A stretch of DNA of 64,000 bases from assembly GCA_040902225.1 (NCBI GenBank), contig JBBDXT010000004.1, positions 320,376 to 384,375 on the forward strand. The letters run 5' to 3'. The notes under the pieces were generated by a model. It did not search any database, had not been told where the DNA came from, and saw nothing but the letters and a program-made list of their open reading frames with translations. This DNA is from Chloroflexota bacterium (GTDB lineage Bacteria; Chloroflexota; Limnocylindria; QHBO01). Numbering within the stretch: the stretch's first letter is position 1; every line of letters begins with the position of its first letter. Of this stretch, positions 1-64,000 are shown in pieces. The position numbers and the translations under genes were made by a program.

Positions 1-223
1 AGCGGTGTCGCCTCGCTCACCGTGCGGACGATCTCGTCGAGGCCACTGACCGAGCCGGCCAGAAGTGACCCGTAGGCGCGCAGCGGCAGCGCGATGTCGG
101 TGACACCGCTCGACAGCGAATTCGAGATGACCATCACGGCCGCGCCGGCCACGAGCCCCAGCAGCACCGCGAGGACGGGCACGGTTGCCGCCGCCACGGC
201 GCTGGCGAGCCACTCCCGCGGCC

Positions 224-227
<4 letters not shown>
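1..227 (-). CDS. ABC transporter permease, N-terminal fragment (the gene continues beyond the window start)
   Basis: The reverse strand from about 227 reads MRPREWLASAVAAATVPVLAVLLGLVAGAAVMVISNSL..., a hydrophobic TM start. Its ATG overlaps the stop of the upstream ATPase gene (ATGA) in the same operon. Confidence 0.5.
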
Positions 228-1861
<1,634 letters not shown>

Positions 1862-1888
1862 GGGAGCTCGGAGAAAGCCGAACTTCCC

Positions 1889-3118
1889 TTAGCTAGGATC
1901 GGGATCGAAGAAGCACACCCCCGGGCCCTTGCACGGGTCGACAGTGCCCGCCGCCAGATCCTCGAGAGCCTTGTCGATCGCGGCCTGGATGTCGGCCGTG
2001 ATCAGGTCCTCGAAGTCGTGGTACGGCGCCAGGCCGATGCCGCCATTGGTGGCGTCACCGGTCACATTGCCGCCGACGGCAGCTCCGGCTGCCACCCGCT
2101 CGATCGCCTCCTTGATGGCGAGGACGATCTTCTTCTCGGCGCTGGTGACGATGCACTGCGCGACGTTTGGTGAGGAAATGTACTGATCGATATCGACACC
2201 GATTCCAAACTTGTCCGCGTCGCAGACCGCCTCAAGGACACCCTGCCCGCTGCCGCCGGCGACCTGGAACAGGACATCGGCGTCGAGGTCGAGCATCTGC
2301 TGGGCCAGCTGACGGCCCGTGGTCGGGTCGTTGAAGGCCTTGGTGATGTCCTCAGACACGTACTGCACCAGCACCTGCGCGTCGGGGTTCACCGAGAGGC
2401 AACCGTTGTGGTAGCCGCCGATGTACTGCGGAACCGGCGGGATGGCAAAGATGCCGCCGACGGCGCCAATGACGCCGCTCTCGCTGATGCTGCAGGCAAG
2501 CACGCCTGCGACGTACCCGGCCTGTGCCTCGGCGAAGATGAGGCCCTGCAGGTTCGGGAGGATGTCATCGAAGGTGGCATTCCCGTCGCAGTCGGCCGCG
2601 GCGGGAGCAACAGCGGTGTCCTTGTTGCCTTCCGCGTCGATGCAATAGAACTGGTCGAGGCCGATGAAGTTGACGGTCGGGTTGTTCTTGGCGGCGACGA
2701 GTGTCGCGTCGCCGAGCGCAAATCCGAAGGTGACGATCATCTTGAACCCGTCGTCGATGAGTGTCTGCAGGTTGACGGCGTAGTCCTCCGTCTTCGCGGT
2801 CACCACGACCTCGCCGGTCCCACCGATCGAGTCAATGCCGGCCAGCGTTCCGCACCAGCCAGCCTCGTTGAAGGACTTGTCCTCCAGCTGGCCGACGTCG
2901 GTGACGCCGCCGACCTTCCACGCAGTGCCAGCATCCTGATCACCACAGGCTGCGAACCCGGTCGCAGCCTCGGACGCAGCCGCCGACCCCGCAGCAGACT
3001 CCGCTGCCGACTCCGCCGTGGACTCCGCTGCCGACTCGCCGCCGCCATTACAGGCCGCGAGCACCAGCGCCATGGATACGAGGGCGGCGCTCGCGCCGAG
3101 CCATCGCTGCTTCCGCAT
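1889..3118 (-). CDS. BMP-family (PnrA/Med-like) ABC transporter substrate-binding lipoprotein
   Basis: The ORF 1889..3139 has a probable start at MRKQRWLGASAALVSMALVLAACNGG, a signal peptide plus LAAC lipobox, and an AGGAG RBS lies 6 nt upstream. A low-complexity ESAAES linker precedes a BMP-like binding domain. It is the first gene of the importer operon. Confidence 0.8.
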   Translation of the reverse strand: MRKQRWLGASAALVSMALVLAACNGGGESAAESTAESAAESAAGSAAASEAATGFAACGDQDAGTAWKVGGVTDVGQLEDKSFNEAGWCGTLAGIDSIGGTGEVVVTAKTEDYAVNLQTLIDDGFKMIVTFGFALGDATLVAAKNNPTVNFIGLDQFYCIDAEGNKDTAVAPAAADCDGNATFDDILPNLQGLIFAEAQAGYVAGVLACSISESGVIGAVGGIFAIPPVPQYIGGYHNGCLSVNPDAQVLVQYVSEDITKAFNDPTTGRQLAQQMLDLDADVLFQVAGGSGQGVLEAVCDADKFGIGVDIDQYISSPNVAQCIVTSAEKKIVLAIKEAIERVAAGAAVGGNVTGDATNGGIGLAPYHDFEDLITADIQAAIDKALEDLAAGTVDPCKGPGVCFFDPDPS

Positions 3119-3255
3119 TGATTCTCCTTCTCCCCTCACTCACTGACGGCCGGCGCCGCATCCGATCGCGGGTGGCGGTCGCGTCCTGGCCCGAGGGCTA
3201 GGCCGGCGCGAATCCGCGCGATCATACTGCGGCATCAAGCGGGCACTCAAGTGTT

Positions 3256-4143
3256 TTGTGTGGTTGGCATCCTTATCATCCGTCCGGCATGGACCGATCC
3301 GGAGAGCCGACCCTGCGCCTCGTCATCTTCGACCTCGACGGGGTCATGTATCGCGGCCGGCAGCCCGTTCCGGGCGCCGCCGCCCTGGTTGCGGCACTTC
3401 GCGAGCGCGGGCTGCTTGTTCGCTTTGCGACCAACAACTCGATGGCGACGCGGACGATGTACGTGCCTCGCCTGGTCGAGATGGGGGTGCCGGTCGAGCC
3501 GCACGAGATCGTCACCTCGACCTCGGCCACGATCGACCATCTCCGAGCCCATCTGCCTGAAGTCCGCACCGTCCTGGCGGTCGGCGCGGAGGGGATGCTC
3601 GAGGAGCTTCGGGAGGGGGGATTCGATGCGACTGTGGCCGGCGACGCCGCCGACCCCTCGTATGACGGCGGGCCGTTGGCGCGGTCGTACGACGCCGTGA
3701 TCGCCGGGCTCGACCCAGCATTCGACTATGGCCGCCTGGCCGTCGCCACGACGGCGATCCGGGCCGGCGCTCGCTTCATCGCCACGAATGCGGATCTGCG
3801 CTACCCGACCCCGACCGGCTTCCTGCCCGGGGCCGGGTCGATCATCGCTGCCCTCCGCGCCGCGGCCGGAGCCGAGCCGTTGATCATCGGAAAGCCGGAG
3901 CCCGGCATCTTCACCGCCATCCTGGAGCGTGACGGCGTGCGACCCGAGGAAGCGGTGGCGATCGGCGACAACCCGGACGCTGACATGGTGGCTGCCCATC
4001 GGGCCGGGATGAGGTCGATCCTGGTCCTGACCGGCGTGGCCGATGCGGTCCTGGCCGCGAGCCTGGAGGGGGAGCGCCGTCCGGACCACGTGGCCCGCGA
4101 CCCGTCCGAGGTGGCCAGCCTGCTGGACCCGGGAATCAGCTGA
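3256..4143 (+). CDS. HAD-IIA family hydrolase (NagD-like)
   Basis: HAD motif I LVIFDLDGVMY, FATNNS and a C-terminal GDNPDAD motif IV are present. The likely true start is the ATG near 3289 (MDRSGEPTLRLVIFDLDGV). Confidence 0.75.
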   Translation: MCGWHPYHPSGMDRSGEPTLRLVIFDLDGVMYRGRQPVPGAAALVAALRERGLLVRFATNNSMATRTMYVPRLVEMGVPVEPHEIVTSTSATIDHLRAHLPEVRTVLAVGAEGMLEELREGGFDATVAGDAADPSYDGGPLARSYDAVIAGLDPAFDYGRLAVATTAIRAGARFIATNADLRYPTPTGFLPGAGSIIAALRAAAGAEPLIIGKPEPGIFTAILERDGVRPEEAVAIGDNPDADMVAAHRAGMRSILVLTGVADAVLAASLEGERRPDHVARDPSEVASLLDPGIS

Positions 4144-5161
4144 TGGCGGGATCCTCTGCCACCCACGCCGACCACGCCACCTCCGCCGCGCCCATCATCG
4201 GATCGACGACGGAACGGGGGCCAAATGCGCGTCGAAATGCGTTGACCGCAATGTCGGCCAGCTCGCGCGCGCTGAGTCGCAGGGCGGCCGTGGTGCGCGC
4301 CATCTCATCGGTGAGCCACGTATTTGCGACGGTGCGATCGTCGGTGGAGAGCGTCACGCTCACCCCGGCGCGGTGCATGGCGGCAAGCGGGTGGGTGGCA
4401 AGCTCGCTGACGATGCCCGCCTGGACGTTGCTCGTGGGACACAGGTCCAGGGTCACGTCATGCTCGCGAAGCAGCGCCATCACCTCCGGATCCTCGGCGG
4501 CCGTGACGCCATGGGCGACGCGTCGAACTCCGAAGGCGACTGCCTCGCGAATCCGCTCCGGCCCCGGCACCTCGCCGGCATGTGCCGTCAGCTCCAGGCC
4601 GCCGGATGCTGCGGCCACGAACGCGGCCGCGTGCGGCGGGGCGGGATACTCGGCCTCCAGGCCCGCCAGGTCGAACCCGACCACGGGAGGGCCGAAGGCC
4701 GCCGCCGCCTTCGCCAGCTCCACGTTGGCGGCGGGAGGGTGGGAGCGCATGGCGGTCACGATCAGGCCGATGAGTGGCGTGCGCGGACCGAGTCGCGAGG
4801 CCGCCTGGCTGACGCCGTTGGCCACCGCTTCGATCACGTCGGGGACCGACATCCCGCGCTCCAGGTGGAGACGCGGCGCCCATCGAATCTCGGCATACGT
4901 GAGGCCGTCTTCAGCGAGCGACTCGACCAGCTCGGCGGTCACACGGCTGAGTGAGGCGGCGGTCTGGAGGAGCGAGATCGGCAGGTCGAAGAGGGTGAGC
5001 AGCTCGGCCTGGTCCTTGCAGCGGACCGGGCCGACCAGTCGCGATACGGCCTCCTCGAGACTGAGCGTTTGGCCGGCCTCGATGGCCAGCTCCACGGCGG
5101 TCTGCGGGCGCATCGAGCCGTCGAGGTGGAGGTGCAGCTCCGCCTTCGGGAGCATCCTCAT
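4136..5161 (-). CDS. add: adenosine deaminase
   Basis: The ORF 4136..5653 contains MRMLPKAELHLHLDGSMRP, the adenosine deaminase signature, starting at an internal ATG near 5161. That gives about 342 aa, a typical Add length; the upstream 164 codons are Arg/Gly-rich read-through. Confidence 0.8.
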   Translation of the reverse strand: MRMLPKAELHLHLDGSMRPQTAVELAIEAGQTLSLEEAVSRLVGPVRCKDQAELLTLFDLPISLLQTAASLSRVTAELVESLAEDGLTYAEIRWAPRLHLERGMSVPDVIEAVANGVSQAASRLGPRTPLIGLIVTAMRSHPPAANVELAKAAAAFGPPVVGFDLAGLEAEYPAPPHAAAFVAAASGGLELTAHAGEVPGPERIREAVAFGVRRVAHGVTAAEDPEVMALLREHDVTLDLCPTSNVQAGIVSELATHPLAAMHRAGVSVTLSTDDRTVANTWLTDEMARTTAALRLSARELADIAVNAFRRAFGPRSVVDPMMGAAEVAWSAWVAEDPAIS

Positions 5162-5215
5162 CCGATCGAGATCCACCAACAGATGATAGGTGCCGGTGGC
5201 CGGCGTCGAGCGGTG

Positions 5216-6073
5216 ATGGTCATCGGTGTGGGGCTGGCGGTCGGGATCGGCTTCGGCCTTCGCTCCGCAGATGCAGCTCGTGCCGATCCCTCGGGCGCGT
5301 TCGCTCGCGCGCAGCTGATGGCCGATGCGGCCGAGGCAGCCGACGTCGCCCTGGCCCGGCTCGGCGCCGAGCTCGACCGTGCCCGCGAGCATGCGCGGCG
5401 CGGCACGGCGCTGACCGTAGCCGGCGACGCGCCCGCGCCCGAGCTGACGTCCGCCGCGGACCTCCTGGCGGGCGCGAGCGACGAGGCCGATGCGGCCCGA
5501 CGCGGGCTGCTGGCGTTGCGCGGAATCGCCGCCGCCATCCAACCCGGGGTGACCACCCCCGCCCTCTCGTACGGAGGGACAGACCTGGAGCTGATCGCCG
5601 GCCAGCTGCGATCCAGCGCCGCTGCGGCGACCCTCTTCGTGGAACGGCGGCACGCGACCCAGGCCGTGGTCGACGCCCTCGCCGAAGCCCTGGCGGCGCT
5701 CGAGCGCGACGATCCCACGGCCGCCCTCGACGAACTGGCGAAGGCAGGTGCGCCGTTGGCGCTCCTCGAGGACTGGGAGGAGCGGTCACCGCTGCTGCGC
5801 TACTGGATGATGATCAGCGTCGACCTGCTCGACGCGGCGCACGACATCGCAACGGCAACGCTCAGCGACGACCTGGCGGCGGTGAAGGCCGCGGGCGAGC
5901 GATACGCCGAGGCGGCAGCGCTGGCGCGAGGCGCGGACAACGCGCTGGCGCTGACGCTCTCCGAGGAGGGAGCCGCGATCAGCGCCACGCCCCTGCGCCG
6001 TCTTGCGGCGGTGGCCGATGAGGTCGATGACGCGCGCTCGGGACTCCTTCCCGTGCTGCGGCAAGCCCCCTGA
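5216..6073 (+). CDS. hypothetical Ala-rich protein with an N-terminal hydrophobic segment
   Basis: The ORF 5069..6073 has a probable start at MVIGVGLAVGIGFGL and is divergent from add. No recognisable catalytic motifs are present; the call rests on composition and codon usage only. Confidence 0.35.
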   Translation: MVIGVGLAVGIGFGLRSADAARADPSGAFARAQLMADAAEAADVALARLGAELDRAREHARRGTALTVAGDAPAPELTSAADLLAGASDEADAARRGLLALRGIAAAIQPGVTTPALSYGGTDLELIAGQLRSSAAAATLFVERRHATQAVVDALAEALAALERDDPTAALDELAKAGAPLALLEDWEERSPLLRYWMMISVDLLDAAHDIATATLSDDLAAVKAAGERYAEAAALARGADNALALTLSEEGAAISATPLRRLAAVADEVDDARSGLLPVLRQAP

Positions 6074-6162
6074 GCCCGCAGAACCCGGCCCTATACTGGC
6101 GCGACCGATCCGCATCCAGCAACCACGATCGGTCCGATCCGAAACGATCCTGAGGAGCATCG

Positions 6163-7641
6163 ATGCGCGTTCGTGCCGATAGCAGCATGCCGGCATCGGT
6201 CCAGGCCGATGTACTGGCGGTGCCGATCTACCTTGACGACCGCGAGCTGCTGCCCGACCTTGCCGAGCTCGACGCAGCCACCGCTGGCGCCGTCACCCGG
6301 ACGCTGACGTGGGGCGAGTTCAACCCGGTCGAAGACGAGACCGCCCTGGTCGAGGTCGAGGGGATCGGCGCTGCACGGATCCTGTTCGTGGCCTCGGGTC
6401 GACGGGGGCGGGGCGCGTGGCGGGCGCGGCGAAGCGCTGCCAAGGCCGCTCGTAGGCTGCAGGGCCGCGGCGCGACGAGCCTCGCCTTCTGGCTGCGCGA
6501 TGGGGAGGGGCCCGATGGATACGCGGCTGCCGCGATCGGCGCCAGCCAGGGGACATTCCGGCCGTATGCCTACTACGGCAGGGTGCGCGATACACCGGCC
6601 ATGCTGCGGAGTGTCGAGGAGCTGATCCTGATCGGCCAGGAAGCGCCGGACGATGGCGTGCTCAGCGACGCGATGGCCATTTCCGATGGCGTCGAGTGGG
6701 CACGCGAGCTCTCCAATCGGTCCGCCAACGACCTGTATCCCGAGACGATGGCCGAGCTGGCGCGAGGCCTGGTCGGCGATGGATGCACGGTCGAGGTCCT
6801 CGGTCCGGCCGAGATGCAGGCACTCGGCATGGGCGCGCTCCTGGGCGTGGGGATGGGTGCGGCCCACGAGCCCCGCCTGATTGCCGTGAAGCTGCCCGGC
6901 TGGCAGGCGGGCGGAGACCGGCGGCTGGCGATCGTCGGCAAGGGGGTCTCCTTCGACTCGGGCGGGATCAGCCTGAAGGATCCCGAGCGGATGGAGGAGA
7001 TGAAGCACGACAAGGCCGGGGCAGCGGCGGTGCTGGCAGCGGCCCGGACGGTGGCACGCATCGCGCCCCAGACGCCGCTGATGGCGGTTGCTCCGATGGT
7101 CGAGAACATGCCCAGCGGCACGGCCCAACGCCCGGGCGACGTGGTCAAGGCGATGAACGGCAAGACGATCGAGGTGATCAACACGGACGCTGAGGGCCGC
7201 TTGATCCTGGCGGACGCCCTGCACTGGGCCGAGACGCAGGGCGCCACCCACATCGTCGACGTGGCGACCCTGACGGGTGCCGTGGCGGTCGCCGTCGGCG
7301 ACATGATCAGCGCCTATTTCGCCAGGCCGCGGGAATGGGGGAGCGAGGTGGCCGCCGCGGCCGAAGCGACGGGAGAGTGGTTCTGGGAGCTGCCGCTCGC
7401 GATCGAGTACCGCGATACGCTCGACTCGGCACACGCGGACATCGTCAATTCCGCCTCTCGCGAGGGATCGCTCGTCAAGAGCGCGGTCTTCCTCTCCGAA
7501 TTCGTCACCGTGCCGTGGGTGCATGTCGATATCGGCGGCTCTGCTTACCTGATCCGCGACAAGCCGCACAACCCCAAGGGTTCCCTGGGAACCACGGTCT
7601 CGACGCTGGTCCGCCTGGCACGCGACTTTGCGCGGGCCTAG
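6163..7641 (+). CDS. pepA: leucyl aminopeptidase (M17 family)
   Basis: The M17 signature NTDAEGRLILADAL, the VGKGVSFDSGGISLK motif and a 492-aa length all match. Confidence 0.9.
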   Translation: MRVRADSSMPASVQADVLAVPIYLDDRELLPDLAELDAATAGAVTRTLTWGEFNPVEDETALVEVEGIGAARILFVASGRRGRGAWRARRSAAKAARRLQGRGATSLAFWLRDGEGPDGYAAAAIGASQGTFRPYAYYGRVRDTPAMLRSVEELILIGQEAPDDGVLSDAMAISDGVEWARELSNRSANDLYPETMAELARGLVGDGCTVEVLGPAEMQALGMGALLGVGMGAAHEPRLIAVKLPGWQAGGDRRLAIVGKGVSFDSGGISLKDPERMEEMKHDKAGAAAVLAAARTVARIAPQTPLMAVAPMVENMPSGTAQRPGDVVKAMNGKTIEVINTDAEGRLILADALHWAETQGATHIVDVATLTGAVAVAVGDMISAYFARPREWGSEVAAAAEATGEWFWELPLAIEYRDTLDSAHADIVNSASREGSLVKSAVFLSEFVTVPWVHVDIGGSAYLIRDKPHNPKGSLGTTVSTLVRLARDFARA

Positions 7642-7677
7642 CCGGGCCATGCGCAGCGGCGGGAGACCGACGGGGCG

Positions 7678-8349
7678 TTGACGATCGCAGGGCTGCTCGC
7701 GGGCATCGCCTTCGCCGTGATCGGTGCCGGCGCCGAGCGTCTCGCAAGCGCCTGGCCGGCTGACGAGGCCTCGCATCGGGGACCTGGGCTGCGGACCGCC
7801 CTGCTGGCAATCGGTGCGGGCGTGGCGGGCGGAGCCGTCGCCTGGCGATCGACCCTCCCTGCCTGGGCGCTGGCGGTCCACCTCCTGATCCTGGCCGTGC
7901 TTGTCGTGCTGACCGCAACGGACCTGGAGCAGCGCCGGCTGCCCCACCTGCTGCTCGACACGCTCATCGTGGTCGCCGCGCTGTTCGTGCCGTTCAATCC
8001 GCAGGTCGGATGGCTGGATGCGCTCATCGGCGGAGCCGTGGCGGTTGCGTTCATGGGCGTGCTGGGCCTGGCGGTGCGCGGCGGGGTGGCGCTTGGCGAC
8101 CTCTACCTGGTTGGCCCCATCGGCCTGGTCGTGGGATGGCCTGCCATCTTCATCGCCGTGTTCGTGGCCGGGCTCCTCGCGGCCGCCATCAGCGTGCTGC
8201 TGCTGGTGACGCGACGCGCCGGACTCAAGAGCTACATCCCGTTCGGACCCTTCCTCGTCGCCGGCATGGTAGTCACGCTCGTGCGCGATCCGGCGCTGCT
8301 CGGTCCACTCGCGTCCGCGCTCACCGCGACCCTCGATTTCCTGAGGTAG
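7678..8349 (+). CDS. A24-family prepilin peptidase (CpaA/TadV-like)
   Basis: This 223-aa polytopic membrane protein has a TTG start. A conserved Asp-containing TM region is followed by the C-terminal IPFGPFLVAGM motif typical of prepilin peptidases. Confidence 0.6.
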   Translation: MTIAGLLAGIAFAVIGAGAERLASAWPADEASHRGPGLRTALLAIGAGVAGGAVAWRSTLPAWALAVHLLILAVLVVLTATDLEQRRLPHLLLDTLIVVAALFVPFNPQVGWLDALIGGAVAVAFMGVLGLAVRGGVALGDLYLVGPIGLVVGWPAIFIAVFVAGLLAAAISVLLLVTRRAGLKSYIPFGPFLVAGMVVTLVRDPALLGPLASALTATLDFLR

Positions 8350-8517
8350 GACGGTCTCGCCAACGGGTGCCGCCGGGTGACGTCATCCCATTGACAGGGA
8401 TCTGGACAGGTCGGGTATTCTTGGCCCCCCGGCCGAACGCCAGGGTCGCTCCGAGTCCCGCGCGCGTGCCCTGGCGACGCGGCCCGAAGCAGCTACCGCC
8501 AGCGACATCAGGGAGTC

Positions 8518-9816
8518 ATGTCGATCGCCAGTCGCCCAGCCGCGCCATGGGTCGTCGCCTTCCTGCTGCTGACGGTGGCCGCCGCCCCCCTGCAGTGGCA
8601 GGCGATGGTGCGCGCGACCGATCCGACGGTCGGCGTGGCGATCACCGAGCAGCAGCAGATGGAGGCCGAGCTGCAGCGCCAGCGCACCCAGCTGGCCGAG
8701 CTGCAGCGCGAGGAAGCCAACCTGGCCGCCAGCCTGCTCAGCATCAGCAGCGATCTGACGAAGGTCGGACTCGAGCTGGAACAGGCCGCGCGGGACATCG
8801 AGCAGGCGGCGCGAAGGCTCGAGCTGGCGCGGGCCGAGCTTCGGAAGTACGAGTTCGAGATCGACACCCTCGAGCAGACGCTCGTGGAGCTGGCAGGCGG
8901 GATCGAGGTCTCGAAGGTCGAGCTGGCCGAGCGCGAGGCGCTCCTGCAGGAGCACTTGCGCACCGCGTACGAGCAGAGCCAGACGTCGGTCCTGGAGATC
9001 CTCCTGTCGACCGATTCATTCACCAAGGCCTCGAACGAGCTCTCGTCCATGCTGACCCTGTCCGACCAGGACCGGAGGCTGGCCGATGAGATCCGCGACA
9101 GGCGGACTCGCCTGGAGGTGCGCAGCGAGACGCTGAGCGTCGGGCGCGGCACGCTGACCAAGCTGCGTGATGCCGCCGCTGCTCGGGCTGACGCCCTGGC
9201 CGAACAGCAGAGGGAGCTCGACGCGGCGCGCGCCGCACTCGAGGCGCAGCGCAAGCAACTGGAGGAGATGCGCGGCGCCCAGGAGGGGCAGCTCGCCACC
9301 GTCAACCTGAGCGCCGATGCTCAGCAGCAGCTGATTGCCGCGCAGGAGCAGCAACTCCTGGCGCAGCAGTCGCTGGTTGACAAGCTCAAGGCCGCCGCCG
9401 ACCGCCTCGACATCGCCTACCGGGGTCGCTTCGACTGGCCCGAGCGAGGATCGTTCATGGTCACCCAGGAGTTCGGCCCCACGGCGTTCAATACCTTTCA
9501 TCCCGGGCTCGACATGGCCTATGTGAGCCGCTGCGACGGCCCGATCTACGCCGCGGGCGATGGCATCGTGATCGCCGATGGGCGTCCGAACGCGAAGTAC
9601 GGCGACTATGGCGTCGGCGTCGTCATCGGCCACTCGCAGCGGCTCGCTACCGTGTACTGGCACCTCTCGCGCGAGATCGTGACGGTGGGGCAGGAGGTCC
9701 ACGTCGGAGACGTGATCGGCTACGAGGGCTCAACCGGATTTGTGACCGGGTGCCATTTGCATTTCGGGGTCCAGTTCGACGGCGCCGCGGTGAACCCGAG
9801 GAAGTACCTGCCCTGA
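8518..9816 (+). CDS. M23 family metallopeptidase with N-terminal signal/TM and a long coiled-coil (EnvC-like murein hydrolase activator architecture)
   Basis: A coiled-coil region rich in AELQRQ/LEQAARDIEQAARRLE is followed by a C-terminal LytM/M23 domain (HPGLDMA ... GYEGSTGFVTGCHLHFGVQ). It sits directly upstream of a class A PBP. Confidence 0.8.
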   Translation: MSIASRPAAPWVVAFLLLTVAAAPLQWQAMVRATDPTVGVAITEQQQMEAELQRQRTQLAELQREEANLAASLLSISSDLTKVGLELEQAARDIEQAARRLELARAELRKYEFEIDTLEQTLVELAGGIEVSKVELAEREALLQEHLRTAYEQSQTSVLEILLSTDSFTKASNELSSMLTLSDQDRRLADEIRDRRTRLEVRSETLSVGRGTLTKLRDAAAARADALAEQQRELDAARAALEAQRKQLEEMRGAQEGQLATVNLSADAQQQLIAAQEQQLLAQQSLVDKLKAAADRLDIAYRGRFDWPERGSFMVTQEFGPTAFNTFHPGLDMAYVSRCDGPIYAAGDGIVIADGRPNAKYGDYGVGVVIGHSQRLATVYWHLSREIVTVGQEVHVGDVIGYEGSTGFVTGCHLHFGVQFDGAAVNPRKYLP

Positions 9817-9881
9817 TTCGCCAGCCACCGCGCTGACGGCACGATTCGACCGATTCACGCGCATGGGGTACCGTTCGCCCG

Positions 9882-12785
9882 ATGCACCCGGCCATGCAGC
9901 GGCGCCGTCATCGGCTGATGATCCGCCGCACCACCCAGCGTCGCAGTCCGCGACGCGGGCTCGCAACGTTCCTCATGGTTCTGGTCGGCGTCTTTGTCCT
10001 GTTCATCGGCGGCTCGATCGCGGGGACTGGCGCCGGCCTGCTGGCCGCGTACAGCTACTTCTCGACCGGCCTGCCCGACCCGCACATCATCGACGGCATC
10101 GCGATGCCGGCCAGCACGTACGTCTACGACCGCACCGGGACCCAGCTGCTGGCCCGTTTCGAATGCGAGAACCGCGAAGAGGTCCGATTCGCGGAGCTCC
10201 CCACCTGGATCGTGGACGCCACCGTTGCTGCCGAGGATCGCACCTTCTGGACCAACGATGGCATCGACTACACCGCCGTCGCGCGCGCCGCGCTGGCGAA
10301 CCTCGAGGCAGGGTCAATCGTCCAGGGTGCCAGCACGATCACCCAGCAGGTGATCAAGTACGCAGGCTCGATCAAGCTGGAGCAGGCGGAGAACGAGCCA
10401 CCAACCTCTGCGGCGCCTTCGGTGGAGCTGGATCCCGGGACCGCGCCGACCTCGACCGACCCATGCGAGCAGCCCGACCTCACCTTCCTGGAGGGCCGTG
10501 GGTTCGGTGACAAGATTCGCGAGCAGATCCTCGCCCGCCAGGTGACGGCGGCCTATCCGGGCCGGCCCGGCAAGGAGCGGATCCTCGAGACCTATCTCAA
10601 CCTGATCTATTACGGGAATCGCTCCTACGGCATCAAAGCAGCCTCGGCCAACTTCTTCGGCACGTCGGACCTGAGCAAGCTGAGCCTGGCACAGGGAGCC
10701 TTCCTGGCAGGGCTGCCGCAGCTCCCCAGCTATTACGACCCGTACCAGCCGGTCGAGAGTCCGCGCGGTCCGGCGCGAGCCATCGCGCGCCGCGACGACG
10801 TGCTGAGCGACATGCTCGAGGAGGGATACATCACCCAGCGCGAACACGACGAGGCGGTCGCCGTCACCTGGGAGGCGATGAACCCGAGCAAGGTGACCTC
10901 GGTCCTGCGCGAGCCGCACTTCTCGTTCCGCGTGCAGCACGAGGTCGAGCGCATCCTGGAGGCGATGGGGGTCGCGAATCCCGAGCAGGCGGTGCGGACC
11001 GGCGGCTACCGGATCACCACCACGCTCGACTACCAGTTGCAGCAGGTCGCCAAGGAGCAGGTGCGGTACTACGTGGACTGTCTCGCGGGCCTGACGAGAT
11101 CGAAAACGGCTGGCATCGCCTGCGGCGACAAGAACGTACACAACGGGGCGCTGGTGGCCATCAACTCAGCCACCGGCGAGATCGTCGCCTACGTCGGCAG
11201 CGTCGACTACTACAACCGCAAGGATCCGCGGGTGCGGGGTCAGTTCGACGTGGCCGGGCTCGGCCTGCGCCAGCCCGGTTCCGCCTTCAAGCCGATCACC
11301 TACAGCTCGGCCTTCCGCGCCCGCCAGGCGACCCCGGCGACCTTCTTCCTGGACGCCGTGGTGCAGTACGGCTCGTCGAACCCTGAGCAGGCCTACATCC
11401 CCACCAACGCGAACATCAAGGAGCACGGTCCGGTCCTGGCCGTGGACGCGCTGCGCTACTCGCTGAACGTGCCCTCGGTGATGATGCAGTACCTGGTCGG
11501 AGTGGACGTGACGGCCCAGTTCGCACAGTCGATGGGGGTCGCCAGCTCGGAGTACATCCTCGGCCAGGATCCAGGCCTGACCCTCACCCTCGGATCGGTG
11601 GAGATCAACCTGACCAACATGACGCAGGCGTACGGCGTCTTCGCCGCGGAGGGAACGCTGCATCCTTCGACGGCGGTGCTGCAGATCCGCGACCGCGACG
11701 GCAAGGTGATCTACGACATCGCCGAGAACGGCCCGAAGGCGACCGAGCCGATGACTCCCGCGGAGGCCTACCTGACCCACTGGATCCTGGAGGGCAACAC
11801 CAACCCCCGGACCAACGACCTCTGGGGCCCGCCGTCCCAGATCTTCGACCCCAGCGGGCAGCGTCGCCACGCGGCGCTCAAGACCGGCACCACCAATGAC
11901 TTCAAAGATGTATCCGCGTTTGGATACATCCCCGGCAGCCTGGTCACGGGCGTCTGGATGGGCAACAGCAACCAGGAGCCGCTCTCCAACAAGCTCGGGC
12001 AGGGCCTGTACAGCGCCGATGGTCCGCTCTACCTGTGGCACGACTTCATGAAGCTCGCCATCAACCAGGCGTGGGACTGGAACGGACAGGCCCCGGTCCC
12101 CAACAAGGACTTCGTGCAGCCGCCGGGGGTCGTGACCGCGTCCGTCTGTCGCTTCAGCGGGATGTCGCCGACCGGCGCCTGCGGGCCGACGATCGAGGTT
12201 CCGTTCCTGGATGGGACGATCCCGCCGCGCGACAACGTGCACGTCAACAAGCGCGGCAGCACCGGCGCCGTGTCCACTCCCGATGCTTCCGGCAATGGCG
12301 GCGGACGCCAGGTGAGCGGCACGTGCTTCGACGTTGTGGCCGAGGTCGCCCAGGACGGCCGTCGACCGCGCGAGATGGTGGCCGCCGCGAGACGATGGTC
12401 CGATCGCTTCGTCAACGGCCAATGGGGCCCGCGAGGGAGCTCGAATCAGATCGGGATCCTTGGACCCGAGAAGGTGTGGCTGCTGATCGCTCCGCTGCGG
12501 GGCAACACCGGCTTTGGCGCCCCGATCTGCGGGACGATCCGCGCCACGCCAACCCCGGAACCGACCCCGAAGGGGAGCGGCGGTGGTGGCGGCGGTGGTG
12601 GCGGCGGATGCGGGCCCGGCAATTCGGACAAATGCACCCCCGCGCCGACGCCTGCGCCGGAGGGAGCCCTTCCCATCCAGTCGCCAGCCCTCGTGACCTT
12701 GTTCGCTGTGCCCGCGATTCTTGGGATGGTGCCCCTCGCCGCCCGAGTCGGTCGCTGGGGGAGGCGCCGATTTCGGCGTCGCTGA
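9882..12785 (+). CDS. class A penicillin-binding protein (bifunctional transglycosylase/transpeptidase, PBP1A-like)
   Basis: The GT51 motifs EDRTFWTNDGIDY and GASTITQQVIK and a transpeptidase domain with SAFKP (SxxK) are present. The protein has an N-terminal Arg-rich cytoplasmic tail plus TM. Its C-terminus carries a Gly10 tract, a PT-rich linker, a second hydrophobic segment and an RRRFRRR tail. Confidence 0.9.
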   Translation: MHPAMQRRRHRLMIRRTTQRRSPRRGLATFLMVLVGVFVLFIGGSIAGTGAGLLAAYSYFSTGLPDPHIIDGIAMPASTYVYDRTGTQLLARFECENREEVRFAELPTWIVDATVAAEDRTFWTNDGIDYTAVARAALANLEAGSIVQGASTITQQVIKYAGSIKLEQAENEPPTSAAPSVELDPGTAPTSTDPCEQPDLTFLEGRGFGDKIREQILARQVTAAYPGRPGKERILETYLNLIYYGNRSYGIKAASANFFGTSDLSKLSLAQGAFLAGLPQLPSYYDPYQPVESPRGPARAIARRDDVLSDMLEEGYITQREHDEAVAVTWEAMNPSKVTSVLREPHFSFRVQHEVERILEAMGVANPEQAVRTGGYRITTTLDYQLQQVAKEQVRYYVDCLAGLTRSKTAGIACGDKNVHNGALVAINSATGEIVAYVGSVDYYNRKDPRVRGQFDVAGLGLRQPGSAFKPITYSSAFRARQATPATFFLDAVVQYGSSNPEQAYIPTNANIKEHGPVLAVDALRYSLNVPSVMMQYLVGVDVTAQFAQSMGVASSEYILGQDPGLTLTLGSVEINLTNMTQAYGVFAAEGTLHPSTAVLQIRDRDGKVIYDIAENGPKATEPMTPAEAYLTHWILEGNTNPRTNDLWGPPSQIFDPSGQRRHAALKTGTTNDFKDVSAFGYIPGSLVTGVWMGNSNQEPLSNKLGQGLYSADGPLYLWHDFMKLAINQAWDWNGQAPVPNKDFVQPPGVVTASVCRFSGMSPTGACGPTIEVPFLDGTIPPRDNVHVNKRGSTGAVSTPDASGNGGGRQVSGTCFDVVAEVAQDGRRPREMVAAARRWSDRFVNGQWGPRGSSNQIGILGPEKVWLLIAPLRGNTGFGAPICGTIRATPTPEPTPKGSGGGGGGGGGGCGPGNSDKCTPAPTPAPEGALPIQSPALVTLFAVPAILGMVPLAARVGRWGRRRFRRR

Positions 12786-12800
12786 TGCGACAATCACGGC

Positions 12801-14060
12801 GTGGCGCAGTCGATCCTGACCCTGGTCCTGGCTGGCGGAGAGGGTGAGCGGCTCTCGATCCTGTCGCAGGTCCGTGCCAAACCGGGCGTTCCGTTCGGCG
12901 GCAAGTACCGGATCATCGACTTCGCGCTCTCAAACGCGGTGAACTCCGGCCTCACCGATGTCGCGGTCCTGACGCAGTACGCGCCCCGATCGCTGATCGA
13001 CCATATCGGTGTCGGGCGACCCTGGGACCTCGACCGCAGCCGGGGCGGCGTCACCCTCCTGCAGCCGTACCTCGGCCGTGGACGCACCCGCGAGTGGTAT
13101 CGCGGCACGGCGGACGCAGTCCTGCAGAACGTGGAGTTCATCGCCGACCGCGACCCCGAGTTGGTGGTGATCCTTGCCGGGGACCACGTCTACAAGATGG
13201 ACTACCGGCCGTTCATCGAGCGGCATCGCAACTCCCGGGCGGATATCACGTGCGCGGTGCGCACGGTGCCGATCGAGGACGCGCATCGGTTCGGGATTCT
13301 CGAGGCCGATGAGGATGGCTGGATCACCGCATTCGTCGAAAAGCCGGCGAAGCCGACCAGCAACCTGGTCAGCATGGGCGTCTACGTCTTCGGGTGGCCG
13401 CACCTGCGCTCGGTGCTCTCTGCCGACCGGGTTGATTTCGGCCGCGATGTGCTGCCGGCCATGGTCGCCGCCGGCAGGCGGGTCGGCGCGTACTCCTACG
13501 GCGGCTACTGGCAGGACGTCGGAACGGTCGAGAGCTACTGGCAGACGAGCCTCGACCTGCTCTCCGACGACCCCGGGATCGACCTCTACGACCGCGGCTG
13601 GCTGATCTACACCAGGAGCGAGGAACGCGCCCCGGCGCTGATCGGGCCGGCGGCGAAGGTGACGCGCAGCATGGTGAGCCACGGGTGCGTGATCCATGGC
13701 ACGGTGGAGCACAGCATCCTGTCACCGGGGGTCCGTGTCGAGGAGGGCGCCGTGGTGCGTGACTCGATCGTGATGTTCGATACCGTGATCGGTGCGGGTG
13801 CCAGCATCGACCGCGCCATCCTCGACAAGGACTGCGTGGTCGGTCCCGGCAGCCGGGTCGGCGACGGCGATGACCTGCGGCCAAACCGTGACGAGCCCGA
13901 GCGCCTCTTTGCCGGGATCACGCTGGTTGGCAAGCGCGCCCGGATCCCCAGCGGGATCGTCATCGGGCGCAACTGCCGGATCGACCCGAGCGTCGAAGAG
14001 GCCGACTTCGGACGCCGCCGCAGGATCCGATCGGGCACGACGGTGGCCCACCCTGGCTGA
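12801..14060 (+). CDS. glgC: glucose-1-phosphate adenylyltransferase
   Basis: The gene has a GTG start. The N-terminal LAGGEGERLSILSQVRAKPGVPFGGKYRIIDFALSN is typical of GlgC, and it has a C-terminal left-handed beta-helix. Confidence 0.9.
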   Translation: MAQSILTLVLAGGEGERLSILSQVRAKPGVPFGGKYRIIDFALSNAVNSGLTDVAVLTQYAPRSLIDHIGVGRPWDLDRSRGGVTLLQPYLGRGRTREWYRGTADAVLQNVEFIADRDPELVVILAGDHVYKMDYRPFIERHRNSRADITCAVRTVPIEDAHRFGILEADEDGWITAFVEKPAKPTSNLVSMGVYVFGWPHLRSVLSADRVDFGRDVLPAMVAAGRRVGAYSYGGYWQDVGTVESYWQTSLDLLSDDPGIDLYDRGWLIYTRSEERAPALIGPAAKVTRSMVSHGCVIHGTVEHSILSPGVRVEEGAVVRDSIVMFDTVIGAGASIDRAILDKDCVVGPGSRVGDGDDLRPNRDEPERLFAGITLVGKRARIPSGIVIGRNCRIDPSVEEADFGRRRRIRSGTTVAHPG

Positions 14061-14100
14061 GGGCGCACCACCCCTCGACGCCTGGCTGGCGGAGCTGGGC

Positions 14101-14628
14101 GTGGAGGTCATCGGCGGCGGGGGCGCATCCGGCGACGCGGCCTTCAGCCGCGACCTGCTGCTCGATGGCGCGCGACGATTCGACCTGCGGACCACGGTGG
14201 CCTGGGTCGACGGCGTTGGGCTGTCGGTCTGGGCGTACTACGGCACCGAGGAGATGGAGGTGCCGAAGCGGGTCTACGCCCTCATGCTCCGAGCCAATTA
14301 CGAGTATCCCTTCGTGAAGTTCGCCCTGACCGATGACGACCGCCCGATGCTCATGACAGAGCTTCCGCCCGATGGCCTGGATCGAGAGGCACTGGCCCGC
14401 TCCCTGGTGCGCCTGACGGTCGTCGCCGACCGGCTCCTGGACGAGACCGCGGCGGCCGTCTCCGACCGCGGCAACCTGCCGGATTGGAGCGGTCGAACGC
14501 CGCGCAACGAGGCCCTGCTGGCAGCCCACCGGGACGAGGTCGAGGCAAGCATGCCGGAGTGGGAGCCCGCGCCGGCCCGTCCGCCGCGGCGTGGCCTGTT
14601 CGAGCGACTGATGGGCAGCAACCGTTGA
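14101..14628 (+). CDS. YbjN-like domain protein (putative sensory transduction regulator / chaperone-like)
   Basis: The ORF 13792..14628 lies in a different frame from glgC. After the glgC stop its start is probably the GTG near 14101 or the CTG at 14053. The conserved core is DLLLDGARRFDLRTTVAWVDG...YEYPFVKFALTDDDRPMLMTELPPDGLD. Confidence 0.5.
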   Translation: MEVIGGGGASGDAAFSRDLLLDGARRFDLRTTVAWVDGVGLSVWAYYGTEEMEVPKRVYALMLRANYEYPFVKFALTDDDRPMLMTELPPDGLDREALARSLVRLTVVADRLLDETAAAVSDRGNLPDWSGRTPRNEALLAAHRDEVEASMPEWEPAPARPPRRGLFERLMGSNR

Positions 14629-16562
14629 GGCGCCGCCTGGGGGTGGCAATCTCCGTCGCGGTGCTGATCCTTCCGCTGCTGCCACCATCGACGGCAACCG
14701 CCGCCGAATACGAGATGTCGAGCGTTGCCGACTATGCCGTGGACCCCGGCGCCGGCGAGATCGCCGTGAGCGTGGCGGTCAGCTTCACCAATACGCTCCC
14801 CGATCCGCCGGGGCAGATCAGCGCGTTCACGCACGTCGACCTCGCCATCCAGGAGGGGGCCTCCGGGGTCGCGGCGAGGGATGGATCGGGTCAGCTGCGT
14901 GTCGAGGTCGCGGCGCGCGACGGCGCGCGGGTGGCCTCGGTCACGACGAGGTCGCGCGTGCGCTACAACCAATCGGTGAGCTTCACTCTCACCTACCGGC
15001 TGGCGGATGGTGCGGCGGCGGATCTGCATGTGCGCCCCGGGGTCGTGAAGTTTCCGGCCTGGGGATTCGGCACCAGCAGCCAGGTCACCGTCCGGCTCCC
15101 GGCCGACTACCAGGCGCGCGCCGACGGCGACCCGATGCTGACCGACCGGGACGGAGCCAGCCTGGTGTTGACCAGCGGCCCGATCCCGAATCCGGATCGC
15201 TGGCTGGCGCTCATCACGGCGGTCGCTGCGCGCAACTACGTTACCCAGTCCACGAGCGTCGCCCTGGCCAGCGGGACGGTGGACCTGCAGGTCCGTGTCT
15301 GGAGCGACGATGCGGCATGGGGTGAGCGCACCCTGTCGCTCCTCGTCAAGGCCTTGCCGATGCTGGAGCGGGCGATCGGCCTGCCGTATCCGCGTGTCGG
15401 TCCGCTGGTGGTCAGTGAAGCGGCCGCCGGCGAGCCGGGTACCGATGGATCGCCGTCGGCCAACGCGGAGATCCTGGTCGCCTTCGACGCATCCGCCTTC
15501 ACGTTGCTGCACCAGGCGGCGCACATCTGGATCAGCGACCAGCTGCTGTCCGATCGGTGGGCACGCGAGGGGCTTGCCTCTCATTTCGCGGCGGGCGTCG
15601 CCTCGCAGCTCGGGATCGAGCCACCCTACGATCCCGCCGCTCGCGCCACGGACCTCGAGGCCGATGCGCACCCGCTGGTGGACTGGGCAGGCGGCGGCGG
15701 CTCGGCGGCCGACGCCTACGGATACGCGGCCTCCTGGGCGCTCGTCGATCGGATTGGCAGCATGGTGGGGGAGGCTCGCCTGGCAACGGCGCTCAAGCGG
15801 ATCGTCGCGGGCCTATCGGCCTATGACCCGGCCGAACCGGATGGCGAGGTCGCGGATGGACGCGCGTTCCCGGCGGTCGACACGCGCCGTCTTCTCGACC
15901 AGCTCGCGGCGGTGAGCAGCGCGGACGTGTCCGACCACTTCGGCGATATGGCATTCGGTCCCGATGCGGCTGCCGACCTGGCGCTGCGGGACGCCGCTCG
16001 GACCGCGTACCAGCGCTTGTTGGCGACAGCGGGAGACTGGGGCGCCCCCGATCGGGTGCGGGCCGCCATGAGCGCCTGGCGGTTCGACGAGGCGCAGGTT
16101 GGGATCACGGAGGCATCGGGCTGGCTGGCGGAACGTGACGTACTGATCGCGAAGGTCGGTGCAGCCGGCCTCGTGCTGTCGGATCGGCTGCGCGATCGGT
16201 ACGTCGTCAACGGCGGCGGTCCCGAAGCCTCGGCCGAGCTGGAGGCGGAGGAGGCGCTGGTGGGCGCCTACGCCGCCATGCAGCAACGCACGCTGGCTCG
16301 GCGAGAACCACTCGAAGCCATCGGCCTCTTCCTTGCCGACGATCCGGCTCGGCTGCTCGCCGAGGCGGCAGGCAGCTTTGGGACGGGGGATCTACTCGCT
16401 GCGGCGGCCGCCCTCGATCGGCTGGAGCTGCAGATGAACCGAGCCCCGTCTGATGGGGCCGTGCGGCTTGCCGCCGCGGGAGTCCTGCTTGCGCTGCTCG
16501 GCCTGGGCGTGAGCGTCACCCTCCGACGCCGCTCTGGCAGCCACTACACTGCTGCCCCATGA
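14625..16562 (+). CDS. large secreted/membrane-anchored hypothetical protein (zincin-like HQAAH motif)
   Basis: The ORF 14484..16562 has its true start at the TTG at 14625, overlapping the upstream stop (TTGA), followed by the signal peptide LRRRLGVAISVAVLILPLLPPSTATAAE. There is a C-terminal TM (AAAGVLLALLGLGVSV) followed by RRR, and an HQAAH motif where zincins have HExxH. Confidence 0.5.
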   Translation: MRRRLGVAISVAVLILPLLPPSTATAAEYEMSSVADYAVDPGAGEIAVSVAVSFTNTLPDPPGQISAFTHVDLAIQEGASGVAARDGSGQLRVEVAARDGARVASVTTRSRVRYNQSVSFTLTYRLADGAAADLHVRPGVVKFPAWGFGTSSQVTVRLPADYQARADGDPMLTDRDGASLVLTSGPIPNPDRWLALITAVAARNYVTQSTSVALASGTVDLQVRVWSDDAAWGERTLSLLVKALPMLERAIGLPYPRVGPLVVSEAAAGEPGTDGSPSANAEILVAFDASAFTLLHQAAHIWISDQLLSDRWAREGLASHFAAGVASQLGIEPPYDPAARATDLEADAHPLVDWAGGGGSAADAYGYAASWALVDRIGSMVGEARLATALKRIVAGLSAYDPAEPDGEVADGRAFPAVDTRRLLDQLAAVSSADVSDHFGDMAFGPDAAADLALRDAARTAYQRLLATAGDWGAPDRVRAAMSAWRFDEAQVGITEASGWLAERDVLIAKVGAAGLVLSDRLRDRYVVNGGGPEASAELEAEEALVGAYAAMQQRTLARREPLEAIGLFLADDPARLLAEAAGSFGTGDLLAAAAALDRLELQMNRAPSDGAVRLAAAGVLLALLGLGVSVTLRRRSGSHYTAAP

Positions 16563-17620
16563 CCACCGAGGAGACGACGCTCAAGGGGACGATCGTGCCG
16601 CCTCGCTTCCTGCCGGCGGCCGACGTGCTGGCCGGCGAGACCGCCGACGTCTACTTCGAGCGGGCGCGACGCATTCTGGCCGCCGAGGGAATGGATCCGG
16701 TCGTGACGATGGAGATCTTCGCCCGCGAGCAGGCCATCCTGTGCGGCGCCGAGGAGGCCCTCGCCTACCTGCGCGCGATCCTTGGCGGCAATGGGCGCCC
16801 CGCCGGAGACCCCGCCCCGCTGGTCGAGTCGCTGCACGACGGCGACAGCATCGGCCCGAAGGAGGTGGTGATGCGGATCACCGCTCGCTACTCCTCGTTC
16901 GGCCTGTACGAGACCGCGATCCTGGGGATCCTCTCCCAGAGCACCGGCTGGGCGACTGCCGCCCGGCAGGTCGTGGAGGCGGCCGCGCCGATCCCGGTCA
17001 TCGGCTTCGGGGCACGCCACGTCCACCCCAGCGTCGCCGACCAGATGGACTACGCCTCGGTGGTGGGTGGCTGCGTCGGGGCATCGACCCCCGCCGGCGC
17101 GCGCCTGGCCGGCCTCGCTCCGACCGGGACGATGCCGCACGCGCTGATCATCATCTTCGGAGACACGGTGCGAGCCGCCGAGGCCTTCGATCGACACATC
17201 GACCCCGACGTGCCGCGCATCGTGCTGGTGGACACCTTCAAGGACGAAGCGGAGGAATCGCTGCGGGTCGCGGATGCCCTCGGCGACCGGCTGTGGGGCG
17301 TTCGGCTCGACACCCCGTCGGAACGAGGCAGGGTCACCGCCGACCTGGTCAAGGAGGTTCGCGCCAGGCTCGATCAGGCCGGTCACGCGCGCGTGAAGAT
17401 CGTGGTCTCGGGTGGCCTGGACCTGGACCGCATCGCGTATTTCAAGGCGTCCGAGGCGCCGATCGATTCGTTCGCGGTCGGATCGGCCATCTCCGATGCC
17501 TCGCCGATCGACTTCACGGGCGACCTCAAGGAGATCGATGGCCAGCCGGTCGCCAAGCGCGGCCGGATCCCGGGTCGAACCGAAAACCCACGCCTCCAGC
17601 GGGTCGACCTCGCGTCCTAG
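16559..17620 (+). CDS. pncB: nicotinate phosphoribosyltransferase family protein (type II NAPRTase-like)
   Basis: The 353-aa protein starts at an ATG overlapping the upstream stop (ATGA). Its N-terminal and central regions resemble PRTase type II / quinolinate PRTase-like folds (VIGFGARHVHPSV, TMPHALII). Confidence 0.6.
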   Translation: MTTEETTLKGTIVPPRFLPAADVLAGETADVYFERARRILAAEGMDPVVTMEIFAREQAILCGAEEALAYLRAILGGNGRPAGDPAPLVESLHDGDSIGPKEVVMRITARYSSFGLYETAILGILSQSTGWATAARQVVEAAAPIPVIGFGARHVHPSVADQMDYASVVGGCVGASTPAGARLAGLAPTGTMPHALIIIFGDTVRAAEAFDRHIDPDVPRIVLVDTFKDEAEESLRVADALGDRLWGVRLDTPSERGRVTADLVKEVRARLDQAGHARVKIVVSGGLDLDRIAYFKASEAPIDSFAVGSAISDASPIDFTGDLKEIDGQPVAKRGRIPGRTENPRLQRVDLAS

Positions 17621-18144
17621 CGGCGCGCCAGCCACAGGATGCCAACCAGCGACTTCGCATCTCGGATGCGGCCGTCGTCGATCGCCGACAGCGCGTCAGC
17701 CAGGGTGAGCCACGACCGCTCGAGCGCCTCATCCTCGGGTGGCGCGACATCGACCGGGTGCAGATCGGTCGCCAGGAACAGGGTCAGCAGCTCGGTCGAG
17801 AATCCCGGCGCCGTGTAAAAGGCGGGCCCCTCCTCCCAACGCGTGGCCGTCAGGCCGCACTCCTCCGCCAGCTCGCGCTGCGCGCTGATGAGGGGCGACT
17901 CGCCCGGCTCGCAGGTGCCGGCGGGGATCTCGAGCAGCTCGGCTGCAGCCGCCTGACGCCACTGGCGCACGGCCGCGAGCCGCTCACCGTCCCATGCCAG
18001 GATCGCCACCGCTCCGGGATGCTCGACCACCTCGCGCGTGGCACGCCCTCCCGATTCCAGCTCGACCTCGTCGACGCGCAGCGCAAGCAGCCGACCGCTG
18101 AAGGCGCGACGGCTGCTCAGTGTCCGCTCCGGCATGCCCCGCAT
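17617..18144 (-). CDS. NUDIX hydrolase (ADP-ribose pyrophosphatase-like)
   Basis: The Nudix box GTCEPGESPLISAQRELAEECGL is present. The gene is convergent with the NAPRTase gene, with a 4-nt overlap. Confidence 0.8.
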   Translation of the reverse strand: MRGMPERTLSSRRAFSGRLLALRVDEVELESGGRATREVVEHPGAVAILAWDGERLAAVRQWRQAAAAELLEIPAGTCEPGESPLISAQRELAEECGLTATRWEEGPAFYTAPGFSTELLTLFLATDLHPVDVAPPEDEALERSWLTLADALSAIDDGRIRDAKSLVGILWLARR

Positions 18145-18222
18145 GCTACCCGTTGGTCAGGCGGGGGACCCCGTCATTGGTCCGGCGGTGGAGGGAGACG
18201 CCAGCCGCTAGCATCAGCGCCG

Positions 18223-19160
<938 letters not shown>

Positions 19161-19164
<4 letters not shown>

Positions 19165-19952
19165 GGCTCGGGTACGTCTGGGCGGTCTTCAGCAAGGAAT
19201 GGCGCGACCTGCTCACCAACCGCCTGCTGCTGGGCGCCGTGGCGTTTCCGGCCCTCGTCTTCGCCGCCATCCCCACCGGCCTGGTCGCGTTCATCGAGGC
19301 CCGCGACCTGGATCCCAACCAGCTGGGTCAGATCGAGCAGTACATCGCCAACTTCCCGAACATCCCGGCCAAGCTGGCCGCCCAGGCCTTCATCGTCACC
19401 AACTTCATGGCCTACTTCCTGCTGATCCCGGCCATGGTGCCGATGGCGATCGCGACCCAATCGGTGATCGGCGAGAAGGTGGCGCGTTCGCTCGAACCGC
19501 AGCTCGCGACTCCGCTCGAGGTTTCAGAGCTGCTGACCGGGAAGACGATCGCCGCCGCGCTGCCGGCGATCACCGCCACCTGGCTGGTCTTCATCGGCTA
19601 TGGACTGGTCAACGGCCTGATCGCCGATCCGCGGCTGACGCGATTCGTGTTCAGCGAGGTGTGGATCACGGCCATGCTCACGCTGGTGCCGCTGATCTGC
19701 CTGCTGAGCGTGCTGCTGGGGATCGTGATCAGCAGCCGCGTCAACGACCCGCGGACGGCGCAGCAGATCGGCGGCTTCGTGGTGATCCCCATCATCGCCA
19801 TCGCCGTGGCCCAGTTCTTTGGTGGGAACGCCACCTTCTCGATGCAGCAGGTGCTGATCGGCGACCTGCTGGTGTCCGGCCTGATTGGGCTCACCCTGCT
19901 GATCGGGTCATGGGCCTTCGACCGCGAGTCGATCCTGACCCGCCTCACCTGA
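19161..19952 (+). CDS. ABC-2 type transporter permease
   Basis: This is a 6-TM permease whose ATG overlaps the ATPase stop, and it begins with the typical MRLGYVWAVFSKEWRDLLTNR. Confidence 0.7.
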
Positions 19953-19955
19953 CCG

Positions 19956-20447
19956 ATGGATCGTCGGGATCCTCTCCCCGTGCGCCGTTCCCTGCTGGCG
20001 GGCCTCCTGGCTGCGGCGGCAGTCGGCGGCCTCCTGCTGCTGGTGCGCCCCTTCATCTTCAGCTTCGCCCCGCCACTCGGGGACGCGAACTACACCGTCG
20101 CCTCCGCGGCAGCGATCCGCAACGGCCCGGCGCTGGTCGAGATCGTCCTGAACGAGTCGCACGACCTGCCGGGCGAGGTGCACCGCAATGAGGCCGTGGG
20201 CCTGACGGTCGTGGTCTCGCTCGTCGGGACGGACGCGTTCGCGGTGGTGGATGCCTGGAGCCCCACCAACGACTGCGCAGTGACCCTTGGCGCCGACCGG
20301 GTGGTCGATTGCGCCGGGGACACCTGGACTTTCGACGGGGTCCCGATCGACCCGGCCGACCCCGCGCTCCTTGCCTTCCCCACCACGGTCAGCAACGGCG
20401 CCGTGGTCGTGGATTTCACGCGGCCGATTTCCCCTCCCGCGTCGTAG
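19956..20447 (+). CDS. membrane-anchored hypothetical protein with a degenerate Rieske-like Cys pair
   Basis: It starts 4 nt after the ABC-2 permease stop and has an N-terminal TM (LLAGLLAAAAVGGLLLLV). Two Cys boxes, NDCAVTLG and VDCAGDTW, have Rieske-like spacing but lack the His ligands. Confidence 0.4.
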   Translation: MDRRDPLPVRRSLLAGLLAAAAVGGLLLLVRPFIFSFAPPLGDANYTVASAAAIRNGPALVEIVLNESHDLPGEVHRNEAVGLTVVVSLVGTDAFAVVDAWSPTNDCAVTLGADRVVDCAGDTWTFDGVPIDPADPALLAFPTTVSNGAVVVDFTRPISPPAS

Positions 20448-20457
20448 GATTCAGGCC

Positions 20458-20721
20458 ATGCCGCAGAACGTGGATCTCATTGGATGGGTCGTCATCGGGT
20501 TCCTCGCCGGTGCCGTTGCCGGCTGGTTCGTCCCGGACCGAGGTCGGATGGGCTGCCTCGGGACCACCCTGCTCGGGATCGTCGGCGCGCTCATTGGTGG
20601 CTGGTTCTGGACGCAGGTCTTGAACCAGAGCCGAGCCGGTGGGTTCCTCGGCGCCCTCCTGATCGCGATCCTGGGCTCGGCGTTGGTCCTCATCTTGGTT
20701 CGGGGGTTGAGCCGCCGCTAG
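20458..20721 (+). CDS. GlsB/YeaQ/YmgE family transglycosylase-associated (stress) membrane protein
   Basis: The start is an internal ATG (MPQNVDLIGWVVIGFLAGAVAGWF...) giving an 87-aa product. Two TM helices with the GxxxG-rich pattern typical of this family are present. Confidence 0.75.
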   Translation: MPQNVDLIGWVVIGFLAGAVAGWFVPDRGRMGCLGTTLLGIVGALIGGWFWTQVLNQSRAGGFLGALLIAILGSALVLILVRGLSRR

Positions 20722-20786
20722 GTTTGACGCTCGTCTCGAGCGCGTGGGAGAATCCGGCCCGCCCTCGCCCCTTCCATGCGTCCCTT

Positions 20787-20863
20787 GGTGGCCTTAGCTC
20801 AACCGGCAGAGCATCGGATTGTGGATCCGAAGGTTACGGGTTCGACCCCCGTAGGCCACCCCA
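20787..20863 (+). tRNA. tRNA-His (anticodon GTG) with genomically encoded G-1 and 3' CCA
   Basis: The gene folds as a cloverleaf. The acceptor stem is GTGGCCT/AGGCCAC, the D arm GCTC..GAGC, the anticodon stem TCGGA/TCCGA with loop TTGTGGA (anticodon GTG), and the T arm ACGGG-TTCGACC-CCCGT. An extra G lies 5' of the acceptor, the discriminator is C, and CCA follows. Confidence 0.85.
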
Positions 20864-21046
20864 ATTCATCTCTTCGTGTCGAGACGGGGCGGGCACCTGG
20901 CGCGCGCCGGCGCTGACCCCGGTGGTGCTCCGCTGCACCACCCATGGTCCTAGACGCCGGGGTACCTGCGCGGCCCATAGGTCATGCCACGCCCCCGGGA
21001 CGTGTGCGCTACTGACCTTCCGTCGATGCCCCGCCACACTCCCTGC

Positions 21047-21997
21047 ATGATCACCGAGATGCCCAAACGAGCGCCACGCCGCGTCATGGCGCGTGCCATC
21101 GCCCTCTCCGGAATCGCCCTCATGGGCGCCGCGTTGTTTGCCTGGACCCCACAGCCCACCACCGGCTGGGACCAGTCTTCCGCCGAGGCGACGCTGTGGC
21201 AGCTGCTCAACGGCGCGCGCACGAACAACGGTCTGCCCCCGCTCATCAAGCACTCCACGCTCGTCAGCCTGGCGCGCTGGCGCAGCAAGGACATGGTCGA
21301 TAGGGATTACTTCAGCCACACCATCAAGGGCACCAGCTATCAGGTCTATCACTGGTACGACACGAATGGCCTGAGCTGGTCCTCGGGCGGCGAGAACATC
21401 GGCTACAACAACGGCTTCTCGGATGCCAACTCACCGATCAAGATCCACGAAGGGTTCATGGCCTCCTCGGGTCACCGCGCCAACATCCTGAACTCGACCT
21501 GGAGCCATGGGGGCGTGGGCGCCTACGGCAAGGACGGCGCGATGTGGGGCGGCAAGGTTCGCAACATCCGCATGTACACCGAGCTCTTCGTCAAGCTCAA
21601 GTCGGCACCGGCTCCGACGCCGGCACCGACCCCCAAGCCGCCAGCTCCGACGCCCGCACCGACACCGAAGCCGGTCGTGGCGACCCCCAAGCCCGTCGTG
21701 GCGACCCCCAAGCCCATCGTGGCGACGCCCAAGCCGGTCCCGTTCAGCACACCGCGCCAGGTGCCGGTGCAGACTGCGACGCCGACCCCAGAACCGACCC
21801 CAGAAGCGACTCCAGACCAGAAGGTGGCACGGACATTGCCGATGATGCTGGCCAGGCACGTCGCGGAGGGATGGGATCCGTCCCCGGCCTCCCATGCGAT
21901 CGTCGCCCGCAGCATGCGAGTGGAGACCGCCGCCGCCCCGGATCGCGGAATCTTCGAGACGGTGATCGGCTCACTGCTCAGCTTCTTCCTGGGCTGA
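21047..21997 (+). CDS. CAP/SCP/PR-1 domain secreted protein with proline/threonine-rich tandem repeats
   Basis: The ORF 20984..21997 has a probable start at MITEMPKR or MPKR, before the signal-like [14 protein letters not shown]. The CAP domain carries [17 protein letters not shown], a C-terminal region has [11 protein letters not shown] / VVATPKP repeats, and the tail is hydrophobic. Confidence 0.75.
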
Positions 21998-22059
21998 CGC
22001 GAGCGAGGCGCCCGGCGGGCGCCTGCACCGTCCCCAACGACCGGGCTAGACTGCGGGGG

Positions 22060-22806
22060 ATGTCGGTGATCCTCGAAGCGCACGACCTCGTCAAGCGGTA
22101 TCCGGTTGGCGACGGGTCAGTAGACGCACTTCGCGGCGTCTCCCTCTCGGTCGCCAAGGGCGAGTTCGTGGCGATCATGGGATCGTCCGGCTCCGGCAAG
22201 TCGACGATGCTTCATGTGCTCGGCGGTCTCGATCGCCCCTCCGAGGGCAGCGTCCTGATCGATGGCATCAACATCAGCCAGCTCAACGACGAGGAGGCGA
22301 CCCTCACCCGTCGCGAGAAGACAGGGTTCGTCTTCCAGTTCTTCAACCTCATCTCGCTGCTGAATGTTGCCGAGAACGTGGCACTTCCCTTCCTGATCGC
22401 CGGCGACTCGTTGGCCGCGCACCGCGATCGGGTCGATGCCCTGCTGGACCTGGTGGGGCTCTCCGACAAGGCGAAACACCGACCGGACCAGCTCTCGGCC
22501 GGCGAACAGCAGCGCGTGGCGCTGGCACGCGCACTGGCCAACGAGCCCGCGATCCTGCTTGCCGATGAGCCGACCGGCAACCTCGACTTCGTCACGGGCA
22601 CCGAGATCCTCGACCTGATCTGGGACTCCTGCGACCGCCTGGGCCAGACGATCGTGCTGGTCACCCACGAGGCGCGGGCCGCGGCCTATGCCGACCGGGT
22701 TCTGATCGTGCGCGACGGCACCATTCGTGACGAGATCGAGCTGGGCCGGCGCCGCGACCACGAGGCACGGCCGCTGATCGCCCGCCTGGCCGCGCTGGGC
22801 CTCTAG
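22060..22806 (+). CDS. ABC transporter ATP-binding protein (LolD/MacB/FtsE-like)
   Basis: An internal ATG (MSVILEAHDLVKRYPVGDG) is the likely start. Walker A GSSGSGKST, the Q-loop, LSAGEQQRVALARAL and Walker B LLADEPTGNLD are present. Confidence 0.85.
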   Translation: MSVILEAHDLVKRYPVGDGSVDALRGVSLSVAKGEFVAIMGSSGSGKSTMLHVLGGLDRPSEGSVLIDGINISQLNDEEATLTRREKTGFVFQFFNLISLLNVAENVALPFLIAGDSLAAHRDRVDALLDLVGLSDKAKHRPDQLSAGEQQRVALARALANEPAILLADEPTGNLDFVTGTEILDLIWDSCDRLGQTIVLVTHEARAAAYADRVLIVRDGTIRDEIELGRRRDHEARPLIARLAALGL

Positions 22807-22810
22807 GCCG

Positions 22811-25351
22811 ATGCGCCTGGCGACCCTCGCCTGGCGTGGCCTGACCGCGCGGCCCCTTCGAACCGCGCTGACCACCATCGGGGTGGCCCTTGGCGTCGCC
22901 CTGGTGTCGGGGACGCTCCTCGCCAACCAGGCGGCCAGCGAAGCGGTCGAGCGAGCCGCACAGGAGATCCTGGGGAAGGCCGAGCTGCGGGTCCGCGCCT
23001 TCGACCCGGGCGGGTTCGATCCGCGCACGGTGCAGCTGCTGCGCAAGATCTCCCCCGCCGTCCTCGCTGCGGCGCCCGTCGCCGAGCGGCGCCTGCTGAT
23101 AACGACGGCACCAGGGCCGGAGGAGCAGGTCTTCAACCTGCTGGTTCTCGGGGTCGATCCTGACGATGAGGCGCAGGTGCGCACGTATGACCTCGAGGCA
23201 GGAGCCTTCATCAGCACGACCCCGACTGATGCCGTCGTCAACGCCGCCTGGGCCGACGCTCACGACCTGGGCGTCGGGGACGAGCTCCGGCTCCACAGCG
23301 CCCGTGAGGGAACGCCGCATCTCCGGATCGTCGGGTTGCTGGGCGAGCTGGGCGTCGGAGCTCTCCAGCGAGGAAACGTGCTCGTCGTGAACCGGGCGAC
23401 GCTGAACGATGCCTTCGAGACGCCGGCGCCGGTGGCGTACGTCGACCTCGTCCTCTTCGAGGGCCGGGCGGAGGATGTCGAGACGGCGCTCAACCGCGAG
23501 ATGACGGAGCCGTTCATCGTCGAGACAGTGGCGGACGCGCAGCTTCAGCTCAGCCGGGCCCAGCAGGGCTTCGCCGGGATCGCCTTCCTGTTCGGCCTGG
23601 TCGCCCTGGTGGTGGGCTCGTTCCTGGTCGCCAACACCCTGGCCATGACGCTCAGCGAGCAGACCCGCGAGATCGGCCTCCTTCGGGCCGCCGGTCTGAC
23701 CGGCCGGCAGGTGATGGGTCTCTTCCTCCGTCAGGGCGCCGCGGTTGCCGTGATCGGCAGCGTGGTTGGCCTGGCGTTGGGCGTCGGGCTGGCGGCGCTG
23801 ATCATCGGCTTCCTGCGCAGCACTCGCGCGGTGCTGGTGACCGGACTGCCGATCAACCCGCTGGCGCTGCTCCTCGCCTTCGGAATGGGGATCGCCGTCA
23901 CGCTGGCGGCTTCAGCGTTCCCTGCCGCAGCCGCCACGCGCGTATCGCCAATGGATGCCCTGCGCCCCTCGCGACAGCCCGCTCGCACGCTGTGGGGCCG
24001 CCTGCGCTGGATCGTGGTCCTCGAGCTGGTGGTCGTGCTGCTGGGCGTCGCGGCCTACCCGGTCGATCGAGGCGACTTCGGGGTTCCCGGAGTCGCCCTT
24101 GCGCTCGCGATCCTCCTCGCAGGCACCGCTCTGACGGCCATCCTCCTCCAGCCGCTCAGCCGCGTGGTGGGCCGTCCTTTCGAATTGTTCTTCGGCGCCG
24201 AGGGGCTGCTCGGCCGCGCCAACCTGGGACGCGATCGAGCGCGGACCGGCCTGACCGTTGGAGCCCTGATCATCGCCCTCAGTGCCGTGGTCACGCTCGG
24301 CGTGGTCGCCAACAGTGCGGGCGCCACGGCTGATCGATGGGTGAACTCCGTCTTGCCCGGCGGGTACGCCCTGCGGTTCGGCCTGCCGGTCGACATTGAC
24401 ACGTTCCAGCCGGAGCTCGAGGCGACGACGGGGACCCTTGCGGTCACGCCGATCGCCGACTTCCCGGCCGTGGTGCTGAAGGGCGCCGAGCCGCCGCGGG
24501 AGGCATCGGTCGCCGGCATCGATCCCAGTGTCTTCTCAGCCACGGGATCGTTGATCTTCGTCAGTGGCACGCGCGAGGACGCCTTCGCTGCCCTCCGGGA
24601 TGGCGGAGCAATCCTCGTATCGGATCCGATCGCGCGGCGTGACAACCTGGGCGTCGGGTCGACCGTGCAGCTCGCCAAGCCCGGCGCCGACCCCCATTCC
24701 TTCACCGTGGCTGGGATCATCGCCTACAGCCTTCCGTCGCGGTCCGCCGAAGGAGCCCTCCTGATCAGCCTGGCCGACGCACGCGAGCTGTTTGGCGCCA
24801 ATTCAGCCGAGGTGTGGGCATTCGTGAAGCAGCCGGATGTGCCCGACGCGGCATTCCAGCAGGCGATCCAACAGCAGGCGGTCGCCTACGCGGCCGAGCT
24901 TCTTACCGCAGCCGGGCTCTCCAGCGACCTGGAGCGCTCGCTGGATCGGGTGATCGGCCTGTTCGACGTGCTGGCGCTGTTGGCGGTGGTGATCGCCGGG
25001 TTGGGGATCGTCAATACGCTGGGAGTGAGCGTGCTCGAGCGCGCGCGCGAGATCGCGATCCTGCGCTCGCACGGCATGACCACGGGGCAGGTGCAGGCCA
25101 TGGTGGTGGCGGAGGCGTCGATCATGGGCGCCATCGGCGGCATCGCGGCGGTCGTGACCGGAGTCTTGATGTCCGCTGCGGTCGTCGGAGGCACCGCCTC
25201 ACGAGACTTCGGGGCTGGGCTCGCCATCCCCTGGCTGCTGCTGATCAGCGTCGTGCTGCTGGGCACCGGGGTGGCGGCTCTGGCGGGCCTGTATCCCGCT
25301 CGCCTGGCCGCACGGATCCCGATCGTGCGCACGATCGCCCACCACGAATAG
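22811..25351 (+). CDS. FtsX-like ABC transporter permease with duplicated FtsX domains (MacB-like exporter permease)
   Basis: This 846-aa protein has two 4-TM FtsX modules, each preceded by a large extracytoplasmic domain, and sits immediately downstream of the ATPase. Confidence 0.8.
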   Translation: MRLATLAWRGLTARPLRTALTTIGVALGVALVSGTLLANQAASEAVERAAQEILGKAELRVRAFDPGGFDPRTVQLLRKISPAVLAAAPVAERRLLITTAPGPEEQVFNLLVLGVDPDDEAQVRTYDLEAGAFISTTPTDAVVNAAWADAHDLGVGDELRLHSAREGTPHLRIVGLLGELGVGALQRGNVLVVNRATLNDAFETPAPVAYVDLVLFEGRAEDVETALNREMTEPFIVETVADAQLQLSRAQQGFAGIAFLFGLVALVVGSFLVANTLAMTLSEQTREIGLLRAAGLTGRQVMGLFLRQGAAVAVIGSVVGLALGVGLAALIIGFLRSTRAVLVTGLPINPLALLLAFGMGIAVTLAASAFPAAAATRVSPMDALRPSRQPARTLWGRLRWIVVLELVVVLLGVAAYPVDRGDFGVPGVALALAILLAGTALTAILLQPLSRVVGRPFELFFGAEGLLGRANLGRDRARTGLTVGALIIALSAVVTLGVVANSAGATADRWVNSVLPGGYALRFGLPVDIDTFQPELEATTGTLAVTPIADFPAVVLKGAEPPREASVAGIDPSVFSATGSLIFVSGTREDAFAALRDGGAILVSDPIARRDNLGVGSTVQLAKPGADPHSFTVAGIIAYSLPSRSAEGALLISLADARELFGANSAEVWAFVKQPDVPDAAFQQAIQQQAVAYAAELLTAAGLSSDLERSLDRVIGLFDVLALLAVVIAGLGIVNTLGVSVLERAREIAILRSHGMTTGQVQAMVVAEASIMGAIGGIAAVVTGVLMSAAVVGGTASRDFGAGLAIPWLLLISVVLLGTGVAALAGLYPARLAARIPIVRTIAHHE

Positions 25352-25371
25352 GCGACGAGGAGGGTAGCCCG

Positions 25372-25800
25372 ATGGCTGGGCGGTTCTGGGAGGCCTCTCC
25401 GGGCAGGGTCTGGGTCGGTCGCCTCGAGACGGGGGACGACCTGGTCGAGCAGATCGAGACCGTGTGCGCCGAGTACGGCGTGCGTGCGGCCTGGGTGAGC
25501 GCCATCGGCGCCGTGAAGCGCGCAGCGTTCGCCTATTACGAGCAGAACGACCGGCGCTACCTCGAGCTGGAGAGCAGCGAGCACCACGAGATCATCGGCT
25601 TCATCGGCAACATCTCGATCCGAGATGACCAGCCGTTCCTGCATGCGCATGCGACCTTCGGGGACCGCAGCGGGGCGGCCGTCGGTGGCCATCTGCTGCG
25701 GGGATGCGAGGTCTTCGCGGCGGAGATCCAGATCCGCGAGATGACCGGTGTCGAGCTGATTCGGACGCCGGACGAGGTGAGCGGCCTGGCCCTCTGGTAG
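25372..25800 (+). CDS. PPC/DUF296 domain protein (PCC-type putative DNA-binding protein)
   Basis: An internal ATG (MAGRFWEASPGRVWVGRLETGDDLVEQIE) with a GAGGAGGG RBS is the likely start. The conserved GNISIRDDQPFLHAHATFGD region is typical of the PPC domain. Confidence 0.6.
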   Translation: MAGRFWEASPGRVWVGRLETGDDLVEQIETVCAEYGVRAAWVSAIGAVKRAAFAYYEQNDRRYLELESSEHHEIIGFIGNISIRDDQPFLHAHATFGDRSGAAVGGHLLRGCEVFAAEIQIREMTGVELIRTPDEVSGLALW

Positions 25801-25828
25801 GGCAGTCACCCGTACAATGGCGCCTCGC

Positions 25829-25869
25829 GCGCCCGTAGCTCAGCGGACAGAGCGGGTGGCTTCGGACCA
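25829..25869 (+). repeat. partial tRNA-Arg(TCG) 5' half (acceptor, D-arm and anticodon stem), the left boundary (attL-like) of the tandem island array
   Basis: The sequence GCGCCCGTAGCTCAGCGGACAGAGCGGGTGGCTTCGGACCA is identical to positions 1-41 of the intact tRNA at 37819. It is followed by island-type left-end sequence (CCGATGCGCTGTGGCA.GAGCGTG...TTTTCCGCTGTCTGG). Confidence 0.75.
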
Positions 25870-26465
25870 AGAAGGCCGATGCGCTGTGGCATGAGCGTGC
25901 GGCGGGGAGCGAACGAGGCCGGGTTTTCCGCTGTCTGGAAGCCCTTTGCCTCACCAAGCGACGCGTCAGGAATCCCCGGTACAGGAGGGGTAGCCATCAG
26001 GGCTGCGAGGAGTGAGCCAGAAACTGAACCAGCCGGCATCGGTTGCAAAAGCGCCAGAGCCGAACCCATCGAGCCGAAGCTCGGGATGCGCATCGACCCC
26101 TATCCCTATCGGGTAGGTAGGAACTCCTCGCGCGCGCATGAGCCTCAGCGTCTCGAACGCCTGGGCCAGATCGAGATAGCCGCAGCGTTCCTTGCCCACC
26201 GGCCGGATTGGTCGCGGGGATCGCGTCATGCACCGATCGCCGGGCGTGGACGCGGCGAGCTCTCGATACTTCGCTGGACGCCGGGGCGGTGACCGTCGCA
26301 GCGCGGTTGACACTGGTCCGGTAGCCATTCGTCGCCCGCAGGATCGGGTCAGTGCGATCCGGAGCAGTTGCGAATGGCGCGTATACTTCGCCCGACGTTC
26401 GTCCATCCGGCGTCCATCCGGCGGCTGACTACAACCAACGGTCGAGCAGAGAGAGATATACCGCG

Positions 26466-27287
26466 ATGATCAAGGCTTCCCGTCGACGGTGGCTCGCCAT
26501 GGGTCTGGTCCTGGCGTTGATTGCCGCCTTCCCTAACGCAGCGGTCGCCAGCCATTCCTGGGGCAGCTACCACTGGGCCCGGACCACCGCCACGTTCACG
26601 CTGCTGGTGGGCGATAACGTCTCGAATACTTGGGACCCGTACCTCGATGGGGCCATCGCCGACTGGACTGCCGCGCCGAGTGACCCGACGGTCGCCGACC
26701 TGCTCGACCTGGCAGAAACTGCTGGCGGGACCAACCCCCGGAACTGCCGGCCGACGGCAGGACGGATCGAGGCCTGCAGCGCCAAGTACGGCTACACCGG
26801 CTGGCTCGGCCTGGCACAGATCTGGGTCAGCGGCAGCCACATCACGCGGGCCATCACCAAGGTCAACGACACCTACTTCAACACCGCGACCTACAACACC
26901 CCGGCCTGGCGTCGCCTGGTGATGTGCCAGGAGATCGCGCACGACTTCGGGCTCACCCACCAGGACGAGGTCTTCAACAACCGGAACCTGGGGTCGTGCA
27001 TGGACTACACCAACGATCCCGATGGCGGCCCCGGCGGTTTCGTGAACGACGATCCGTCCAACGAGCACCCCAACACGCACGACTTCGAGCAGATCCAAAC
27101 GATCTACGGGGGCCACACCGACAGCACCTCGACAGTCGGGCAGGTTACGGCGGCTGGAGCGCCGGGGAACGCTCCCGCCTCGTGGGGCCAACTCGTCCGC
27201 GGCTCGCGCGCGGCAGGCGTCAGCCTATATGTGCTGGATCTCGGGAACGGCCAGCGGGTCTACACCCACGTCATCTGGGCGCGCTGA
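26466..27287 (+). CDS. secreted metzincin-like protein with a variant zinc motif QEIAHDFGLTH and a Met-turn-like SCMDY
   Basis: The ORF 26352..27287 has an internal ATG start (MIKASRRRWLAMGLVLALIAAFPNAAVA) with a signal peptide. The motif matches HExxHxxGxxH except Gln replaces the first His, and a downstream CMDY resembles a Met-turn. Confidence 0.5.
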   Translation: MIKASRRRWLAMGLVLALIAAFPNAAVASHSWGSYHWARTTATFTLLVGDNVSNTWDPYLDGAIADWTAAPSDPTVADLLDLAETAGGTNPRNCRPTAGRIEACSAKYGYTGWLGLAQIWVSGSHITRAITKVNDTYFNTATYNTPAWRRLVMCQEIAHDFGLTHQDEVFNNRNLGSCMDYTNDPDGGPGGFVNDDPSNEHPNTHDFEQIQTIYGGHTDSTSTVGQVTAAGAPGNAPASWGQLVRGSRAAGVSLYVLDLGNGQRVYTHVIWAR

Positions 27288-27463
27288 GCAGTCCGCACCA
27301 TCACCTAAATCAGGACCCATCTTGGCCATAACGTCGCCGAAGAGCTCACGCAGCCGCTCCACCGTGCGACACTGCATCGGCGAGCGCACGCCGGCCGGCG
27401 GCGGCACATGTTTCGCGTTCGTTTTTAAGAGTTGCCCGATGAAGCCCTCGGACGAGGTGACGG

Positions 27464-27754
27464 TCACCGGCACCACGATCTGCCGCCTCTGAGCTGACCC
27501 CTCGGGCACACTCGCCAAATTCCTCCCGCCTCGACCAAACGGGCCTGTTCGAGGGCGCGCACGCTGGTCCCGCGCAGTGGTCCCGGCAGGCGCCGGATGC
27601 GGCCCTGATCCCATACCCCTCCGGTCGGCCACCAGCCGACGTGGTAGGCGAATACCCGTCCCTCTGGCGATTCCTCAATCGTGCCGAACTCCGTTCGACA
27701 TGTCTCGTGGCCATCGCACAGCACGCGGGTCCGGCCCTTGTCGAGACGCGGCAT
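27464..27754 (-). CDS. hypothetical 96-aa protein translationally coupled to the integrase 3' end
   Basis: The start overlaps the integrase stop (TGATG). The protein MPRLDKGRTRVLCDGHETCRTEFGTIEESPEGRVFAYHVGWWPTGG has no recognisable family. The coding call rests on its position and the coupling. Confidence 0.3.
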   Translation of the reverse strand: MPRLDKGRTRVLCDGHETCRTEFGTIEESPEGRVFAYHVGWWPTGGVWDQGRIRRLPGPLRGTSVRALEQARLVEAGGIWRVCPRGQLRGGRSWCR

Positions 27755-28690
27755 CAGCGCAGGCTCAGCCGTCGAGCGGCGTCGAGTGCGCGACCGCTGG
27801 CCGCCGACCGCGCGTAGCGAGACAACATCTCGCGGCTGCGCCAGCCGGCCAGCACCATGAGGTCACCTTCCTGCCCGCCGCCGCCAACCAGGCGTGGGCG
27901 TAGGAGTGCCGGAACTGGTGAGCGTGCAGGCCGGGGATGCCCGCCAGCCGCCCACGGCGGCGCAGGAGCTGGGCGATCCGCGAATCGGTCATGCGCCCCT
28001 TCTCGCCGAGCCACAGCCACGGCAGGGCGGCCTTGGAGTGCTGGCGCCGCGCGCGCCGGATGTAGCGATCGACCGCCTTGACGGCTTCGGCATTGAGGAA
28101 GCTGATCCGCTCGCGCCGGCCCTTGCCCTCACGGATACGCACCACGCCACGATCCAGATCAACATCGTTGGTATCCGGATCGTCGGGCGTCCAGCGCAGG
28201 TTGGCAATCTCCGACAGACGGGTGCCGGTCGAGAGGAAGGTGCGGACGATGGCGGTGTCGCGGAGATCCTCAGAGCGTGGGCCGCGGCAGGCGGCCAGGA
28301 TGCGGTCCTGCTCCTCGTCGGTCAGGACCGGCGGGGCGTGCTCGGGCAGCTTTGGCTTGCGCATCCGCGCCATGGGTGACTCGCGGATCTCGCCCTCCTC
28401 GACCAACCAGGCGAAGAACGGGCGGATGCCCGAGTAGCGGTTGGCAGCGGTGGCCGGCCGCCAGCGGGCGAGCTGATCCTCGATGAACGCTTCGAGGTGC
28501 TCCCTGCGGATGCTGGCCACGTCGGTCGGCATGCCCTGGCCTTCGAGGAAGGCGGACAGCCGATCGAGGGATGCCAGGTAGGTGCGTTGGGTGGCAGGGG
28601 AGAGGTTCGCCGCACGGAGGTTGCGGGCGAAGCTGGTCACGTTGGCGGCCAGGTCGCCACGGGTTACGATAGCGGCGGTGGGAGTGGCCG
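27754..28690 (-). pseudogene. tyrosine recombinase/phage integrase, disrupted by a C-terminal frameshift with the ancestral ATG replaced by ACG
   Basis: The N-terminal SAM-like core-binding region (TRGDLAANVTSFARNL...TQRTYLASLDRLSAFL) and the catalytic box LHAHQFRHSYAHAWLAAAG are in one frame. The C-terminal GDLMVLAGWRSREMLSRYARS, with the catalytic Tyr, is in another frame (ORF 27754..28020). The shift occurs at a GC run near 27871-27885. The homologous remnant at 34371 starts ATG CGG CCG where this copy has ACG CAG CCG. Confidence 0.7.
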
Positions 28691-28805
28691 GCTGCGTGGC
28701 TTGGAGCTCCGCTGGCGGGATTCCGAAGATCGGCGCCAGATGCGCTGTCCGAGCGCTGTGGTCAAGGCCATTTCCACTTTTCCGCTCTGTTTGAGCGTGA
28801 AACGC

Positions 28806-28843
28806 GCGCCCGTAGCTCAGCGGACAGAGCGGGTGGCTTCGGA
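28806..28843 (+). repeat. partial tRNA-Arg 5' half copy (junction of elements A and B)
   Basis: GCGCCCGTAGCTCAGCGGACAGAGCGGGTGGCTTCGGA matches tRNA positions 1-38. The homologous roughly 170-bp element-end sequence precedes it and the element left-end motif follows it. Confidence 0.75.
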
Positions 28844-29240
28844 GCAGCAACCCCGATGCGCTGTGGCAAGAGCGTGGCTTGTCGGGCGAAAGAACTCGAG
28901 TTTTCCGCTGTCTGGGACGCTTCGTCGCTTGGTCGCCAGCGGGCTTGTGTGTCGGCAGCGGTCTACTAGGGCAACGCGAAAGGACCCGCGGCGAGAACCT
29001 GCGCCCGAATTGCGTTGAGCGCGGGCAGGTTCTCACGAACCGACGCTATGAAATCTGGTGGCTGGGTCGCGGCTGAGGCGACGGTTGGGCTGACACCTGA
29101 TGGCCCTAGTACGTCACGCCGATAGGACATTGGCTGGCCACCGCGGCCGGACAGAGAGAGCTGGACGCCACGCTGTACCTGTCGATTCACCGGCTCGGGC
29201 CGCTTCGAAGCGCAAGACCCCTACAAGAGCACTTGGCTGA

Positions 29241-30545
29241 CTACACTGCAGCCTCCCCCGCCAACTTCCCACTGTAGAGGGCTCGCCCGTCCCGCCGCCA
29301 CCATCCGGTGGTGGCAGTTGGCGGCCCGCCGTCGGCGGTGGCCTTGACGGCCAAGGCCAACTCAGTTCGCCGAGGCGGCCAGCTGCGTACATCGAAGCAG
29401 CCCGGCTCGTAGGTCCCACGTGGCTCACGCAGCAGTGTCATCCAGTCGTAGGCTCCGAAGGCCGCCCATGCGGTGACTGCCAAGATTGGAATTCCGTGCC
29501 CGTGGGCTGTCATTGCAGCCGACCATGCCTCTGACCACCAAGCGACCTGATCGTCCAAGGGGCCGGCGAGGGCGATCTCGGTCAGCGCCAATGGACGTCG
29601 GTATCGCTGCCAGGTCTCGCGCAACACGCGGGGCAGGCCGGTCACATCGTAGCCTTCGACACGTGCCATCTCGACGTCCGCATAGGCCAGACGCCCGTCG
29701 CCTCCATGACTGGATTCTGGGAATAGGTCCAGGCGGTGATCGAGATAACGGTCACTCGTGATGTAGTGATCGATGCCGAGGACATCGGGTGGGGCGGGCT
29801 CACTGCTGAGCTTGTCCAGGATCAGTCGATGAGCCGGGGAGGCCGCCAGATACCTCCACAATGGGTGCGATCGGTCGACAGCCCCGGTCACCAGGTCAAA
29901 CGTCAGCCAGCGGCGATGGTTGTCGAAGTCAACCGCGGCCTGGCATTCCGCGGTCCCGTAGGTGCGCCCCACGTCCTCGTTCACGATGATGCGGGCTCCG
30001 GGGGTGACTGCCCTGATGGCGCGGGCCGCCTCGGTTAGGGCCTCCGCCTGCGAGAGGATTAGATGGCCGAAAATCGCGTGGTCGCGTGCGTACGGCGGCC
30101 ACCAGCCATACAGGCCGCCGAATCGAGCGGTTGTGAGCGCCTCGTTTATTGGGAGGTAGGTGCGGACTGCAGGAAAGCGGCGCGCAACCGTGGCCGCATA
30201 GTCCGCGAAGGCCGCAGCCCAGCCCGGTTGCCGCGGATCGGCTCCTCGCGGTCCGAAGCCATGATGGAGGAGGCCGACAACAGGCTCGACCCCGAAGGCA
30301 TTCATGCCGCCGATCCGCTCTTCTGCCCACTCCCAATCCGTGGCCTCCCTCGCATTGGAGGACCTTCCCCAGAGGACGGGATAGCGGACGGCGCGCGCGC
30401 CGAGGCTGGCCAGCCGCCCAAGGTCCGCAAGGCGCCGGTCATGCCCCGTGAGCGACAACTGATCGCGGATTCCGTTGCCCACCTTCAGGAATGAACACTC
30501 GGGACCTGCCCAGACTTCGGGCCCGCCCGTTGCTAGGCGGCCCAT
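29241..30545 (-). CDS. putative clan GH-A glycoside hydrolase (GH1-like TIM barrel)
   Basis: This 434-aa protein has an IIVNEDVG motif resembling the GH1 NEP acid/base and an LALTEIALAG motif resembling the ITENG nucleophile, at positions comparable to GH1. Its stop overlaps glf. Confidence 0.4.
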   Translation of the reverse strand: MGRLATGGPEVWAGPECSFLKVGNGIRDQLSLTGHDRRLADLGRLASLGARAVRYPVLWGRSSNAREATDWEWAEERIGGMNAFGVEPVVGLLHHGFGPRGADPRQPGWAAAFADYAATVARRFPAVRTYLPINEALTTARFGGLYGWWPPYARDHAIFGHLILSQAEALTEAARAIRAVTPGARIIVNEDVGRTYGTAECQAAVDFDNHRRWLTFDLVTGAVDRSHPLWRYLAASPAHRLILDKLSSEPAPPDVLGIDHYITSDRYLDHRLDLFPESSHGGDGRLAYADVEMARVEGYDVTGLPRVLRETWQRYRRPLALTEIALAGPLDDQVAWWSEAWSAAMTAHGHGIPILAVTAWAAFGAYDWMTLLREPRGTYEPGCFDVRSWPPRRTELALAVKATADGGPPTATTGWWRRDGRALYSGKLAGEAAV

Positions 30546-31672
30546 TCGCGAGACTCGGCGATCCTGCCGGCCGTGACCAGTGCCTGCCCGACGACCTGGT
30601 CCATGTTGTAGTACTTGTAGGTCCCGAGCCGCCCAGCGAAGTGCACCTGGGGGGCCTCGGCAGCGAGAGCCAGGTACCTCTGATATAAGGCTCGGTTCTC
30701 GTGTCGGGGGATCGGATAGAAAGGCTCCCCGGAAGATTCGGGGAACTCACGGACGATGGTAGTCACGTCATGGGATTGGCCCGTGAAGTGTCGGAACTCG
30801 CTGACACGCGTAAATGGCACGGCCTCATCCGGGAAGTTCACTGTCCCCGTCGGCTGATGCCGCTCTTCATCCAATGTCTCGAACTCAAACCGCAGGGAGC
30901 GGTATGGCAGCGGTCCGAATATCTGATCGAAATAGGCATCGATCGGCCCCGTGTACACAAGATGATCAAAGTCAAGCACGTGCCGAACATCGTGGAAGTC
31001 GACCCCGGTCCGCACCTCGATGCGCGGATGGGCGAGCATGCGCTCGACCATTTGGGTATAGCCGTGCGCGGGCATTGCCTGAAAACGATCTGTGAAATAG
31101 CGATCGTCCAGGTTGGTCCGGGCGGGGACACGGGCAGTTACCGACGCGTCCAGTTCGCTGGGGTCGAGCCCCCATTGCTTTCTCGTGTATCCCTGGAAAA
31201 AGAGCTCGTAAAGCTCGCGGCCGACCGAGCCGACCACAACCTCCTCGGACGTTCGGGGCGTCCCAACGGCCTCTGCGCGTTCGGCGTAGTACCGTGCGGT
31301 GCTCTCGTCATCGCCAAGGCCGACCGCGAACAGCTCGTTCAAGGTCGTCCGATTGATTGGGATCGGGACGAGCCGACCGCGCACGCAGGCGAGGACCCTG
31401 TGCTCGTACGGCCTCCAACCGGTGAACTGCGATAGGTACCCGAAGATGTCCGCCGAGTTCGTGTGGAAGATGTGAGGGCCATAGCGGTGGATCAGTACCC
31501 CTGCTTCGTCCAACTCGTCATACGTGTTGCCTCCGATATGCGCCCGACGGTCCATCACTAGGACTCGCCTACCGTGTTGGCTGGCCAGCTGCTCCGCGAT
31601 GACACTTCCGGACAACCCCGCCCCGACGACGACTACGTCGTAGCCCATCTCACAAAGCCTCCGCGCCGACAA
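30533..31672 (-). CDS. glf: UDP-galactopyranose mutase
   Basis: The N-terminal FAD-binding segment YDVVVVGAGLSGSVIAEQLA and the conserved HRYGPHIFHTN region are present, and the 379-aa length fits. Confidence 0.9.
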   Translation of the reverse strand: MSARRLCEMGYDVVVVGAGLSGSVIAEQLASQHGRRVLVMDRRAHIGGNTYDELDEAGVLIHRYGPHIFHTNSADIFGYLSQFTGWRPYEHRVLACVRGRLVPIPINRTTLNELFAVGLGDDESTARYYAERAEAVGTPRTSEEVVVGSVGRELYELFFQGYTRKQWGLDPSELDASVTARVPARTNLDDRYFTDRFQAMPAHGYTQMVERMLAHPRIEVRTGVDFHDVRHVLDFDHLVYTGPIDAYFDQIFGPLPYRSLRFEFETLDEERHQPTGTVNFPDEAVPFTRVSEFRHFTGQSHDVTTIVREFPESSGEPFYPIPRHENRALYQRYLALAAEAPQVHFAGRLGTYKYYNMDQVVGQALVTAGRIAESREWAA

Positions 31673-33077
31673 CGAGCGGAGCGGCCTGCAGCTCCTTAGC
31701 TGTGGACAGCCGCATGGGGACCGGCACGTGCACCAGGTGCGATGCGGAGCGCGCTGTCTCCGATTGCGAGCCGTTTGTCACCGCCTGTTCCACCAAGATG
31801 GCCATCGCGTCCCAGGTGCGGTCCCACGAGCCCATAGCGAGGAATTGGTCCGCTTGCCGTTGCGTCTCCGTCCCGTCCGCGCGCTGGGACTCCTCGACTG
31901 CCTCAATCGTCTCGTCGATCGAGTCCGCGATTCGTACCAGGCCACGTCGTCCGTAGGGCTCGATTACGTCCCGGATGGATGTGGATACGACCGGCAGACC
32001 GGCTGCGAGGTATTCGGGCGTCTTCGTTGGGCTGATGAAGGCGGTCGCCTCATTCCGTGCGAAGGGCATCCAGCCCACGTTCCAATGGGCGAGGTAGGAG
32101 GGCAGTTCGCCATAGGTCTTCCGCCCCAGCTGATGGATGTTCCGACGCGCTGGAATGGCAGCGGCAGCGATCTTGGCGAGTGGCCCGAGCAGGACGATCT
32201 GCCAATCCTGCCGGCGGGCTGCGACGCCGTCGATCAGGCCCAGGTCTAGTCGCTCGTCGATCACCCCGGCATAGCCCAGTCTCGGCATGGCGATGCTTCG
32301 CTGGTCGGCAGGGTCCGGCCGAGGCAGCCGGGCCGCGGCGAAATGTCGAACATCAATACTGCTTGGAAAGCAGTAGCTCGCCTGGTGCCGAGCGGCCAGT
32401 CGCTGATGGAGCCGCACTCCGCCGCTGAATACGAGATGCGCTCGGCCGAGGAGCTCATCCTCGAGGGACAGGAGGCACTCCGACGCCCCTCGGAAGCCGG
32501 CCAGGTAGTCCATGCAGTCATAGACCACGACGGAACTGGCAACATGCCTCGTCCAGGGCAGCGCCATCGGCGTGTAGTACCAGAGGATCGGAGCGTCGAT
32601 CTGCTCTGTTCCGATCAGGTCGTCGAGCAGGTCGGCAAGGAGCGCATTCGATTCCGGCGCCTCCATGCCCGTTGGGACGACAGGCGTCATGACACCGACG
32701 CCCTCGCGGTCAGTTCTCTGAATATGCGGGCGGGCACCTGGCTCGAAGCGCGCCTCCTCGATGAAAAAGACGCGCTTGCTCCGTGCGGCGCGAGCCATGA
32801 GGTGGTTGGGGCGCTGGTACACGAAGTCCCAGCGCAGATGAGACAGGCAGATAAGGTCTTCGGTCACGTCTTCTCCCCTCTTCGCAGTCTGGATTCCGGC
32901 GCGACGGCCGGCCACGGCGGGATGATCCTCGACCATCTGCTGCATCCCGCAAACAATCGGCGGGAGAAACATTTCAGGCTGATCGCAGCGCCCAGCCATG
33001 GGGTCGGCTGGGTGGAATTGGGAGGCCCACGAATCCACCCGAACGTGGGAGCGCCCGGTTCGCGTGACCTGCAACAC
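31650..33077 (-). CDS. glycosyltransferase family 4 (GT-B, RfaG-like)
   Basis: The C-terminal region EYLAAGLPVVSTSIRDVIEPYG is typical of a GT4 EX7E region, and ICLSHLRWDFVYQRPNHLM is typical of GT4 N-termini. The true start is probably an internal ATG around 32945, and the gene overlaps the glf start. Confidence 0.7.
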   Translation of the reverse strand: MLQVTRTGRSHVRVDSWASQFHPADPMAGRCDQPEMFLPPIVCGMQQMVEDHPAVAGRRAGIQTAKRGEDVTEDLICLSHLRWDFVYQRPNHLMARAARSKRVFFIEEARFEPGARPHIQRTDREGVGVMTPVVPTGMEAPESNALLADLLDDLIGTEQIDAPILWYYTPMALPWTRHVASSVVVYDCMDYLAGFRGASECLLSLEDELLGRAHLVFSGGVRLHQRLAARHQASYCFPSSIDVRHFAAARLPRPDPADQRSIAMPRLGYAGVIDERLDLGLIDGVAARRQDWQIVLLGPLAKIAAAAIPARRNIHQLGRKTYGELPSYLAHWNVGWMPFARNEATAFISPTKTPEYLAAGLPVVSTSIRDVIEPYGRRGLVRIADSIDETIEAVEESQRADGTETQRQADQFLAMGSWDRTWDAMAILVEQAVTNGSQSETARSASHLVHVPVPMRLSTAKELQAAPLVVGAEAL

Positions 33078-33130
33078 TCTTCTCAGTCGAACATCGGCCT
33101 CAGCGACAAGGCGTTCTAGGCGAGGGTCAT

Positions 33131-34009
33131 ATGAAGGTAGGAATCATCGTTCCCCAGGGCTGGACCGGCGAATACACCGGCTGGGACGCCGGCCGCGCGT
33201 GGGATCGGACTACGGCGGTGGCCCGGCAGGCCGAAGCGCTCGGATTCGAGTCGCTGTGGCTTTTCGACCATTTCCACACGGTCCCAAAACCCCGGCAGGA
33301 CATCACCTTCGAGTCGTTCACCACGCTGGCCGGCCTGGCGACCACCACAAAGCGCGCGCGGCTTGGCCAACTGGTCAATTGCGCGACCTACCGCAATCCA
33401 GCGCTAGTGGCGAAGATGATTTCGACGTTGGACACAATGTCAGGCGGTCGTATGGAACTCGGCCTGGGCGCGGGCTGGAAAGAGGACGAGTTTCGGGCGT
33501 ATGGGTACGGCTTCCCTTCGCTGGCTGAGCGCCATGCCCGGCTGGAAGATGCTCTGATCATTGCCAACCGGATGTTTCACGACGAGGAGGCCGTCTACAG
33601 GGGCAGCACCGCATCAGTCAACGGCGCGATCAATGTTCCGAAGCCGCAGCAAAGGCCCCGAATCCCCATCGTCGTGGGGGGCAATGGCCGGAACGTGACG
33701 TGGCGGTTGGCAGCGCGCCACGCCGATGAACTCAATCTTGATAACGTTCCCGTCCACGAAATCGAGGATGCCCTGGCGGTCGTGGCCGAGCGCTGCGCGG
33801 AAGTCGGCCGCGATGCTGCGACCCTCCCGGTCTCGGTCCATATCTGGTGGGAAACGCTGGTGAATCAGGACCCGGTCGAGCTACTGAGAGGATATCGCGA
33901 GGCGGGTGTCAGCCGGGTGATGGCCTTGGTCCGCGAGTCAGCTACCACCGACGATGCTCTCGTGCGATTGCGGGAGCAGGCCGGCGATGCAGGCGCTGAG
34001 TTTGATTGA
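33131..34009 (+). CDS. LLM class F420-dependent oxidoreductase (luciferase-like monooxygenase fold)
   Basis: The sequence MKVGIIVPQGW...FESLWLFDHFHTVP...LGLGAGWKEDEF is the typical LLM/F420-dependent family pattern. Confidence 0.8.
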   Translation: MKVGIIVPQGWTGEYTGWDAGRAWDRTTAVARQAEALGFESLWLFDHFHTVPKPRQDITFESFTTLAGLATTTKRARLGQLVNCATYRNPALVAKMISTLDTMSGGRMELGLGAGWKEDEFRAYGYGFPSLAERHARLEDALIIANRMFHDEEAVYRGSTASVNGAINVPKPQQRPRIPIVVGGNGRNVTWRLAARHADELNLDNVPVHEIEDALAVVAERCAEVGRDAATLPVSVHIWWETLVNQDPVELLRGYREAGVSRVMALVRESATTDDALVRLREQAGDAGAEFD

Positions 34010-34183
34010 GGCCGCGACGAACTAGAGAGACGCCGAACCTGATACAGCCGCATGCGCCTTGCCCGGGTCTGTACTCGTAACTCGCCACGCCGATTCGCGT
34101 CTTCGGGCTCGCTTAGCGTTCGCGGATTGTCGGCCGTCGCCGGCAGTACCTTGTTGTCCAGCGGCGAGGACCCGACGGCACCC

Positions 34184-34456
34184 TCAGAATCGCCGTCGAT
34201 GCTGCTTCGCGTCCACGATCCAAGCCAGTGATCGGGCCCTGACGAGCGCTGGGACGAACTTGACAAGAGGGCGTCCGATACTGGAAGACCGAGGTGGCGG
34301 GGGACAGGTTGGCCGCACGATGTGACGGGCGAAACTAACAACGTTGGCGGCCAGGTCGCCGCGGGTTAGGATAGTGGCGGTGGGATTAGCCGGCCGCATG
34401 GCTTGGAGCTCCGCTGGTGGGTTTCCGAAAATCAGCGCCAGGTTTACGTTTTCCAA
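34184..34456 (-). pseudogene. integrase N-terminal remnant of about 25 codons, then unrelated sequence
   Basis: The ORF carries MRPANPTATILTRGDLAANVVSFARH, homologous to the element-A integrase N-terminus, then diverges. The rest of the integrase has been deleted. Confidence 0.6.
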
Positions 34457-34508
34457 CCGCTGTGGTCAAGGCACGTTCCACTTTTCCGCTCTGTTTGAGC
34501 GTGAAACG

Positions 34509-34550
34509 CGCGCCCGTAGCTCAGCGGACAGAGCGGGTGGCTTCGGACCA
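34509..34550 (+). repeat. partial tRNA-Arg 5' half copy (junction of elements B and C)
   Basis: GCGCGCCCGTAGCTCAGCGGACAGAGCGGGTGGCTTCGGACCA is identical to the tRNA 5' half, and the element left-end motif follows it. Confidence 0.75.
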
Positions 34551-37500
34551 GCTACCCCGATGCGCTGTGGCACGAGCGTGGAACCCGTACCAAATGTGCC
34601 CTAGTTATCCGCTGTCGAGAAGCCCTCTCGCTTCGTCAGGACTGCCGCCGTGACAGACGGATTGCGCAGCTTGGCGTAGCGGCTCAGGTGGGAATCCACG
34701 AGGTGGAGCCTGGCACTGAGGCCAAGAGGGCCAGGGCAACCGCCTCGTCAGTCGTCATGCGGCGGCCCTCGGCCCACGCCGAGTCGAGAGCGGTCGCATC
34801 GAGCGCGTTGCGGAGCTGGCCAATCGCGGCGTCGTATTCGGCCCGTTCGTCCGAGAGCATCACTATTTCCGCGACCTCGCGGATCGCCTCCGCCGCACCC
34901 AACAGGCGGGCCGCACGTACGAAGTCGTGCTTTGCTGTCGCGAGGAACCCGAAGCACTCCAGCTGGTGGGCGATCGCGCCGCGGTTGCCCGCGTGCTGCC
35001 AGCCGCGCAGCGTTTCCCGGTACAGCTCCTCGGCCTCGTCGATCTCCCCGCCACGGCGCAGCGTGTGAGCGAGTTCGCTGCGCGTCCTGAGAACGGACCT
35101 GCGGTCGCCCATCTCCTCGTAACCCGCGATCGCCCTGCCCAGCCACTCTCGTGCCTCGGCCAACCGACCGGTGAAACCGCTCTGATCGCCGCGACTCCAT
35201 GCGATGAAGGCGATCGCACGCGGATTCCGGGAGCGATCGGCCGCCTCGGACGCCCTGAGTAGCCGGGCTTCGGCGCCCGCCATGTCACCATCGTCTGTCA
35301 TCTGAGAATAGGCGAGGCTTGCCTCGATCGTGGCAAGCGCTAACCAGTCGTGCCTCGACTCGGCCAGCCGGACCATCTCCTCTTCCAACTCGCGCGCCTC
35401 GCTCAACCGCCCTGAGAAGGACCTCGTCGTCGCCAGCGCAGCGAGCGCCTCTGACAGCGCCTCGTCGTCTTCGGCTCGGCGAGCCAGCGCCACGGCTTCC
35501 TCGGCCCATCGCCCGCCTGCGGCGTACTCCGCACCCCACGACGATGCATTCGCGGCGGAGGCGAACACCCTCGCGACTAGGATCGTTCGCTCGCGAGCGG
35601 CGGATGGCGCAGCAGGCGGCAGCCTCAATGCGAGCTCGGCCGCCTTGGCCATCCACTCGATGGCCTCGGAGCCAATCGATCGGGATCTCCAGTAGGCGGC
35701 CAGCGCCACCGACAGGCGCAGCGCCGCTTCTGGGTCCGCCTCGAATGACCACTCCAGCGCGGTGCGCAGGTTCTCCGCCTCGGAGTCCAGGCGGCTCAGC
35801 CATGCCACCATGTCCGGGCCCCGGAGTGCAGGCCCGGCCTCGCGTGCGAGGTCCAGGTAGAACGCAAGGTGACGGCCGCGGATCGCCAACACCTCGCCAG
35901 CGCTTGCGAGCCGGTCGCCGGCGTACTGCCGAATCGTCTCGAGGAGCCGATAGCGCGTGGGTCCACCCTGGTCGGCGACAACCAGCGAGCGGTCGACCAG
36001 GCGGCCGAGGCCGTCGAGCGTCTCGAGCAGCGTGTTCGCCTCGTCGTGACGCGCGCCGCCATCGTCTTCGTGCAGCCCCGCCACGGCCGCCGCCGCCTCC
36101 AACGTGCACCCCCCCGCGAAGACTGAGAGGCGCCGCAGGAACTGGCGGTCCGTCTCGGTCAGCAGGTCCCAGCTCCAGTCGACGAGCGCCTGCAGCGTCT
36201 GCTGGCGGGGTACGGCGCTGCGGCGGCCGCCGGTCAGGAGCCGGAACCGGTCGCCGAGCCCCCGCGCGATCTCCTGCGCCGAAAGATGAGTGACCCGCGC
36301 TGCGGCGAGCTCGATCGCGAGCGGGATGCCGTCAAGGCGACGGCAGATCTCGACCACTGCGGGCGCGTTGGCAGGCGTCAGCAAAAAGGACGAGAGCACC
36401 GCGCTCGCTCGATCGACGAACAGGCGGACCGCGTCAGCTGCGGCCGTCTCCTCGAACCAGCCCGCCGCCGGCTCGTCATGATCCTCGCCCTCGCCGATGG
36501 CGCCAGGTACGACCAGCGACGGGACCTGGAAGACCGTCTCCCCGGACACTCCGAGCGCCTCACGGCTCGACGCAAGCACGGCCAACGATGGACAGCTGGC
36601 GAGCAGGCGATCGACCAGATCCGCGGCCGCGCCGATGACATGCTCGCAGTTGTCGAGGAGCAGCACGAGGGACTTCGAGCGGAGAAAATCAACCAGCGTG
36701 TCGAGGACCGCCCGTCCGGGCTCGCCAGGCACTCCGAGCGCCCGGGCGACCTCGCTGACGATGAGATCGGGGCTGGGGACCGGGGCCAGCTCGACCAGCC
36801 AGACGCCGTCCGCCCGGCGCCCCAGGAGCTCAGCCGCAAGCTGGAGCATGAGTCTCGTTTTGCCCGTGCCGCCGGTTCCGATCAGGGTCACCAGGCGATG
36901 CGCCTCCGCCAGGGCGGCAAGATCCGCGAGCTCCCGTTCGCGGCCGACGAAGGAGGTCAGCTGCGCGGGGATATTGGTCAGCTCCACCCCGACGGACCGA
37001 AGCCCCGGAAACTCGGCTCGCAGGCCGGGGCCGATGAGCTGATGCAGTTGTGCCGGCGCATCGAAGTCTTTCAGGCGAAACTCTCCGAGCTCACGGAGCG
37101 CCAGCTCCTCGGGCAGCCGATCCCCCAGGACCGCAGCCATCGCCTGCGAGACCAGCACCTGGCCGCCATGGCCGGCTGCCGCGATGCGGGCGGCGCGGTG
37201 GACCTCGAGCCCAACGTAACCGCCGTCTCGGCGCGTGGCTTCGCCCACGTGGAGACCCATCCGCACGCGGAGATCGGCGCCGGGCGGCCATTCCGCGCCG
37301 GTCAGCGCGCGCTGGCCCTCCGCGGCGGCGCGCAACGCGTGGAGCGGGCTGCCGAACGCCACGAAGAACGAGTCGCCCTCGGTGCCAACCTCGAATCCAG
37401 CGTGGCGGGCAAACGCCTCGCGCAGGATCGACCGATGGCGCTCGAGAAGCGCCTCGTAGGCATCGGGCAGGCTGCCGGCGAGGCGCGTCGAGCCCTCGAT

Positions 37501-37860
37501 GTCGGTGAACAGGAACGCGACCGTTCCTGTCGGCGCCTCGGGCGGTCGTGGCTTCCGGCGCTGGTGAGGCGACTTGGCTGGCATGCGACCGATGGTACCG
37601 CTGCCCACAGTCGACCGAAACGGGCTTGGACCCAGCTCGGCCACGGCCCATGAGGTTTGGCGGCCAGGTCGCCGCGGGTTAGGATAGGAGCGGTGGGAGT
37701 GGCCGCCTGCGTGGCTTAGCTCCGCTGGCGGGATTCCGAAGATCGGCGCCAAACACGCTCTCCGAGCGCTGTGGTCAAGGCTATTTCCACTTTTCCGCTC
37801 TGTTTGAGCGTGAAATGTGCGCCCGTAGCTCAGCGGACAGAGCGGGTGGCTTCGGACCAT
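34551..37860. mobile_element. decayed integrative element C (single cargo gene: cyclase/NB-ARC/TPR STAND NTPase; integrase reduced to a roughly 20-codon remnant); its tRNA 5' half completes the intact tRNA-Arg
   Basis: The right end (37645-37818) is homologous to the ends of elements A and B and contains remnant integrase N-terminal codons, now read through into the cargo ORF. It is bounded on the left by the tRNA half copy at 34509 and on the right by the intact tRNA. Confidence 0.65.
34684..37584 (-). CDS. class III adenylate/guanylate cyclase domain fused to an NB-ARC/AAA+ (STAND) ATPase and C-terminal TPR-like repeats
   Basis: The true start is the ATG near 37584 (MPAKSPHQRR...). The cyclase motifs FLFTDIEGST, GDSFFVAF, RMGLHVGE and VHRAARI are present, followed by a P-loop LIGTGGTGKTRLM and Walker B LLLDNCEH, then about 500 aa of helical repeats. 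No C-terminal HTH is evident. Confidence 0.8.
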   Translation of the reverse strand: MPAKSPHQRRKPRPPEAPTGTVAFLFTDIEGSTRLAGSLPDAYEALLERHRSILREAFARHAGFEVGTEGDSFFVAFGSPLHALRAAAEGQRALTGAEWPPGADLRVRMGLHVGEATRRDGGYVGLEVHRAARIAAAGHGGQVLVSQAMAAVLGDRLPEELALRELGEFRLKDFDAPAQLHQLIGPGLRAEFPGLRSVGVELTNIPAQLTSFVGRERELADLAALAEAHRLVTLIGTGGTGKTRLMLQLAAELLGRRADGVWLVELAPVPSPDLIVSEVARALGVPGEPGRAVLDTLVDFLRSKSLVLLLDNCEHVIGAAADLVDRLLASCPSLAVLASSREALGVSGETVFQVPSLVVPGAIGEGEDHDEPAAGWFEETAAADAVRLFVDRASAVLSSFLLTPANAPAVVEICRRLDGIPLAIELAAARVTHLSAQEIARGLGDRFRLLTGGRRSAVPRQQTLQALVDWSWDLLTETDRQFLRRLSVFAGGCTLEAAAAVAGLHEDDGGARHDEANTLLETLDGLGRLVDRSLVVADQGGPTRYRLLETIRQYAGDRLASAGEVLAIRGRHLAFYLDLAREAGPALRGPDMVAWLSRLDSEAENLRTALEWSFEADPEAALRLSVALAAYWRSRSIGSEAIEWMAKAAELALRLPPAAPSAARERTILVARVFASAANASSWGAEYAAGGRWAEEAVALARRAEDDEALSEALAALATTRSFSGRLSEARELEEEMVRLAESRHDWLALATIEASLAYSQMTDDGDMAGAEARLLRASEAADRSRNPRAIAFIAWSRGDQSGFTGRLAEAREWLGRAIAGYEEMGDRRSVLRTRSELAHTLRRGGEIDEAEELYRETLRGWQHAGNRGAIAHQLECFGFLATAKHDFVRAARLLGAAEAIREVAEIVMLSDERAEYDAAIGQLRNALDATALDSAWAEGRRMTTDEAVALALLASVPGSTSWIPT

Positions 37861-37894
37861 CAGGTCGCGGGTTCGATTCCTGCCGGGCGCGCCA
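37819..37894 (+). tRNA. tRNA-Arg (anticodon TCG), intact
   Basis: The acceptor stem GCGCCCG/CGGGCGC, D arm GCTC-AGCGGACA-GAGC, anticodon stem GGTGG/CCATC with loop CTTCGGA (U33, anticodon UCG, G37), T arm GCGGG-TTCGATT-CCTGC, discriminator G and encoded CCA are all identifiable. Confidence 0.8.
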
Positions 37895-37940
37895 ACCCTC
37901 TATCAGCCGTATCGTGCGTTGGCGCCCTAGACTCCGCGAA

Positions 37941-39143
37941 GTGACCGCCCAACGCGCCACCGAGGCGGAGCCGGAGCACCCGGCCGGCATCGGTCTGGCG
38001 CTGCTCGCCTTCGCCGTCTACTGGTTCACCGGGCCGCCAGGAGCAGGCGGGGACCAGTTCGTGCCGCTGGCTGACGCATTCCTCCACGGTCGGCTGTCGA
38101 TCCCGGTCGATCGGCCCTGGATGGAGCTGGTGCCGGTCCCCGACGGCAGCGGCGCGCAGTACTCGCCTTTCCCGCCAGTGCCCGCCCTGACCCTGATGCC
38201 GGTCATCGCGGCGCTCGGCCTCTTCCCGGGAGTGGGGGAGCTCTCCGGCAACGTAATGTCCACGCTGGTCGGTGCGGTCAATGTCGCGCTGGCGTGGTAC
38301 CTGCTGGCGGCGATCGGGGTGATGCTCGGACCACGCCTGGTGATCGCCATCGGCTTTGCCTTCACCACCCACTGGTGGGTCGCCGGCATGGGCGGCACCC
38401 ATCACTACGCCGCGGTGGTGGCCGCCTGCTTCCTGCTGCTGGCGCTCAATCTCGGGGTGCGCCGCCGTCTGCCGGCGCTGGTCGGGCTGACCCTGGGCCT
38501 GGCGGCCGCAAGCCGTCTGCCGACCGGGCTGGCGCTGCCCCTGCTGCTCGCCTTCTTCGCCGACCGATGGCGCCCGTCCGGGGCGCACGCGGAGCTGCTG
38601 CTCGGACTGGCCGTGCCCGCGGTGCTGTTCGCCGCGTACAACGTCGCGCGCTTCGGATCTCCGTTCGACTCGGGCTACGTCCATATCCCGTCGGGCGACG
38701 CCGGCCTGCTGGTGACCGATGAGCCGTGGTTCAGGCACGGCCTCGTCTCACCGCTCTACATCCCGCGCCACCTGTACGCCATCTTCATCCAGGGGCCGGC
38801 CGTCGTCGGCGACTTCCCGTACCTCAAGCCCTACTCGACCGGACTGTCGCTGACCCTATCGGCGCCGTTCCTGTTCTGGGCGGTCAAGGCCCGCGGGCCG
38901 ATGGTTGCGGTCACCTGGCTGTCGGTTGGCCTCGTGCTGCTGCCGGACGTGATGCACGGGTCATGGGGCTTCGCGCAGCTCGGCTATCGGTTCATCCTGG
39001 ATGCCGTTCCGCTGCTGCTCCTGCTGCTCGGCTGGGCCTACCGAGAGCGCGCGTCGTGGAGTCTTGCCGCCGCGGTCGCCGTGGGCGTGCTGGTGCACAC
39101 CTGGGGGATCCTGGTGATGAACCTGTACCGGTTCGCCGCCTGA
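37941..39143 (+). CDS. polytopic membrane protein, putative GT-C-type glycosyltransferase (PMT/ArnT-like)
   Basis: The GTG start lies just after the tRNA. There are more than 10 predicted TM helices and an N-terminal conserved loop (FLHGRLSIPVDRPWMELVP...YSPFPPVPALTLMP) reminiscent of GT-C family 39/83/87-like enzymes. Confidence 0.4.
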   Translation: MTAQRATEAEPEHPAGIGLALLAFAVYWFTGPPGAGGDQFVPLADAFLHGRLSIPVDRPWMELVPVPDGSGAQYSPFPPVPALTLMPVIAALGLFPGVGELSGNVMSTLVGAVNVALAWYLLAAIGVMLGPRLVIAIGFAFTTHWWVAGMGGTHHYAAVVAACFLLLALNLGVRRRLPALVGLTLGLAAASRLPTGLALPLLLAFFADRWRPSGAHAELLLGLAVPAVLFAAYNVARFGSPFDSGYVHIPSGDAGLLVTDEPWFRHGLVSPLYIPRHLYAIFIQGPAVVGDFPYLKPYSTGLSLTLSAPFLFWAVKARGPMVAVTWLSVGLVLLPDVMHGSWGFAQLGYRFILDAVPLLLLLLGWAYRERASWSLAAAVAVGVLVHTWGILVMNLYRFAA

Positions 39144-39316
39144 CGCGCCTAGCGTCGTATGACCACCGGGTAATAGGACTGACAGGTTGCCGGCAGTCTC
39201 TCGTCAGTTTATGACGGGGCAGGCATAGAAACGATGAGTCTGAGGCGCCACCGCGTTATTGGTATGACCCCCCGGTAATCAATCACATCGGGATATCAAG
39301 CCGGTCTGATCAAAGC

Positions 39317-41362
39317 TCACTCGTCGAGGTGGAACGGCACGTCGGCCACGATCGTGTTCTTGCGTCCGAAGAGCCGCAGCTTCAGCCGCAGGCTGGTCTG
39401 GTTGTGGAGCAGGTTCTCCCACCAATGGCGCGGCACCACCTCGGCCAGCACCACCACGATCGGGCGGGTCGGATGGAGCGACTGGAGCGCGTCCATGTAG
39501 CGCAGCAACGGCCCGACCAGCGCGCGGTAGGGGGACTCAACCACCACCAGCTCCATCCGTCCGCCCAGCTTCCCCCAGTCCTCGCGCAGCTGGTCGGCGG
39601 TATGCGGGTCGTTGGTGATGTGCACTGCCGTGGCGTGCGGCGAGATGGTGCGGGCGAAGGCCAGCGCGCGGCGCGCGGGTCGGTCGAGGCGCGCCAGCGG
39701 CACGATCACGATCGGGTCGGGCTCGACGTCGTCATCGGTTTCGGGAACCGCGTCCAGCTGGTGCTCCATGTTGCGGTAGTGGGAGCGGATCCCCACCAGG
39801 AGTGCCATCAGCGCGGGCACGAGCACCATCACCATCCACGCCCCCTGGAAGAAGTTGCTGGTGCCGACCACCAGCGCCACCGCCGCGGTCGTGGCCGCAC
39901 CCAGCCCGTTGATGACCATTCCCTGCCGCCAGCCCGCTTCGCGGCGTTGCCACCAGCGCAGCAGCATCCCGGCCTGCGAGAGCGTGAAGGCAATGAAGAC
40001 GCCCAGGGTGTAGAGCGGGATCAGCCCCGTGACGCTCGCCTCGAACGAGACGAGCAGCACGATCGCCAGGCCGGCCAGCGCCACGATGCCGGTGGTGAAG
40101 GCCAGCCGCTCGCCGCGGAAGGCGAACTGGCGCGGCATGAAGCCATCGCGCGCCAGGAACGACGAGAGGCGTGGGAAGTCCGCGAAGCTGGTGTTGGCGG
40201 CCAGGACCAGCAGCAGCGCCGTCGCCACCTGGGCGAGGATCAGGATCGGACCGCTTCCCACAACGTGGCGCACCAGCAGGCTGAGGACGGTCTGCTGTTC
40301 AGTCGGGTCCGGAACGAAGCCGAGGGTCGTGATCAGGTAGGCGATCCCCAGGAACAGCACGCCAAATATGGCCGTGGCCCACGTCAGCGTCGTCCGTGCA
40401 TTCCGCCACTCCGGTGCCTTGAAGGCGGGCACCCCGTCGGAGATCGCCTCGACCCCGGTCAGCGCCACCGCTCCCTGCGAGAACGCTCGCAGCAGAAGGA
40501 AGAGGCCCAGCGCCTGGGTCCCCTCGTTCAGCGCCCAGTCCGGCGGGGGAACGTACTGCGGCAGGTCGCCCATTGCGTTGCGGACCAGGGCGAAGCCGAT
40601 GATGGCGAGCATGGTGACGATGTAGAGGTAGGTGGGCGCCATGAAGATCGACCCGGATTCGCGGATGCCGCGCAGGTTGCCCAGCGTCAGCAGGACGACC
40701 ATCGCAACCGAGATGTAGACCCGGTAGGGATAGATGTCGGGCACGATCGAGGTCAGTGCCGCGATGCCGGCAGAGACCGAGACGGCCACCGTCACCACGT
40801 AGCCGATGAGGAGCGCCGAGGCGGCCAGGACGCCTGCCCGATCGCCCAGGTTGTCGCTGGCGACGATGTAGCTGCTGGCGCCCAGCGGGTAGGCCTTGAT
40901 CGTCTGCCGATACGACATCGTCACGATCGCCAGCATCGCGATGATCAGTCCCGCGATGGGCAGCGTCAGGGTCAGCGCGCCGGCACCGGCGAAGGCCAGC
41001 ACCCGCAGGATCTCCTCGGGTCCATAGGCCGATGAGCTGATGTTGTCGCTGCTGAAGATGGCCAGCGCCTTGACCTTGGTCAGGCGCTCGTGCTGCTCGT
41101 GCTCCGATGAGATCGGCCGGCCGATCAGCAGGGTCCGGATGCCCCGCAACGTCCGTGTCCAGCCGCTCCGTTCCAGCACGGTCCGCTCGGTCGCCACCAG
41201 GCGACCCTCCTCGCGCTCGAACTCGTCCTCGAACGGCCGCACGATGCGAACGTACGAGTCACCCAGGCGCTGCCCGCGTCGTTTCTCACGGACCTCGAGC
41301 AGGGGATCGACGCGCGGCTTAGCCGGGTCGTTGCCGCGATCCGGCGGGCGGTTGGAACTCAT
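39317..41362 (-). CDS. APC-family (amino acid/polyamine/organocation) permease with a C-terminal cytoplasmic domain
   Basis: This 681-aa protein has 12 TM helices with APC-type motifs (FSSDNISSSAYGPEEIL, LTGVEAISDGVPAFKAPE) and a roughly 180-aa soluble C-terminal domain. Confidence 0.8.
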   Translation of the reverse strand: MSSNRPPDRGNDPAKPRVDPLLEVREKRRGQRLGDSYVRIVRPFEDEFEREEGRLVATERTVLERSGWTRTLRGIRTLLIGRPISSEHEQHERLTKVKALAIFSSDNISSSAYGPEEILRVLAFAGAGALTLTLPIAGLIIAMLAIVTMSYRQTIKAYPLGASSYIVASDNLGDRAGVLAASALLIGYVVTVAVSVSAGIAALTSIVPDIYPYRVYISVAMVVLLTLGNLRGIRESGSIFMAPTYLYIVTMLAIIGFALVRNAMGDLPQYVPPPDWALNEGTQALGLFLLLRAFSQGAVALTGVEAISDGVPAFKAPEWRNARTTLTWATAIFGVLFLGIAYLITTLGFVPDPTEQQTVLSLLVRHVVGSGPILILAQVATALLLVLAANTSFADFPRLSSFLARDGFMPRQFAFRGERLAFTTGIVALAGLAIVLLVSFEASVTGLIPLYTLGVFIAFTLSQAGMLLRWWQRREAGWRQGMVINGLGAATTAAVALVVGTSNFFQGAWMVMVLVPALMALLVGIRSHYRNMEHQLDAVPETDDDVEPDPIVIVPLARLDRPARRALAFARTISPHATAVHITNDPHTADQLREDWGKLGGRMELVVVESPYRALVGPLLRYMDALQSLHPTRPIVVVLAEVVPRHWWENLLHNQTSLRLKLRLFGRKNTIVADVPFHLDE

Positions 41363-41402
41363 GCGCCGGGTATTACAGCACCGATCGTGGACGCGCCGCC
41401 TC

Positions 41403-42998
41403 TCACAGGCGCAGCAGCAGCCCTTCGAGGGGACCCATCCCGAGGTTGCCCAGTGATAGCCGGCCCTGGCGCGAGCCGGTGGCGGCGATCACCTCGCCAG
41501 TGGCGCCGATCCCCGACAGATCCACGGTCGCCGGTGCGTCACCCATGTTGGCGAGGACCAGCACTCCCTCGTCATCGCCGGTTCGGGTCCACGCCACGAG
41601 GTCAGGCGGCAGGTCGGCCACCAGGCGCAGCGTGCCACGGTGCAGGGCCGGCGAGCCTCGCCGCAGCGCCAGCAGATGGCGGTAAAAGGTGAGGAGCGAG
41701 GAGGGATCGCGCGCCTGGTCGGCGACGTTCCGCTCCGCCGGGTCGACAAGCGGCAGCCATGGCTGGCCGTCGCTGAAGCCGCGGGTGGGGGACGGGTCCC
41801 ATTGCATCGGGGTGCGCTGGCGGTCCCGGCCGAACCTGTCGTGAAGCGGCGCCGCCAATTCGGGGCCGTCCACCATCCCGATCTCCTCGCCGGCGTACAG
41901 GCAGATGGTGCCGCGCATGGAGAGGAGGAGCAGTGCGGCCAGCCGGGACCGCTCCTCCCCGAAGCGGGTGGCGTGACGCGACAGGTCGTGGTTGGAGAAC
42001 GCCCAGGTCGGCTCGGCATCGGCCGGCGTGAAGCGCTCCGCCCGCTCGATCGTGGTCCGCAACGGCTCGGCACCCCATGGGATCCGCGACAGCTCGAAGT
42101 CGAAGCCCCGCTGGAACCCGTCGCCGGCGCCATCGCCGAGATACCTCGCCAGCCGCTCGACGGGCAGGTATGCCTCGCCCAGCAGCAGCCGACCGGGGTA
42201 CTCGTCAGCGACGCTGCGCAGCAGGCGGACCACCTCTGGCGCCTCGGGGCGATCCACGGTCCAGACCGGGTCGTGTCCGGATGGATCGGGTGGGAACGGG
42301 GGGATCGGCGGGCCGGCTGGAGGATTGTCGCGCAGCTGGGTGTCCTTGATGGCGTGGATGATGGCGTCGACCCGGAAGCCGTCCACGCCGCGATCGAACC
42401 AGAAGCGGAGCACGCTTGCGATCGCATCGGCCACGTCGGGGTTCCGCCAGTTCAGGTCCGGCTGCTCGGGGTAGAAGGTGTGGAGGTAGTACTGGCCGCT
42501 GGCCGGGTCGAGCTGCCAGGCGGAGCCTCCAAACGACGAGATCCAGTTGCTCGGCGGCCCGCCGTCCGGTCCGGGATCAGCCCACGTGTACCAATCGCGA
42601 CGAGCGCTGGCGCGAGACGATCGGCTGTCGACGAACCACGGGTGCTCGATCGAGGTGTGGCACGGAACCAGGTCGAGCAGCAGCTTCAGCCCGCGTGCGT
42701 GGCAGGCCTCGACCAGTCGGTCGACATCGGCCAGCGTTCCGTATTCGGGCGCGACATCGGTGAAGTCGGAGATGTCGTAGCCGAAATCGGCCAGTGGCGA
42801 GGGATAGATCGGCGAGAGCCAGACCGCGTCGACGCCGAGCGAGCGGTTGGTGCCGGCCAGATGATCGAGGTGCGCCATCAGCCCGGCGAGGTCACCGATC
42901 CCGTCGCCGTTCGCGTCCGCGAAGCTGCGAGGGTAGACCTGGTAGATCACCCCGCCCGTCCACCACGGAACGGCTGGGTCGTCGGTGGGCGGGGTCAC
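41403..42998 (-). CDS. GH13 alpha-glucosidase (oligo-1,6-glucosidase / trehalose-6-phosphate hydrolase-like)
   Basis: The GH13 regions IYQVYPRSFADANGDGIGDL, GVDAVWLSPIY, DLVPCHTS, GFRVDA, GEAY and FSNHD are present, and the 531-aa length fits. Confidence 0.9.
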   Translation of the reverse strand: MTPPTDDPAVPWWTGGVIYQVYPRSFADANGDGIGDLAGLMAHLDHLAGTNRSLGVDAVWLSPIYPSPLADFGYDISDFTDVAPEYGTLADVDRLVEACHARGLKLLLDLVPCHTSIEHPWFVDSRSSRASARRDWYTWADPGPDGGPPSNWISSFGGSAWQLDPASGQYYLHTFYPEQPDLNWRNPDVADAIASVLRFWFDRGVDGFRVDAIIHAIKDTQLRDNPPAGPPIPPFPPDPSGHDPVWTVDRPEAPEVVRLLRSVADEYPGRLLLGEAYLPVERLARYLGDGAGDGFQRGFDFELSRIPWGAEPLRTTIERAERFTPADAEPTWAFSNHDLSRHATRFGEERSRLAALLLLSMRGTICLYAGEEIGMVDGPELAAPLHDRFGRDRQRTPMQWDPSPTRGFSDGQPWLPLVDPAERNVADQARDPSSLLTFYRHLLALRRGSPALHRGTLRLVADLPPDLVAWTRTGDDEGVLVLANMGDAPATVDLSGIGATGEVIAATGSRQGRLSLGNLGMGPLEGLLLRL

Positions 42999-43050
42999 GG
43001 ATCCCGATTGTAGAGACCCGCTCAGCCCTCGCCGGGCGTTCCGCGCACGG

Positions 43051-43443
43051 TCATTCGACGGTGATCAGGACGCCGTCGCCGTCCTCGTCCTCGGCAAGGT
43101 CGACGATCGGGCCGACCATGTCGTCCTCGACCGCGCGCTCGATGAGCGCCGCGTAGCTGTCCGGGATGCCGGGCACCATGCGCGCTGCCATCGCGGCAAA
43201 AGCCAGCGGAACGCGCACATCGACCACGCGCCGACCACGCTCGGTGACCTGGATCCGGACGCGCCGGCCGCGGCCCGATCCTTTGCCTGGGAGTGCTCCG
43301 CTGAACGGAAATCCCTGCGCTGGAGGCTCGGGCGGTCCCGGAGCGCGGTGGCGTCCGAGTGCCTCGATGATCGGAGCCGCTTCCTCGGCGCTCAGCTTCC
43401 CCTCGGCCACCAGGCGCAGCACGGTCGTCAGCTCATCGCCCAT
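43051..43443 (-). CDS. hypothetical protein, last gene of the DUF2089-DUF4097 operon
   Basis: The likely start is MGDELTTVLRLVAEGKLSAEEAAPIIEAL, an ATG 1 nt after the upstream stop. No known motifs are present. The 5' 50 nt of the longer ORF would overlap the upstream gene. Confidence 0.35.
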   Translation of the reverse strand: MGDELTTVLRLVAEGKLSAEEAAPIIEALGRHRAPGPPEPPAQGFPFSGALPGKGSGRGRRVRIQVTERGRRVVDVRVPLAFAAMAARMVPGIPDSYAALIERAVEDDMVGPIVDLAEDEDGDGVLITVE

Positions 43444-43444
43444 C

Positions 43445-44419
43445 TCAGCGCCCGCTGGCGAGGCGACGGGTCGCCTCGTCCACGTCGATCTCACCCCGCT
43501 CCAGAGCGCGCAGCACGTCGAGCTCGGACTGCTTCTCCGCCGCCGTCGGTTCGCTCATCGGCTCAGTCGCCATCGGCTGCGTGCTGAGGCGTCGCGGCCG
43601 GCGCACACGAACGTCGCCCGACATCGAGCTGAAGCTCAGCCGCGGGCTCCCGCTGCCGATGACCAGGCGCCGGCGATCCACCTGTCCCTCGAGCCGATGG
43701 TCGAGCTCGCTGCTGACGTCGGTGGAGAGGCCGCGGATCTCGAAGGTGGCATCGCCCACCAGCCCCACCTCCAGGTCGCCGCTCACCGTCTCGACACTGA
43801 AGTCGCCACCTTCGGCGAGCTGCGTCTCGAGCTCGACATCCCCGGACACGGTGTTGGCGTGCAGCGATCGCAGCGTGGATGCCGTGACATGCAGGTCACC
43901 CGAGACGCCCTGCGATTGAACGGAGAGGGGCTCGTCCCCGCGAATGGTGGCGTCGCCCGACACGCTCTCGAGGCGAACGGAGCCTCCGGCGTTGGTCACG
44001 CTCAGATCGCCCGAAACGGTCCGATAGCGCTGCTCGCCGCGGAGGTCGGTTACGTCCACGTCGGAGGAGACCGCCGTCAGCTGGAGCTCGGCGGCGACCG
44101 GCACCTCGGCCTCGACCGTGAGCTCGTAGTGCCCGTCAGCCCCGAAGAGACGGCTGATCACGGAGCCGACGGAATGGTTGCCTTCGTGCTCCTCGACGCT
44201 CAGCTCCCCGCTGGCGCGATGCACGCGCAGCTGCACAGCTTCGAAGATGCGATCCGCATCGGCGTCGGATGAGGCAGAGATCTTGAAGGTGGCTCGAATG
44301 TGAGCCTCGCCGCCGGGGATGCCCCGGACCTGGACGTCACCCGAGGTGACCGCCAGCGAGACCCTGCTGCGGTCCCCCACGTTGTGATCGATGGACTGGG
44401 TGCGAACGTAGGTGCCCAT
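43445..44419 (-). CDS. DUF4097-family beta-repeat protein (putative adhesin-like / YvlB-LiaG-type stress module)
   Basis: Repeated (V)SGD(L/V)xV beta-strand units occur, for example VSGDLSVTNAGGSVRLESVSGDATIRGD and VSGDVELET...VSGDLEVGL. The C-terminal helical tail contains ELDVLRALERGEIDVDEATRRLA. Confidence 0.7.
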   Translation of the reverse strand: MGTYVRTQSIDHNVGDRSRVSLAVTSGDVQVRGIPGGEAHIRATFKISASSDADADRIFEAVQLRVHRASGELSVEEHEGNHSVGSVISRLFGADGHYELTVEAEVPVAAELQLTAVSSDVDVTDLRGEQRYRTVSGDLSVTNAGGSVRLESVSGDATIRGDEPLSVQSQGVSGDLHVTASTLRSLHANTVSGDVELETQLAEGGDFSVETVSGDLEVGLVGDATFEIRGLSTDVSSELDHRLEGQVDRRRLVIGSGSPRLSFSSMSGDVRVRRPRRLSTQPMATEPMSEPTAAEKQSELDVLRALERGEIDVDEATRRLASGR

Positions 44420-44422
44420 GGC

Positions 44423-44851
44423 TTACGCACCCGCCAGGGCGCGGAGCGCTTCGGCGGCATCCTCGGCCGAGATCTCGCGGCGGGCGAGGCGGTCCAGGAT
44501 GGCGCGGCGCTCGTTGGCTTCGTCGTCGCTGGATGGATTCGGCGCGTCTGCCTCGAGCGGCTCCTCGGGGGCAGCCTCGTCGCCATCGGCCAGGCCAAGG
44601 GCTCGCAGGAGGGCCTCGATCCGGCCGCGCACGGTGGGGTAGGAGATGCCGAGCTCGCGCTCGAGGTCCTTCAGGTTGCCGCGGGAGCGGAGGAAGGACT
44701 CGAGCAGTGTGAGCTGCTCACGTGAGAGGCGACCGAAGCGCCCGACTCCGAACTCTCCCTCCAGCGCGGTACCGCAGGTGCGGCAGTGCAGACGGGTGAT
44801 CGCCAGCTCGCCCTCGCAGACGGGACAGGTGGAGATGACGTCGCGTGCCAT
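44423..44851 (-). CDS. DUF2089-family protein (N-terminal zinc ribbon plus HTH)
   Basis: A CPVCEGEL...CRTCG zinc ribbon and an HTH (LGISYPTVRGRIEALL) are present. The gene lies 3 nt upstream of the DUF4097 gene, a recurrent pairing. Confidence 0.65.
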   Translation of the reverse strand: MARDVISTCPVCEGELAITRLHCRTCGTALEGEFGVGRFGRLSREQLTLLESFLRSRGNLKDLERELGISYPTVRGRIEALLRALGLADGDEAAPEEPLEADAPNPSSDDEANERRAILDRLARREISAEDAAEALRALAGA

Positions 44852-45007
44852 CTATCGGCGCCCGACCTGGCGGTCCCCACCCAGGCGGAAGACGCGCTTG
44901 ATGCCGGTGTCGCTTGTGGTTGCGTGGGAACGGACGGTCTTGCGAGACCGGATTCCCCGGATTTCGTTCTCGGTGTTCACGATCGCCAACTGGAACTGGT
45001 TGTACAT
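44851..45007 (-). CDS. 52-aa basic small ORF (MYNQFQLAIVNTENEIRGIRSRKTVRSHATTSDTGIKRVFRLGGDRQVGRR)
   Basis: The ORF has an ATG start, an AAGGAG RBS 10 nt upstream and a strong sigma70-like promoter just upstream. Its stop overlaps the DUF2089 start. It is below the ORF-track length cutoff and was found by hand-reading the reverse strand, so coordinates are approximate. Confidence 0.35.
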
Positions 45008-45065
45008 TGTTGCTGCGCTCCTTGAGTTTTGGTATGCCGGTTGCTGGTTTTCTTAGTCGCTGAGC

Positions 45066-45095
45066 GGAGATTAGCCGCTTGCGTTCTACTTGTCA
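45066..45095 (-). promoter_or_regulatory. sigma70-like promoter, TTGACA-N17-TAATCT, on the minus strand
   Basis: The minus strand reads TTGACAAGTAGAACGCAAGCGGCTAATCT with a near-consensus -35 and -10. It lies in a locally AT-richer segment and drives the small ORF / DUF2089 / DUF4097 operon. Confidence 0.4.
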
Positions 45096-45159
45096 ACCCA
45101 CTTCTCGCATTTAGTGATATGTCCTTTCCAAAATAGTCGTTCGGACCACGAAATCCAAC

Positions 45160-45717
45160 GTGCAGGACCATCCGACCAGCACCGATGCCAGTGGATTACC
45201 ATCGCCCCCAGCCCCGATGGACCTGCGCCTCCTGCCGTACCAACCGGATCGCGACGTCTACCGGCTGCTGGGAGTCCTTCCGAGCGCCGGCCGCGCGGAA
45301 ATCGTGGCCGCCTGCCGCCGGTTGGCTCGAGCCTTCCACCCCGACCGCAACGCCTCCGATCGCGCCACGGAGGAGATGCAGGTCGTGAATGCGGTGCGAT
45401 CGCTCCTCAGCGACTCGCGCTCACGGGCCGAATACGACCACGCGCGGCTCAGGTTCCTGCAGCAGACCGCCGCGGCTGACGCGGTCCCGTCGACTCCGCA
45501 ACGTCGGTGGCGGCCGGCAATTCTCCCGGCGGGCGCTGTCGGCCTGGGGCGAACGGCCCGCGCGGCGATGTCGGCACTGGTGGTCGCCATGCGGGCGCTC
45601 CCGCGGGCCCGGTGTGACGACTGCAACGCCTGGGTCCAGCCTGACTACCGCTACTGCCCCGCCTGCGGTGCACGCCTGCGGGGAGCCACGCCGCTGATAT
45701 CCGCGGGTCCGGGATAG
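45160..45717 (+). CDS. J-domain (DnaJ-like) protein with a C-terminal zinc ribbon
   Basis: The J domain has the HPD motif (YRLLGV...LARAFHPDRN). The C-terminal CDDCNAWVQPDYRYCPACGARL is a zinc ribbon. The start is possibly the internal ATG near 45217 (MDLRLLPYQP). Confidence 0.65.
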   Translation: MQDHPTSTDASGLPSPPAPMDLRLLPYQPDRDVYRLLGVLPSAGRAEIVAACRRLARAFHPDRNASDRATEEMQVVNAVRSLLSDSRSRAEYDHARLRFLQQTAAADAVPSTPQRRWRPAILPAGAVGLGRTARAAMSALVVAMRALPRARCDDCNAWVQPDYRYCPACGARLRGATPLISAGPG

Positions 45718-45820
45718 ACAGGCTGCCGTCGAGGCCGCTTGTGCAGCCGTGCAGCACAGAGGCTGTGCAGCACAATCGGGCATGACGCGACCCGCAAGGT
45801 GCGACGCCAGCTGACGGCGC

Positions 45821-48505
45821 CTACGCCTCGCGCGGGTCGGTTCGGTCCGGGTCGATCCCCAGCTCACTGATCGCACGGACCAGCTCCTTGCGGTCTGCCG
45901 TGCCGGTGAGGCACAGGCCGTGGAGCGCGGCGTAGGCGATCTGCTCCGGGCTCACCTCGAAGTGCATGCGCAACGCCTCGCGGGTGTCGCTGCGGCCGAA
46001 GCCGTCGGTGCCCAGGACGGTGAATGGTCGGTCGATCCAGCGCGCCACCATGTCGGGGAGTGCCTTGAGGTAGTCGGTGGCGGCGATGATCGGTCCGGTC
46101 GTCTGGTCGAGCAGCTGCACCACGTACGGGATGCGCGCCTCCGCCTCGGGGTGCAGCCGATTCCAGCGCTCGGCGGAGAGCGCGTCGTTGCGCAGCTGCT
46201 GGAAGGACGGGACGCTCCACACGTCGGCCGCGACGTCGTACCGCTCGGCGAGCAGCTCCTGGGCGCGGAGCGCCTGGTGCAGGATCGAGCCCGATCCCAG
46301 CAGCTGCACATGCCGTGTGCCGCGCTCCGCCGCCCGGAAGAGATACAGGCCGCGCAGCACCCCCTCCTCGACGCGATCGGGCTTGGGCGGCATCGCCCAG
46401 TTCTCGTTGTACAGGGTCAGGTAGTAGAAGACGTCCTCGCCCGGCTCGCCGTACATGCGCCGGATCCCCTCGCGCACGATGATCGCCAGCTCATAGGCGA
46501 AGGCGGGGTCGTAGGCGAGCACGTTGGGGACGGTGCTGGCCAGGATGTGGCTGTGCCCGTCGTCGTGCTGGAGCCCCTCCCCGGTGAGAGTCGTGCGACC
46601 GGCGGTGGCGCCCATCATGAAGCCGCGGCCGCGCGCGTCGCCGAGCGCCCAGATCTGGTCGCCGGTGCGCTGGAAGCCGAACATCGAGTAGAAGGTGTAG
46701 AACGGGATCATCGGCTCGCCATGGGTGGCATAGCTGGTCGCCGCGGCCGTGAAGTCGGCCATTGCGCCGGCCTCGGTGATGCCCTCCTCCAGGATCTGCC
46801 CGTCGGTGGCCTCCCGATACGAGAGCAGGAGCTCCTTGTCGACGGGCGTGTAGCGCTGCCCCAGCGGGTTGTAGATGCCCACCTCCTTGAAGAGGGGATC
46901 CATGCCGAAGGTGCGGGCCTCGTCCGGGATGATCGGCACGATCCGCTTGCCGATCTGCGGATCTCGCATGAGGTTGCGCAGCAGGCGGCTGAAGGCCATG
47001 GTCGTGCTGGCCGGACGATCGGCGCCGGCGAACAGCTCGTCGTAGACCGCATCCGCCGCGGGCGGCAGAGGCTTGGCCTGCACCACCCGGCGCGGCACCA
47101 GGCCGCCCAGCTGACGGCGCCGCTCGAGGATATAGGCGATCTCCGGCGACTCCGGCCCAGGATGGTAGTAGGGGGCCTTGGCGAGCTGCTCGTCGGGGAT
47201 CGGAAGCTCCAGGCGGTCGCGGAAGACCTTGAGCTCGTCCTGGGTCAGCTTCTTGGCCTGGTGGGTCACATTGCGCCCCTCGATCCCCGGGCCCAGCGCC
47301 CAGCCCTTGACCGTCTTGGCCAGGATCACCACCGGGGCGCCGGTGTGCTCCACCGCCGCCGAGTAGGCGGCGTAGACCTTGCGGTAGTCGTGGCCACCGC
47401 GACGCAGCTTGGCGAGGGCATCGTCCGGGAGGTGCTCGACCAGCGCCCGGAGGCGTGGATCGGGGCCGAAGAAGTGCTCGCGGATGTAGGCGCCATCGGC
47501 GACGGAGAGCTTCTGATAGTCGCCGTCGAGCGTCTCGTTCATCTTGGTCAGCAGGACGCCGTCACGGTCGCGCGCCAGCAGGTCGTCCCACTCGCGTGCC
47601 CAGATGACCTTGATCACGTGCCAGCCGGCGCCGCGGAAGGTCGCCTCCAGCTCCTGGATGATCTTGCCGTTACCGCGGACCGGCCCATCGAGCCGCTGCA
47701 GGTTGCAGTTGACGACGAAGATCAGGTTGTCGAGGCCCTCGCGCGCGGCGAGGCCCAGCGCTCCGAGCGACTCCGGCTCGTCCATCTCGCCGTCGCCGAC
47801 GAATGCCCAGACCCGGCTGGCGCTGGTATCGGCGATGCCGCGTGCCGACAGATAGCGGTTGAATCGGGCCTGGTAGACGGCGGACAGCGGCCCCAGGCCC
47901 ATGCTGACGGTCGGGAACTGCCAGAAGTCGGGCATGGTGCGCGGATGGGGATACGAGGCCAGACCGGTCCCCGGACCGCCCGTTTCGCGACGGAAGTGGT
48001 CGAGCTGCTCCTCGCTGAGCCGCCCTTCCAGGAAGGCTCGGGCATAGATCCCCGGCGCGGCATGTCCCTGGTAGAAGATCTGGTCGCCGGCGCCGCCATC
48101 GTCGCGGCCGCGGAAGAAGTGGTTGAAGCCCACCTCATACAAGCTGGCTGCGCTGGCGTAGGTCGACAGGTGGCCGCCGATCCCCTCGAAGCTCGAGTTG
48201 GCGCGCAGCACCATGGCCAGCGCGTTCCAGCGGATCATCTGGCGTATCCGATGCTCGATCTTCTCGTCGCCAGGGAAGTCCGGCTCCTGCTCTGTCGAGA
48301 TGGTGTTGACGTACCGGGTCTGGACCAGCGGCGGCAGCCCGACCTGGAGCTGGCGGGCGCGCTTCAGCAGCTTGTAGATGATGAAGCGAGCGCGTTCGGG
48401 ACCGGCCTGCGCGACGACCCCGTCCAGCGAGTCGAGCCACTCCTGCGTCTCGGCAGGGTCGATGTCGGGCAGCTGCGCCTTGAACTGGTCGAAGATCTCG
48501 TGCAT
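45821..48505 (-). CDS. aceE: pyruvate dehydrogenase E1 component (homodimeric type)
   Basis: This 894-aa protein has the AceE-typical N-terminus MHEIFDQFKAQLPDIDPAETQEWLDSL, a ThDP-binding GDGEMDEPES region and conserved transketolase-like domains. Confidence 0.9.
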   Translation of the reverse strand: MHEIFDQFKAQLPDIDPAETQEWLDSLDGVVAQAGPERARFIIYKLLKRARQLQVGLPPLVQTRYVNTISTEQEPDFPGDEKIEHRIRQMIRWNALAMVLRANSSFEGIGGHLSTYASAASLYEVGFNHFFRGRDDGGAGDQIFYQGHAAPGIYARAFLEGRLSEEQLDHFRRETGGPGTGLASYPHPRTMPDFWQFPTVSMGLGPLSAVYQARFNRYLSARGIADTSASRVWAFVGDGEMDEPESLGALGLAAREGLDNLIFVVNCNLQRLDGPVRGNGKIIQELEATFRGAGWHVIKVIWAREWDDLLARDRDGVLLTKMNETLDGDYQKLSVADGAYIREHFFGPDPRLRALVEHLPDDALAKLRRGGHDYRKVYAAYSAAVEHTGAPVVILAKTVKGWALGPGIEGRNVTHQAKKLTQDELKVFRDRLELPIPDEQLAKAPYYHPGPESPEIAYILERRRQLGGLVPRRVVQAKPLPPAADAVYDELFAGADRPASTTMAFSRLLRNLMRDPQIGKRIVPIIPDEARTFGMDPLFKEVGIYNPLGQRYTPVDKELLLSYREATDGQILEEGITEAGAMADFTAAATSYATHGEPMIPFYTFYSMFGFQRTGDQIWALGDARGRGFMMGATAGRTTLTGEGLQHDDGHSHILASTVPNVLAYDPAFAYELAIIVREGIRRMYGEPGEDVFYYLTLYNENWAMPPKPDRVEEGVLRGLYLFRAAERGTRHVQLLGSGSILHQALRAQELLAERYDVAADVWSVPSFQQLRNDALSAERWNRLHPEAEARIPYVVQLLDQTTGPIIAATDYLKALPDMVARWIDRPFTVLGTDGFGRSDTREALRMHFEVSPEQIAYAALHGLCLTGTADRKELVRAISELGIDPDRTDPREA

Positions 48506-48549
48506 CGGGCGCTTATGGTACAGACGGATGACCGACTAGACTCAGCCCG

Positions 48550-48888
48550 ATGTCTCGCGAAGAGCGGCGCGCCTATCAGCGCATGACGAAGAAGCAGGAC
48601 CCGTACGCCCTCCCGGCGACGGGCGCCGCGCGGGCGCGTCAGCAACAGCTCGAGCGCCGCAAGGCGCGGCGTGCCACTGCTTCGAGCGCGCCGCCGGGCG
48701 CCATCTCGCGACGCTTCCTTGCCTGGGCGCTGGGCGGCGCCGCGGCGATCGGCCTCGTGGCCTTCTCGCTGGCCTGGCCGAGCGGGATGCCGTTCGCCGC
48801 CTACGTCGGAGCCGGCGTTGCCATCGCGTGGGTGGTGGCCGCTTTCGGGGTGCGTGCGCTCGTCGGCCGCAACCCCGCCCGGCCCTAG
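48550..48888 (+). CDS. hypothetical small membrane protein
   Basis: This 112-aa protein has a basic N-terminus (MSREERRAYQRMTKKQD) and two hydrophobic helices. Confidence 0.4.
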   Translation: MSREERRAYQRMTKKQDPYALPATGAARARQQQLERRKARRATASSAPPGAISRRFLAWALGGAAAIGLVAFSLAWPSGMPFAAYVGAGVAIAWVVAAFGVRALVGRNPARP

Positions 48889-48911
48889 CCGACGGCACGA
48901 CCGGGGGATCG

Positions 48912-49541
48912 ATGATGACGGGCATCCTCGGCGCGGCGGTCCTGGTCGTGCTCGGCTATCTCATCGGCGCGCTGCCGTTCGGGTTGGTGATCGGCCGCAT
49001 GGCGGGGGGTGTCGACCTGCGCGAGCATGGTTCGGGCCGCATCGGCGCGACCAATGCGCTGCGCACGGTCGGCCTGGCCGGGGCAGCGCTCACCTTCCTG
49101 CTCGACCTGGCCAAGGGAGCTGTGGCCGTCCTGCTGGTGGGCTGGATGTACCTCGCCGGCCCACCGGGCTCGCCGCCCTGGGTCGCTGCCGCGGTTGGGA
49201 TCGCGGCGGTGGCGGGTCACATCCGTTCGGTCTTCATCGGCTTCCGGGGCGGGCGCGGAGTCGCGACCTTTATCGGCACCATGCTGGTGACGGCTCCGTG
49301 GGCGGTTGCGATCGTCCTGCCGCTCGGGGCCCTGATCGTCTGGCGGTCGCGATTGGTCTCGCTTGGCTCGCTGACGGGGACCGTGCTGGCGCCGGTCGTC
49401 ACGACCGGGCTCGTGCTGCTGGGCCAGGCCACCTGGGCGGCGGTCGCGCTGGCCGTCAGCGGAGCAATGTTGGTGACCGCCGCGCACGGGGACAACATCG
49501 CCCGGCTGCGGGCGGGAACTGAACGCAGGCTCGGCCAATGA
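48912..49541 (+). CDS. plsY: glycerol-3-phosphate acyltransferase PlsY
   Basis: The start is an internal ATG (MMTGILGAAVLVV). The PlsY signature motifs LREHGSGRIGATNALRTVG and FKGGKGVAT-like FRGGRGVATF are present. Confidence 0.85.
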   Translation: MMTGILGAAVLVVLGYLIGALPFGLVIGRMAGGVDLREHGSGRIGATNALRTVGLAGAALTFLLDLAKGAVAVLLVGWMYLAGPPGSPPWVAAAVGIAAVAGHIRSVFIGFRGGRGVATFIGTMLVTAPWAVAIVLPLGALIVWRSRLVSLGSLTGTVLAPVVTTGLVLLGQATWAAVALAVSGAMLVTAAHGDNIARLRAGTERRLGQ

Positions 49542-50143
49542 CCGGCCCACGCTCGCCGTCGCGCCTCACCACGCTGCCGAACATGCTCGGGCTGGCGCGC
49601 ATCGCCGCCACCCCGATCGTGGTCCTGCTGCTCCTCCTGCCATTTCCGGGGGCTGGTCTGCTCGGCTTCGCGGTCTATACCGCGGCGGCAACCACCGATT
49701 ACCTGGATGGCCGGATCGCCCGCGCGCGGGACGAGGTGTCGGCGCTGGGCGTCTTCCTGGACCTCACCGCAGACAAGGTGCTCGTCGCCGGTGTGCTGGT
49801 GGCGATGGTCGAGGTCGATCTCCTGCCGACCTGGATCGTGGCGACCCTGCTCATCCGGGAGCTCGTGGTGCAGGGGGTGCGCCAGGTGGCGGCGTCGGCC
49901 AGTGTCGTGATCGCCGCGCGCCGGCTCGGCAAATGGAAGGCGTTCGCGACGAACGTGGCGATCGGGGCGCTGCTGCTGGCCTTCGATGCGCAGACTGGCG
50001 GGCCGGTTGGAGAGGTGCTTGAAGCCGGGGTAATCCACGCCATCGGTTTCTGGCTGGCGTTGCTGGCAACCGCGTTGGCGGTCATCTCAGGGGTCGCGTA
50101 CCTGCGCGGCGCGCTCCCCATGCTGCTCGGCCGGGAGGGCTGA
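49538..50143 (+). CDS. pgsA: CDP-diacylglycerol--glycerol-3-phosphate 3-phosphatidyltransferase (CDP-alcohol phosphatidyltransferase family)
   Basis: The CDP-OH phosphatidyltransferase motif DYLDGRIAR...G...DLTADKV is present, the start is ATGA-coupled to plsY, and the 201-aa length fits. Confidence 0.8.
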   Translation: MTGPRSPSRLTTLPNMLGLARIAATPIVVLLLLLPFPGAGLLGFAVYTAAATTDYLDGRIARARDEVSALGVFLDLTADKVLVAGVLVAMVEVDLLPTWIVATLLIRELVVQGVRQVAASASVVIAARRLGKWKAFATNVAIGALLLAFDAQTGGPVGEVLEAGVIHAIGFWLALLATALAVISGVAYLRGALPMLLGREG

Positions 50144-50187
50144 GGCGGTCACGGTCGAGGGCTAGCGAGTGAGCGCCGGTTGCGGTC

Positions 50188-50637
50188 CTAGGCGACGTTG
50201 AACTCGCTGGTCCGGCGCATGTTCACGATCACGACCTCCGCCTGCTCGTCTGGCTCGCCATCGCGACCGAACGTCGCCGTGGTGAGCGGCATGAACCGTC
50301 GCGTGGCTCGCATGATCGGATCGTCCTGCTCGCCGGGGCGCATGTGGGCGGTGCCGGCGATGTGGAAGGAGCCGGCACGGATCAGGACCGCAGTCTGGTT
50401 CCCATGCACGCGAAGGGCCGGCTCGCTGACGTGCGGCGGGGGCACGGCAAGCACGACATCATCGGGAAAGATCTCTTGCCATTGGCTCGGATCGCCGCCT
50501 GCTGGAAGGAACGAGAAGGGCTCCCCGGCCTGCAGGATGTCCGTCATCCGCTGTCCCTGGGTGTGGACCCAACCGGTGAGGTCCACGTCCTCCAGGATGA
50601 GGCGGATCGGCTGAGGGGCTTCGCTGGCTGACGTCAT
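50188..50637 (-). CDS. hypothetical 150-aa protein, distal gene of the DrrAB-like exporter operon
   Basis: The start is an internal ATG (MTSASEAPQPIRLILEDVDLTGWVH) with a GGAG RBS. No known domain is recognised. Confidence 0.4.
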   Translation of the reverse strand: MTSASEAPQPIRLILEDVDLTGWVHTQGQRMTDILQAGEPFSFLPAGGDPSQWQEIFPDDVVLAVPPPHVSEPALRVHGNQTAVLIRAGSFHIAGTAHMRPGEQDDPIMRATRRFMPLTTATFGRDGEPDEQAEVVIVNMRRTSEFNVA

Positions 50638-50702
50638 GGCGTTCACCTTACTCCGGGCGCGTTGGGGCAGGGGTGGTACGAAGAGGTCAATGCCGTCAGG
50701 AC

Positions 50703-51527
50703 CTACTTGATCAGCCGCTGCTCCAGGCGGTTGAGCGCGATCCACATCGCGATCGACCCGAACGCCACCAGGTAGGCCAGGTCCCACAGCTGGTGCCAGC
50801 CGAGCGCTCCGGTGGCCAGGCCGCGCAGCAGCTCCACCGCGTGGAAGAGCGGGGTCAGTTCCATGGCGAGCTGGATCGGCTCCGGATAGACGCTGATCGG
50901 GAAGAACGTCCCGCTGAACAGGAACATCGGCATGATCACCAGGCCCATCGGCAGGTCGAAGTCCTGCACCGTGCGCAGGTACGCGGAGGCTGCCAGGCAG
51001 GCCGCGCTGAAGGAGGCGCCGATGAGGATCGAGGCCGGGATCACCAGGAAGAGCAGCGGCGAGATCACCAGCCCCATCCCGATCATGACCAGCACGAACG
51101 CAACCACGTACAGCGTCCCGCGGAAGAGCGACCAGAGCATCTCGCCCACCGCGATCTCGCGGATCCCCAGCGGCGTGGCCAGGATGGCGTCGTAGGTCCT
51201 GCTGAAGTTGAGCTTGAAGAAGACGTTGAAGATCGACTCGGCGATCGCGCCGTTCATGCTCGCCGTGGCGAGCAGCGCCGGAGCCACGAACGCCGCGTAC
51301 GAGATGCTGCGCCCGTCCGCCAGCGGCACGTCCCCGACCAGCGTGCCCAGGCCGTAGCCGATCCCGAGCAGGTAGAAGAGCGGCTCGAAGAACCCGCTGA
51401 AGATCACCATCCAGCCGCGCTTGTAGACGAGCAGGTTGCGCTGCACCAGGCGTCGCGAACGGAGTAGCGAGGCGACCAGGCCGGAGGTGGGCGCCGGTGC
51501 CGGAGCGGGTCGCGCGATGGCGGTCAT
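50703..51527 (-). CDS. ABC-2 type transporter permease (DrrB/NodJ-like)
   Basis: The start is an internal ATG (MTAIARPAPAP...LVQRNLLVYKRGWMVIF) overlapping the upstream permease stop (ATGA). It has six TM helices. Confidence 0.75.
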   Translation of the reverse strand: MTAIARPAPAPAPTSGLVASLLRSRRLVQRNLLVYKRGWMVIFSGFFEPLFYLLGIGYGLGTLVGDVPLADGRSISYAAFVAPALLATASMNGAIAESIFNVFFKLNFSRTYDAILATPLGIREIAVGEMLWSLFRGTLYVVAFVLVMIGMGLVISPLLFLVIPASILIGASFSAACLAASAYLRTVQDFDLPMGLVIMPMFLFSGTFFPISVYPEPIQLAMELTPLFHAVELLRGLATGALGWHQLWDLAYLVAFGSIAMWIALNRLEQRLIK

Positions 51528-52357
51528 TTCACCAGCCTCCGGCGCAGCAGGCGGTAGGCGATGTACCCGGTGATGGCGGTGAAAACGACCAGGTACGCGA
51601 GGTGGAGCGGCCAGGTCGACGGCATGTTGTCGAGGACGGCGCCCCGCACCAGCACGACGCCGTGGTAGAGCGGCGTGGCGGCGGCGACCCACTCCACCGC
51701 ATCGGGCAGCTGGGAGACCGGGAAGAAGGTGCCGCTGAACAGGAAGAGCGGGTTGATGATGAACCGGAAGAGCGGCGCGAAGCCCGCGTCGTTGTGGCGC
51801 GTGGCGGCGAAGCCCATGATCGGCGCCGCGAACGCGACCCCGGTGAGCACCGCCGCGGGGATGGCGAGCAGTGCGAGCGGGCTGCGCGGGATCCCGAACA
51901 GGGTGAGCACGATCATGAAGGCGGTCGCCATGGTCGTCAGCCGGAAGCCGATCCAGCTCAACTCGCCGATGAGCAGGTGATGCACTTCGATCGGCGTCGC
52001 CAGGATCGCCTCGTAGTTCCGGCGCCAGGCGATCTTGCCCATGATCGGGAAGGTCGATTCGAAGCTGGCGGTCTGCATGCAGCTGCTGGCCAGGATGCCG
52101 GGGCCCAGGAAGTCGAGGTACTCGACGCCACCCAGCGCCGTCGTCCCCCCACTCGCCATCAGCTGGCTGAGGCCGATCCCCATGGCGGTCAGGTACAGCA
52201 GCGGGGTGAGGAACGAGCCGAAGAGGCTGCCGCGCCACGTGCGCCGATAGACCAGCAGGTTGCGCTGCACCACGCGCGCGGCGCCCGCCAGCGCTCCTTC
52301 CAAGGCGCCGGTCAGTGGCGGTGGGCCGGGCCGGCTGCCGGCGATGACCGCCATCAC
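51524..52357 (-). CDS. ABC-2 type transporter permease (second, paralogous)
   Basis: This 277-aa protein is homologous to the downstream permease (VVQRNLLVYRRTWRGSLF, LATPIEVHHLLIGE). Its start overlaps the ATPase stop. Confidence 0.75.
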   Translation of the reverse strand: MMAVIAGSRPGPPPLTGALEGALAGAARVVQRNLLVYRRTWRGSLFGSFLTPLLYLTAMGIGLSQLMASGGTTALGGVEYLDFLGPGILASSCMQTASFESTFPIMGKIAWRRNYEAILATPIEVHHLLIGELSWIGFRLTTMATAFMIVLTLFGIPRSPLALLAIPAAVLTGVAFAAPIMGFAATRHNDAGFAPLFRFIINPLFLFSGTFFPVSQLPDAVEWVAAATPLYHGVVLVRGAVLDNMPSTWPLHLAYLVVFTAITGYIAYRLLRRRLVK

Positions 52358-53289
52358 TCCACCAGTGAGCGGCCGGTGAGCCGCAGGAAGACGTCCTCGA
52401 GGGTGGCGCGTCGGACGAGCGCCGAGTCGATCGTGATGTCACGGCCGTGGACGCCCTCCAGCGCCTTCTCGCCGTCGTCGGCGTAGAGGAGGAACCGATC
52501 GGGCAGCTCCTCGACCCGTTCCGCCAGCCCGTCAAGGCGGCCGTCGAGGCTGCCGCGGGCTGCGTCGGGGACGCGCAGCTCGAGCACCTCCCTGGTCGCG
52601 TACTTCTCGATCAGCTCTCTCGGGGTCCCGGCGGCCACGATGGCGGCCTTGTCCATCACCACCAGGCGGTCGCACAGCTGCTCGGCCTCATCCATGTAGT
52701 GCGTGGTGATGACCAGCGTGGCGCCACGCTGCTTGAGCCGGTAGAGCCGTTCCCAGAGGAGGTGGCGCGCCTGCGGATCGAGGCCCGTCGTCGGCTCGTC
52801 GAGGATGATCAGCTCCGGGTCGTTGATGAGCGCCCGCGCGATGGTCAGCCGCCGCTTCATCCCACCGGAGAGCGGCTCCACCTGGTCGCTCGCCCGCTCG
52901 CTGAGCTGCATGAACTCGAGCAGCTCGGCCGCCCGCGGGCGCGCCACCGACATCGGGATGTCGAAGTAGCGCGCGTACATCAGCAGGTTCTCCTCGACGC
53001 TCAGCTCCGCGTCGAGGTTGTCGGCCTGGGGGACGACCCCAAGGCGCGCCTTGATCTGCGCAGCCTGCGTGCGCGGGTCCATGCCGATGACCGTCAGCTC
53101 CCCCTCGGTCACCGGCGAGGAGCAGGCGATCATGCGCATGGTGCTGGTCTTGCCCGCCCCGTTCGGGCCCAGGAAACCGAACGCCTCGGCGGTGCGCACG
53201 TCGAAGTCGATGGCGTTGACCGCGGTGAAGGCGTCGAACCGCTTCGTCAGCCCGCGGGCATGGACAAGGATCTCGTCGGTCGGGGGCAT
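52354..53289 (-). CDS. ABC transporter ATP-binding protein (DrrA/NodI-like)
   Basis: The start is an internal ATG (MPPTDEILVHARGLTKRF). Walker A GPNGAGKTST, LSGGMKRRLTIARAL and Walker B LILDEPTTGLD are present. Confidence 0.85.
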   Translation of the reverse strand: MPPTDEILVHARGLTKRFDAFTAVNAIDFDVRTAEAFGFLGPNGAGKTSTMRMIACSSPVTEGELTVIGMDPRTQAAQIKARLGVVPQADNLDAELSVEENLLMYARYFDIPMSVARPRAAELLEFMQLSERASDQVEPLSGGMKRRLTIARALINDPELIILDEPTTGLDPQARHLLWERLYRLKQRGATLVITTHYMDEAEQLCDRLVVMDKAAIVAAGTPRELIEKYATREVLELRVPDAARGSLDGRLDGLAERVEELPDRFLLYADDGEKALEGVHGRDITIDSALVRRATLEDVFLRLTGRSLVE

Positions 53290-53540
53290 GGGCGGCCATT
53301 CTACCGATGGGGCGTCTGAGCGGCCGGACCGCTGGCTCCTACCAATGACACTGGTACAACCGTGCATTTCGCTAGGAATCAGACCGCTGTGGTGTCGTCA
53401 CACGACGGGATACCAGCCGGATTGGTGAGAGATTGCACGAGCCGACTCATCTGCCGCTCTCGAGCGTCGATGTACCAACAGAGTTGGTAACCCCGCGCTG
53501 TCGCCCGCGCGGCTGCTTCCGAACCGGTTAGCCTCACGCC

Positions 53541-55739
53541 GTGAGCGCCGAAGCGGCCAGGTTCCTGCTCGACGGCGGGCGTCTGCCGTACGAGCCCGGC
53601 GACAGCGTGGCGGTCGCCATCGTGCGCGCGGGCGAGCATCCGCGGGTAGGCGGCACGCTGTGCCTCGCCGGGGATTGCGGCAACTGCGTCGCCGAGGTCG
53701 ACGGGATCGCATACGTGCGCACCTGCCAGACCCCAGCCGCTCCCGAGCTCGACGTCCGCCGCCACCCGGCCGATGGAGCACCCGCCTGGTACGACCCAAC
53801 CCCGAACCCCCCGGAGATCGAGGTGCGGCGGGAGGAGGCTGACCTCGTGGTCATCGGTGCCGGCAGGAGTGGCACCGCCGCGGCCGCCGAGGCAAAGCGC
53901 GCGGGTCGACAGGTCACCCTGCTGGATGAGTCGCAGGGCACCGAGGTCGTGGGGGTCTATGCCGGGCCGACCCTGATCGCGCGCACGCCTGAGGGCATGC
54001 TCCACATTCGTGCCACTGACGTGGTGGTCGCAACCGGGGCCGCCGAGATCCAGCCGGTCTGCCCGGGTAGCGGCCTCGCCGGCCTGGTAACCGCGCGAGC
54101 TGCCCAGATGCTCCACGCGGCGGGAGTGGACCTGGGGATGGCGGTGGCCATCGGTCCGGCGCCGGAGGAGGTCCCCTGCACGCCACTCAGCGGGGAGCTG
54201 GTGCGATTCGAGGGCGAGGGGCGGGTCTCAGCGGTCGTCACCCGCGAGGACGGTGCGGAGCAGACGACGCGATGCGACACGGTGATCCTGAACCTGGGTC
54301 GCTCTCCGCGCGACGTCCTGTCGCGGATGGCCGACGACCTGCCGGTGACCGTGGTCGGATCGGCCGCCGAGGCATTCCCGCTGCCACCGGCGCCGACCGA
54401 GGGGATCGTGTGCCCCTGCGTCGGGATCGGCGTCGACGACCTCGAGGGCGTCTGGGCGCGTGGCTTCAACGAGCTGGAGCTGGTGAAGCGGGCCAGCCTG
54501 GCCGGCACCGGCACCTGCCAGGGGAGCGCATGCCTGCCCCACGTCCGAGCCTGGATCGCGGCCCGCACCGGCGAGGCGCCCCAACCGTTCACCGCAAGAC
54601 CCGCCTCGCGCCAGATCACGCTGGGCGAGGCCGGCGCCGACCTCTACCTCGACGCCTTCCGACGCACGCCGCTCCACGCCGAGCACCTCGCCCTGGGCGC
54701 GCAGATGGACCGTTTCGGCGGCTGGTGGCGGCCCTGGAACTACGGCGACCACCTGGCCGAGTACCGGGCCGTGCGCGAGGCAGTCTCGCTGGGCGACGTC
54801 AGCACGCTCGGCAAGTTCGTCGTGGCAGGGGCCGATGCGGTCGAGTTCCTGCAGCGCCTCTACCCCACCGATGTGTCGACCATTCGGGTAGGCCGTTCCC
54901 GCTACGCGCTGCTCCTCAACGAGCGCGGCCATGTCATCGACGACGGGATGATCTGCCGCGAAGCCGAAGACCGCTTCGTCCTGACCTTCACCACCGGCGG
55001 CGCGGGCAACGCCGAGATGTGGATGCGCGACTGGCTGGAGACGTGGGGCCTCAACGTCCTGCTCCTCGATCGCACCATGTCGCTGGCGGCGATCAACGTC
55101 ACCGGCCCAGGCGCGGCCGAGCTCCTCGCCCGCCTGGGACTGGCCGACCCGCCGCGCTTCCTGCAGCACGTGCATACCGAGCTGACCGGCATGCCGGTCC
55201 ATGTCATGCGCCTCTCGTTCACGGGCGAGGCCTCGTTCGAGCTCCACCACCCGGTCGACCGATCGGCCGAGCTGTGGCGGACCCTGCTGGCCGAGGGCGC
55301 CGACCTCGGGATCCGGCCCCACGGCCTGCAGGCCCTCTTCGCGCTGCGGCTGGAGAAGGGGCACGTGATCATCGGCATGGACACCGAGCTCGACACGACC
55401 CCGCGGCGACTTGGCATGGACTGGGCCGTGAACATGGAGAAGACCGACTTCATCGGCCGCCAGGCATTGGCTCGCACGGCCACCCTCCCGGACCGGCGGC
55501 GGCTGGTCGGCCTGACGATGGCCGGCGTTGCGCCAACAGAAGGGAGCCCGATATCGTCGAAGGGCGGGGTCCTCGGCCACGTCACCTCCAGCTTCACCTC
55601 ACCGACCCTCGGCCACGCGGTGATGCTCGGCTGGCTGAAACGCTCGCCGTTCCCGGAGCAGGTCGAGATCGACGGCCGCACCGCCACGGTCGCCGAACCT
55701 CCTTTCTACGATCCAGAGGGTCTCCGTGCGCGCGCCTGA
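53541..55739 (+). CDS. soxA: sarcosine oxidase alpha-subunit family protein (2Fe-2S-like N-terminus, FAD/NAD-binding, C-terminal aminomethyltransferase GCV_T fold)
   Basis: An N-terminal Cys cluster CLAGDCGNCVAEVDGIAYVRTC, a dinucleotide-binding VVIGAGRSGTAAAAEA and a C-terminal GcvT-like region (GKFVVAGADAVEFLQRL, ERGHVIDDGMI) are present. The 732-aa protein is shorter than canonical SoxA. Confidence 0.75.
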   Translation: MSAEAARFLLDGGRLPYEPGDSVAVAIVRAGEHPRVGGTLCLAGDCGNCVAEVDGIAYVRTCQTPAAPELDVRRHPADGAPAWYDPTPNPPEIEVRREEADLVVIGAGRSGTAAAAEAKRAGRQVTLLDESQGTEVVGVYAGPTLIARTPEGMLHIRATDVVVATGAAEIQPVCPGSGLAGLVTARAAQMLHAAGVDLGMAVAIGPAPEEVPCTPLSGELVRFEGEGRVSAVVTREDGAEQTTRCDTVILNLGRSPRDVLSRMADDLPVTVVGSAAEAFPLPPAPTEGIVCPCVGIGVDDLEGVWARGFNELELVKRASLAGTGTCQGSACLPHVRAWIAARTGEAPQPFTARPASRQITLGEAGADLYLDAFRRTPLHAEHLALGAQMDRFGGWWRPWNYGDHLAEYRAVREAVSLGDVSTLGKFVVAGADAVEFLQRLYPTDVSTIRVGRSRYALLLNERGHVIDDGMICREAEDRFVLTFTTGGAGNAEMWMRDWLETWGLNVLLLDRTMSLAAINVTGPGAAELLARLGLADPPRFLQHVHTELTGMPVHVMRLSFTGEASFELHHPVDRSAELWRTLLAEGADLGIRPHGLQALFALRLEKGHVIIGMDTELDTTPRRLGMDWAVNMEKTDFIGRQALARTATLPDRRRLVGLTMAGVAPTEGSPISSKGGVLGHVTSSFTSPTLGHAVMLGWLKRSPFPEQVEIDGRTATVAEPPFYDPEGLRARA

Positions 55740-56100
55740 GCCTCTCTCGGCGCTCCGCGTGGTGGCCGCGGCCGAGGTCCTCGACGACCTGACCTTGCCC
55801 GATCACCACCCGATGCTGCGCCTCGCCCCCGACGACCTCCTGGTCATCGGAGCGGCGAGTGTCCAGGTCGTCGGGGAGCACCTGATCGTGGACGAAACCG
55901 GCTTCGTCGGTTGGTGGCTGACCCCCGACGAGGTGACGCACGCCGTACTCCCGCACGTGGATTGGCCGCTGCCCACCGCGCGGCCGGCTCTGGCCCAGGG
56001 GCTGGTGGCGGGTGTGCCCGCCAAGCTGTGGCTGGCCGAGGATCGGGCGCTCCTGCTCTGTGCGGCGGCCTACGCGCACGAGCTCGAGGAGCGAGTGTAA
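55726..56100 (+). CDS. soxG: putative sarcosine oxidase gamma-subunit-like protein
   Basis: This 124-aa ORF sits between the alpha and beta genes, overlaps the soxA stop, and has sequence features weakly consistent with SoxG. The call rests mostly on position. Confidence 0.45.
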   Translation: MRAPEPLSALRVVAAAEVLDDLTLPDHHPMLRLAPDDLLVIGAASVQVVGEHLIVDETGFVGWWLTPDEVTHAVLPHVDWPLPTARPALAQGLVAGVPAKLWLAEDRALLLCAAAYAHELEERV

Positions 56101-57309
56101 GTGAACGAGTTCGTCGAGACCCTGCTCGACCTGACCTGGCACGAGCCAAAGAAGTCGTACGACGTCGTCATCATCGGCGCCGGAGGACATGGGCTGGCGA
56201 CGGCCTGGAATCTCGCGACCAAACATGGGATCACGAATGTCGCCGTGCTCGAGGCCAACTACATCGGCTCGGGCAACACCGGGCGCAACACCACCATCAT
56301 CCGGGCCAACTACGGGATCCCTGAATCGGTGCGGTTCTACCAGCGCAGCCTCGACCTGTATCGGGCCCTGGAGGGCGAGACCGGCTGCTCGATCGTGCAC
56401 TCGACCAAGGGCCTGCTCTGGCTGGCGCACACCGAGTCAGGAATGCGCGCCGAGCGCGCCCGTGCGCTGATGAACCAGGCCTGCGGCGCCGAGACGGTGA
56501 TGATCACTCCCGAGGAGGCGCTGGAGCTCTGCCCCCAGCTCGACCTGTCAGGTGGCGGCCGCTACCCGGTGCTGGGTGCCTCGTACCACCCGGGTGGCGC
56601 GACGGCCCGGCACGACCGGGTGGTGTGGGCCTATGCGCAGGGTGCCATGCGGCAGGGCGTCCACGTCGTTCCGCACACACCGGTGGTTGGGCTGCTGCGC
56701 GACGGCGAGCGGGTGGTTGGCGTCCAGACCTCGTCCGGACCGATATCGGCCGGCGTCGTGCTCAGCGCGGTCGGCGGGCGGGTGACGACGGTCGCCGCCA
56801 TGGCCGATCTCCGGCTGCCGATCCGGACCCATCCGCTGCAGGCGCTGGTCACGAATGCATATGCACCGGGCTTTGGCCCGATCGTCGCGTCGTCCGAGCT
56901 GCTCTGCTACGTCTCGCAGACGGGGCGCGGCCAGATGCTGATGGGCGCCGAGTTCGACTCGCAGCCGAGCTACTCGATGCAGTCGTCCTACGAGTTCCTG
57001 CAGACCGTCTCGACCAGGATGATCCACATGCTGCCGTTCCTACGGAACCTTCGGATCCTGCGCCAGTGGGCAGGCATCTGCGATATCAGTCCGGATTACT
57101 CGCCGATCATGGGCTTCACCGGTGTGGAGGGCCTCCTCATCACCACCGGCTGGGGGACGTGGGGCTTCAAGGCGATCCCCGCCGGCGGCGAGGCAATGGC
57201 CGAGCTGATCGCCACCGGCGTCACGCCGAAGCTGATCGCCGCGTTCGGGCTCTCGCGATTCGCCGCAGACCACGCCATGGCCGACCAGGGATCGGCGGGG
57301 ACGCGCTGA
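56101..57309 (+). CDS. soxB: sarcosine oxidase beta subunit family FAD-dependent oxidoreductase
   Basis: The N-terminus YDVVIIGAGGHGLATAWNLA...VLEANYIGSGNTGRNTTIIRANY is typical of SoxB, and the 402-aa length fits. Confidence 0.85.
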   Translation: MNEFVETLLDLTWHEPKKSYDVVIIGAGGHGLATAWNLATKHGITNVAVLEANYIGSGNTGRNTTIIRANYGIPESVRFYQRSLDLYRALEGETGCSIVHSTKGLLWLAHTESGMRAERARALMNQACGAETVMITPEEALELCPQLDLSGGGRYPVLGASYHPGGATARHDRVVWAYAQGAMRQGVHVVPHTPVVGLLRDGERVVGVQTSSGPISAGVVLSAVGGRVTTVAAMADLRLPIRTHPLQALVTNAYAPGFGPIVASSELLCYVSQTGRGQMLMGAEFDSQPSYSMQSSYEFLQTVSTRMIHMLPFLRNLRILRQWAGICDISPDYSPIMGFTGVEGLLITTGWGTWGFKAIPAGGEAMAELIATGVTPKLIAAFGLSRFAADHAMADQGSAGTR

Positions 57310-57322
57310 TGAGGGCCCGCTG

Positions 57323-57556
57323 ATGCTGTGGATCACCTGCCCCACCTGCGGCGAACGCCCGGTCAGCGAGTTCCGCTTCGGCGGCGAGCTGCCCCACGTT
57401 CCGGACTCGATTATCGACGCCGACGCTCACAACCTCGACTGGGTCTGGATGCAGAACAACGTCGACGGGATCACCACCGAGCGCTGGTTCCATGTCGCCG
57501 GCTGCCGCCGCTGGCTGACCCTGCGGCGGGATACCAGCACGGACCGAGTGGTCTAG
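57323..57556 (+). CDS. soxD: sarcosine oxidase delta subunit
   Basis: The 77-aa protein MLWITCPTCGERPVSEFRFGGE...DWVWMQNNVDGITTERWFHVAGCRRW has the characteristic SoxD size and Cys/His pattern. Confidence 0.8.
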   Translation: MLWITCPTCGERPVSEFRFGGELPHVPDSIIDADAHNLDWVWMQNNVDGITTERWFHVAGCRRWLTLRRDTSTDRVV

Positions 57557-57795
57557 TGCTTCGTGGTCTCAGCCTGCTCAGGGCTCTGCACTCGCGCCGT
57601 GCTCGCCTGCGAGAGCGCAGCGCCAAGCCCGGCGGCCAGGCCGGGGCTCAATCGCACCCGAGCGACGATTGACCTTGGTTCCTCATGCACACCGGGCTCC
57701 CCGGTTGGTTCGGATCGGGTCAGGGTTAGCGTGACAGCGAGCGGGTTGGCTGAGATGGAGAAGCCATCGGCGAATACATCTGGATAGTCGGCCAT
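57553..57795 (-). CDS. hypothetical 80-aa protein (possibly DUF3467-like)
   Basis: This small ORF is convergent with soxD. The product is MADYPDVFADGFSISANPLAVTLTLTRSEP, and the family assignment is weak. Confidence 0.35.
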   Translation of the reverse strand: MADYPDVFADGFSISANPLAVTLTLTRSEPTGEPGVHEEPRSIVARVRLSPGLAAGLGAALSQASTARVQSPEQAETTKH

Positions 57796-57865
57796 ACATC
57801 ACCTTCGAGGATTGGATGCTGACAGCCTAGTCCCCGCAGCTTGACATCTGGCCTCCGGCACCGAA

Positions 57866-57884
57866 TACTACGCGCGACGTAGTA
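57866..57884. promoter_or_regulatory. perfect palindrome TACTACG-N5-CGTAGTA upstream of padR (candidate PadR operator), with TTGACA -35-like at 57841
   Basis: The sequence was read directly: TACTACGCGCGACGTAGTA lies about 25 nt upstream of the padR start and overlaps a putative -10. Confidence 0.4.
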
Positions 57885-57908
57885 CCTGCCGCGTAGCTCG
57901 AGGCATCC

Positions 57909-58214
57909 TTGCCAGACCGATCTTCCAGTTCCGATCCCGGCCTCCTCCTGCTGATCAGCCTCTCCGGGGGCCCTAAACACGGCCACGCCATGCTCCTCGA
58001 TGTTGCCGCTTTCGCCGGCGTGCGCCTCGGCCCGGGGACGTTGTACGGCGCGCTCTCCAGGCTCGAGCAGGACGGGCTCGTCGAAGCCCTTCCCCTCGAA
58101 GGTCGGCGGCGTCCCTACCGCCTGACCGATGCCGGCCTCGCCGCCCTGCGCGGCCGGCTCACCGGACTGAACGCAGCCGTCAGCATCGGGCTGGCGCGGG
58201 TGGGCAACCGATGA
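57909..58214 (+). CDS. PadR family transcriptional regulator
   Basis: The winged-HTH SGGPKHGHAMLLDVAAFAGVRLGPGTLYGALSRLEQDGLVE and the roughly 100-aa size are typical of short PadR proteins. Confidence 0.8.
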   Translation: MPDRSSSSDPGLLLLISLSGGPKHGHAMLLDVAAFAGVRLGPGTLYGALSRLEQDGLVEALPLEGRRRPYRLTDAGLAALRGRLTGLNAAVSIGLARVGNR

Positions 58215-58798
58215 AGCGGATCGTGCGCCTCTACCCGTCGGCCTGGCGACGGCGCTACGGCGCCGAGCTGACCGACCTGCTCGAGGAGCTGCCTTCTTCT
58301 CCCACCACCACCGTCGACCTGCTGCGCGGCGCCGCAACCCTGCACATGCGCGCCCTCCTTGACCGGGTCGCTCCTCGCATGGTTGCTGCCGGAGGACACC
58401 CGATGTCAAGCCATGCCTTCCAACGCCACCCGACCGCGACTGCGCTGGTCGCGGCCCTGATTGCGACGCCGACGGCGATCTTCGTGACCCTCTCCTTCCT
58501 GGCCTACCAGCTCGAGCTGCCCGGCATGCAGGCCTGGCTCCAGCCGTTCATGGACGGCCTGGCGCAGGCGCCGCGGATCGTCGACCTGTTCCTGCTGGTC
58601 GCCCCGTTCCTCGCATTCCTGGTTGCGGCTCTGCCATTGATCGGCCTCCGCCTCGACCGGGTCGAGGGCGAGCTGCGGGTCACGCTAGCGCTTCGGGCGC
58701 GCGCGTTGAACCTGGTTGTTCTGGCCGCGTGCGTGGTGGTCGGTGGCTTCCTGGCCAGCTACCTGCTGGCCGAGTTCCTGCTCGAGGCGCCTCGCTAG
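58211..58798 (+). CDS. membrane protein co-transcribed with padR
   Basis: The start overlaps the padR stop. An N-terminal soluble segment is followed by about 4 TM helices, a common PadR partner arrangement. Confidence 0.5.
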   Translation: MKRIVRLYPSAWRRRYGAELTDLLEELPSSPTTTVDLLRGAATLHMRALLDRVAPRMVAAGGHPMSSHAFQRHPTATALVAALIATPTAIFVTLSFLAYQLELPGMQAWLQPFMDGLAQAPRIVDLFLLVAPFLAFLVAALPLIGLRLDRVEGELRVTLALRARALNLVVLAACVVVGGFLASYLLAEFLLEAPR

Positions 58799-59478
58799 GA
58801 GCGGTCCTCGATCTCCCAGGCATGGTCCAGCGCATGCCAGGCAGAGCGGCGGACGAAATAGCGAGGCGACCAGGGTCGCTGCGTCTCGCGCGGGTCGGCG
58901 ATCGGGGTGCCGCGCGCCCGTGCGGCAAGTGCCGCGAGCCCGGTCTCGCGGATGGCGGCCATGCGGTCGGCCGGCGTGGCATCGGGCATGCGAGGGTGCC
59001 TGCTGCCCAGCTGCCCTACGTATGCCTCCTCCGCCTCGAGGACATGGCCCTCCATCTTGGGCAGGTCACGCCCGCCGCCACGCGGACCCTTGCGCAGCTC
59101 GACCTTGGCCTTCGCAGCCTTGGCCCAGGCCGCGTCGAACGCGTCCCAGCTCGCCTGCAGCAGGAGCGACTGCCGCTTGAGCTCCGACGCACTGAGTGGC
59201 CGGTTGTCGGCCTTGGGGGCCTCGCTGGGCACCCCGAAATCGGTCCCGGAGCCACCCTTGACCTGCTCCACCACCTCGAATTCGGCGACGCTGCCCGGCG
59301 CGGTGAACGGCACGCCGCCTGACATCACCGCGTGCGCATACCGTGGGGCGTAGGCGAAGAGGGCCGCCAGCGCGTCTTCCTCGCCGCGGGCACCCCGACA
59401 CCAGCCGGGCCACTCGATCGCGCCGGCAAAGGTCCGCTTGGGGCCGATCTCCAGGTAGACCGCCAGCGGCTCAGTCAT
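58795..59478 (-). CDS. hypothetical protein (227 aa)
   Basis: The 227-aa ORF has convincing codon usage. Its C-terminal WHALDHAWEIEDRS motif is unassigned. Confidence 0.45.
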   Translation of the reverse strand: MTEPLAVYLEIGPKRTFAGAIEWPGWCRGARGEEDALAALFAYAPRYAHAVMSGGVPFTAPGSVAEFEVVEQVKGGSGTDFGVPSEAPKADNRPLSASELKRQSLLLQASWDAFDAAWAKAAKAKVELRKGPRGGGRDLPKMEGHVLEAEEAYVGQLGSRHPRMPDATPADRMAAIRETGLAALAARARGTPIADPRETQRPWSPRYFVRRSAWHALDHAWEIEDRS

Positions 59479-59509
59479 TGGTCCGCGGCCTCAAGATTGG
59501 GGATGACGG

Positions 59510-59650
59510 TGACAACCCAATTGTCATTTAAGCCGCAGGGCCGGCAATCGTGACTCGCCACGTGGTCAGCCTGCACGGTGCCTCGCCGAAATGACCTGCG
59601 CGTTGGTCATCAGGAGCGCACATCGGTCAGGAATGACAACCCGATGGTCA
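59510..59650. promoter_or_regulatory. two 17-bp direct repeats, TGACAACCCAATTGTCA and TGACAACCCGATGGTCA, each internally palindromic, in the intergenic region (candidate operator pair)
   Basis: The repeats lie at 59510-59526 and 59634-59650, between the MBL hydrolase gene end and the upstream gene start on the minus strand. Confidence 0.3.
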
Positions 59651-59673
59651 TGGTTGCGAAGCCCCATGAATGG

Positions 59674-60378
59674 CTACGCCTCCCAGGTCTCCCCGGGCTC
59701 GAGGGCGACCACCTGCGCATCGGTCGCCGCCTGGAGCTGGGCAGGGGTGCCGGCCAGGGCCGGGAAGGTGGCGTAATGCACCGGGATGACCACCTTGGCG
59801 CCGATCAGCGCCACCGCTCGACCGGCATCGGCCGGACCCATGGTGTAGTGCCCGCCGATCGGCAGGACGGTGATGGTCGGGGCCCATCGGTCCTTCACCA
59901 GCGCCATGTCGCCGAACAGGTCGGTGTCGCCGGTGTGGTAGACGTGAGTGCCGTCCTCGAACTCGAGCAGCCAGCCCCAACAACCCATCTCGCGGGTCGC
60001 CTCGGCCTCGCGGCCTGTGACGGTCACACCGCCGGTGTGCTCGGCATGGACCATGGTGAGCCCAATCCCTGCCGCCTCGAATCGGCCGCCCTTGTTCATC
60101 CCCACCGCCTCCACTCCGCGGCTGGCGAGGTAGATGCTCATCTCGTGCGAGCAGACCACCGTGCCGCCGCGCGCGGCCAACTCAACGACGTCGGCGGCGT
60201 CGTTGCCGACATGGTCGAAATGCCCGTGGGTCGGGGCGATGACGTCCACCTGCCATGGCTCCGGAGGCGCGACATAGGTGGGCGCGCCGCTCCATCGGTC
60301 CACCCACAGCCACTTGTCGCCTGGGGAGCGATACAGGATCCCGCCGTGTCCCAGGCGGGTGATGCGCAGCGTCGCCAT
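59674..60378 (-). CDS. MBL-fold metallo-hydrolase
   Basis: The HxHxDH motif THGHFDHVGN, plus downstream His/Asp ligands (HTGDTDLF, VIPVHY), is present, and the 234-aa length fits. Confidence 0.8.
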   Translation of the reverse strand: MATLRITRLGHGGILYRSPGDKWLWVDRWSGAPTYVAPPEPWQVDVIAPTHGHFDHVGNDAADVVELAARGGTVVCSHEMSIYLASRGVEAVGMNKGGRFEAAGIGLTMVHAEHTGGVTVTGREAEATREMGCWGWLLEFEDGTHVYHTGDTDLFGDMALVKDRWAPTITVLPIGGHYTMGPADAGRAVALIGAKVVIPVHYATFPALAGTPAQLQAATDAQVVALEPGETWEA

Positions 60379-60427
60379 GCGTGCCTCCTGCGGTGCGTGC
60401 CGTGAATGCTAGCGCGGGTGAAGTCGC

Positions 60428-60577
60428 TTACGCCCGCTGTGCGTAAAGGGGAAGAAGGACGTGCTGCGCCCGCAACTGCAGGCCCCCATTGGCGGCTATG
60501 CACATGAGGCGTGCACCAGGACCAAGAAGGGCCTTCTCGGCGATCCTCGTTAGTTGTTATGCACGCTGGGTGTAAGC
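60428..60577. repeat. 150-bp element with about 19-bp terminal inverted repeats (TTACGCCCGCTGTGCGTAA ... TTATGCACGCTGGGTGTAAG), copy 1
   Basis: This copy is homologous over its whole length to the copy at 63674-63823. The termini are inverted repeats that are also internally palindromic (TTACGC...GCGTAA). It lies about 50 bp upstream of the MBL hydrolase start. Confidence 0.5.
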
Positions 60578-60880
60578 GCATGTCCTTGCCAGGCCACCGC
60601 CAGGTGCCAGCCCTGGAGGCGGCATGCAGCTGCATCGCGCCGGCCACCCCCATGACGCCGTCGCCCAGCCACTTGACCGGACGACCACCATGCTGGGACC
60701 GATGCGCGCTGCACCAATCGAGCCAGTGAGGCTCGGGATCAAGCCCGCGCGCCGCACGTCGCCGGCCGAAAACCGGTCGCCGTCGCCGGGCGAGAGGATC
60801 CCCAGCTCCACCTGCCGACTGACTTCGTCGAGAGTGATGCCCGCGCGCTCCGCGACCTCGTCTCGGGAATGGGTGGTCAC
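60557..60880 (-). CDS. possible small HTH protein (N-terminal MTTHSRDEVAERAGITLDEVSRQVELGIL); the C-terminal half looks non-coding
   Basis: Only the first roughly 45 codons look protein-like (MerR/XRE-like HTH). The ORF overlaps the repeat element and the spurious 5' extension of the cyclase ORF. Confidence 0.25.
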   Translation of the reverse strand: MTTHSRDEVAERAGITLDEVSRQVELGILSPGDGDRFSAGDVRRAGLIPSLTGSIGAARIGPSMVVVRSSGWATASWGWPARCSCMPPPGLAPGGGLARTCAYTQRA

Positions 60881-60917
60881 CTTCGTACTCTACCCCGGGG
60901 CGATACCATCAGCGTGC

Positions 60918-61736
60918 ATGCCGAAGCTGAGTACCGGAGGGCGAAAGGGGCTGCGCGACAGCGCCTTCGCCTACGTTGATCCCCAGGGTCGTCGGCGACT
61001 CCCGATCCACGATGAGAGCCACGTTCGCAACGCCCTCTCCCGATTCAATCAAGTGGTCTTCGAGGACGACGCGGCGCGCAATCGCGCCCGCACCAGGCTG
61101 CTGAATGCCGCGAAGCGCTACGGCATCGTGCCGGTCGGCTTCGTCACCGGTCAGCTGCGCGCCCACACTCCGCGCGAGCTGCCGACCGGCGCGCTGACCT
61201 TCCTGATGACCGATATCGAGGAATCCACCGCGCTGCTCCTCAAGCTCGAGGACCGATTCTCCCGCCTCCTGGCTGACACGCGACGCATCTATCGGACGGC
61301 CATCAAACACGCCGGCGGCTGGGAGGTCGACGCCCGGGCCGATGAGTTCTTTGCGGTCTTCCGCCAGTCCTCGGCCGCGATCGACGCCGCGCTCAGCATC
61401 CAGCGGAGCCTCCGCGACCACGCGTGGCCTGCCGGCGTGGTGGTCCGAGCGCGGATGGGGATCCACGGCGGTCGTCCCACACTCTCGGAGGGCAGCTACG
61501 TCGGGGTGGCGGTGCACACCGTGGCGCGGATCAGTGCACTGGCGCATGGCGGCCAGATCCTCGTCTCGCACAGCGCGCTCGCGGCGGAGCTGCCAGCCGA
61601 GATCACGGTCATCGAGCTGGGTGAGCACCACCTGCGCGGAATCGGGGGCCACGCGCTCTTCCAGGTGTCCGCGGCCGACCTACCCGGCGAGTTTCCGCCC
61701 ATCGTGACAACCACTATCCCGCCCGATTCCCGCTGA
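60918..61736 (+). CDS. class III adenylate/guanylate cyclase domain protein with a roughly 80-aa N-terminal domain (PIHDESHVRNALSRFNQV motif)
   Basis: The start is an internal ATG (MPKLSTGGRKGL) in ORF 60624..61736. The cyclase motifs LTFLMTDIEESTAL, DEFFAVF, RMGIHGG and VHTVARI are present. Confidence 0.75.
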   Translation: MPKLSTGGRKGLRDSAFAYVDPQGRRRLPIHDESHVRNALSRFNQVVFEDDAARNRARTRLLNAAKRYGIVPVGFVTGQLRAHTPRELPTGALTFLMTDIEESTALLLKLEDRFSRLLADTRRIYRTAIKHAGGWEVDARADEFFAVFRQSSAAIDAALSIQRSLRDHAWPAGVVVRARMGIHGGRPTLSEGSYVGVAVHTVARISALAHGGQILVSHSALAAELPAEITVIELGEHHLRGIGGHALFQVSAADLPGEFPPIVTTTIPPDSR

Positions 61737-61926
61737 GCGGGACTAACCGCCAACGAGCCGCCCGGCAGGCGCGTTTTGCCGCGCCACCTTGATCGTCGTT
61801 CCGCGGGGCGGGCATGAGAGCCAAGGAGCGATCCAATCTCGCGGCTGCTTGCTCGATAGTCCCCCTGGCCGGGAATGGCGCGGCGCGCCACGGCCCTGAG
61901 GCCGTGACGCGCACCGCGGACGACAG

Positions 61927-63039
61927 CTAGGGAACAGTCACCGTCAGCGTCCACGGGCCGTCGAGCTGGACCCGCTCGCCGTTGCTCATCCGGTAGCTGA
62001 GCTCGGCGAATTCAAGCTCCCACGTTCCGGCCACTGCATCGGTGCCGGCCACCGTCATCAGCTCGTTCACGTCGCCCATCGGTCCTTGCTGCTCTGGGTC
62101 GGTGGTGACGTGACGGCCCGCGTGGAAGCTGTAAGCCGTCCCGTCCTGTCGAACTGACCCACCGCCAACCCAACCCCAATCGAGGATGGCCGCGCCGGCC
62201 ACCTGCAGGGCCATCGTGGCCTTGATCATGGTCGGGCTGACGCGGAGCTCCGTGAGCGTGAGGGTGCCCTGTCCAACGGTCGCCTGGGCATCGGTCGACA
62301 CGATCGCGCCGATGGGCTCGGGCAGCTGGAACCGGAACTGCCAGGTCCCGTCAATCATGCCGGTCGGAGGCGGGCTGACGCACTCCGGCTCGGTCGCGCC
62401 AACGGTGCACTGTCCGGGGACGAACCCGCCGCCGTGGTACCCGACCGAAGTAAAGGTCAGCACCCAGGTCCCTGCCGACGGAGCTACGACTCCCTCCCAG
62501 GTCTGGACGACGGCGGACAGGCCGGTCTCATCCATCCCCATCCCGCCTTGGCTGGTGGCCCACTGCTCAGATGATCGTCCCGTCGGGTCCTGGATTTCGA
62601 CCATCCACTGGAGCGCAGGGGGATCCTCGACGGCGGTGGTAGGCACCTCCAGGCCGGCCACCGTGAATCCGACCAGCACCTGGTTGAGGTCCGCATAGGC
62701 ACGCTCGACGTTGATCGTCACTCCGGCATCGGTCGCTGAGAGGTCGAGGCGCTCTGCCTCGTCCCAGGCGGTCTGCCAACCGGGTTGGCCAGATGACTCG
62801 ATGATCCAATCGAGGAGGCCCAATGCCCCGACCACCGCGCCGGTGAGCAGCACGAACGCCGCCAGCAGCGCCACTGGATGGAGGATGAGTCGCGGGGAGG
62901 ACAGGCCGCGGCGAGGCAGAGCCACCGGGCGAGCTGCGATCTGGGCGACCCGCTGGTCCAGCCAGCGCAGGCCGTCCTCCGGGGGCTCCACGGCGACTGC
63001 CCGCAGCAGCCGGGTCTCGATCTCTTCACGCGTGGTCAT
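61927..63039 (-). CDS. putative anti-sigma factor / membrane protein with a large extracytoplasmic domain
   Basis: The gene is immediately downstream of, and overlaps, the ECF sigma gene. A cytoplasmic N-terminus (MTTREEIETRLL) is followed by a single TM (ILHPVALLAAFVLLTGAVVGALGLL) and a roughly 280-aa exported domain. Confidence 0.55.
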   Translation of the reverse strand: MTTREEIETRLLRAVAVEPPEDGLRWLDQRVAQIAARPVALPRRGLSSPRLILHPVALLAAFVLLTGAVVGALGLLDWIIESSGQPGWQTAWDEAERLDLSATDAGVTINVERAYADLNQVLVGFTVAGLEVPTTAVEDPPALQWMVEIQDPTGRSSEQWATSQGGMGMDETGLSAVVQTWEGVVAPSAGTWVLTFTSVGYHGGGFVPGQCTVGATEPECVSPPPTGMIDGTWQFRFQLPEPIGAIVSTDAQATVGQGTLTLTELRVSPTMIKATMALQVAGAAILDWGWVGGGSVRQDGTAYSFHAGRHVTTDPEQQGPMGDVNELMTVAGTDAVAGTWELEFAELSYRMSNGERVQLDGPWTLTVTVP

Positions 63040-63580
63040 CAAAGGCCTCCCGCAGCGCGGCCAGGCCACGCTCAATCTGCTTCTGTACTGCGCCTTCGCG
63101 CTTGCCGATGACGAAGCCGATCTCCCGTGCCGTCAAACCGCCGGCATACCGCAGGAGCAGGGCCTCGCCGTGATCACCGGGTAGTCGGGCAACGAGATCC
63201 AGCATCTCGACGCGCTCCTGGTCGAGGCGATCGGCCTCGACAGCGGTCCGGCGGAGTTGGGTATCGGCGCCGGCCAGGTCGACCGTCGGTCGGTGACGGC
63301 GATGCGCATCAATGGCGACGTTGCGCGCGATGCGCAGCAGCCAGGCCTGCACTCCACCGTCGCGCCTGCGGAATCGGCCCAGGTTGGCGAACGCCCGCTC
63401 GAAGGTCGTGGCGGCGAGGTCCAGGGCATCCGCGTCGCTGTGCGCCCGGGCGCGCAGGTATCGGTACACGGACAGCCGGTGCCGCTCGTAGAGCAGACCG
63501 AAAGCGGATGGTTCCAGCCGCTCGGCCTCGATCTCGACGGGCGGGCCCAGGTCCTCGTTCACGAGCGGTACCCTCAACAC
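63026..63580 (-). CDS. RNA polymerase sigma-70 factor, ECF subfamily
   Basis: Region 2 (FGLLYERHRLSVYRYL...TFERAFANL) and region 4 (LLLRYAGGLTAREIGFVIGKREGAVQKQIERGLAAL) motifs are present, and the 184-aa length fits. Confidence 0.85.
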   Translation of the reverse strand: MLRVPLVNEDLGPPVEIEAERLEPSAFGLLYERHRLSVYRYLRARAHSDADALDLAATTFERAFANLGRFRRRDGGVQAWLLRIARNVAIDAHRRHRPTVDLAGADTQLRRTAVEADRLDQERVEMLDLVARLPGDHGEALLLRYAGGLTAREIGFVIGKREGAVQKQIERGLAALREAFDDHA

Positions 63581-63673
63581 GGCCTTCCTCCGGCTCTGGC
63601 AGCGTAATTGAAGCTGCCGTCACCTAGGACAACGAGCCGGAAGCCCCGAACCCGACAAACGCCGGCATGGATT

Positions 63674-63823
63674 TACGCCCAGTGTGCGTAACGGCCAGGC
63701 ACGGATCCATTACGGCCACCTCGGACCCTCAAGCTGGCTGTCTTGAACGCCCCCTGCACACCGGCGACAAGAAGAGGGCGCTTCGCTACCGAAGTTGGTC
63801 GTTGTGCTCGCTGGGCGTACACC
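63674..63823. repeat. 150-bp element with terminal inverted repeats (TTACGCCCAGTGTGCGTAA ... TTGTGCTCGCTGGGCGTACA), copy 2
   Basis: This copy is homologous to the element at 60428-60577 and lies about 95 bp upstream of the ECF sigma start codon. Confidence 0.5.
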
Positions 63824-63915
63824 GGACAACCCGATTAGGCACCACGCCCATTCCGGACATGACGACGCCGTGCCTGGCAGGTCGGCACGGCGCGCGTCAG
63901 CTAAAGGGAAGGAAA

Positions 63916-64000
63916 GTTACCGGGTCATGCCCGCGTGCACGGGCTGCGGAACTTCCCACTTGGTCAGCTGATCGGAGAGGACGCGCTTCGCCTCGTCGAT
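63916..64000 (-). CDS. C-terminal 27 codons of a gene extending beyond the window end
   Basis: The reverse strand reads ...IDEAKRVLSDQLTKWEVPQPVHAGMTR then stop. This is too short to assign a function. Confidence 0.3.

What the first reader, a model, noticed from the sequence alone, without database searches (positions are those of the whole stretch)
25829..37894. Tandem array of three related, decayed integrative elements stacked at the 5' half of tRNA-Arg(TCG)
The 41-nt 5' half of tRNA-Arg (GCGCCCGTAGCTCAGCGGACAGAGCGGGTGGCTTCGGA) occurs four times, at 25829, 28806, 34509 and within the intact gene at 37819. Copies 2-4 are each preceded by a homologous element-end block of about 170 bp (GTTGGCGGCCAGGTCGCC...GCTGTGGTCAAGGC.ATTTCCACTTTTCCGCTCTGTTTGAGCGTGAAA) that encodes the integrase N-terminus on the minus strand. 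Copies 1-3 are each followed by a homologous left-end block (CCGATGCGCTGTGGCA.GAGCGTG...TTTTCCGCTGTCTGG). This is the footprint of three successive integrations of related elements into the same tRNA. Each element's attP supplied a new 5' half, which is why the duplicated segment is the 5' rather than the usual 3' part. The oldest element is leftmost. The cargo differs completely between the three (metzincin-like protein; Galf glycan genes plus F420 oxidoreductase; cyclase-STAND NTPase), while all three integrases are dead (frameshifted, 25-codon remnant, 20-codon remnant). This makes a fixed, modular accessory hotspot.
Basis: seen in the sequence. Interest (0 to 1): 0.75.

Follow-up and report, generated by a model that had tools for sequence, protein, structure and literature searches.

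The report
Three stacked mobile elements at tRNA-Arg
About 12 kb of this Chloroflexota genome is three small, related, now integrase-defective mobile elements inserted one after another into one arginine tRNA gene, a real and clean example of a known process in its rarer form, where the element replaces the front half of the tRNA.

Summary
The 38-nt 5' part of tRNA-Arg(TCG) occurs exactly four times (25829, 28806, 34510, 37819), where none is expected by chance. Copies 2-4 follow a homologous block of about 165 nt that holds the integrase start and upstream region. Copies 1-3 precede a homologous block of about 78 nt.

- A metagenome contig from a relative (about 81% nt identity) has the predicted empty site: PCC-domain gene, native upstream, intact tRNA-Arg, downstream membrane-protein gene.
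- A syntenic Chloroflexota MAG has a single, different 2.6-kb element with an intact integrase at the same tRNA.
- Among 80 genome loci with related Xer-like integrases, 59 have a tRNA 130-430 bp upstream of the int start. Sixteen also carry an exact half-tRNA repeat at the far end of the element (nine 5' halves, seven 3' halves).
- Element 1 keeps an integrase with one frameshift. Elements 2 and 3 keep about 36 and about 18 codons.

"Oldest is leftmost" is not supported, and "metzincin-like" rests only on a motif.

Tandem arrays at tRNA genes, islands marked by 5' fragments (159 of 3919 in Islander) and integrase-less remnants are all documented. This is a new member of a known kind. Interest is modest (0.35). 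The most notable point is that this integrase clade often integrates on the 5' side.

The parts
25816..25821 (+). TACAAT, a -10-like hexamer of the native tRNA-Arg promoter region. It is now separated from the functional tRNA by the array.
   Evidence: CC.TACAATGGCGCCTCGC directly precedes the intact tRNA in five unoccupied sites, L086-L090. TACAAT was not part of the search pattern. Its promoter function is inferred.
25829..25869 (+). Copy 1: the displaced chromosomal 5' half of tRNA-Arg(TCG), positions 1-41, with native upstream sequence (attL-type junction).
25870..25947 (.). Left arm of element 1. Motifs: GATGCGCTGTGGCA, GAGCGTG, TTTTCCGCTGTC.
   Evidence: The motifs are conserved in L006 and partly in L018.
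26499..27287 (+). Element 1 cargo: a 262-aa predicted secreted protein of unknown function, with a QEIAHDFGLTH...SCMDY motif.
   Evidence: Called as a gene in the NCBI MAG. No hit in Pfam, NCBIfam, PHROGs or PDB.
27754..28697 (-). Element 1 integrase pseudogene, a Xer-like tyrosine recombinase. It has one frameshift near 27879-27888, and ACG where relatives have the ATG start. An alternative GTG lies at 28640.
   Evidence: Pfam Phage_int_SAM_1 plus Phage_integrase, truncated at 139 of 172 profile positions. Frames. tblastn against the L006 integrase. Alignment.
28698..28805 (.). Right arm of element 1 (int-att intergenic region). It holds a TTGACC -35-like hexamer for int on the minus strand, the AGCGCTGTGG and TTTTCCGCTCTGT motifs, and the palindrome CGCTC-N5-GAGCG.
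28806..28846 (+). Copy 2: a tRNA 5'-half fragment (38 nt exact, G at position 39). An attP-like junction between elements 1 and 2.
28847..28925 (.). Left arm of element 2.
29241..30545 (-). Element 2 cargo: a weakly GH1-like glycosidase-fold protein.
   Evidence: PF00232 8.7e-05, below cutoff. TIGR03356 1.2e-09, far below cutoff.
30533..31672 (-). Element 2 cargo: UDP-galactopyranose mutase (Glf).
   Evidence: PF03275 1.1e-77.
31650..33077 (-). Element 2 cargo: a GT1/GT4-type glycosyltransferase. Gene callers start it at 32867 (NCBI MAG, 405 aa) or 32936 (Logan, 428 aa), inside the maximal ORF given here.
   Evidence: PF13692 1.6e-06. TuaH-like 3.9e-19, below cutoff. Gene calls.
33131..34009 (+). 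Element 2 cargo: an F420-dependent LLM-class oxidoreductase.
   Evidence: PF00296 3.6e-46. TIGR03560 253.7 bits, above the cutoff of 231.4.
34293..34399 (-). Element 2 integrase remnant: ATG plus about 36 codons (MRPANPTATILTRGDLAANVVSFARHI / RAANLSPAT) with an internal frameshift.
34400..34509 (.). Right arm of element 2. It keeps TTGACC-17-TAAACC on the minus strand (a putative int promoter) and both TTTTMCGCT motifs.
34510..34550 (+). Copy 3: a tRNA 5'-half fragment (41 nt). An attP-like junction between elements 2 and 3.
34551..34630 (.). Left arm of element 3.
34684..37584 (-). Element 3 cargo: a 966-aa adenylate/guanylate cyclase-STAND NTPase-TPR protein.
   Evidence: PF00211, AAA_22, nSTAND_NTPase5 and TPR_12. 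HTH_77 also listed.
37659..37712 (-). Element 3 integrase remnant: ACG at the start position, then ...TAPILTRGDLAA, about 18 codons. Homology stops at 37659.
37713..37818 (.). Right arm of element 3. It is now the only sequence directly upstream of the functional tRNA, so it presumably carries the tRNA's promoter.
   Evidence: The promoter role is inferred, and the sigma-70 consensus scan found nothing there.
37819..37894 (+). Intact, chimeric tRNA-Arg(TCG). The 5' half is element-derived and the 3' half is chromosomal (attR-type junction).
   Evidence: ARAGORN. Rfam RF00005 64.2 bits. The 3' half is unique in the window.

Best explanation
Window 25829-37894 is a tandem array of three small integrative elements of 2977, 5704 and 3309 bp. 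They entered the single tRNA-Arg(TCG) gene by tyrosine-integrase site-specific recombination at the anticodon stem-loop.

How each insertion works.
- Each element's attP consists of an int-proximal arm, a copy of tRNA positions 1 to about 41, and a distal arm of about 80 nt. The int-proximal arm holds the int promoter and 5' UTR plus repeated protein-binding motifs.
- Recombination joins the element's 5' half to the chromosomal 3' half. This makes a functional chimeric tRNA whose upstream region is element DNA.
- The old 5' half and the native TACAAT upstream region are pushed to the far side.
- Three such events by diverged relatives gave this order: native-5'half | E1 | 5'half | E2 | 5'half | E3 | tRNA. 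The internal junctions look like attP sites.

Afterwards the recombinases decayed. E1 acquired a frameshift, and E2 and E3 lost all but about 36 and about 18 codons by deletion. What remains is cargo:
- E1: a secreted protein of unknown function.
- E2: a galactofuranose glycan gene set plus an F420 oxidoreductase.
- E3: a cyclase-STAND signalling protein.

Shown: the repeat architecture, the insertion relative to an empty site, variable occupancy, the state of the integrases, and the family-wide link between integrase, tRNA and half-tRNA repeat.

Inferred: catalysis by these integrases, crossover in the anticodon loop, expression of the tRNA from element DNA, the number and order of events, and present immobility.
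For: - Four exact cores against none expected by chance. Arms are homologous in the predicted pattern.
- Empty site L086, with both flanks at about 81% nt identity.
- Syntenic L006 has one 2.6-kb element (intact 314-aa integrase plus a Kelch-repeat lipoprotein) and a 41-nt 5'-half repeat between the PCC homologue and tRNA-Arg.
- Intact integrases 70-80% identical to one another sit 163-165 bp from tRNA-Arg(TCG) in L006-L009.
- Right and left arm motifs are conserved across species.
- Half-tRNA direct repeats that end at position 39-42 or start at position 24-49 (mostly 28-33) delimit elements in 16 related loci.
- Cores are 100% identical while arms differ by 10-30%. For copies 2 and 3, 0.86^38 is about 0.003 if that divergence had arisen in place.
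- Each unit has its own integrase or integrase remnant.
- E2 is compositionally foreign: GC 64.0% against 68.7%, and GC3 0.75-0.77 against 0.77-0.91 in the flanking genes, five of six of which are at 0.86 or above.
- Literature. Tandem tRNA islands and 5'-fragment islands are catalogued (Islander, PMC4383910). The same stacking-and-decay model is described for tycheposons (bioRxiv 10.1101/2020.12.28.424599). For 5'-half integration, the tRNA is expressed from element sequences in pTN3-like elements, and this is 'seldomly encountered in bacteria' (PMC8371274).
Against: - No intermediate occupancy (one or two of these same units) was found in the same species.
- No circular or attP form of these units was found: the viral-contig pattern scan gave 0 hits.
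- No recognisable promoter for the tRNA was found in the right arm.
- No excisionase or transfer genes are present in any unit, so how such small elements move between cells is unknown.
- E1 and E3 right arms share ACG at the int start and a 3-nt deletion in a conserved motif. If these are inactivating lesions, they are hard to fit with two autonomous integrations.
- E1 and E3 have host-like composition.
- All sequences are MAG or metagenome assemblies.
Confidence: 0.85

Rival explanations
1. One event instead of three. A pre-assembled composite, such as an array or accreted element formed in another genome, integrated or was transferred as a single 12-kb unit. Alternatively, only some of the junctions arose in this lineage.
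For: Only two states of this locus were seen, empty (L086) and full (the window and GCA_040876205.1). Internal junctions are attP-like, so sub-arrays can in principle excise and reintegrate together, as described for accretion of ICEs with cis-mobilizable elements (literature listed; mechanism from my own knowledge).
Against: L086 is a different species-level lineage (about 81% identity), so the lack of intermediates says little. Each unit carries its own integrase remnant and diverged arms, so at least three separate integrations happened somewhere.
Confidence: 0.2
2. Elements 2 and 3 are not dead relics. They are integrase-less, cis-mobilizable cassettes that an integrase supplied in trans can still excise or move, either E1's if its frameshift is an assembly error or another copy in the genome.
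For: The cores are perfect and the arm motifs are retained at all four junctions. E2's right arm keeps both TTTTMCGCT motifs and the putative int promoter. E1's integrase has only one frameshift. Very small units with intact integrases exist, such as L006 at 2.6 kb and L060 at 2.2 kb.
Against: No other integrase of this family is present in the 64-kb window. The frameshift is present in two assemblies. No excised form or alternative junction was found. E1 and E3 arms lack part of a conserved motif.
Confidence: 0.2
3. In-place segmental duplication or homologous recombination of a tRNA-plus-integrase segment, followed by divergence and gene replacement. No repeated site-specific integration is involved.
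For: The E1 and E3 right arms are each other's closest match (90% over 165 nt) and share ACG and a 3-nt deletion.
Against: The non-functional core copies show 0 changes in 38-41 nt while the adjacent arms differ by 10-30%. The cargo is entirely different and the left arms are distinct. The architecture matches attL, attP-like and attR junctions exactly, and matches single elements in other genomes.
Confidence: 0.05
4. Assembly artefact. A metagenomic assembler chained separate population variants, each with one element at the tRNA, through the shared repeat.
For: All data are MAGs. Logan contigs break at every repeat. The NCBI MAG contig ends just before the tRNA.
Against: Two different assemblies give the same order. 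Exact repeats are at most 72 nt, which I judge shorter than typical short reads (my inference; read lengths were not checked). The flanking arms are distinguishable. The internal junctions pair the right arm of one unit with the left arm of another, which single-element variants would not produce.
Confidence: 0.05

Closest known systems
Tandem arrays of tRNA-gene-targeting genomic islands, as catalogued by Islander and TIGER (Hudson et al. 2015, PMC4383910; Mageeney et al. 2020, PMC7192596)
   Same: An intact tDNA lies at one end and direct-repeat tDNA fragments mark each unit. A tyrosine integrase sits next to the att site. Newcomers integrate into restored cores. An uninterrupted reference site exists.
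   Different: Here the 5' fragment is the one duplicated, which is 159 of 3919 Islander islands. The array has three units (Islander lists 4 arrays of three or more). Two units have lost their integrase, so Islander's tandem rule, which requires an integrase in each unit, would not resolve them. The units are very small (3-6 kb).
Tycheposons and tRNA-seeded genomic islands of Prochlorococcus (Hackl et al., bioRxiv 10.1101/2020.12.28.424599)
   Same: Small cargo-carrying elements have a tyrosine recombinase next to a tRNA. Several elements are stacked and separated only by partial tRNA copies. Degenerate integrases and stray partial tRNAs build up into a flexible-gene hotspot.
   Different: The host phylum is different. 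No replication module (helicase or primase) is present in these units. Whether the recombinases are related was not tested.
pTN3-like integrative plasmids and viruses of Thermococcales (Cossu et al. 2017, as reviewed in PMC8371274)
   Same: [quoted passage not shown] The restored tRNA must be expressed from element sequences.
   Different: Those elements are archaeal. As I recall, they use SSV-type integrases whose gene is split by integration, with the tRNA expressed from the int promoter. Here the integrase is Xer-like, attP lies about 110 bp outside the gene, and int and the tRNA are divergent.
CIMEs (cis-mobilizable elements) and site-specific accretion with ICEs. A same-phylum parallel is the tandem ssrA genomic islands of Dehalococcoides (PMC3146451).
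   Same: Units are bounded by att sites but lack their own recombinase, and they sit in tandem with a related integrase-bearing unit. In Dehalococcoides, also Chloroflexota, the islands stack at a small-RNA gene.
   Different: No conjugation or mobilisation genes are present, and trans-mobilisation is untested. The Dehalococcoides islands use the tmRNA gene, not the 5' half of a tRNA gene.

Membership tests
tRNA-targeting integrative genetic element (Islander/TIGER definition) | An intact tRNA gene at one end and a fragment of the same tRNA, in direct orientation, at the other end. | tested here: met
   three 5' fragments on the same strand, upstream of the intact gene.
tRNA-targeting integrative genetic element (Islander/TIGER definition) | Correct configuration: a 5' fragment lies upstream of the tDNA (or a 3' fragment downstream). 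| tested here: met
   for coordinates. The Islander configuration rule is quoted.
tRNA-targeting integrative genetic element (Islander/TIGER definition) | A tyrosine integrase gene inside each unit. | tested here: inconclusive
   E1 has a frameshifted but otherwise full-length integrase. E2 and E3 have only 36- and 18-codon remnants. The feature is met historically but not at present.
tRNA-targeting integrative genetic element (Islander/TIGER definition) | An uninterrupted target site in a reference genome (the TIGER criterion). | tested here: met
   L086 empty site with both flanks conserved.
Tyrosine recombinase, Xer-like ('simple', no arm-binding domain) | A SAM-like core-binding domain, a catalytic domain, and the R-K-HxxR-H/W-Y residues. 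| tested here: met
   PF02899 plus PF00589. The intact relative L006 has ARLSE, GKG, HSFRH, GW and SRY. E1 has the same residues split over two frames. Scores are far below the XerC/XerD equivalog cutoffs (137.9 against 335), so it is not a chromosomal Xer orthologue.
Cis-mobilizable element (CIME) | Flanked by att sites of a related integrase-bearing element and lacking its own recombination module. | tested here: met
   E2 and E3.
Cis-mobilizable element (CIME) | Excision or mobilisation by an integrase supplied in trans. | not testable with these tools
   Needs read-level junction analysis or an experiment.
Tycheposon | A tyrosine recombinase of the tycheposon clade, and for the PICI-like members a replication module. 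| not tested
   No tycheposon recombinase sequences were compared. No helicase or primase was found in E1-E3. The array works like a tycheposon island, but membership is not claimed.
pTN3-like / SSV-type integrase element | attP lies inside the integrase gene, so integration splits the gene. | tested here: not met
   The core lies about 110 bp upstream of the int start. Intact integrases sit next to intact tRNAs in L006-L009.
Prophage or phage satellite | Phage structural, packaging or replication genes inside the unit. | tested here: not met
   None in E1-E3. Relatives do carry them: L018 has an HK97-type capsid (PF05065 5.9e-26) and a major tail protein (phrog_158), and L081 has a capsid. 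Five IMG/VR contigs encode 40-50% identical integrases. Phage ancestry is plausible.

The most novel reading that the evidence does not exclude
The array is one visible product of an undescribed, widespread gene-shuttle system in Chloroflexota and Actinomycetota. It uses a clade of arm-less, Xer-like integrases with three properties.

(i) They mostly insert on the promoter-proximal (5') side of tRNA genes and so bring their own tRNA upstream region.

(ii) Related lineages have switched between the 5' and 3' sides of the same tRNA. For Val-TAC this is validated by direct repeats in L043 and L026, whose integrases are 61% identical.

(iii) They carry minimal units (int plus 1-4 cargo genes, 2-6 kb) that stack like cassettes. 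These units stay recombination-competent in trans after losing int.
Probability: 0.15. Interest if true: 0.6.

Novelty: new member of a known kind. Interest (0 to 1): 0.35.

Why it matters
The array explains about 12 kb of accessory genes in a poorly studied soil and sediment phylum: a galactofuranose glycan module, an F420 enzyme, a cyclase-STAND sensor and a secreted protein. It also gives exact insertion boundaries.

It is a clear bacterial example of the minority mode in which an element replaces the 5' half of a tRNA gene and the sequence immediately upstream of it. The literature calls this mode seldom seen in bacteria.

The integrase clade behind it appears to favour that mode. Among 59 tRNA-adjacent loci, the tRNA 5' end faces int in 41, compared with about 4% 5'-fragment islands in Islander. 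This clade would be a good system for two questions: how the tRNA stays expressed after its promoter is displaced, and how the side of integration is determined. As a phenomenon it does not change current understanding.

Tried and rejected
- Sigma-70 promoter scan of 25600-38100. It gave one hit, no more than in shuffles, and nothing upstream of the tRNA or int. The promoter statements therefore rest on conservation and inference only.
- Rfam at a permissive threshold over 25-39 kb. It found only the intact tRNA, so there is no other RNA element in the blocks.
- A degenerate right-arm-plus-core pattern in viral contigs. It gave 0 hits, so no free attP was found.
- Exact-protein look-ups. The downstream gene 39317-41362 is not on record. 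The E1 cargo and the E3 STAND protein are found only in the same NCBI MAG. No alternative occupancy states were recovered.
- Pfam, NCBIfam, PHROGs and PDB searches of the E1 cargo and of small ORFs 25966-26406 and 27464-27754 (the PDB search covered the cargo only). There were no hits, so no excisionase was found and 'metzincin' stays unconfirmed.
- GC3-based gene calling on relatives' elements. It worked poorly on the lower-GC islands L043 and L071, so only selected ORFs were annotated.
- The L022/L027 pair (integrases 72% identical, Gly-TCC, apparently on opposite sides) was not used as evidence of side switching. L027's 'tRNA' is a 3' half joined to a non-tRNA 5' part, and neither element has a far-end repeat.
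- An integron-like cassette array was considered and rejected, because each unit carries its own integrase remnant.
- Williams 2002 (PMC100330) is not held in the library. It is cited only through PMC8371274.


Full report
**1. Observation**

None of 100 dinucleotide-preserving shuffles gave a match. Only the last copy is a full tRNA: tRNA-Arg(TCG), 37819-37894 (ARAGORN; Rfam 64.2 bits). The 3' half of the tRNA occurs only once in the window.

Exact shared blocks are 38-44 nt. Copies 1, 3 and 4 share tRNA positions 1-41, and copy 2 has G at position 39. Copies 2 and 3 share 72 nt exactly.

- Copies 2-4 are preceded by a homologous right block, 82-90% identical over 165 nt.
- Copies 1-3 are followed by a homologous left block, 70-73% identical over 78 nt, with conserved motifs.
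- Copy 1 is preceded by unrelated sequence.
- Copy 4 is followed by the rest of the tRNA.

**2. Gene content**

- E1 (25829-28805) carries a 262-aa predicted secreted protein with no family assignment. It also carries a Xer-like tyrosine integrase on the minus strand (Phage_int_SAM_1 plus Phage_integrase). This integrase is 72% identical to an intact relative over residues 6-270. The reading frame then shifts near 27879-27888, and the catalytic-tyrosine segment (LAGWRSREMLSRY) continues in another frame.
- E2 (28806-34509) carries a weakly GH1-like protein, UDP-galactopyranose mutase (1e-77), a glycosyltransferase and an F420-dependent LLM oxidoreductase (TIGR03560, above cutoff). It also has a 36-codon integrase remnant that keeps its ATG (34399 to 34293).
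- E3 (34510-37818) carries one 966-aa cyclase-STAND-TPR gene and an integrase remnant of about 18 codons (37712 to 37659).

**3. Is it real DNA?**

An NCBI MAG contig (GCA_040876205.1, JBBDPP010000120.1) matches window 23131-37815 with one mismatch and no gaps, and ends just before the tRNA. It therefore shares the frameshift. Per-run Logan contigs are 100% identical to the unique segments and break inside the repeats, as expected for short exact repeats. Exact repeats are at most 72 nt and the neighbouring arms are distinguishable, so I consider mis-chaining unlikely.

**4. Empty site and variable occupancy**

I searched metagenome contigs for the native upstream 10 nt fused to the uninterrupted tRNA, and found five contigs.
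FtsX and PCC genes (81% nt identity to window 23486-25798) are followed by the native upstream sequence and the intact tRNA. The same downstream membrane-protein gene comes next (80.7% identity to 37819-38459).
- The 11,990 bp between copy 1 and copy 4 are therefore an insertion at the tRNA.
- All five unoccupied sites share CC.TACAATGGCGCCTCGC immediately upstream of the tRNA. TACAAT was not part of the query. This suggests the native -10 element, which in the window is stranded next to copy 1.

A syntenic Chloroflexota MAG (L006) has homologues of the left and right flanking genes at 51-77% amino-acid identity. It has a single 2.6-kb element at the same tRNA: an intact 314-aa integrase and a Kelch-repeat lipoprotein, bounded by an exact 41-nt 5'-half repeat.

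**5. The integrase family**

A genome scan returned 80 loci encoding relatives, mostly from Chloroflexota and Actinomycetota/Acidimicrobiia MAGs.
- In 59 loci, ARAGORN finds a tRNA or tRNA-like gene 130-430 bp upstream of the int start. In 41 the tRNA 5' end faces int, and in 18 the 3' end does.
- Nine loci of the first type have an exact direct repeat of tRNA positions 1 to about 40 on the int side: L006, L018, L043, L060, L065 (two repeats), L071, L072, L080, L081. Element sizes are 2.2-11 kb.
- Seven loci of the second type have a repeat of the tRNA 3' part, starting at position 24-49 (mostly 28-33) and running to about 76: L026, L030, L031, L055, L057 (several repeats), L073, L074.
- The breakpoints meet at the anticodon stem-loop.
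- Integrases cluster by target tRNA.
- The nearest relatives of E1's integrase (L006-L009 intact; L018 with two frameshifts) all sit 163-165 bp from tRNA-Arg(TCG).
- Arms are conserved across these species at non-coding positions: TTTTMCGCTSW (twice in the right arm, once in the left), AGCGCTGTRG and GAGCGTG. These include a palindrome, CGCTC-N5-GAGCG, next to the tRNA. The palindrome recurs in arms aimed at other tRNAs.
- On the int strand, TTGACY-17 nt-TAAAAC followed by GGAG and ATG is conserved (reading). This is a plausible int promoter.
- Larger relatives carry phage genes: an HK97-type capsid and a major tail protein in L018, and a capsid in L081. Five IMG/VR contigs encode 40-50% identical integrases. 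The lineage therefore probably descends from temperate phages or satellites.

**6. Mechanism**

The best-supported model is classical attP x attB recombination at the anticodon loop, with attP carrying the tRNA 5' half.

The internal junctions (copies 2 and 3) each join the right arm of one unit, the core, and the left arm of the next. This is the structure expected between tandem units.

Cores are identical while arms differ by 10-30%. For copies 2 and 3, the chance of no change in 38 nt at the arm divergence is about 0.003. The units therefore diverged elsewhere, under the constraint of matching attB, and were not duplicated in place.

A consequence is that the functional tRNA now has element DNA upstream, and the native TACAAT region lies 12 kb away. 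Element-driven tRNA expression is described for archaeal pTN3-like elements, and the review says it is seldom encountered in bacteria (PMC8371274). I could not find a consensus promoter in the right arm, so this step is inferred.

**7. What is not supported**

- 'Oldest is leftmost'. A newcomer can use any restored core, so topology does not give the order. The cores carry no substitutions. The least decayed integrase is in the leftmost unit.
- E1 and E3 right arms are each other's closest match. They share ACG in place of the ATG start and a 3-nt deletion in the distal motif. This hints at a shared lineage, or at arm exchange within the array.
- Composition marks only E2 as foreign: GC 64.0% against 68.7%, and GC3 0.75-0.77 against 0.77-0.91 in the flanking genes, five of six of which are at 0.86 or above.
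- No excisionase, replication or transfer genes were found. How such small units move between cells is unknown.

**8. Comparison with what is known**

- Islander lists 3760 islands with 3' fragments and 159 with 5' fragments. It lists 125 tandems of two or more units and 4 of three or more (PMC4383910).
- TIGER's authors describe how restored cores allow tandem arrays (PMC7192596).
- The tycheposon paper describes stacked elements separated by partial tRNAs, together with degenerate integrases.
- Dehalococcoides, also Chloroflexota, stacks islands at ssrA (PMC3146451).

The finding is therefore a new member of a known kind, in a rare configuration. The more interesting lead is at family level. 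This clade seems to prefer the 5' side, and related integrases use the same tRNA from opposite sides. For Val-TAC both sides are validated by repeats: L043 on the 5' side and L026 on the 3' side, with integrases 61% identical.

**9. Verdict**

Confidence in the tandem-integration model is 0.85. Interest is 0.35.

Noticed in passing
L006-L085 (genome loci); tree: The integrase clade groups by target tRNA. In 41 loci the tRNA 5' end faces int, and in 18 the 3' end does. Related integrases use the same tRNA from opposite sides. For Val-TAC, L043 has a 5' repeat (positions 1-42) and L026 has a 3' repeat (positions 33-76), with integrases 61% identical. Met-CAT shows the same split: L051 and L058 against L052 and L074.
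   Followed up: partly
L071:1680-1725 and L071:20555-20594, around tRNA-Val(CAC) at 9744-9818: One tRNA gene has a 3'-half repeat on its 3' side and a 5'-half repeat on its 5' side. Elements are therefore inserted on both sides of the same tRNA.
   Followed up: no
L065:9849-20044; L057:9784-17885: Two other tandem arrays occur in the family. L065 is a 5'-type array at tRNA-Arg(TCT), with two fragments, a DUF1883-TIR protein and a Fic protein (defence-like or toxin-like cargo). L057 is a 3'-type array at tRNA-Gly(TCC), with three or four fragments.
   Followed up: partly
L018:1605-10286: This 8.7-kb unit sits at tRNA-Arg(TCG), and its integrase is among the closest relatives of E1's. The integrase has two frameshifts. 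The unit carries HK97-type capsid and major-tail-protein remnants, which suggests the lineage derives from a small temperate phage or satellite.
   Followed up: partly
window 28698-28805 and 37713-37818 against 34400-34509: The right arms of E1 and E3 share ACG where E2 and all relatives have the integrase ATG. They also share a 3-nt deletion that removes part of the distal TTTTACGCT motif and the putative int -10 (TAAAAC). This points to a shared lineage or to arm exchange within the array.
   Followed up: partly
window 25809-25828; L086-L090 upstream of the tRNA: The native upstream sequence CC.TACAATGGCGCCTCGC is identical in five unoccupied tRNA-Arg(TCG) sites whose further flanks are unrelated. 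It is probably the tRNA promoter -10 and leader. In the window it now faces into E1, on the same strand as the E1 cargo gene.
   Followed up: partly
right arms of 5'-type loci and arms of 3'-type loci L026, L052, L074: A palindrome, CGCTC-N5-GAGCG, lies 10-25 nt from the tRNA in arms aimed at different tRNAs (Arg-TCG, Arg-CCG, Thr-CGT, Arg-TCT, Lys-TTT). Many 3'-type arms carry repeated GATAACTG motifs. These are likely recombinase or accessory-protein binding sites.
   Followed up: no
window 37950-39143 (+): A polytopic membrane-protein gene lies just downstream of the tRNA and has no Pfam or NCBIfam hit. It is present in the empty-site contig L086 but absent from the syntenic L006, where the tRNA abuts the homologue of 39317-41362. 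The long ORF 37815-39143 that overlaps the tRNA is a spurious extension of this gene.
   Followed up: partly
L027:2495-2571: ARAGORN calls a tRNA-Gly here, but only the 3' 52 nt match a real tRNA-Gly(TCC), at 94% to L022. The 5' part is not tRNA-like. It is an att fragment miscalled as a gene, and a caution for the 41-versus-18 counts.
   Followed up: yes
window 20788-20863: tRNA-His(GTG) lies 5 kb left of the array. The His...Arg synteny is kept in L006, where the two are 8.9 kb apart with one element between them, against 17 kb here.
   Followed up: partly
window 37584-37712 (-): The STAND-cyclase gene of E3 starts 72 nt downstream of the integrase remnant, on the same strand. After the deletion it may be transcribed from the former integrase promoter region.
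   Followed up: no

Follow-up and report, generated by a model that had tools for sequence, protein, structure and literature searches.

A cyclase/STAND/TPR signalling gene as the sole cargo of a tRNA-associated mini-element in a Chloroflexota bacterium

The gene at 34684..37584 on the reverse strand of the window (the whole 64,000-nucleotide stretch of Chloroflexota DNA that was analysed) probably encodes a ligand-gated nucleotidyl cyclase of the cyclase/STAND/TPR family, carried on a horizontally spreading mini-element. The kind of protein, cyclase/STAND/TPR signalling, is known; what is of interest in this copy is its mobile context. By analogy with other STAND proteins, and from the dimer requirement of class III cyclases, we infer a mode of activation for this HTH-less family in which the C-terminal TPR array would keep the NB-ARC-like ATPase closed and ADP-bound. 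Binding of a ligand by the TPR sensor would trigger nucleotide exchange and oligomerisation, which would let the cyclase domains at the N-terminus pair head to tail as the dimers on which class III catalysis depends; CRP-type regulators or other receptors from elsewhere in the genome would then respond to the cyclic nucleotide. A phmmer search for a CRP-type receptor found no cNMP receptor in the element or the 64-kb window. Since the protein has no C-terminal LuxR/GerE HTH, its output cannot be direct transcription control. To our knowledge, there is no biochemical study of this HTH-less family.

The open reading frame is a real gene of 966 amino acids, as indicated by Pfam, an AlphaFold model, a fold search, and purifying selection, with its stop codon at 34684-34686 and an ATG at 37584. 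An alternative GTG at 37608 on the same strand aligns with the ATG start of relatives, and the true start may lie there, 8 codons upstream. Pfam, the AlphaFold model (pLDDT 86, pTM 0.70), and the fold search agreed on a cyclase domain followed by an NB-ARC-like STAND ATPase and TPR repeats without a C-terminal HTH, the architecture that the original prediction had read from the sequence and proposed to check by HMM searches and structure modelling; the motifs that it quoted were all found in the translation. Guanylate_cyc (PF00211) matched aa 18-172 with 42.3 bits against a gathering score of 21.9, AAA_22 and other STAND P-loop models matched aa 205-342, and TPR_12 matched the C-terminal part. 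AAA_22 was the sole ATPase model above its Pfam threshold, the NB-ARC model scoring 13.9 bits against a gathering score of 23.5. The AlphaFold model places the cyclase at residues 20-185, the nucleotide-binding oligomerisation module (NOD) at 216-560, and helical repeats at 565-953, resolves the NBD, helical domain, and WHD, and ends in TPR helices at residue 953. On the reverse strand, the cyclase homology domain (aa 18-172) corresponds to 37069..37533, as delimited by Pfam, alignment to Ma1120 and CyaB, family conservation, and fold; the STAND module (aa ~205-565) to 35890..36972, from Pfam, motif conservation, the AlphaFold model, and fold matches; and the TPR-like helical repeat sensor (aa ~566-953) to 34726..35889, from Pfam, the model, divergence, and dN/dS. 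The helical-repeat region thus spans ~390 aa in the model instead of the ~500 aa first estimated.

Defining features of STAND NTPases, namely, Walker A and B, a sensor Arg, a GxP motif, and a winged helix after the P-loop, were all found in the protein. They comprise Walker A GTGGTGKTR (236-244), Walker B LLLLDNCEH (307-315), an SRE sensor (340-342), and GIPLA (419-423), with G236-R244, D311-H315, S340-E342, and G419-A423 invariant across 50 sequences; the winged helix was matched by PF25872 HTH_77 in relatives. The best whole-chain structural match was 6mfv (the STAND-TPR protein PH0952; E of 1.9e-12) at a sequence identity of only ~13%, and the NOD fold matched Apaf-1, CED-4, and a plant NLR (NRC) NB-ARC with E values of 1e-7 to 1e-6. 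No Pfam match to a GerE/LuxR HTH was found in the 966-aa protein or in its 120 best homologues, in agreement with the absence of such a domain in the original prediction.

Judged by sequence, the gene is a member of a very large, mostly ordinary cyclase/STAND/TPR signalling family, which, clustered at 50% identity, numbers 167,504 representatives when the cutoff is E <= 0.001 and 63,853 when it is E <= 1e-30. Nearly all of the top 150 homologues match from end to end and are ~900-1,000 aa long. Paralogues (55-59% identity, on megabase contigs) lie in core, housekeeping or signalling contexts, with 540 nt separating one of them from a CRP-family regulator, and the neighbours of 13 distant homologues are metabolic, housekeeping, or signalling genes. 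A survey of such neighbourhoods had been suggested as a way of revealing defence-island association, and it did not bear that association out. The converse expectation, that a family of transcriptional regulators would show conserved core loci together with a C-terminal HTH, was not cleanly borne out, since the homologues lack the HTH. In a protein profile scan of viral contigs the family was almost absent (relatives occurred at the contig ends of a single UViG), and the element arm sequence had no match in viral contigs. All domains are, by dN/dS, under purifying selection, with values of 0.12-0.23 in the cyclase domain, ~0.23 in the NBD, and 0.3-0.6 in the TPR region. Close relatives differ most in the first TPR half (566-760), which evolves faster, and a raised dS in the TPR1 segment suggests recombination. 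A hypervariable C-terminal sensor was considered and rejected, as the degree of conservation changes rather little from one end of the protein to the other and dN/dS is <1 throughout.

Counting against plain signalling are the repeated capture by att-flanked mini-elements, the divergent tandem copies at locus L003, and the faster first TPR half, which are also features of conflict systems. The original prediction proposed a candidate signalling or defence module with the traits of an Avs-type antiphage sensor and Pycsar-like logic. In its fullest form, this would be a one-polypeptide antiphage or conflict sensor in which, upon recognition of a phage protein by the TPR array, the STAND module assembles into oligomers and a cNMP burst from the cyclase arrests growth via host receptors. 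Such a role would fit the succession of N-terminal enzyme, NB-ARC-like NOD, and repeat sensor, which is the Avs/NLR layout, as well as carriage as sole cargo of horizontally moving mini-elements at two different tRNAs, the L003 copies, the divergence and raised dS of the TPR1 segment, and non-canonical specificity residues that leave the product open. We nevertheless regard it as unlikely. PADLOC matched no Avs or PycC model to the protein and returned only a marginal match to mad8 over the P-loop (5.9e-5), and it found no coherent defence system either among the genes of elements A and B or among 98 genes neighbouring distant homologues. No cNMP-binding effector of the PycTM/PycTIR type was found in the single-gene element or the 64-kb window, and the other cargo at the hotspot (glycan genes, a Kelch protein, and replication genes) is non-defence. 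The housekeeping or signalling neighbourhoods of paralogues and distant homologues, the size of the family, and dN/dS values below 1 throughout also argue against it, as does the absence of the word "cyclase" from the main text of a 2026 survey of STAND proteins. Nothing tested supports an anti-phage role. It is more doubtful still that the 3.3-kb unit is a self-contained, spreading NLR-like conflict cassette in which a cyclase of unusual specificity (with a Gly/Gly pocket) signals infection or intrusion via resident cNMP receptors; if true, this would be the first antiviral STAND with a cyclase as its effector, delivered on integrase-less mini-elements that target tRNAs.

Among the matches to the cyclase domain, the mycobacterial adenylyl cyclases Ma1120 and Rv1900c rank closest in sequence (phmmer 1e-21 and 4.6e-13, respectively) and fold (TM about 0.9 to 4wp3 and 1ybt, respectively). 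The best NCBIfam match of the protein is the LipJ model. A comparison with PycC and CyaA-type cyclases had been envisaged with Pycsar in mind; no PycC HMM matched, and both sequence and fold searches grouped the domain with purine cyclases. The metal-binding D28 and D71 and the transition-state R133 align with catalytic residues of Ma1120 and CyaB; in the 118 relatives compared, each is invariant or reaches 99% conservation, and R108 is likewise (nearly) invariant. The transition-state Asn, however, is replaced by His129 (aligned to the Asn of CyaB), a position held by His in 81% and Asn in 19% of these relatives. The purine-specifying pair, Lys/Asp for ATP and of Glu/Cys type for GTP, is replaced by Gly67, aligned to the Lys of Ma1120, and Gly122, aligned to the Asp of Ma1120 and CyaB; both positions are variable across the 118 relatives. 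Because both Asp and the Arg are kept while the Asn and the specificity pair are not, the domain is likely an active cyclase, with a product that is not predictable from Gly67/Gly122 and His129. The product is probably cAMP, an assignment made uncertain by the same substitutions, which could also mean low or unusual activity. Loss of the catalytic Asp, Asn, or Arg had been named as the sign of a pseudo-cyclase, and the outcome is mixed, with Asp and Arg present and Asn exchanged for His beside a Gly/Gly pair.

We accordingly weighed the view that the domain is a pseudo-enzyme, a mere dimerisation or adaptor module in a protein that signals by protein-protein contact without cNMP synthesis. His129, Gly67, and Gly122, together with the variation of the Asn and specificity positions among relatives, are in its favour. 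It is nonetheless improbable given that both metal Asp and the transition-state Arg are (nearly) invariant in the 118 relatives and that no other part of the protein is as constrained as the cyclase domain. Moreover, Rv1900c has His at the Asn position and is an active adenylyl cyclase despite lacking the canonical Asn. A second, stand-alone cyclase had been reported at 60918-61736. Cyclase homology held for this open reading frame (phmmer 1.5e-34 to the cyclase domain discussed here), albeit with a Pfam cyclase score of 17.9 bits against a threshold of 21.9, but it is fused to an N-terminal DUF6582 and is therefore not stand-alone.

The gene of the putative ligand-gated cyclase is the only coding-like open reading frame between two copies of a tRNA-Arg 5' half, so that the sole-cargo reading of this tRNA-associated island stands, backed by comparative loci. 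Its carrier, element C, spans 3.3 kb, has one gene, is flanked by attachment-site direct repeats, and contains no recombinase. It is the last of three elements in a tRNA-Arg array that starts at a displaced native tRNA-Arg 5' half (25829..25869, forward strand), which has its own, different upstream sequence and adjoins the core PCC/MacB genes. Element A (25870..28849), delimited by gene content, arm, and tRNA half, holds one open reading frame of unassigned family and a frameshifted tyrosine integrase (27765-28640, reverse strand), followed by a right arm (28642-28805), which separates the start of the integrase from a tRNA 5' half (28806-28843). Element B (28850..34509), recognised by gene content and arms, is low in GC (0.64), carries GH1-like, UDP-galactopyranose mutase, glycosyltransferase, and luciferase-like oxidoreductase genes, and retains only ~50 nt of integrase 5' sequence. 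A repeat search and arm comparison placed a further tRNA-Arg 5'-half copy (34510..34550, forward strand) at the junction of elements B and C. Next comes the left arm of element C (34551..34683), the first ~75 nt of which are common to the left arms at 28850-28922 and 25870-25945. Beyond the gene lie a gene-specific 5' leader (37585..37656, reverse strand), which moves with the gene in contexts without tRNA-Arg arms (L002), and the right arm (37657..37818), homologous to that of element A and also found in element B (34344-34509). The array closes with an intact tRNA-Arg (TCG; 37819..37894, forward strand), whose 5' 41 nt are element-derived and whose 3' part is native. The 38-nt tRNA half occurs in four exact copies, including those at 34510 and 37819, with none expected by chance.

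No element in the window has an intact integrase; the arm and tRNA-Arg lie next to an integrase in element A, L098, and L100. The in-frame sequence upstream of the gene (37585-37860) had been taken for remnant integrase codons. It is instead the element arm (~165 nt) plus reverse-complemented tRNA, and remnant integrase coding was rejected because, in element A, this ~165-nt arm sits upstream of the integrase start, GTG 28640. In an Rfam scan of 25000-39000 the intact tRNA was the sole match, and a promoter and terminator scan of 34300-38000 gave results no better than shuffles. The element family donates the tRNA 5' half and upstream sequence, not the usual 3' part.

Related Chloroflexota genomes differ in what occupies this site. 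At L087, a solitary cyclase unit (97.4% nucleotide identity) separates tRNA-Arg from the same PCC-MacB core, for which identity is only 75%. At L003, the cyclase unit occurs twice in tandem (96% and 87% identity), and L098, with the same core locus on both sides, has an integrase and a Kelch protein but no cyclase gene. From genome to genome the unit has diverged far less than the core genes beside it, and in the L087 pair dS is 0.043 for the cyclase gene but 0.81 for its core neighbour MacB, which points to horizontal transfer. At L004, the same gene (96.5%) lies between 51-nt tRNA-Gln repeats, and a circular-assembly artefact was rejected as the source of this direct repeat, which is internal to both contig ends. 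Thus, from its shared arms, variable number at one site, and similarity above that of the flanking core, the unit appears to be a horizontally spreading, candidate trans-mobilisable mini-element, and its cargo is a signalling gene, with no recognisable defence system. Although host-like GC content and GC3 and the lack of an integrase of its own would suit an ordinary, immobile core gene beside a tRNA, with repeats left by neighbouring elements, that scarcely credible reading is already contradicted by the locus comparisons: the position of the native tRNA half, together with an upstream sequence of its own, beside PCC on the far side of the gene; both core flanks without the gene at L098; the L087 divergence; the two units at L003; and the L004 copy at tRNA-Gln.

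The family comprises tens of thousands of clusters, for which a simple model can be offered, namely, that STAND oligomerisation would switch on a cyclase active only as a dimer. The locus itself is of modest interest for two reasons: a signalling gene moves with integrase-less mini-elements that carry nothing else and are found at two different tRNAs, and the tRNA-Arg element family exchanges the 5' half, not the usual 3' part, of the tRNA that it targets. Neither point on mobility alters the understanding of STAND or cyclase biology.

Among known systems, M. tuberculosis Rv0386, Rv1358, and Rv2488c share the order of cyclase, STAND (NB-ARC-type) ATPase, and TPR but carry a C-terminal LuxR HTH, which this protein and its 120 best homologues lack. 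The substrate-specifying residues of Rv0386 are also non-canonical, being Gln/Asn as opposed to Gly/Gly here. Ma1120 of M. avium and Rv1900c/LipJ conserve the metal Asp and Arg as this domain does; Ma1120, however, has the canonical Lys/Asp in place of Gly/Gly with His at the Asn position, and both enzymes are without the STAND-TPR regulatory module. PH0952 (6mfv) and the MalT/AfsR-like STAND-TPR switches have the NOD and TPR sensor layout in common with this protein, which suggests ligand-relieved autoinhibition followed by oligomerisation, although their effector binds DNA whereas this one is an enzyme. Avs proteins likewise combine an N-terminal effector, NOD, and repeat sensor in one polypeptide, and Pycsar uses a class III-like cyclase as signal generator, yet this protein differs from both in HMM membership, in having no cNMP-binding partner, and in its non-defence neighbourhood. 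Element C resembles CIME-type integrase-less att-flanked elements in its att-type direct repeats, the arms of integrase-bearing relatives, its tandem tRNA array, and its lack of a recombinase, but it is extremely small, with one gene in 3.3 kb, and its family donates the 5' half of the tRNA with upstream sequence in place of the usual 3' part.

The window contains four exact copies (at 25829, 28806, 34510, and 37819) of a 38-nt sequence identical to the 5' half of tRNA-Arg; chance alone would give none. The ~165 nt to the left of copies 2, 3, and 4 (the right arm) are common to all three, as are the ~75 nt to the right of copies 1, 2, and 3 (the left arm). The upstream sequence of copy 1, at 25829, differs from that of the others, and this copy lies directly next to the core PCC/MacB genes; we therefore take it to be the displaced native 5' half of tRNA-Arg. 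With this repeat structure, the locus is a tandem array of small integrative elements. Element A (25870–28849) carries an unknown ORF and a tyrosine integrase, element B (28850–34509) carries GH1-like, Glf, glycosyltransferase, and luciferase-like genes, and element C (34551–37818) carries the cyclase gene only. The integrase of element A (27765–28640, minus strand) starts at GTG 28640, directly after the arm; the gene is frameshifted, as its catalytic-Tyr segment, LAGWRSREMLSRY, is read in a different frame, and its product has 291 aa versus 313 to 318 aa in intact relatives. None of the elements in the window array retains an intact integrase. Element B retains only ~50 nt of integrase 5' sequence, has a GC content of 0.64 versus ~0.69, and holds cargo (a GH1-like protein, UDP-galactopyranose mutase, a glycosyltransferase, and a luciferase-like oxidoreductase) that resembles a cassette for cell-surface glycans.

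In element C, the cyclase gene and 72 nt of its own leader occupy the exact place of the integrase in element A. Remnant integrase codons had been proposed to read into the 5' region of the cyclase ORF, but the likeness between the two ORF extensions is that of the common arm and tRNA half. The mechanical ORF (37860 to 34684, minus strand) spans 1058 aa, and its first ~90 codons run through the reverse complement of the intact tRNA-Arg(TCG) gene (37819–37894, plus strand) and the region upstream of that gene. The ATG at 37584, as originally predicted, is the plausible start and gives a protein of 966 aa (34684–37584); GTG 37608 matches the ATG start MGSGTISRMPAK in relatives. The elements sit 5' of the intact tRNA-Arg gene and duplicate its 5' half together with ~165 nt of upstream sequence (25829–37894), implying that the element supplies the promoter region of tRNA-Arg. 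Integrative elements normally donate the 3' part of a tRNA gene, an arrangement that is reversed here. The same 5'-side polarity was seen at a single-element locus from another Chloroflexota contig (L098, 8815–11479).

Comparison with other contigs provided evidence for mobility of the cyclase unit. Two Chloroflexota metagenome-assembled genomes (L098 and L099; contigs of 244 to 533 kb) contain the core genes of the window on both sides, with PDH E1, DUF4097, alpha-amylase, and amino-acid permease genes on one side and PCC, MacB, ABC, CAP, and tRNA-His genes on the other; tRNA-Arg and the displaced half are separated by no more than an intact integrase gene and a gene for a Kelch-repeat protein. 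The element at these loci (9001–11269) is 2.6 kb long and contains nothing other than the integrase and this beta-propeller protein. At L087, the cyclase unit stands alone at the tRNA-Arg site, with 97.4% nucleotide identity to the window unit versus ~75% in the adjacent core, and between L087 and the window the cyclase gene has a dS of 0.043, compared with 0.81 for MacB. At L003, two cyclase units stand in tandem (96% and 87% identity to that of the window), both of them with arms and a tRNA half, and L001 and L086 carry an 85% version of the unit. At L004, perfect 51-nt direct repeats (45–95 and 3315–3365) formed by the 3' part of tRNA-Gln(CTG) enclose the cyclase/STAND/TPR gene (96.5% nucleotide identity) and no other gene; this is another attachment site, with conventional polarity. 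L004 thereby represents a second type of mini-element with one gene, at another tRNA; an 85% copy of the gene at L002 is without flanking repeats of this type. These loci extend well beyond the evidence first offered for describing the gene as island cargo and thus support that description. Relatives of the integrase accompany AAA_25, Replic_Relax, and small ORFs beside tRNA-Arg, suggesting that the parents of the elements were small plasmid-like integrative elements. Several public contigs with the cyclase gene (L004, L005, and others) are 2.8 to 3.5 kb long, approximately the size of an element, which is consistent with assembly breaks at the repeated arms.

The predicted architecture of the protein was confirmed by Pfam, a structural model, and fold searches. 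Pfam placed Guanylate_cyc at aa 18–172 (above threshold at 8e-11), AAA_22 together with several STAND P-loop models at aa 205–342, and TPR_12 in the C-terminal part. An AlphaFold2 model built with 50 homologues (mean pLDDT, 86; pTM, 0.70) comprises an alpha/beta cyclase domain (20–185), a nucleotide-binding oligomerisation module (NOD; 216–560), and paired helices over ~390 aa up to residue 953. In Foldseek searches of the PDB, the best whole-chain match was the STAND-TPR protein 6mfv (E = 1.9e-12), the cyclase domain matched those of Ma1120 and Rv1900c (TM ~0.9), and the NOD matched Apaf-1, CED-4, and plant NLR NB-ARC modules. The architecture is therefore real. The Pfam scan found no GerE/LuxR domain in the protein, as predicted; in relatives, PF25872 (HTH_77), a winged-helix model, matches between the ATPase and TPR regions, and this internal winged helix belongs to the NOD and is no C-terminal DNA-binding output. 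Walker A (GTGGTGKTR), Walker B (LLLLDNCEH), SRE, and GIPLA are invariant among the 50 aligned homologues.

Residue-level alignment to Ma1120 (4wp3, E = 1e-21) and Pseudomonas aeruginosa CyaB placed D28 and D71 with the two metal-binding aspartates and R133 with the transition-state arginine, while the transition-state asparagine position is His129 and the ATP-specifying Lys and Asp positions are Gly67 and Gly122. Among 118 full-length relatives, D28, D71, R108, and R133 are 99 to 100% conserved, 81% have His and 19% have Asn at position 129, position 67 varies among G, K, D, and S, and position 122 varies among D, G, and S. The best NCBIfam match is the cyclase part of LipJ/Rv1900c, and dN/dS of the cyclase domain against five close relatives (0.12 to 0.23) is the lowest of all domains. 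By these sequence criteria, the domain is not a clear pseudo-enzyme and is probably an active cyclase, with a nucleotide specificity that is not readable from sequence. Elsewhere in the window, the ORF at 60918–61736 (plus strand) fuses DUF6582 to a divergent cyclase-homology domain, a paralogue of the one in the STAND protein (phmmer, 1.5e-34). This domain scores below the Pfam threshold and retains the metal-binding aspartates and the His/Arg pattern. Further cyclic-nucleotide genes near the loci of relatives (L001, 3684–7106, minus strand; L002, 6378–7232; L085, 1856–6361) include a 1140-aa cyclase/AAA_16, a small cyclase, a GAF-cyclase, and an HTH-GAF-GGDEF-EAL gene, suggesting lineage-wide expansion of cNMP signaling.

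A role in conflict is possible, given repeated capture of the cyclase gene by mini-elements, the divergent tandem copies at L003, and the pattern of divergence in the protein. Divergence is highest in the first TPR half (67 to 73% identity versus ~90% in the cyclase and NBD domains), and its raised dS (0.5 versus 0.2 to 0.35) suggests that the segment at aa 566–760 may have been swapped by recombination. In the 85 to 87% relatives, both dN and dS of this segment (35305–35889) exceed those of the rest of the gene. A dedicated defense role, however, such as the Avs-type sensor with Pycsar-like logic envisaged in the original prediction, is not borne out. No Avs, PycC, or other defense model matched the protein, including the Pycsar models of PADLOC; element C holds no second gene; the window has no detectable cNMP-binding protein; and other cargo at the tRNA-Arg hotspot is not defense related. 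Three paralogues (55 to 59% identity; contigs of 0.8 to 2.2 Mb) have housekeeping neighbors, including two-component systems, tRNA synthetases, thymidine kinase, and shikimate dehydrogenase, and one lies 540 nt from a CRP-family regulator gene. The 98 neighbors of 13 more distant homologues (36 to 52% identity; Actinomycetota, Eremiobacterota, Chloroflexota, and Alphaproteobacteria) encode hydrolases, TetR regulators, aminotransferases, peroxiredoxins, and similar proteins, and PADLOC returned only generic matches among them. The family is also nearly absent from 2.9 million viral contigs and very large, with 167,504 representatives at 50% identity (E ≤ 0.001; 63,853 at E ≤ 1e-30), of which the best 150 are nearly all end-to-end matches.

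Class III cyclases build their active sites across a dimer interface, and STAND proteins are kept closed by a sensor domain and oligomerize once they have bound a ligand and exchanged nucleotide. From these two properties, the simplest model is therefore a ligand-triggered cyclase switch, in which ligand binding would trigger STAND oligomerization, bring the N-terminal cyclase domains together, and thereby turn on cNMP synthesis. The architecture, motifs, and selection of the protein are observed; the ligand, product, oligomerization, and downstream receptors of the switch are those that we infer.

Taken as a whole, what the original prediction described is largely correct; its island-cargo reading is supported, its Avs/Pycsar reading is not, and its side claim on integrase codons is wrong. 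The protein belongs to an already known, very large, and biochemically neglected family, and it is the mobile single-gene context, together with an element family that donates the 5' half of a tRNA, that merits attention. With respect to known systems, PycC-type pyrimidine cyclases have bulky specificity residues (PMC11224242).

Follow-up and report, generated by a model that had tools for sequence, protein, structure and literature searches.

What are the 150-bp sequences with inverted-repeat ends that occur in a 64,000-nt stretch of DNA from a Chloroflexota bacterium (the whole stretch is referred to as the window)? An initial annotation described two copies, each just upstream of a minus-strand gene, and proposed a MITE-like mobile element, a structured 5′-UTR or cis-regulatory RNA, or a paired operator. 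We conclude with moderate confidence that they are ~150-nt non-coding composite palindromic repeats, members of a Limnocylindria family that resembles REP dimers or trimers (REPIN- or BIME-like) in architecture and most likely spread by way of hairpins.

Both copies, termed units A and B, are present at or within 1 nt of the positions first assigned to them (63673–63822 for B). The count of two does not hold, since a third unit, C, lies between them (Table 1). Full-length homology of A and B is borne out by the covariance model R1, built from related contigs, which matches both end to end. Direct comparison carries the claim only weakly: aligned without gaps, the two are 53% identical overall and 43% identical across the interior, and BLASTN aligns the ends only. 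In global alignment, 1 in 1000 shuffles and 3 in 1000 randomly drawn pieces of the window score as high as the interiors do. The shared end motifs are confirmed, as the left boxes TTACGCCCGCTGTGCGTAA and TTACGCCCAGTGTGCGTAA differ only in the central 2 nt, and this motif occurs five times in the window with up to three mismatches (0.05 expected). The right boxes are TTATGCACGCTGGGTGTAA and TTGTGCTCGCTGGGCGTAC, and the spacing from left to right box is exactly 129 nt in both units. The ends are indeed inverted repeats, over 19 nt in A and over 24 nt with 79% complementarity in B. The palindrome TTACGC-N7-GCGTAA noted within them requires a change of register, as the family-register boxes at both ends of A and at the left end of B sit 2 nt off.

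Unit C was also picked up independently of R1 through its box and tail, ATTCCCGC-TGA-GCGGGACT-AACCGCCAAC. The three units fall within 3.4 kb, and the R1 scan leaves the rest of the window (1–60000) empty. Together with a unit beyond the window, this genome carries four units in ~71 kb sampled, all inside ~7.5 kb and of two box types (TTACGC vs ATTCCCGC).

Table 1. Positions of the repeat units, their parts, orthologues, and the direct repeat at site B (window coordinates unless a contig is named; parts in canonical order).
Feature	Position	Strand	Remarks
Unit A	60426–60577	−	three-box unit, full; R1 107.7 bits (minus), 28.1 bits (plus)
Unit A box1	60577–60559	−	
Unit A tail1	60558–60549	−	
Unit A short spacer	60548–60527	−	
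Unit A tail′1	60526–60517	−	
Unit A box2	60516–60498	−	
Unit A tail2	60497–60488	−	
Unit A long spacer	60487–60455	−	
Unit A tail′2	60454–60445	−	
Unit A box3	60444–60426	−	
Unit B	63671–63822	−	three-box unit, full; R1 110.4 bits (minus), 42.3 bits (plus)
Unit B box1	63822–63804	−	
Unit B tail1	63803–63794	−	
Unit B tail′1	63771–63762	−	
Unit B box2	63761–63743	−	degenerate
Unit B tail2	63742–63733	−	
Unit B tail′2	63699–63690	−	
Unit B box3	63689–63671	−	
Unit C	61726–61876	−	three-box unit, ATTCCCGC box type; R1 40.3 bits, E 4.8e-10
Unit C box1	61876–61858	−	
Unit C box3	61744–61726	−	
Fourth unit, same genome	L001:3502–3664		~3.7 kb outside the window; R1 66 bits
Unit A orthologues	L104:2929–3081, L101:9792–9944, L033:3770–3910, L023:143–293		same site
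Unit C orthologues	L033:2760–2911, L098:7708–7859, L101:8822–8972, L102:5576–5727		cyclase 3′ end
Direct repeat, left copy CGGGTTGTCCGGTG	63823–63836	−	imperfect, ~14 nt; abuts unit B, overlapping it by 3 nt
Direct repeat, right copy CGTTTGTCGGGTTC	~63645–63658		imperfect, ~14 nt; 12 nt off the other end of unit B

Each unit is a noncoding, intergenic sequence of ~150 nt with three palindromic boxes of 19 nt, which are laid out as 8+3+8 with the inner arms CGC/GCG. Conserved 10-nt tails, AACGGCCAAG and CTTGGCCGTT, adjoin the boxes, the middle box being tailed on both sides, and two poorly conserved spacers of ~22 and ~33 nt lie between them. A box and its tail together make up a REP-like module. 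The outer two modules are inverted, and box1 and tail1 pair with tail′2 and box3 to form a ~29-nt terminal inverted repeat or closing stem, the strongest feature of the unit. Conservation declines from the inner arms (1.1–1.4 bits per column) and tails (0.7–1.1) through the outer arms to the spacers (0.4–0.5); small motifs are kept in both spacers in the alignments. Beside the stem, the consensus reads CGTT/AACG (CTTGGCcGTT in tail′2 and AaCGgcCAAG in tail1), and the outer flanks of the boxes carry no conserved tag. The box arms vary among units, even inside one genome, yet remain complementary; two box types also occur in the relative L033.

Pairing and covariation were computed on 20 units under the long-stem model. 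Paired cells amount to 75%, compared to 64% in shuffles and 32–42% with the partners slid, and the covariation score is 0.375 compared to 0.18 in shuffles. The two terminal helices are 86% and 79% paired, and compensatory changes occur in six of the eight pairs of the outermost, which is the 86% helix. The best arm pairing joins box1 to box3 (6.5/8) and tail1 to tail′2 (7.25/10), while pairing within a box reaches only 5.5–5.75/8. In the fold, an 8-bp outer helix leads through a 3 × 3 internal loop into a long helix, which ends in a variable terminal part. The terminal stem is present in the minimum-free-energy folds and counts 24 pairs on the plus strand of unit B. Folding of the window copies does not exceed that of shuffles, with z values of −0.65 to −0.93 under DNA parameters and of −1.2 to −3.2 for RNA folds of A and B on either strand.

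The initial annotation held that a mere pair of copies genome-wide, without covariation or flanking duplications, would favor a local duplication or a pair of regulator binding sites; in the sampled DNA, more units occur both in the contigs of this genome and in relatives. Across 0.49 Mb of related Limnocylindria contigs, R1 finds ~22 distinct units at full length, for which a common alignment and consensus can be obtained, and a scan for box plus tail yields 17 matches, ~12 of them recognizable family members, and none in shuffles. No units were found in 68 kb around the pyruvate dehydrogenase E1 gene of three relatives, nor in another 20 kb of related DNA, L106 included. The units form a family that is restricted to one subclade of the soil Chloroflexota, Candidatus Limnocylindria, and apparently hitherto undescribed. 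Orientation is identical at all 10 sites with a clear strand call, and units are kept at orthologous sites among genomes whose proteins are 82–94% identical. The sites are polymorphic: site A holds three boxes in L101, two in L102 and L103, one in L029, and none in L020, L030, and L031, and two close relatives, L104 and L101, have no unit at site B. For retention at orthologous sites, a functional or simply immobile element is at least as good an explanation as a mobile element.

The placement upstream of minus-strand genes is correct for both copies first described. Unit A lies 47 nt from the start (60378) of a metallo-β-lactamase-fold (MBL) hydrolase gene and is bordered on its other side by a truncated MerR-like/cyclase pseudogene remnant. 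Unit B lies 90 nt from the start (63580) of an ECF sigma factor gene, between the promoter-like block of that gene and the 3′ end of an ACT-domain gene. Unit C lies between convergent genes: the plus-strand DUF6582/cyclase gene stops at the TGA in its box3 loop (61734–61736), and on the minus strand the anti-sigma gene has its stop (61927) 50 nt from the other end of the unit. In L033, a stop codon likewise falls inside a box loop. Altogether, the gaps holding units are convergent, divergent, and co-directional, some units are antisense to flanking co-directional genes, and the neighboring genes are functionally unrelated. Gene content between the units also varies in relatives, in which the sigma/anti-sigma, the ACT, and the MerR-cyclase module are variably present.

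These mixed contexts, the absence of a G-U strand bias, an Rfam match, or a general target-site duplication, and the variation in presence and box number disfavor both the 5′-UTR RNA and the operator pair. A structured RNA, either a cis leader or a small RNA with a long terminal stem, possibly a three-way junction, and hairpins with YCGAW/GAAAT loops, would agree with the strong covariation, which is compatible with such a junction (73% of its cells pair, and 36 of its pairs show compensatory change), and with the small motifs in both spacers. Moreover, the canonical strand is the transcribed strand in 6 of 8 co-directional gaps, and mismatches in A and B become G-U on the plus strand. However, this plus strand is antisense to the MBL and ECF sigma genes, and the seven seed units have no G-U excess on either strand (G-U 19–25 vs A-C 30–34). 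As the unit is a DNA palindrome, both strands fold alike. The window copies do not surpass shuffles, and units are found in convergent gaps and overlapping a stop codon. The units have no match to a promoter or terminator, and Rfam gives none, whether at the gathering score or with E values of up to 5 admitted. We therefore consider an RNA quite unlikely. Operators of a palindrome-binding regulator for the MBL hydrolase, the ECF sigma factor, and their neighbors are most improbable, even though the boxes have dyad symmetry over 19 bp, three intergenic regions in a row at one locus hold units, and in several relatives the proximal box of unit A keeps a fixed distance (~17–25 nt) to a GCTAGCAT motif that is conserved upstream of the MBL gene. 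The outer arms differ within one genome (TTACGC vs ATTCCCGC, ATGTGCGC vs ATGTACGC), so that one protein could not read all of them, complementarity between boxes exceeds symmetry within them, and the asymmetric tails are the best-conserved parts. Further, some units are placed at gene 3′ ends in convergent gaps, the promoters of many MBL and sigma orthologues are boxless, and unit B is absent in close relatives with the same sigma gene. In our reading, the units do not specifically regulate the MBL hydrolase gene or the ECF sigma gene.

The MITE-like candidate comes nearest of the original three: a repeat family with ~29-nt terminal inverted repeats and polymorphism in presence and box number speaks for it, while the lack of a general target-site duplication or detectable transposase and the high divergence within a genome do not. 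In its stricter form, a MITE derived from a DDE-type IS, the terminal repeats would be transposase-binding ends, the middle box an internal copy of that site, and the target would be duplicated. The genuine terminal inverted repeats, the ~150-bp size without coding capacity, and the presence or absence of unit B would suit this origin, and at site B an imperfect ~14-nt direct repeat (Table 1) is matched in L104 by a single copy, CGGGTTGTCGGGTTC. Judged from these sequences, the repeat may be a target duplication or a deletion footprint. It is imperfect, offset by 12 nt at one end, and limited to site B rather than a general family property: the best direct repeats flanking 23 units score 4–7, within chance for random window positions (mean 5.5, 95th percentile 8). 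A DDE origin is quite improbable also because the copies of one genome have diverged far too much to have transposed recently, the uniform orientation is unexpected, and the sampled loci show no IS with box and tail ends. Ends that change sequence yet stay complementary would, moreover, not be accepted by a DDE transposase that recognizes a specific sequence. Very unlikely, too, are attC-like hairpin recombination sites in an integrase-less, CALIN-like cluster that bounds the gene modules of a variable locus. Like attC sites, which are 57–141 nt long and belong to integrons known in Chloroflexi (Cury et al, 2016, PMC4889954), the units are imperfect palindromes conserved in structure and variable in sequence, clustered (four in ~7.5 kb) and co-oriented between genes, with modules between them that vary among relatives. 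Their folded layout of helix, internal loop, helix, and variable tip resembles the R box, unpaired spacer, L box, and variable terminal structure of attC (PMC4889954), and about half of the units have AAC and GTT triplets at symmetric positions. In contrast to attC, the canonical R″/R′ pair RYYYAAC…GTTRRRY, 50–200 nt apart, occurs in 0 of 40 unit strands, and complementarity runs ~20 nt outside the triplets, beyond the would-be R boxes, where attC needs none. The genes between units are not cassette-like, being large, with their own signals, in both orientations, and syntenic across species; B and C are not chimeric, contrary to cassette insertion, L104 and L101 carry the sigma module without unit B, and no integrase or other tyrosine recombinase was seen in the examined loci. 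Rather unlikely is also that the units are functional, locus-specific, co-oriented structured DNA or RNA elements, selected at the same intergenic sites across Limnocylindria, and not selfish relics. They may then act as hairpins for recombination or insulation, with a protein that reads structure plus tail, and partition the ACT, ECF sigma/anti-sigma, cyclase, and MBL neighborhood; this would make them integron-like or boundary elements of a new kind, distinguished by the three-box architecture.

On our analysis, the units look most like an old, decayed REP-dimer or REPIN-like repeat. As in a REPIN (PMC3337134), a short imperfect palindrome with a conserved flank is combined with an unconserved spacer, and complementarity of box1 and tail1 to tail′2 and box3 makes a hairpin-forming doublet. 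Against this reading, copies are neither abundant nor evenly spread in the sampled DNA, boxes within a genome are not near-identical (53% for A vs B, two types), and they lack both a GTAG and a CGTC tag. Tight clustering and co-orientation are unusual for a REP-like repeat. A tblastn search of 0.52 Mb for a RAYT or IS200-like gene, with two queries, gave nothing below E 0.4, and among 30 proteins scanned against Pfam, flanking ones and others, there was no transposase. This is a weak negative; since no such partner was found, membership in the REPIN-RAYT system is not established. We propose that the units arose and spread as single-stranded DNA hairpins. The handling enzyme would read a stem of any sequence together with the adjacent conserved single-stranded motif and would be of the HUH/Y1 type (RAYT, IS200/IS605-like), which would explain the variable yet complementary arms, conserved tails, lack of target duplications, and uniform orientation. 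The present copies are old and probably immobile, and their complementarity may be kept by selection for the hairpin, which could serve, for instance, to end transcripts or as an insulator, or else by correction of quasipalindromes through template switching.

Several bacterial repeats share parts of this design. Correia/NEMIS in Neisseria, ERIC/IRU in enterobacteria, and BOX in pneumococcus are non-coding intergenic elements of 100–160 bp with terminal inverted repeats and a long stem; they can affect neighboring transcripts, and BOX elements are modular in build. They occur as near-identical copies in high number, Correia with TA target duplications, whereas the units described here are diverged, without target duplication, and have ends that are themselves palindromic. 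With the REPINs of REP-RAYT systems, as in Pseudomonas fluorescens SBW25 (Bertels & Rainey, 2011; PMC3337134, PMC3116915), the units share an extragenic location, inverted partners around a spacer of fixed length classes that itself forms a hairpin, folding of the whole element into one long hairpin, long flank-palindrome-flank palindromes, and the lack of target duplication. They differ in having three boxes instead of two, and in being diverged into several box types where REPIN populations are highly homogeneous, with tens to hundreds of near-identical REPs dispersed over the genome; they are also apparently low-copy and clustered, without a GTAG motif or, in the sampled DNA, a RAYT, which in REPIN systems is a single-copy gene between the same REPs. 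The GTAG- and CGTC-tagged REP families, which form head-to-head dimers (Di Nocera et al, 2013, PMC3733652), offer a further parallel, as do E. coli BIMEs. The tagged families have variable stems of 8–9 bp, a short conserved tag at the stem (CGTT/AACG here, one base from CGTC), tagged ends that face each other across 20–100 bp spacers, some with complementary ends, and clusters. CGTC families exist without a dedicated transposase, and GTAG REPs occur in the Chloroflexi species Thermomicrobium roseum (PMC3733652). In the units, by contrast, CGTT is part of a 10-nt conserved tail and not a CGTC or GTAG tag, the loop has 3 nt instead of the 4–5 nt of CGTC families (PMC3733652), the middle box is tagged on both sides, and three boxes are set at fixed spacers of ~22 and ~33 nt. 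Finally, REP termini supply stop codons (PMC3733652), which is matched here by the stop codon in the box loop.

The window has a G+C content of 68.5%, and its proteins are 87-97% identical to proteins named 'Chloroflexi bacterium' or 'Candidatus Limnocylindria bacterium' by their sources. Logan contig L001 (SRR27977660) is identical to window positions 62121-64000 and continues for a further 7.3 kb; for the left side, an exact-protein look-up yielded no record that would extend the window. The two copies of an intergenic element noted in the initial annotation, A (60428-60577) and B (63673-63822), are present as described, with ends that are inverted repeats. Their left boxes read TTACGCCC(GC/AG)TGTGCGTAA, their right boxes TTATGCACGCTGGGTGTAA in A and TTGTGCTCGCTGGGCGTAC in B, and the box-to-box spacing is exactly 129 nt in both. 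Five matches to the box motif in the window, against 0.05 expected, are far above chance. In direct comparison, BLASTN aligns A and B at the ends only, and the interiors are only weakly alike, with 43% ungapped identity and an alignment score equalled by 1 of 1000 shuffles. Copy A precedes a metallo-beta-lactamase-fold (MBL) hydrolase gene by 47 nt and copy B an ECF sigma/anti-sigma pair by 90 nt, both genes being on the minus strand.

Rfam at gathering thresholds matched only two tRNAs and none of the units; at E up to 5 over 60300-64000, two chance matches appeared, both away from the units. The exact left-box pattern gave 16 single matches in unrelated phyla, which is chance level, among 185,579 species genomes (a set without the source genome), and a two-box gapped pattern gave 0 matches in JGI metagenomes; the box sequences of relatives differ. 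For comparison, 80 orthologous MBL loci were taken from JGI metagenomes. The sequence ahead of the MBL gene varies greatly among them, and several relatives carry related boxes there, for example three copies of GTACGCCCAGCGTACGTAACGGCC in one contig, L033. Position-weight-matrix and hairpin-plus-tail scans found boxes with very different arms (ATGTGCGC, AGGAGCGC, TTTGCGC, ATTCCCGC), each followed by the same tail, about AACGGCCAAG; the box-plus-tail scan yielded 17 matches versus 0 in shuffled sequence. Across 0.49 Mb of Limnocylindria loci, a covariance model built from nine units identifies about 22 distinct units of full length. It recovers A, B, and a third unit, C, in the window and a fourth unit of the same genome on L001, but no further unit in the window, even with filters off; one marginal match inside a luciferase-like monooxygenase ORF is due to chance. 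In viral contigs, the box-plus-tail pattern occurs at 27 loci, none of which is a real unit under the model. A full-text literature search on Limnocylindria repeats returned no paper with a title or abstract on elements of this kind.

Locations of the repeat units and neighbouring features in the window, on L001 (contig of the same genome), and on contigs of relatives (other L numbers)
Feature	Location	Strand	Model score or context
Unit A	window 60426-60577	-	107.7 bits
Unit B	window 63671-63822	-	110.4 bits
Unit C	window 61726-61876	-	40.3 bits, E 4.8e-10; convergent-gene gap
Fourth unit of the window's genome	L001:3502-3664		covariance model match
Unit	L033:2760-2911		convergent-gene gap
Units	L019:764; L102:5576		convergent-gene gaps
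Units	L033:3770; L101:9792; L100:5056		divergent-gene gaps
Two-box units	L102:5941-6080; L103:9865-10004		MAG contigs
Chance model match	window 33622-33727		luciferase-like monooxygenase ORF
Remnant gene	window 60580-60880 (-); 60138-60653		between unit A and divergent cyclase gene
MerR-like ORF of remnant	window 60880-60557		
Motif GCGCTAGCAT	window 60390-60405	-	~30 nt upstream of MBL ribosome-binding site
ECF upstream block	window 63585-63660	-	just upstream of ECF sigma start
Orthologous ECF upstream blocks	L101:7071-7140; L104:812-880; L105:3470-3530		
Intrinsic terminators	L101:6952-6995; L104:735-780		downstream of ACT-domain gene
Hairpin CCGTGCC-N9-GGCACGG	window 63868-63897		same place as these terminators
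Toxin-antitoxin-like pair	L001:5895-6742		~0.6-1.5 kb past the window's right end
1058-aa ORF (as listed)	window 34684-37860	-	
tRNA gene	window 37819-37891	+	
Second tRNA gene	window 20788-20860		

All units share the order box1, tail1, short spacer, tail'1, box2, tail2, long spacer, tail'2, box3. Box1 comprises 19 nt (8+3+8), the short spacer ~22 nt, and the long spacer ~33 nt, resulting in a total of ~150 nt. In a consensus of 19 units, the inner arms CGC/GCG are best conserved (1.1-1.4 bits per column), followed by the tails (0.7-1.1), the outer arms (0.6-0.9), and the least conserved spacers (0.4-0.5). The short spacer contains a YCGAW motif and the long spacer GAAAT/CAAAA, the latter often at the tip of a small hairpin. 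The box arms vary between units, even within one genome, yet stay complementary: A and B belong to the TTACGC/GTACGC type, C and the fourth unit on L001 to the ATTCCCGC type, while L033 has both ATGTGCGC and ATGTACGC boxes. Tail plus box also resembles a sigma-54 promoter, although with a spacing that falls short by one base.

The pairing pattern reveals how the boxes relate to each other. In an arm-pair matrix of 20 units, complementarity is highest between box1 and box3 (a1:a'3, 6.5/8; a3:a'1, 6.55/8) and likewise between tail1 and tail'2 (7.25/10), and lowest within boxes (5.5-5.75/8). In ATTCCC-type units, box1 reads ATTCCC...GGGACT and box3 AGTCCC...GGGAAT, so that box3 reverse-complements box1 rather than duplicating it. 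Since box1 pairs best with box3 and tail1 with tail'2, and box3 is the reverse complement of box1, the unit has a true terminal inverted repeat of ~29 nt. A reading of the boxes as TTACGC-N7-GCGTAA operators or simple local hairpins was rejected, because pairing between boxes is better than within them. A CRISPR-like mini-array, resembled in the hairpin-plus-tail look and the 61/72-nt spacing, was rejected in view of the inverted outer modules, 'spacers' that hold inverted tails, and repeat sequences that differ within a unit.

Three pairing schemes were counted on the 20-unit alignment. A long stem plus middle hairpin pairs 75.1% of cells (covariation score 0.375), two tandem hairpins closed by an 8-bp stem pair 73.1% (0.373), and five local hairpins pair 70.4% (0.323), all exceeding shuffles (62-64%) and slid controls (29-43%). 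The schemes are not decisively separable because the boxes of one unit resemble each other. In the long-stem scheme and likewise in the tandem-hairpin scheme, pairing reaches 86% in the outermost helix, where compensatory changes occur at 6 of the 8 pairs. Folding is very strong in well-preserved units (z = -8.1 for the L033 unit starting at 2760), whereas the window copies overall fold no better than shuffles, yet keep the terminal stem. Wobble pairs show no strand preference (G-U 19-25 versus A-C 30-34); those of copies A and B happen to fall on the plus strand.

The three window units fill three consecutive intergenic gaps at 60.4-63.8 kb, while the first 60 kb has ~15 other gaps of 150 nt or more, all without a unit. 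Units are likewise absent from L106 and, in three relatives, from 68 kb surrounding the pyruvate dehydrogenase E1 gene, a block that is not independent evidence because it is syntenic with the window. Relative to the MBL gene, orientation is uniform at all 10 sites whose two strands differ by 12 bits or more; random orientation would give this a probability of ~0.002, and several of these sites were model seeds oriented by spacer order. None of the sampled loci showed a transposase or recombinase gene. Besides convergent and divergent gaps, units occupy co-directional gaps on either strand relative to transcription. Their neighbours are unrelated and encode an MFS transporter, FAD oxidase, PadR, aspartyl protease, ACT protein, MBL hydrolases, ATP-grasp protein, esterase, polyketide cyclase, glycogen-debranching enzyme, BBE oxidase, and diacylglycerol kinase.

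At orthologous sites, both occupancy and box number differ. Site A, upstream of the MBL gene, holds three boxes in the window, L104, L101, L033, and L023, two in L102 and L103 after a clean box-to-box deletion, one in L029, and none in L020, L030, L031, and L038, the last of which has a unit elsewhere on the contig. In the two-box units, box2 and box3 are fused and the long spacer is cleanly deleted, which shows that boxes within a unit have undergone recombination or slippage. Site B, upstream of the sigma gene, is empty in L101 and in L104 (sigma 94% identical, same gene order). At the empty site, L104 has one copy of CGGGTTGTCGGGTTC; in the window, CGGGTTGTCCGGTG abuts unit B and CGTTTGTCGGGTTC lies 12 nt past its other end, a direct repeat that could be a target duplication or a deletion trace.

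Units can be retained at the same intergenic positions across 6-18% protein divergence while their arms undergo compensatory change. At site A, the window and L033 have A-T as the position-5/position-4 pair of the outer helix, and L023 and L101 have G-C. In unit C, the TGA in the box3 loop is the stop codon of the DUF6582/cyclase gene, and a unit in L033 shows the same arrangement with ATGTGCGC arms instead of ATTCCCGC. As both share the loop stop codon despite different arms, the unit at this 3' site is an old one whose arms have undergone compensatory replacement.

The initial annotation had offered a structured leader RNA and a pair of regulator operators as candidates; both gene-specific readings fail. 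Convergent and antisense contexts, the symmetry of the strands, and missing promoter or terminator signals contradict a leader; diverse boxes in a single genome, boxes at gene 3' ends, and close relatives without the unit contradict an operator pair. A MITE-like mobile element had also been suggested; target-site duplications are not a general feature, the direct repeats beside 23 units scoring no higher than those at random positions. Published REP dimers and REPINs, palindromic repeats in inverted doublets, combine a palindrome with conserved flanks, inverted partners, and hairpin-forming spacers of set length and free sequence; long 'flank-palindrome-flank' palindromes, clusters, and repeat-supplied stop codons are also described (PMC3337134; PMC3733652). 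The unit architecture matches these features point by point. HUH/Y1 enzymes read a stem of arbitrary sequence together with a conserved adjacent motif in single-stranded DNA, as established for the E. coli RAYT and the IS200/IS605 TnpA. An enzyme of this type could read stem and tail of the unit, and single-strand transposition would leave no target duplications and produce uniform orientation within a replichore. Because of the matching architecture, the stem-and-motif logic, the lack of target duplications, and the uniform orientation, we favour an old REP-dimer/REPIN-like element, mobilized by such a putative mechanism.

In contrast to REPINs, no RAYT (the Y1/HUH transposase of REPs) was found in the sampled loci, the sampled units are clustered rather than dispersed, and the copies have diverged instead of forming a homogeneous population. 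They carry the tag CGTT/AACG in place of the GTAG or CGTC of tagged REPs. Three features are atypical for REPs, namely the tight clustering, the uniform orientation, and the long persistence at orthologous sites with compensatory change; they would suit a locus-specific role, either as insulator/terminator structure or as hairpin recombination sites of an integron-like platform. Since the units lack canonical attC motifs and the genes separating them do not resemble cassettes, we give that reading a low probability. The Limnocylindria (formerly Ellin6529) are soil bacteria that are abundant and essentially uncultured; REP-dimer-like architecture is represented among them by this family, in a distinctive three-box, fixed-length form. 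The family provides a useful natural case for the open question whether REPs reflect selection on the hairpin (transcript ends, insulation), a domesticated single-strand transposase, or template-switch repair. The units also account for local assembly and annotation oddities, such as a stop codon inside a hairpin and spurious ORFs across units, and warn against taking them for gene-specific regulators.

Several features of the surroundings merit description. Between unit A and the divergent cyclase gene lies the remnant of a gene, so that ORFs across unit A are spurious. The remnant consists of a MerR-like N-terminus and, in another frame, a C-terminal cyclase fragment (GVAGAMQLHAAS...), which flank a ~0.7-1 kb deletion; L098 carries an intact 406-aa Ad_Cy_reg + Guanylate_cyc gene, and L038 and L042 longer versions. 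The motif GCGCTAGCAT is kept in most orthologous MBL loci, with or without a unit, and could represent a -10-like element or, in some relatives, the upstream gene's stop codon. At the sigma gene, the block TTGTCGGGTTC...GCTCGTT(G/C)TCCTAGGTGACGGCAGCTTC is nearly invariant in relatives and probably contains the autoregulated promoter and leader of the ECF gene; the insertion point of unit B coincides exactly with the upstream edge of this block. The terminator of relatives is canonical (GTCCGGCGACCTCTTCGGAGGCGCCGGAC, then a T-rich run), while the hairpin at this place in the window differs, lacks a T-run, and is followed by unit B. On L001, an HTH_3 (Xre-type) gene overlaps a DUF2204/DUF6036-like nucleotidyltransferase gene, a toxin-antitoxin-like pair that fits the idea of a variable, accessory neighbourhood. 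Farther away, a cyclase domain is joined to a STAND/AAA ATPase and TPR repeats in the 1058-aa ORF; as its listed 5' end overlaps a tRNA gene, its true start is probably further downstream.
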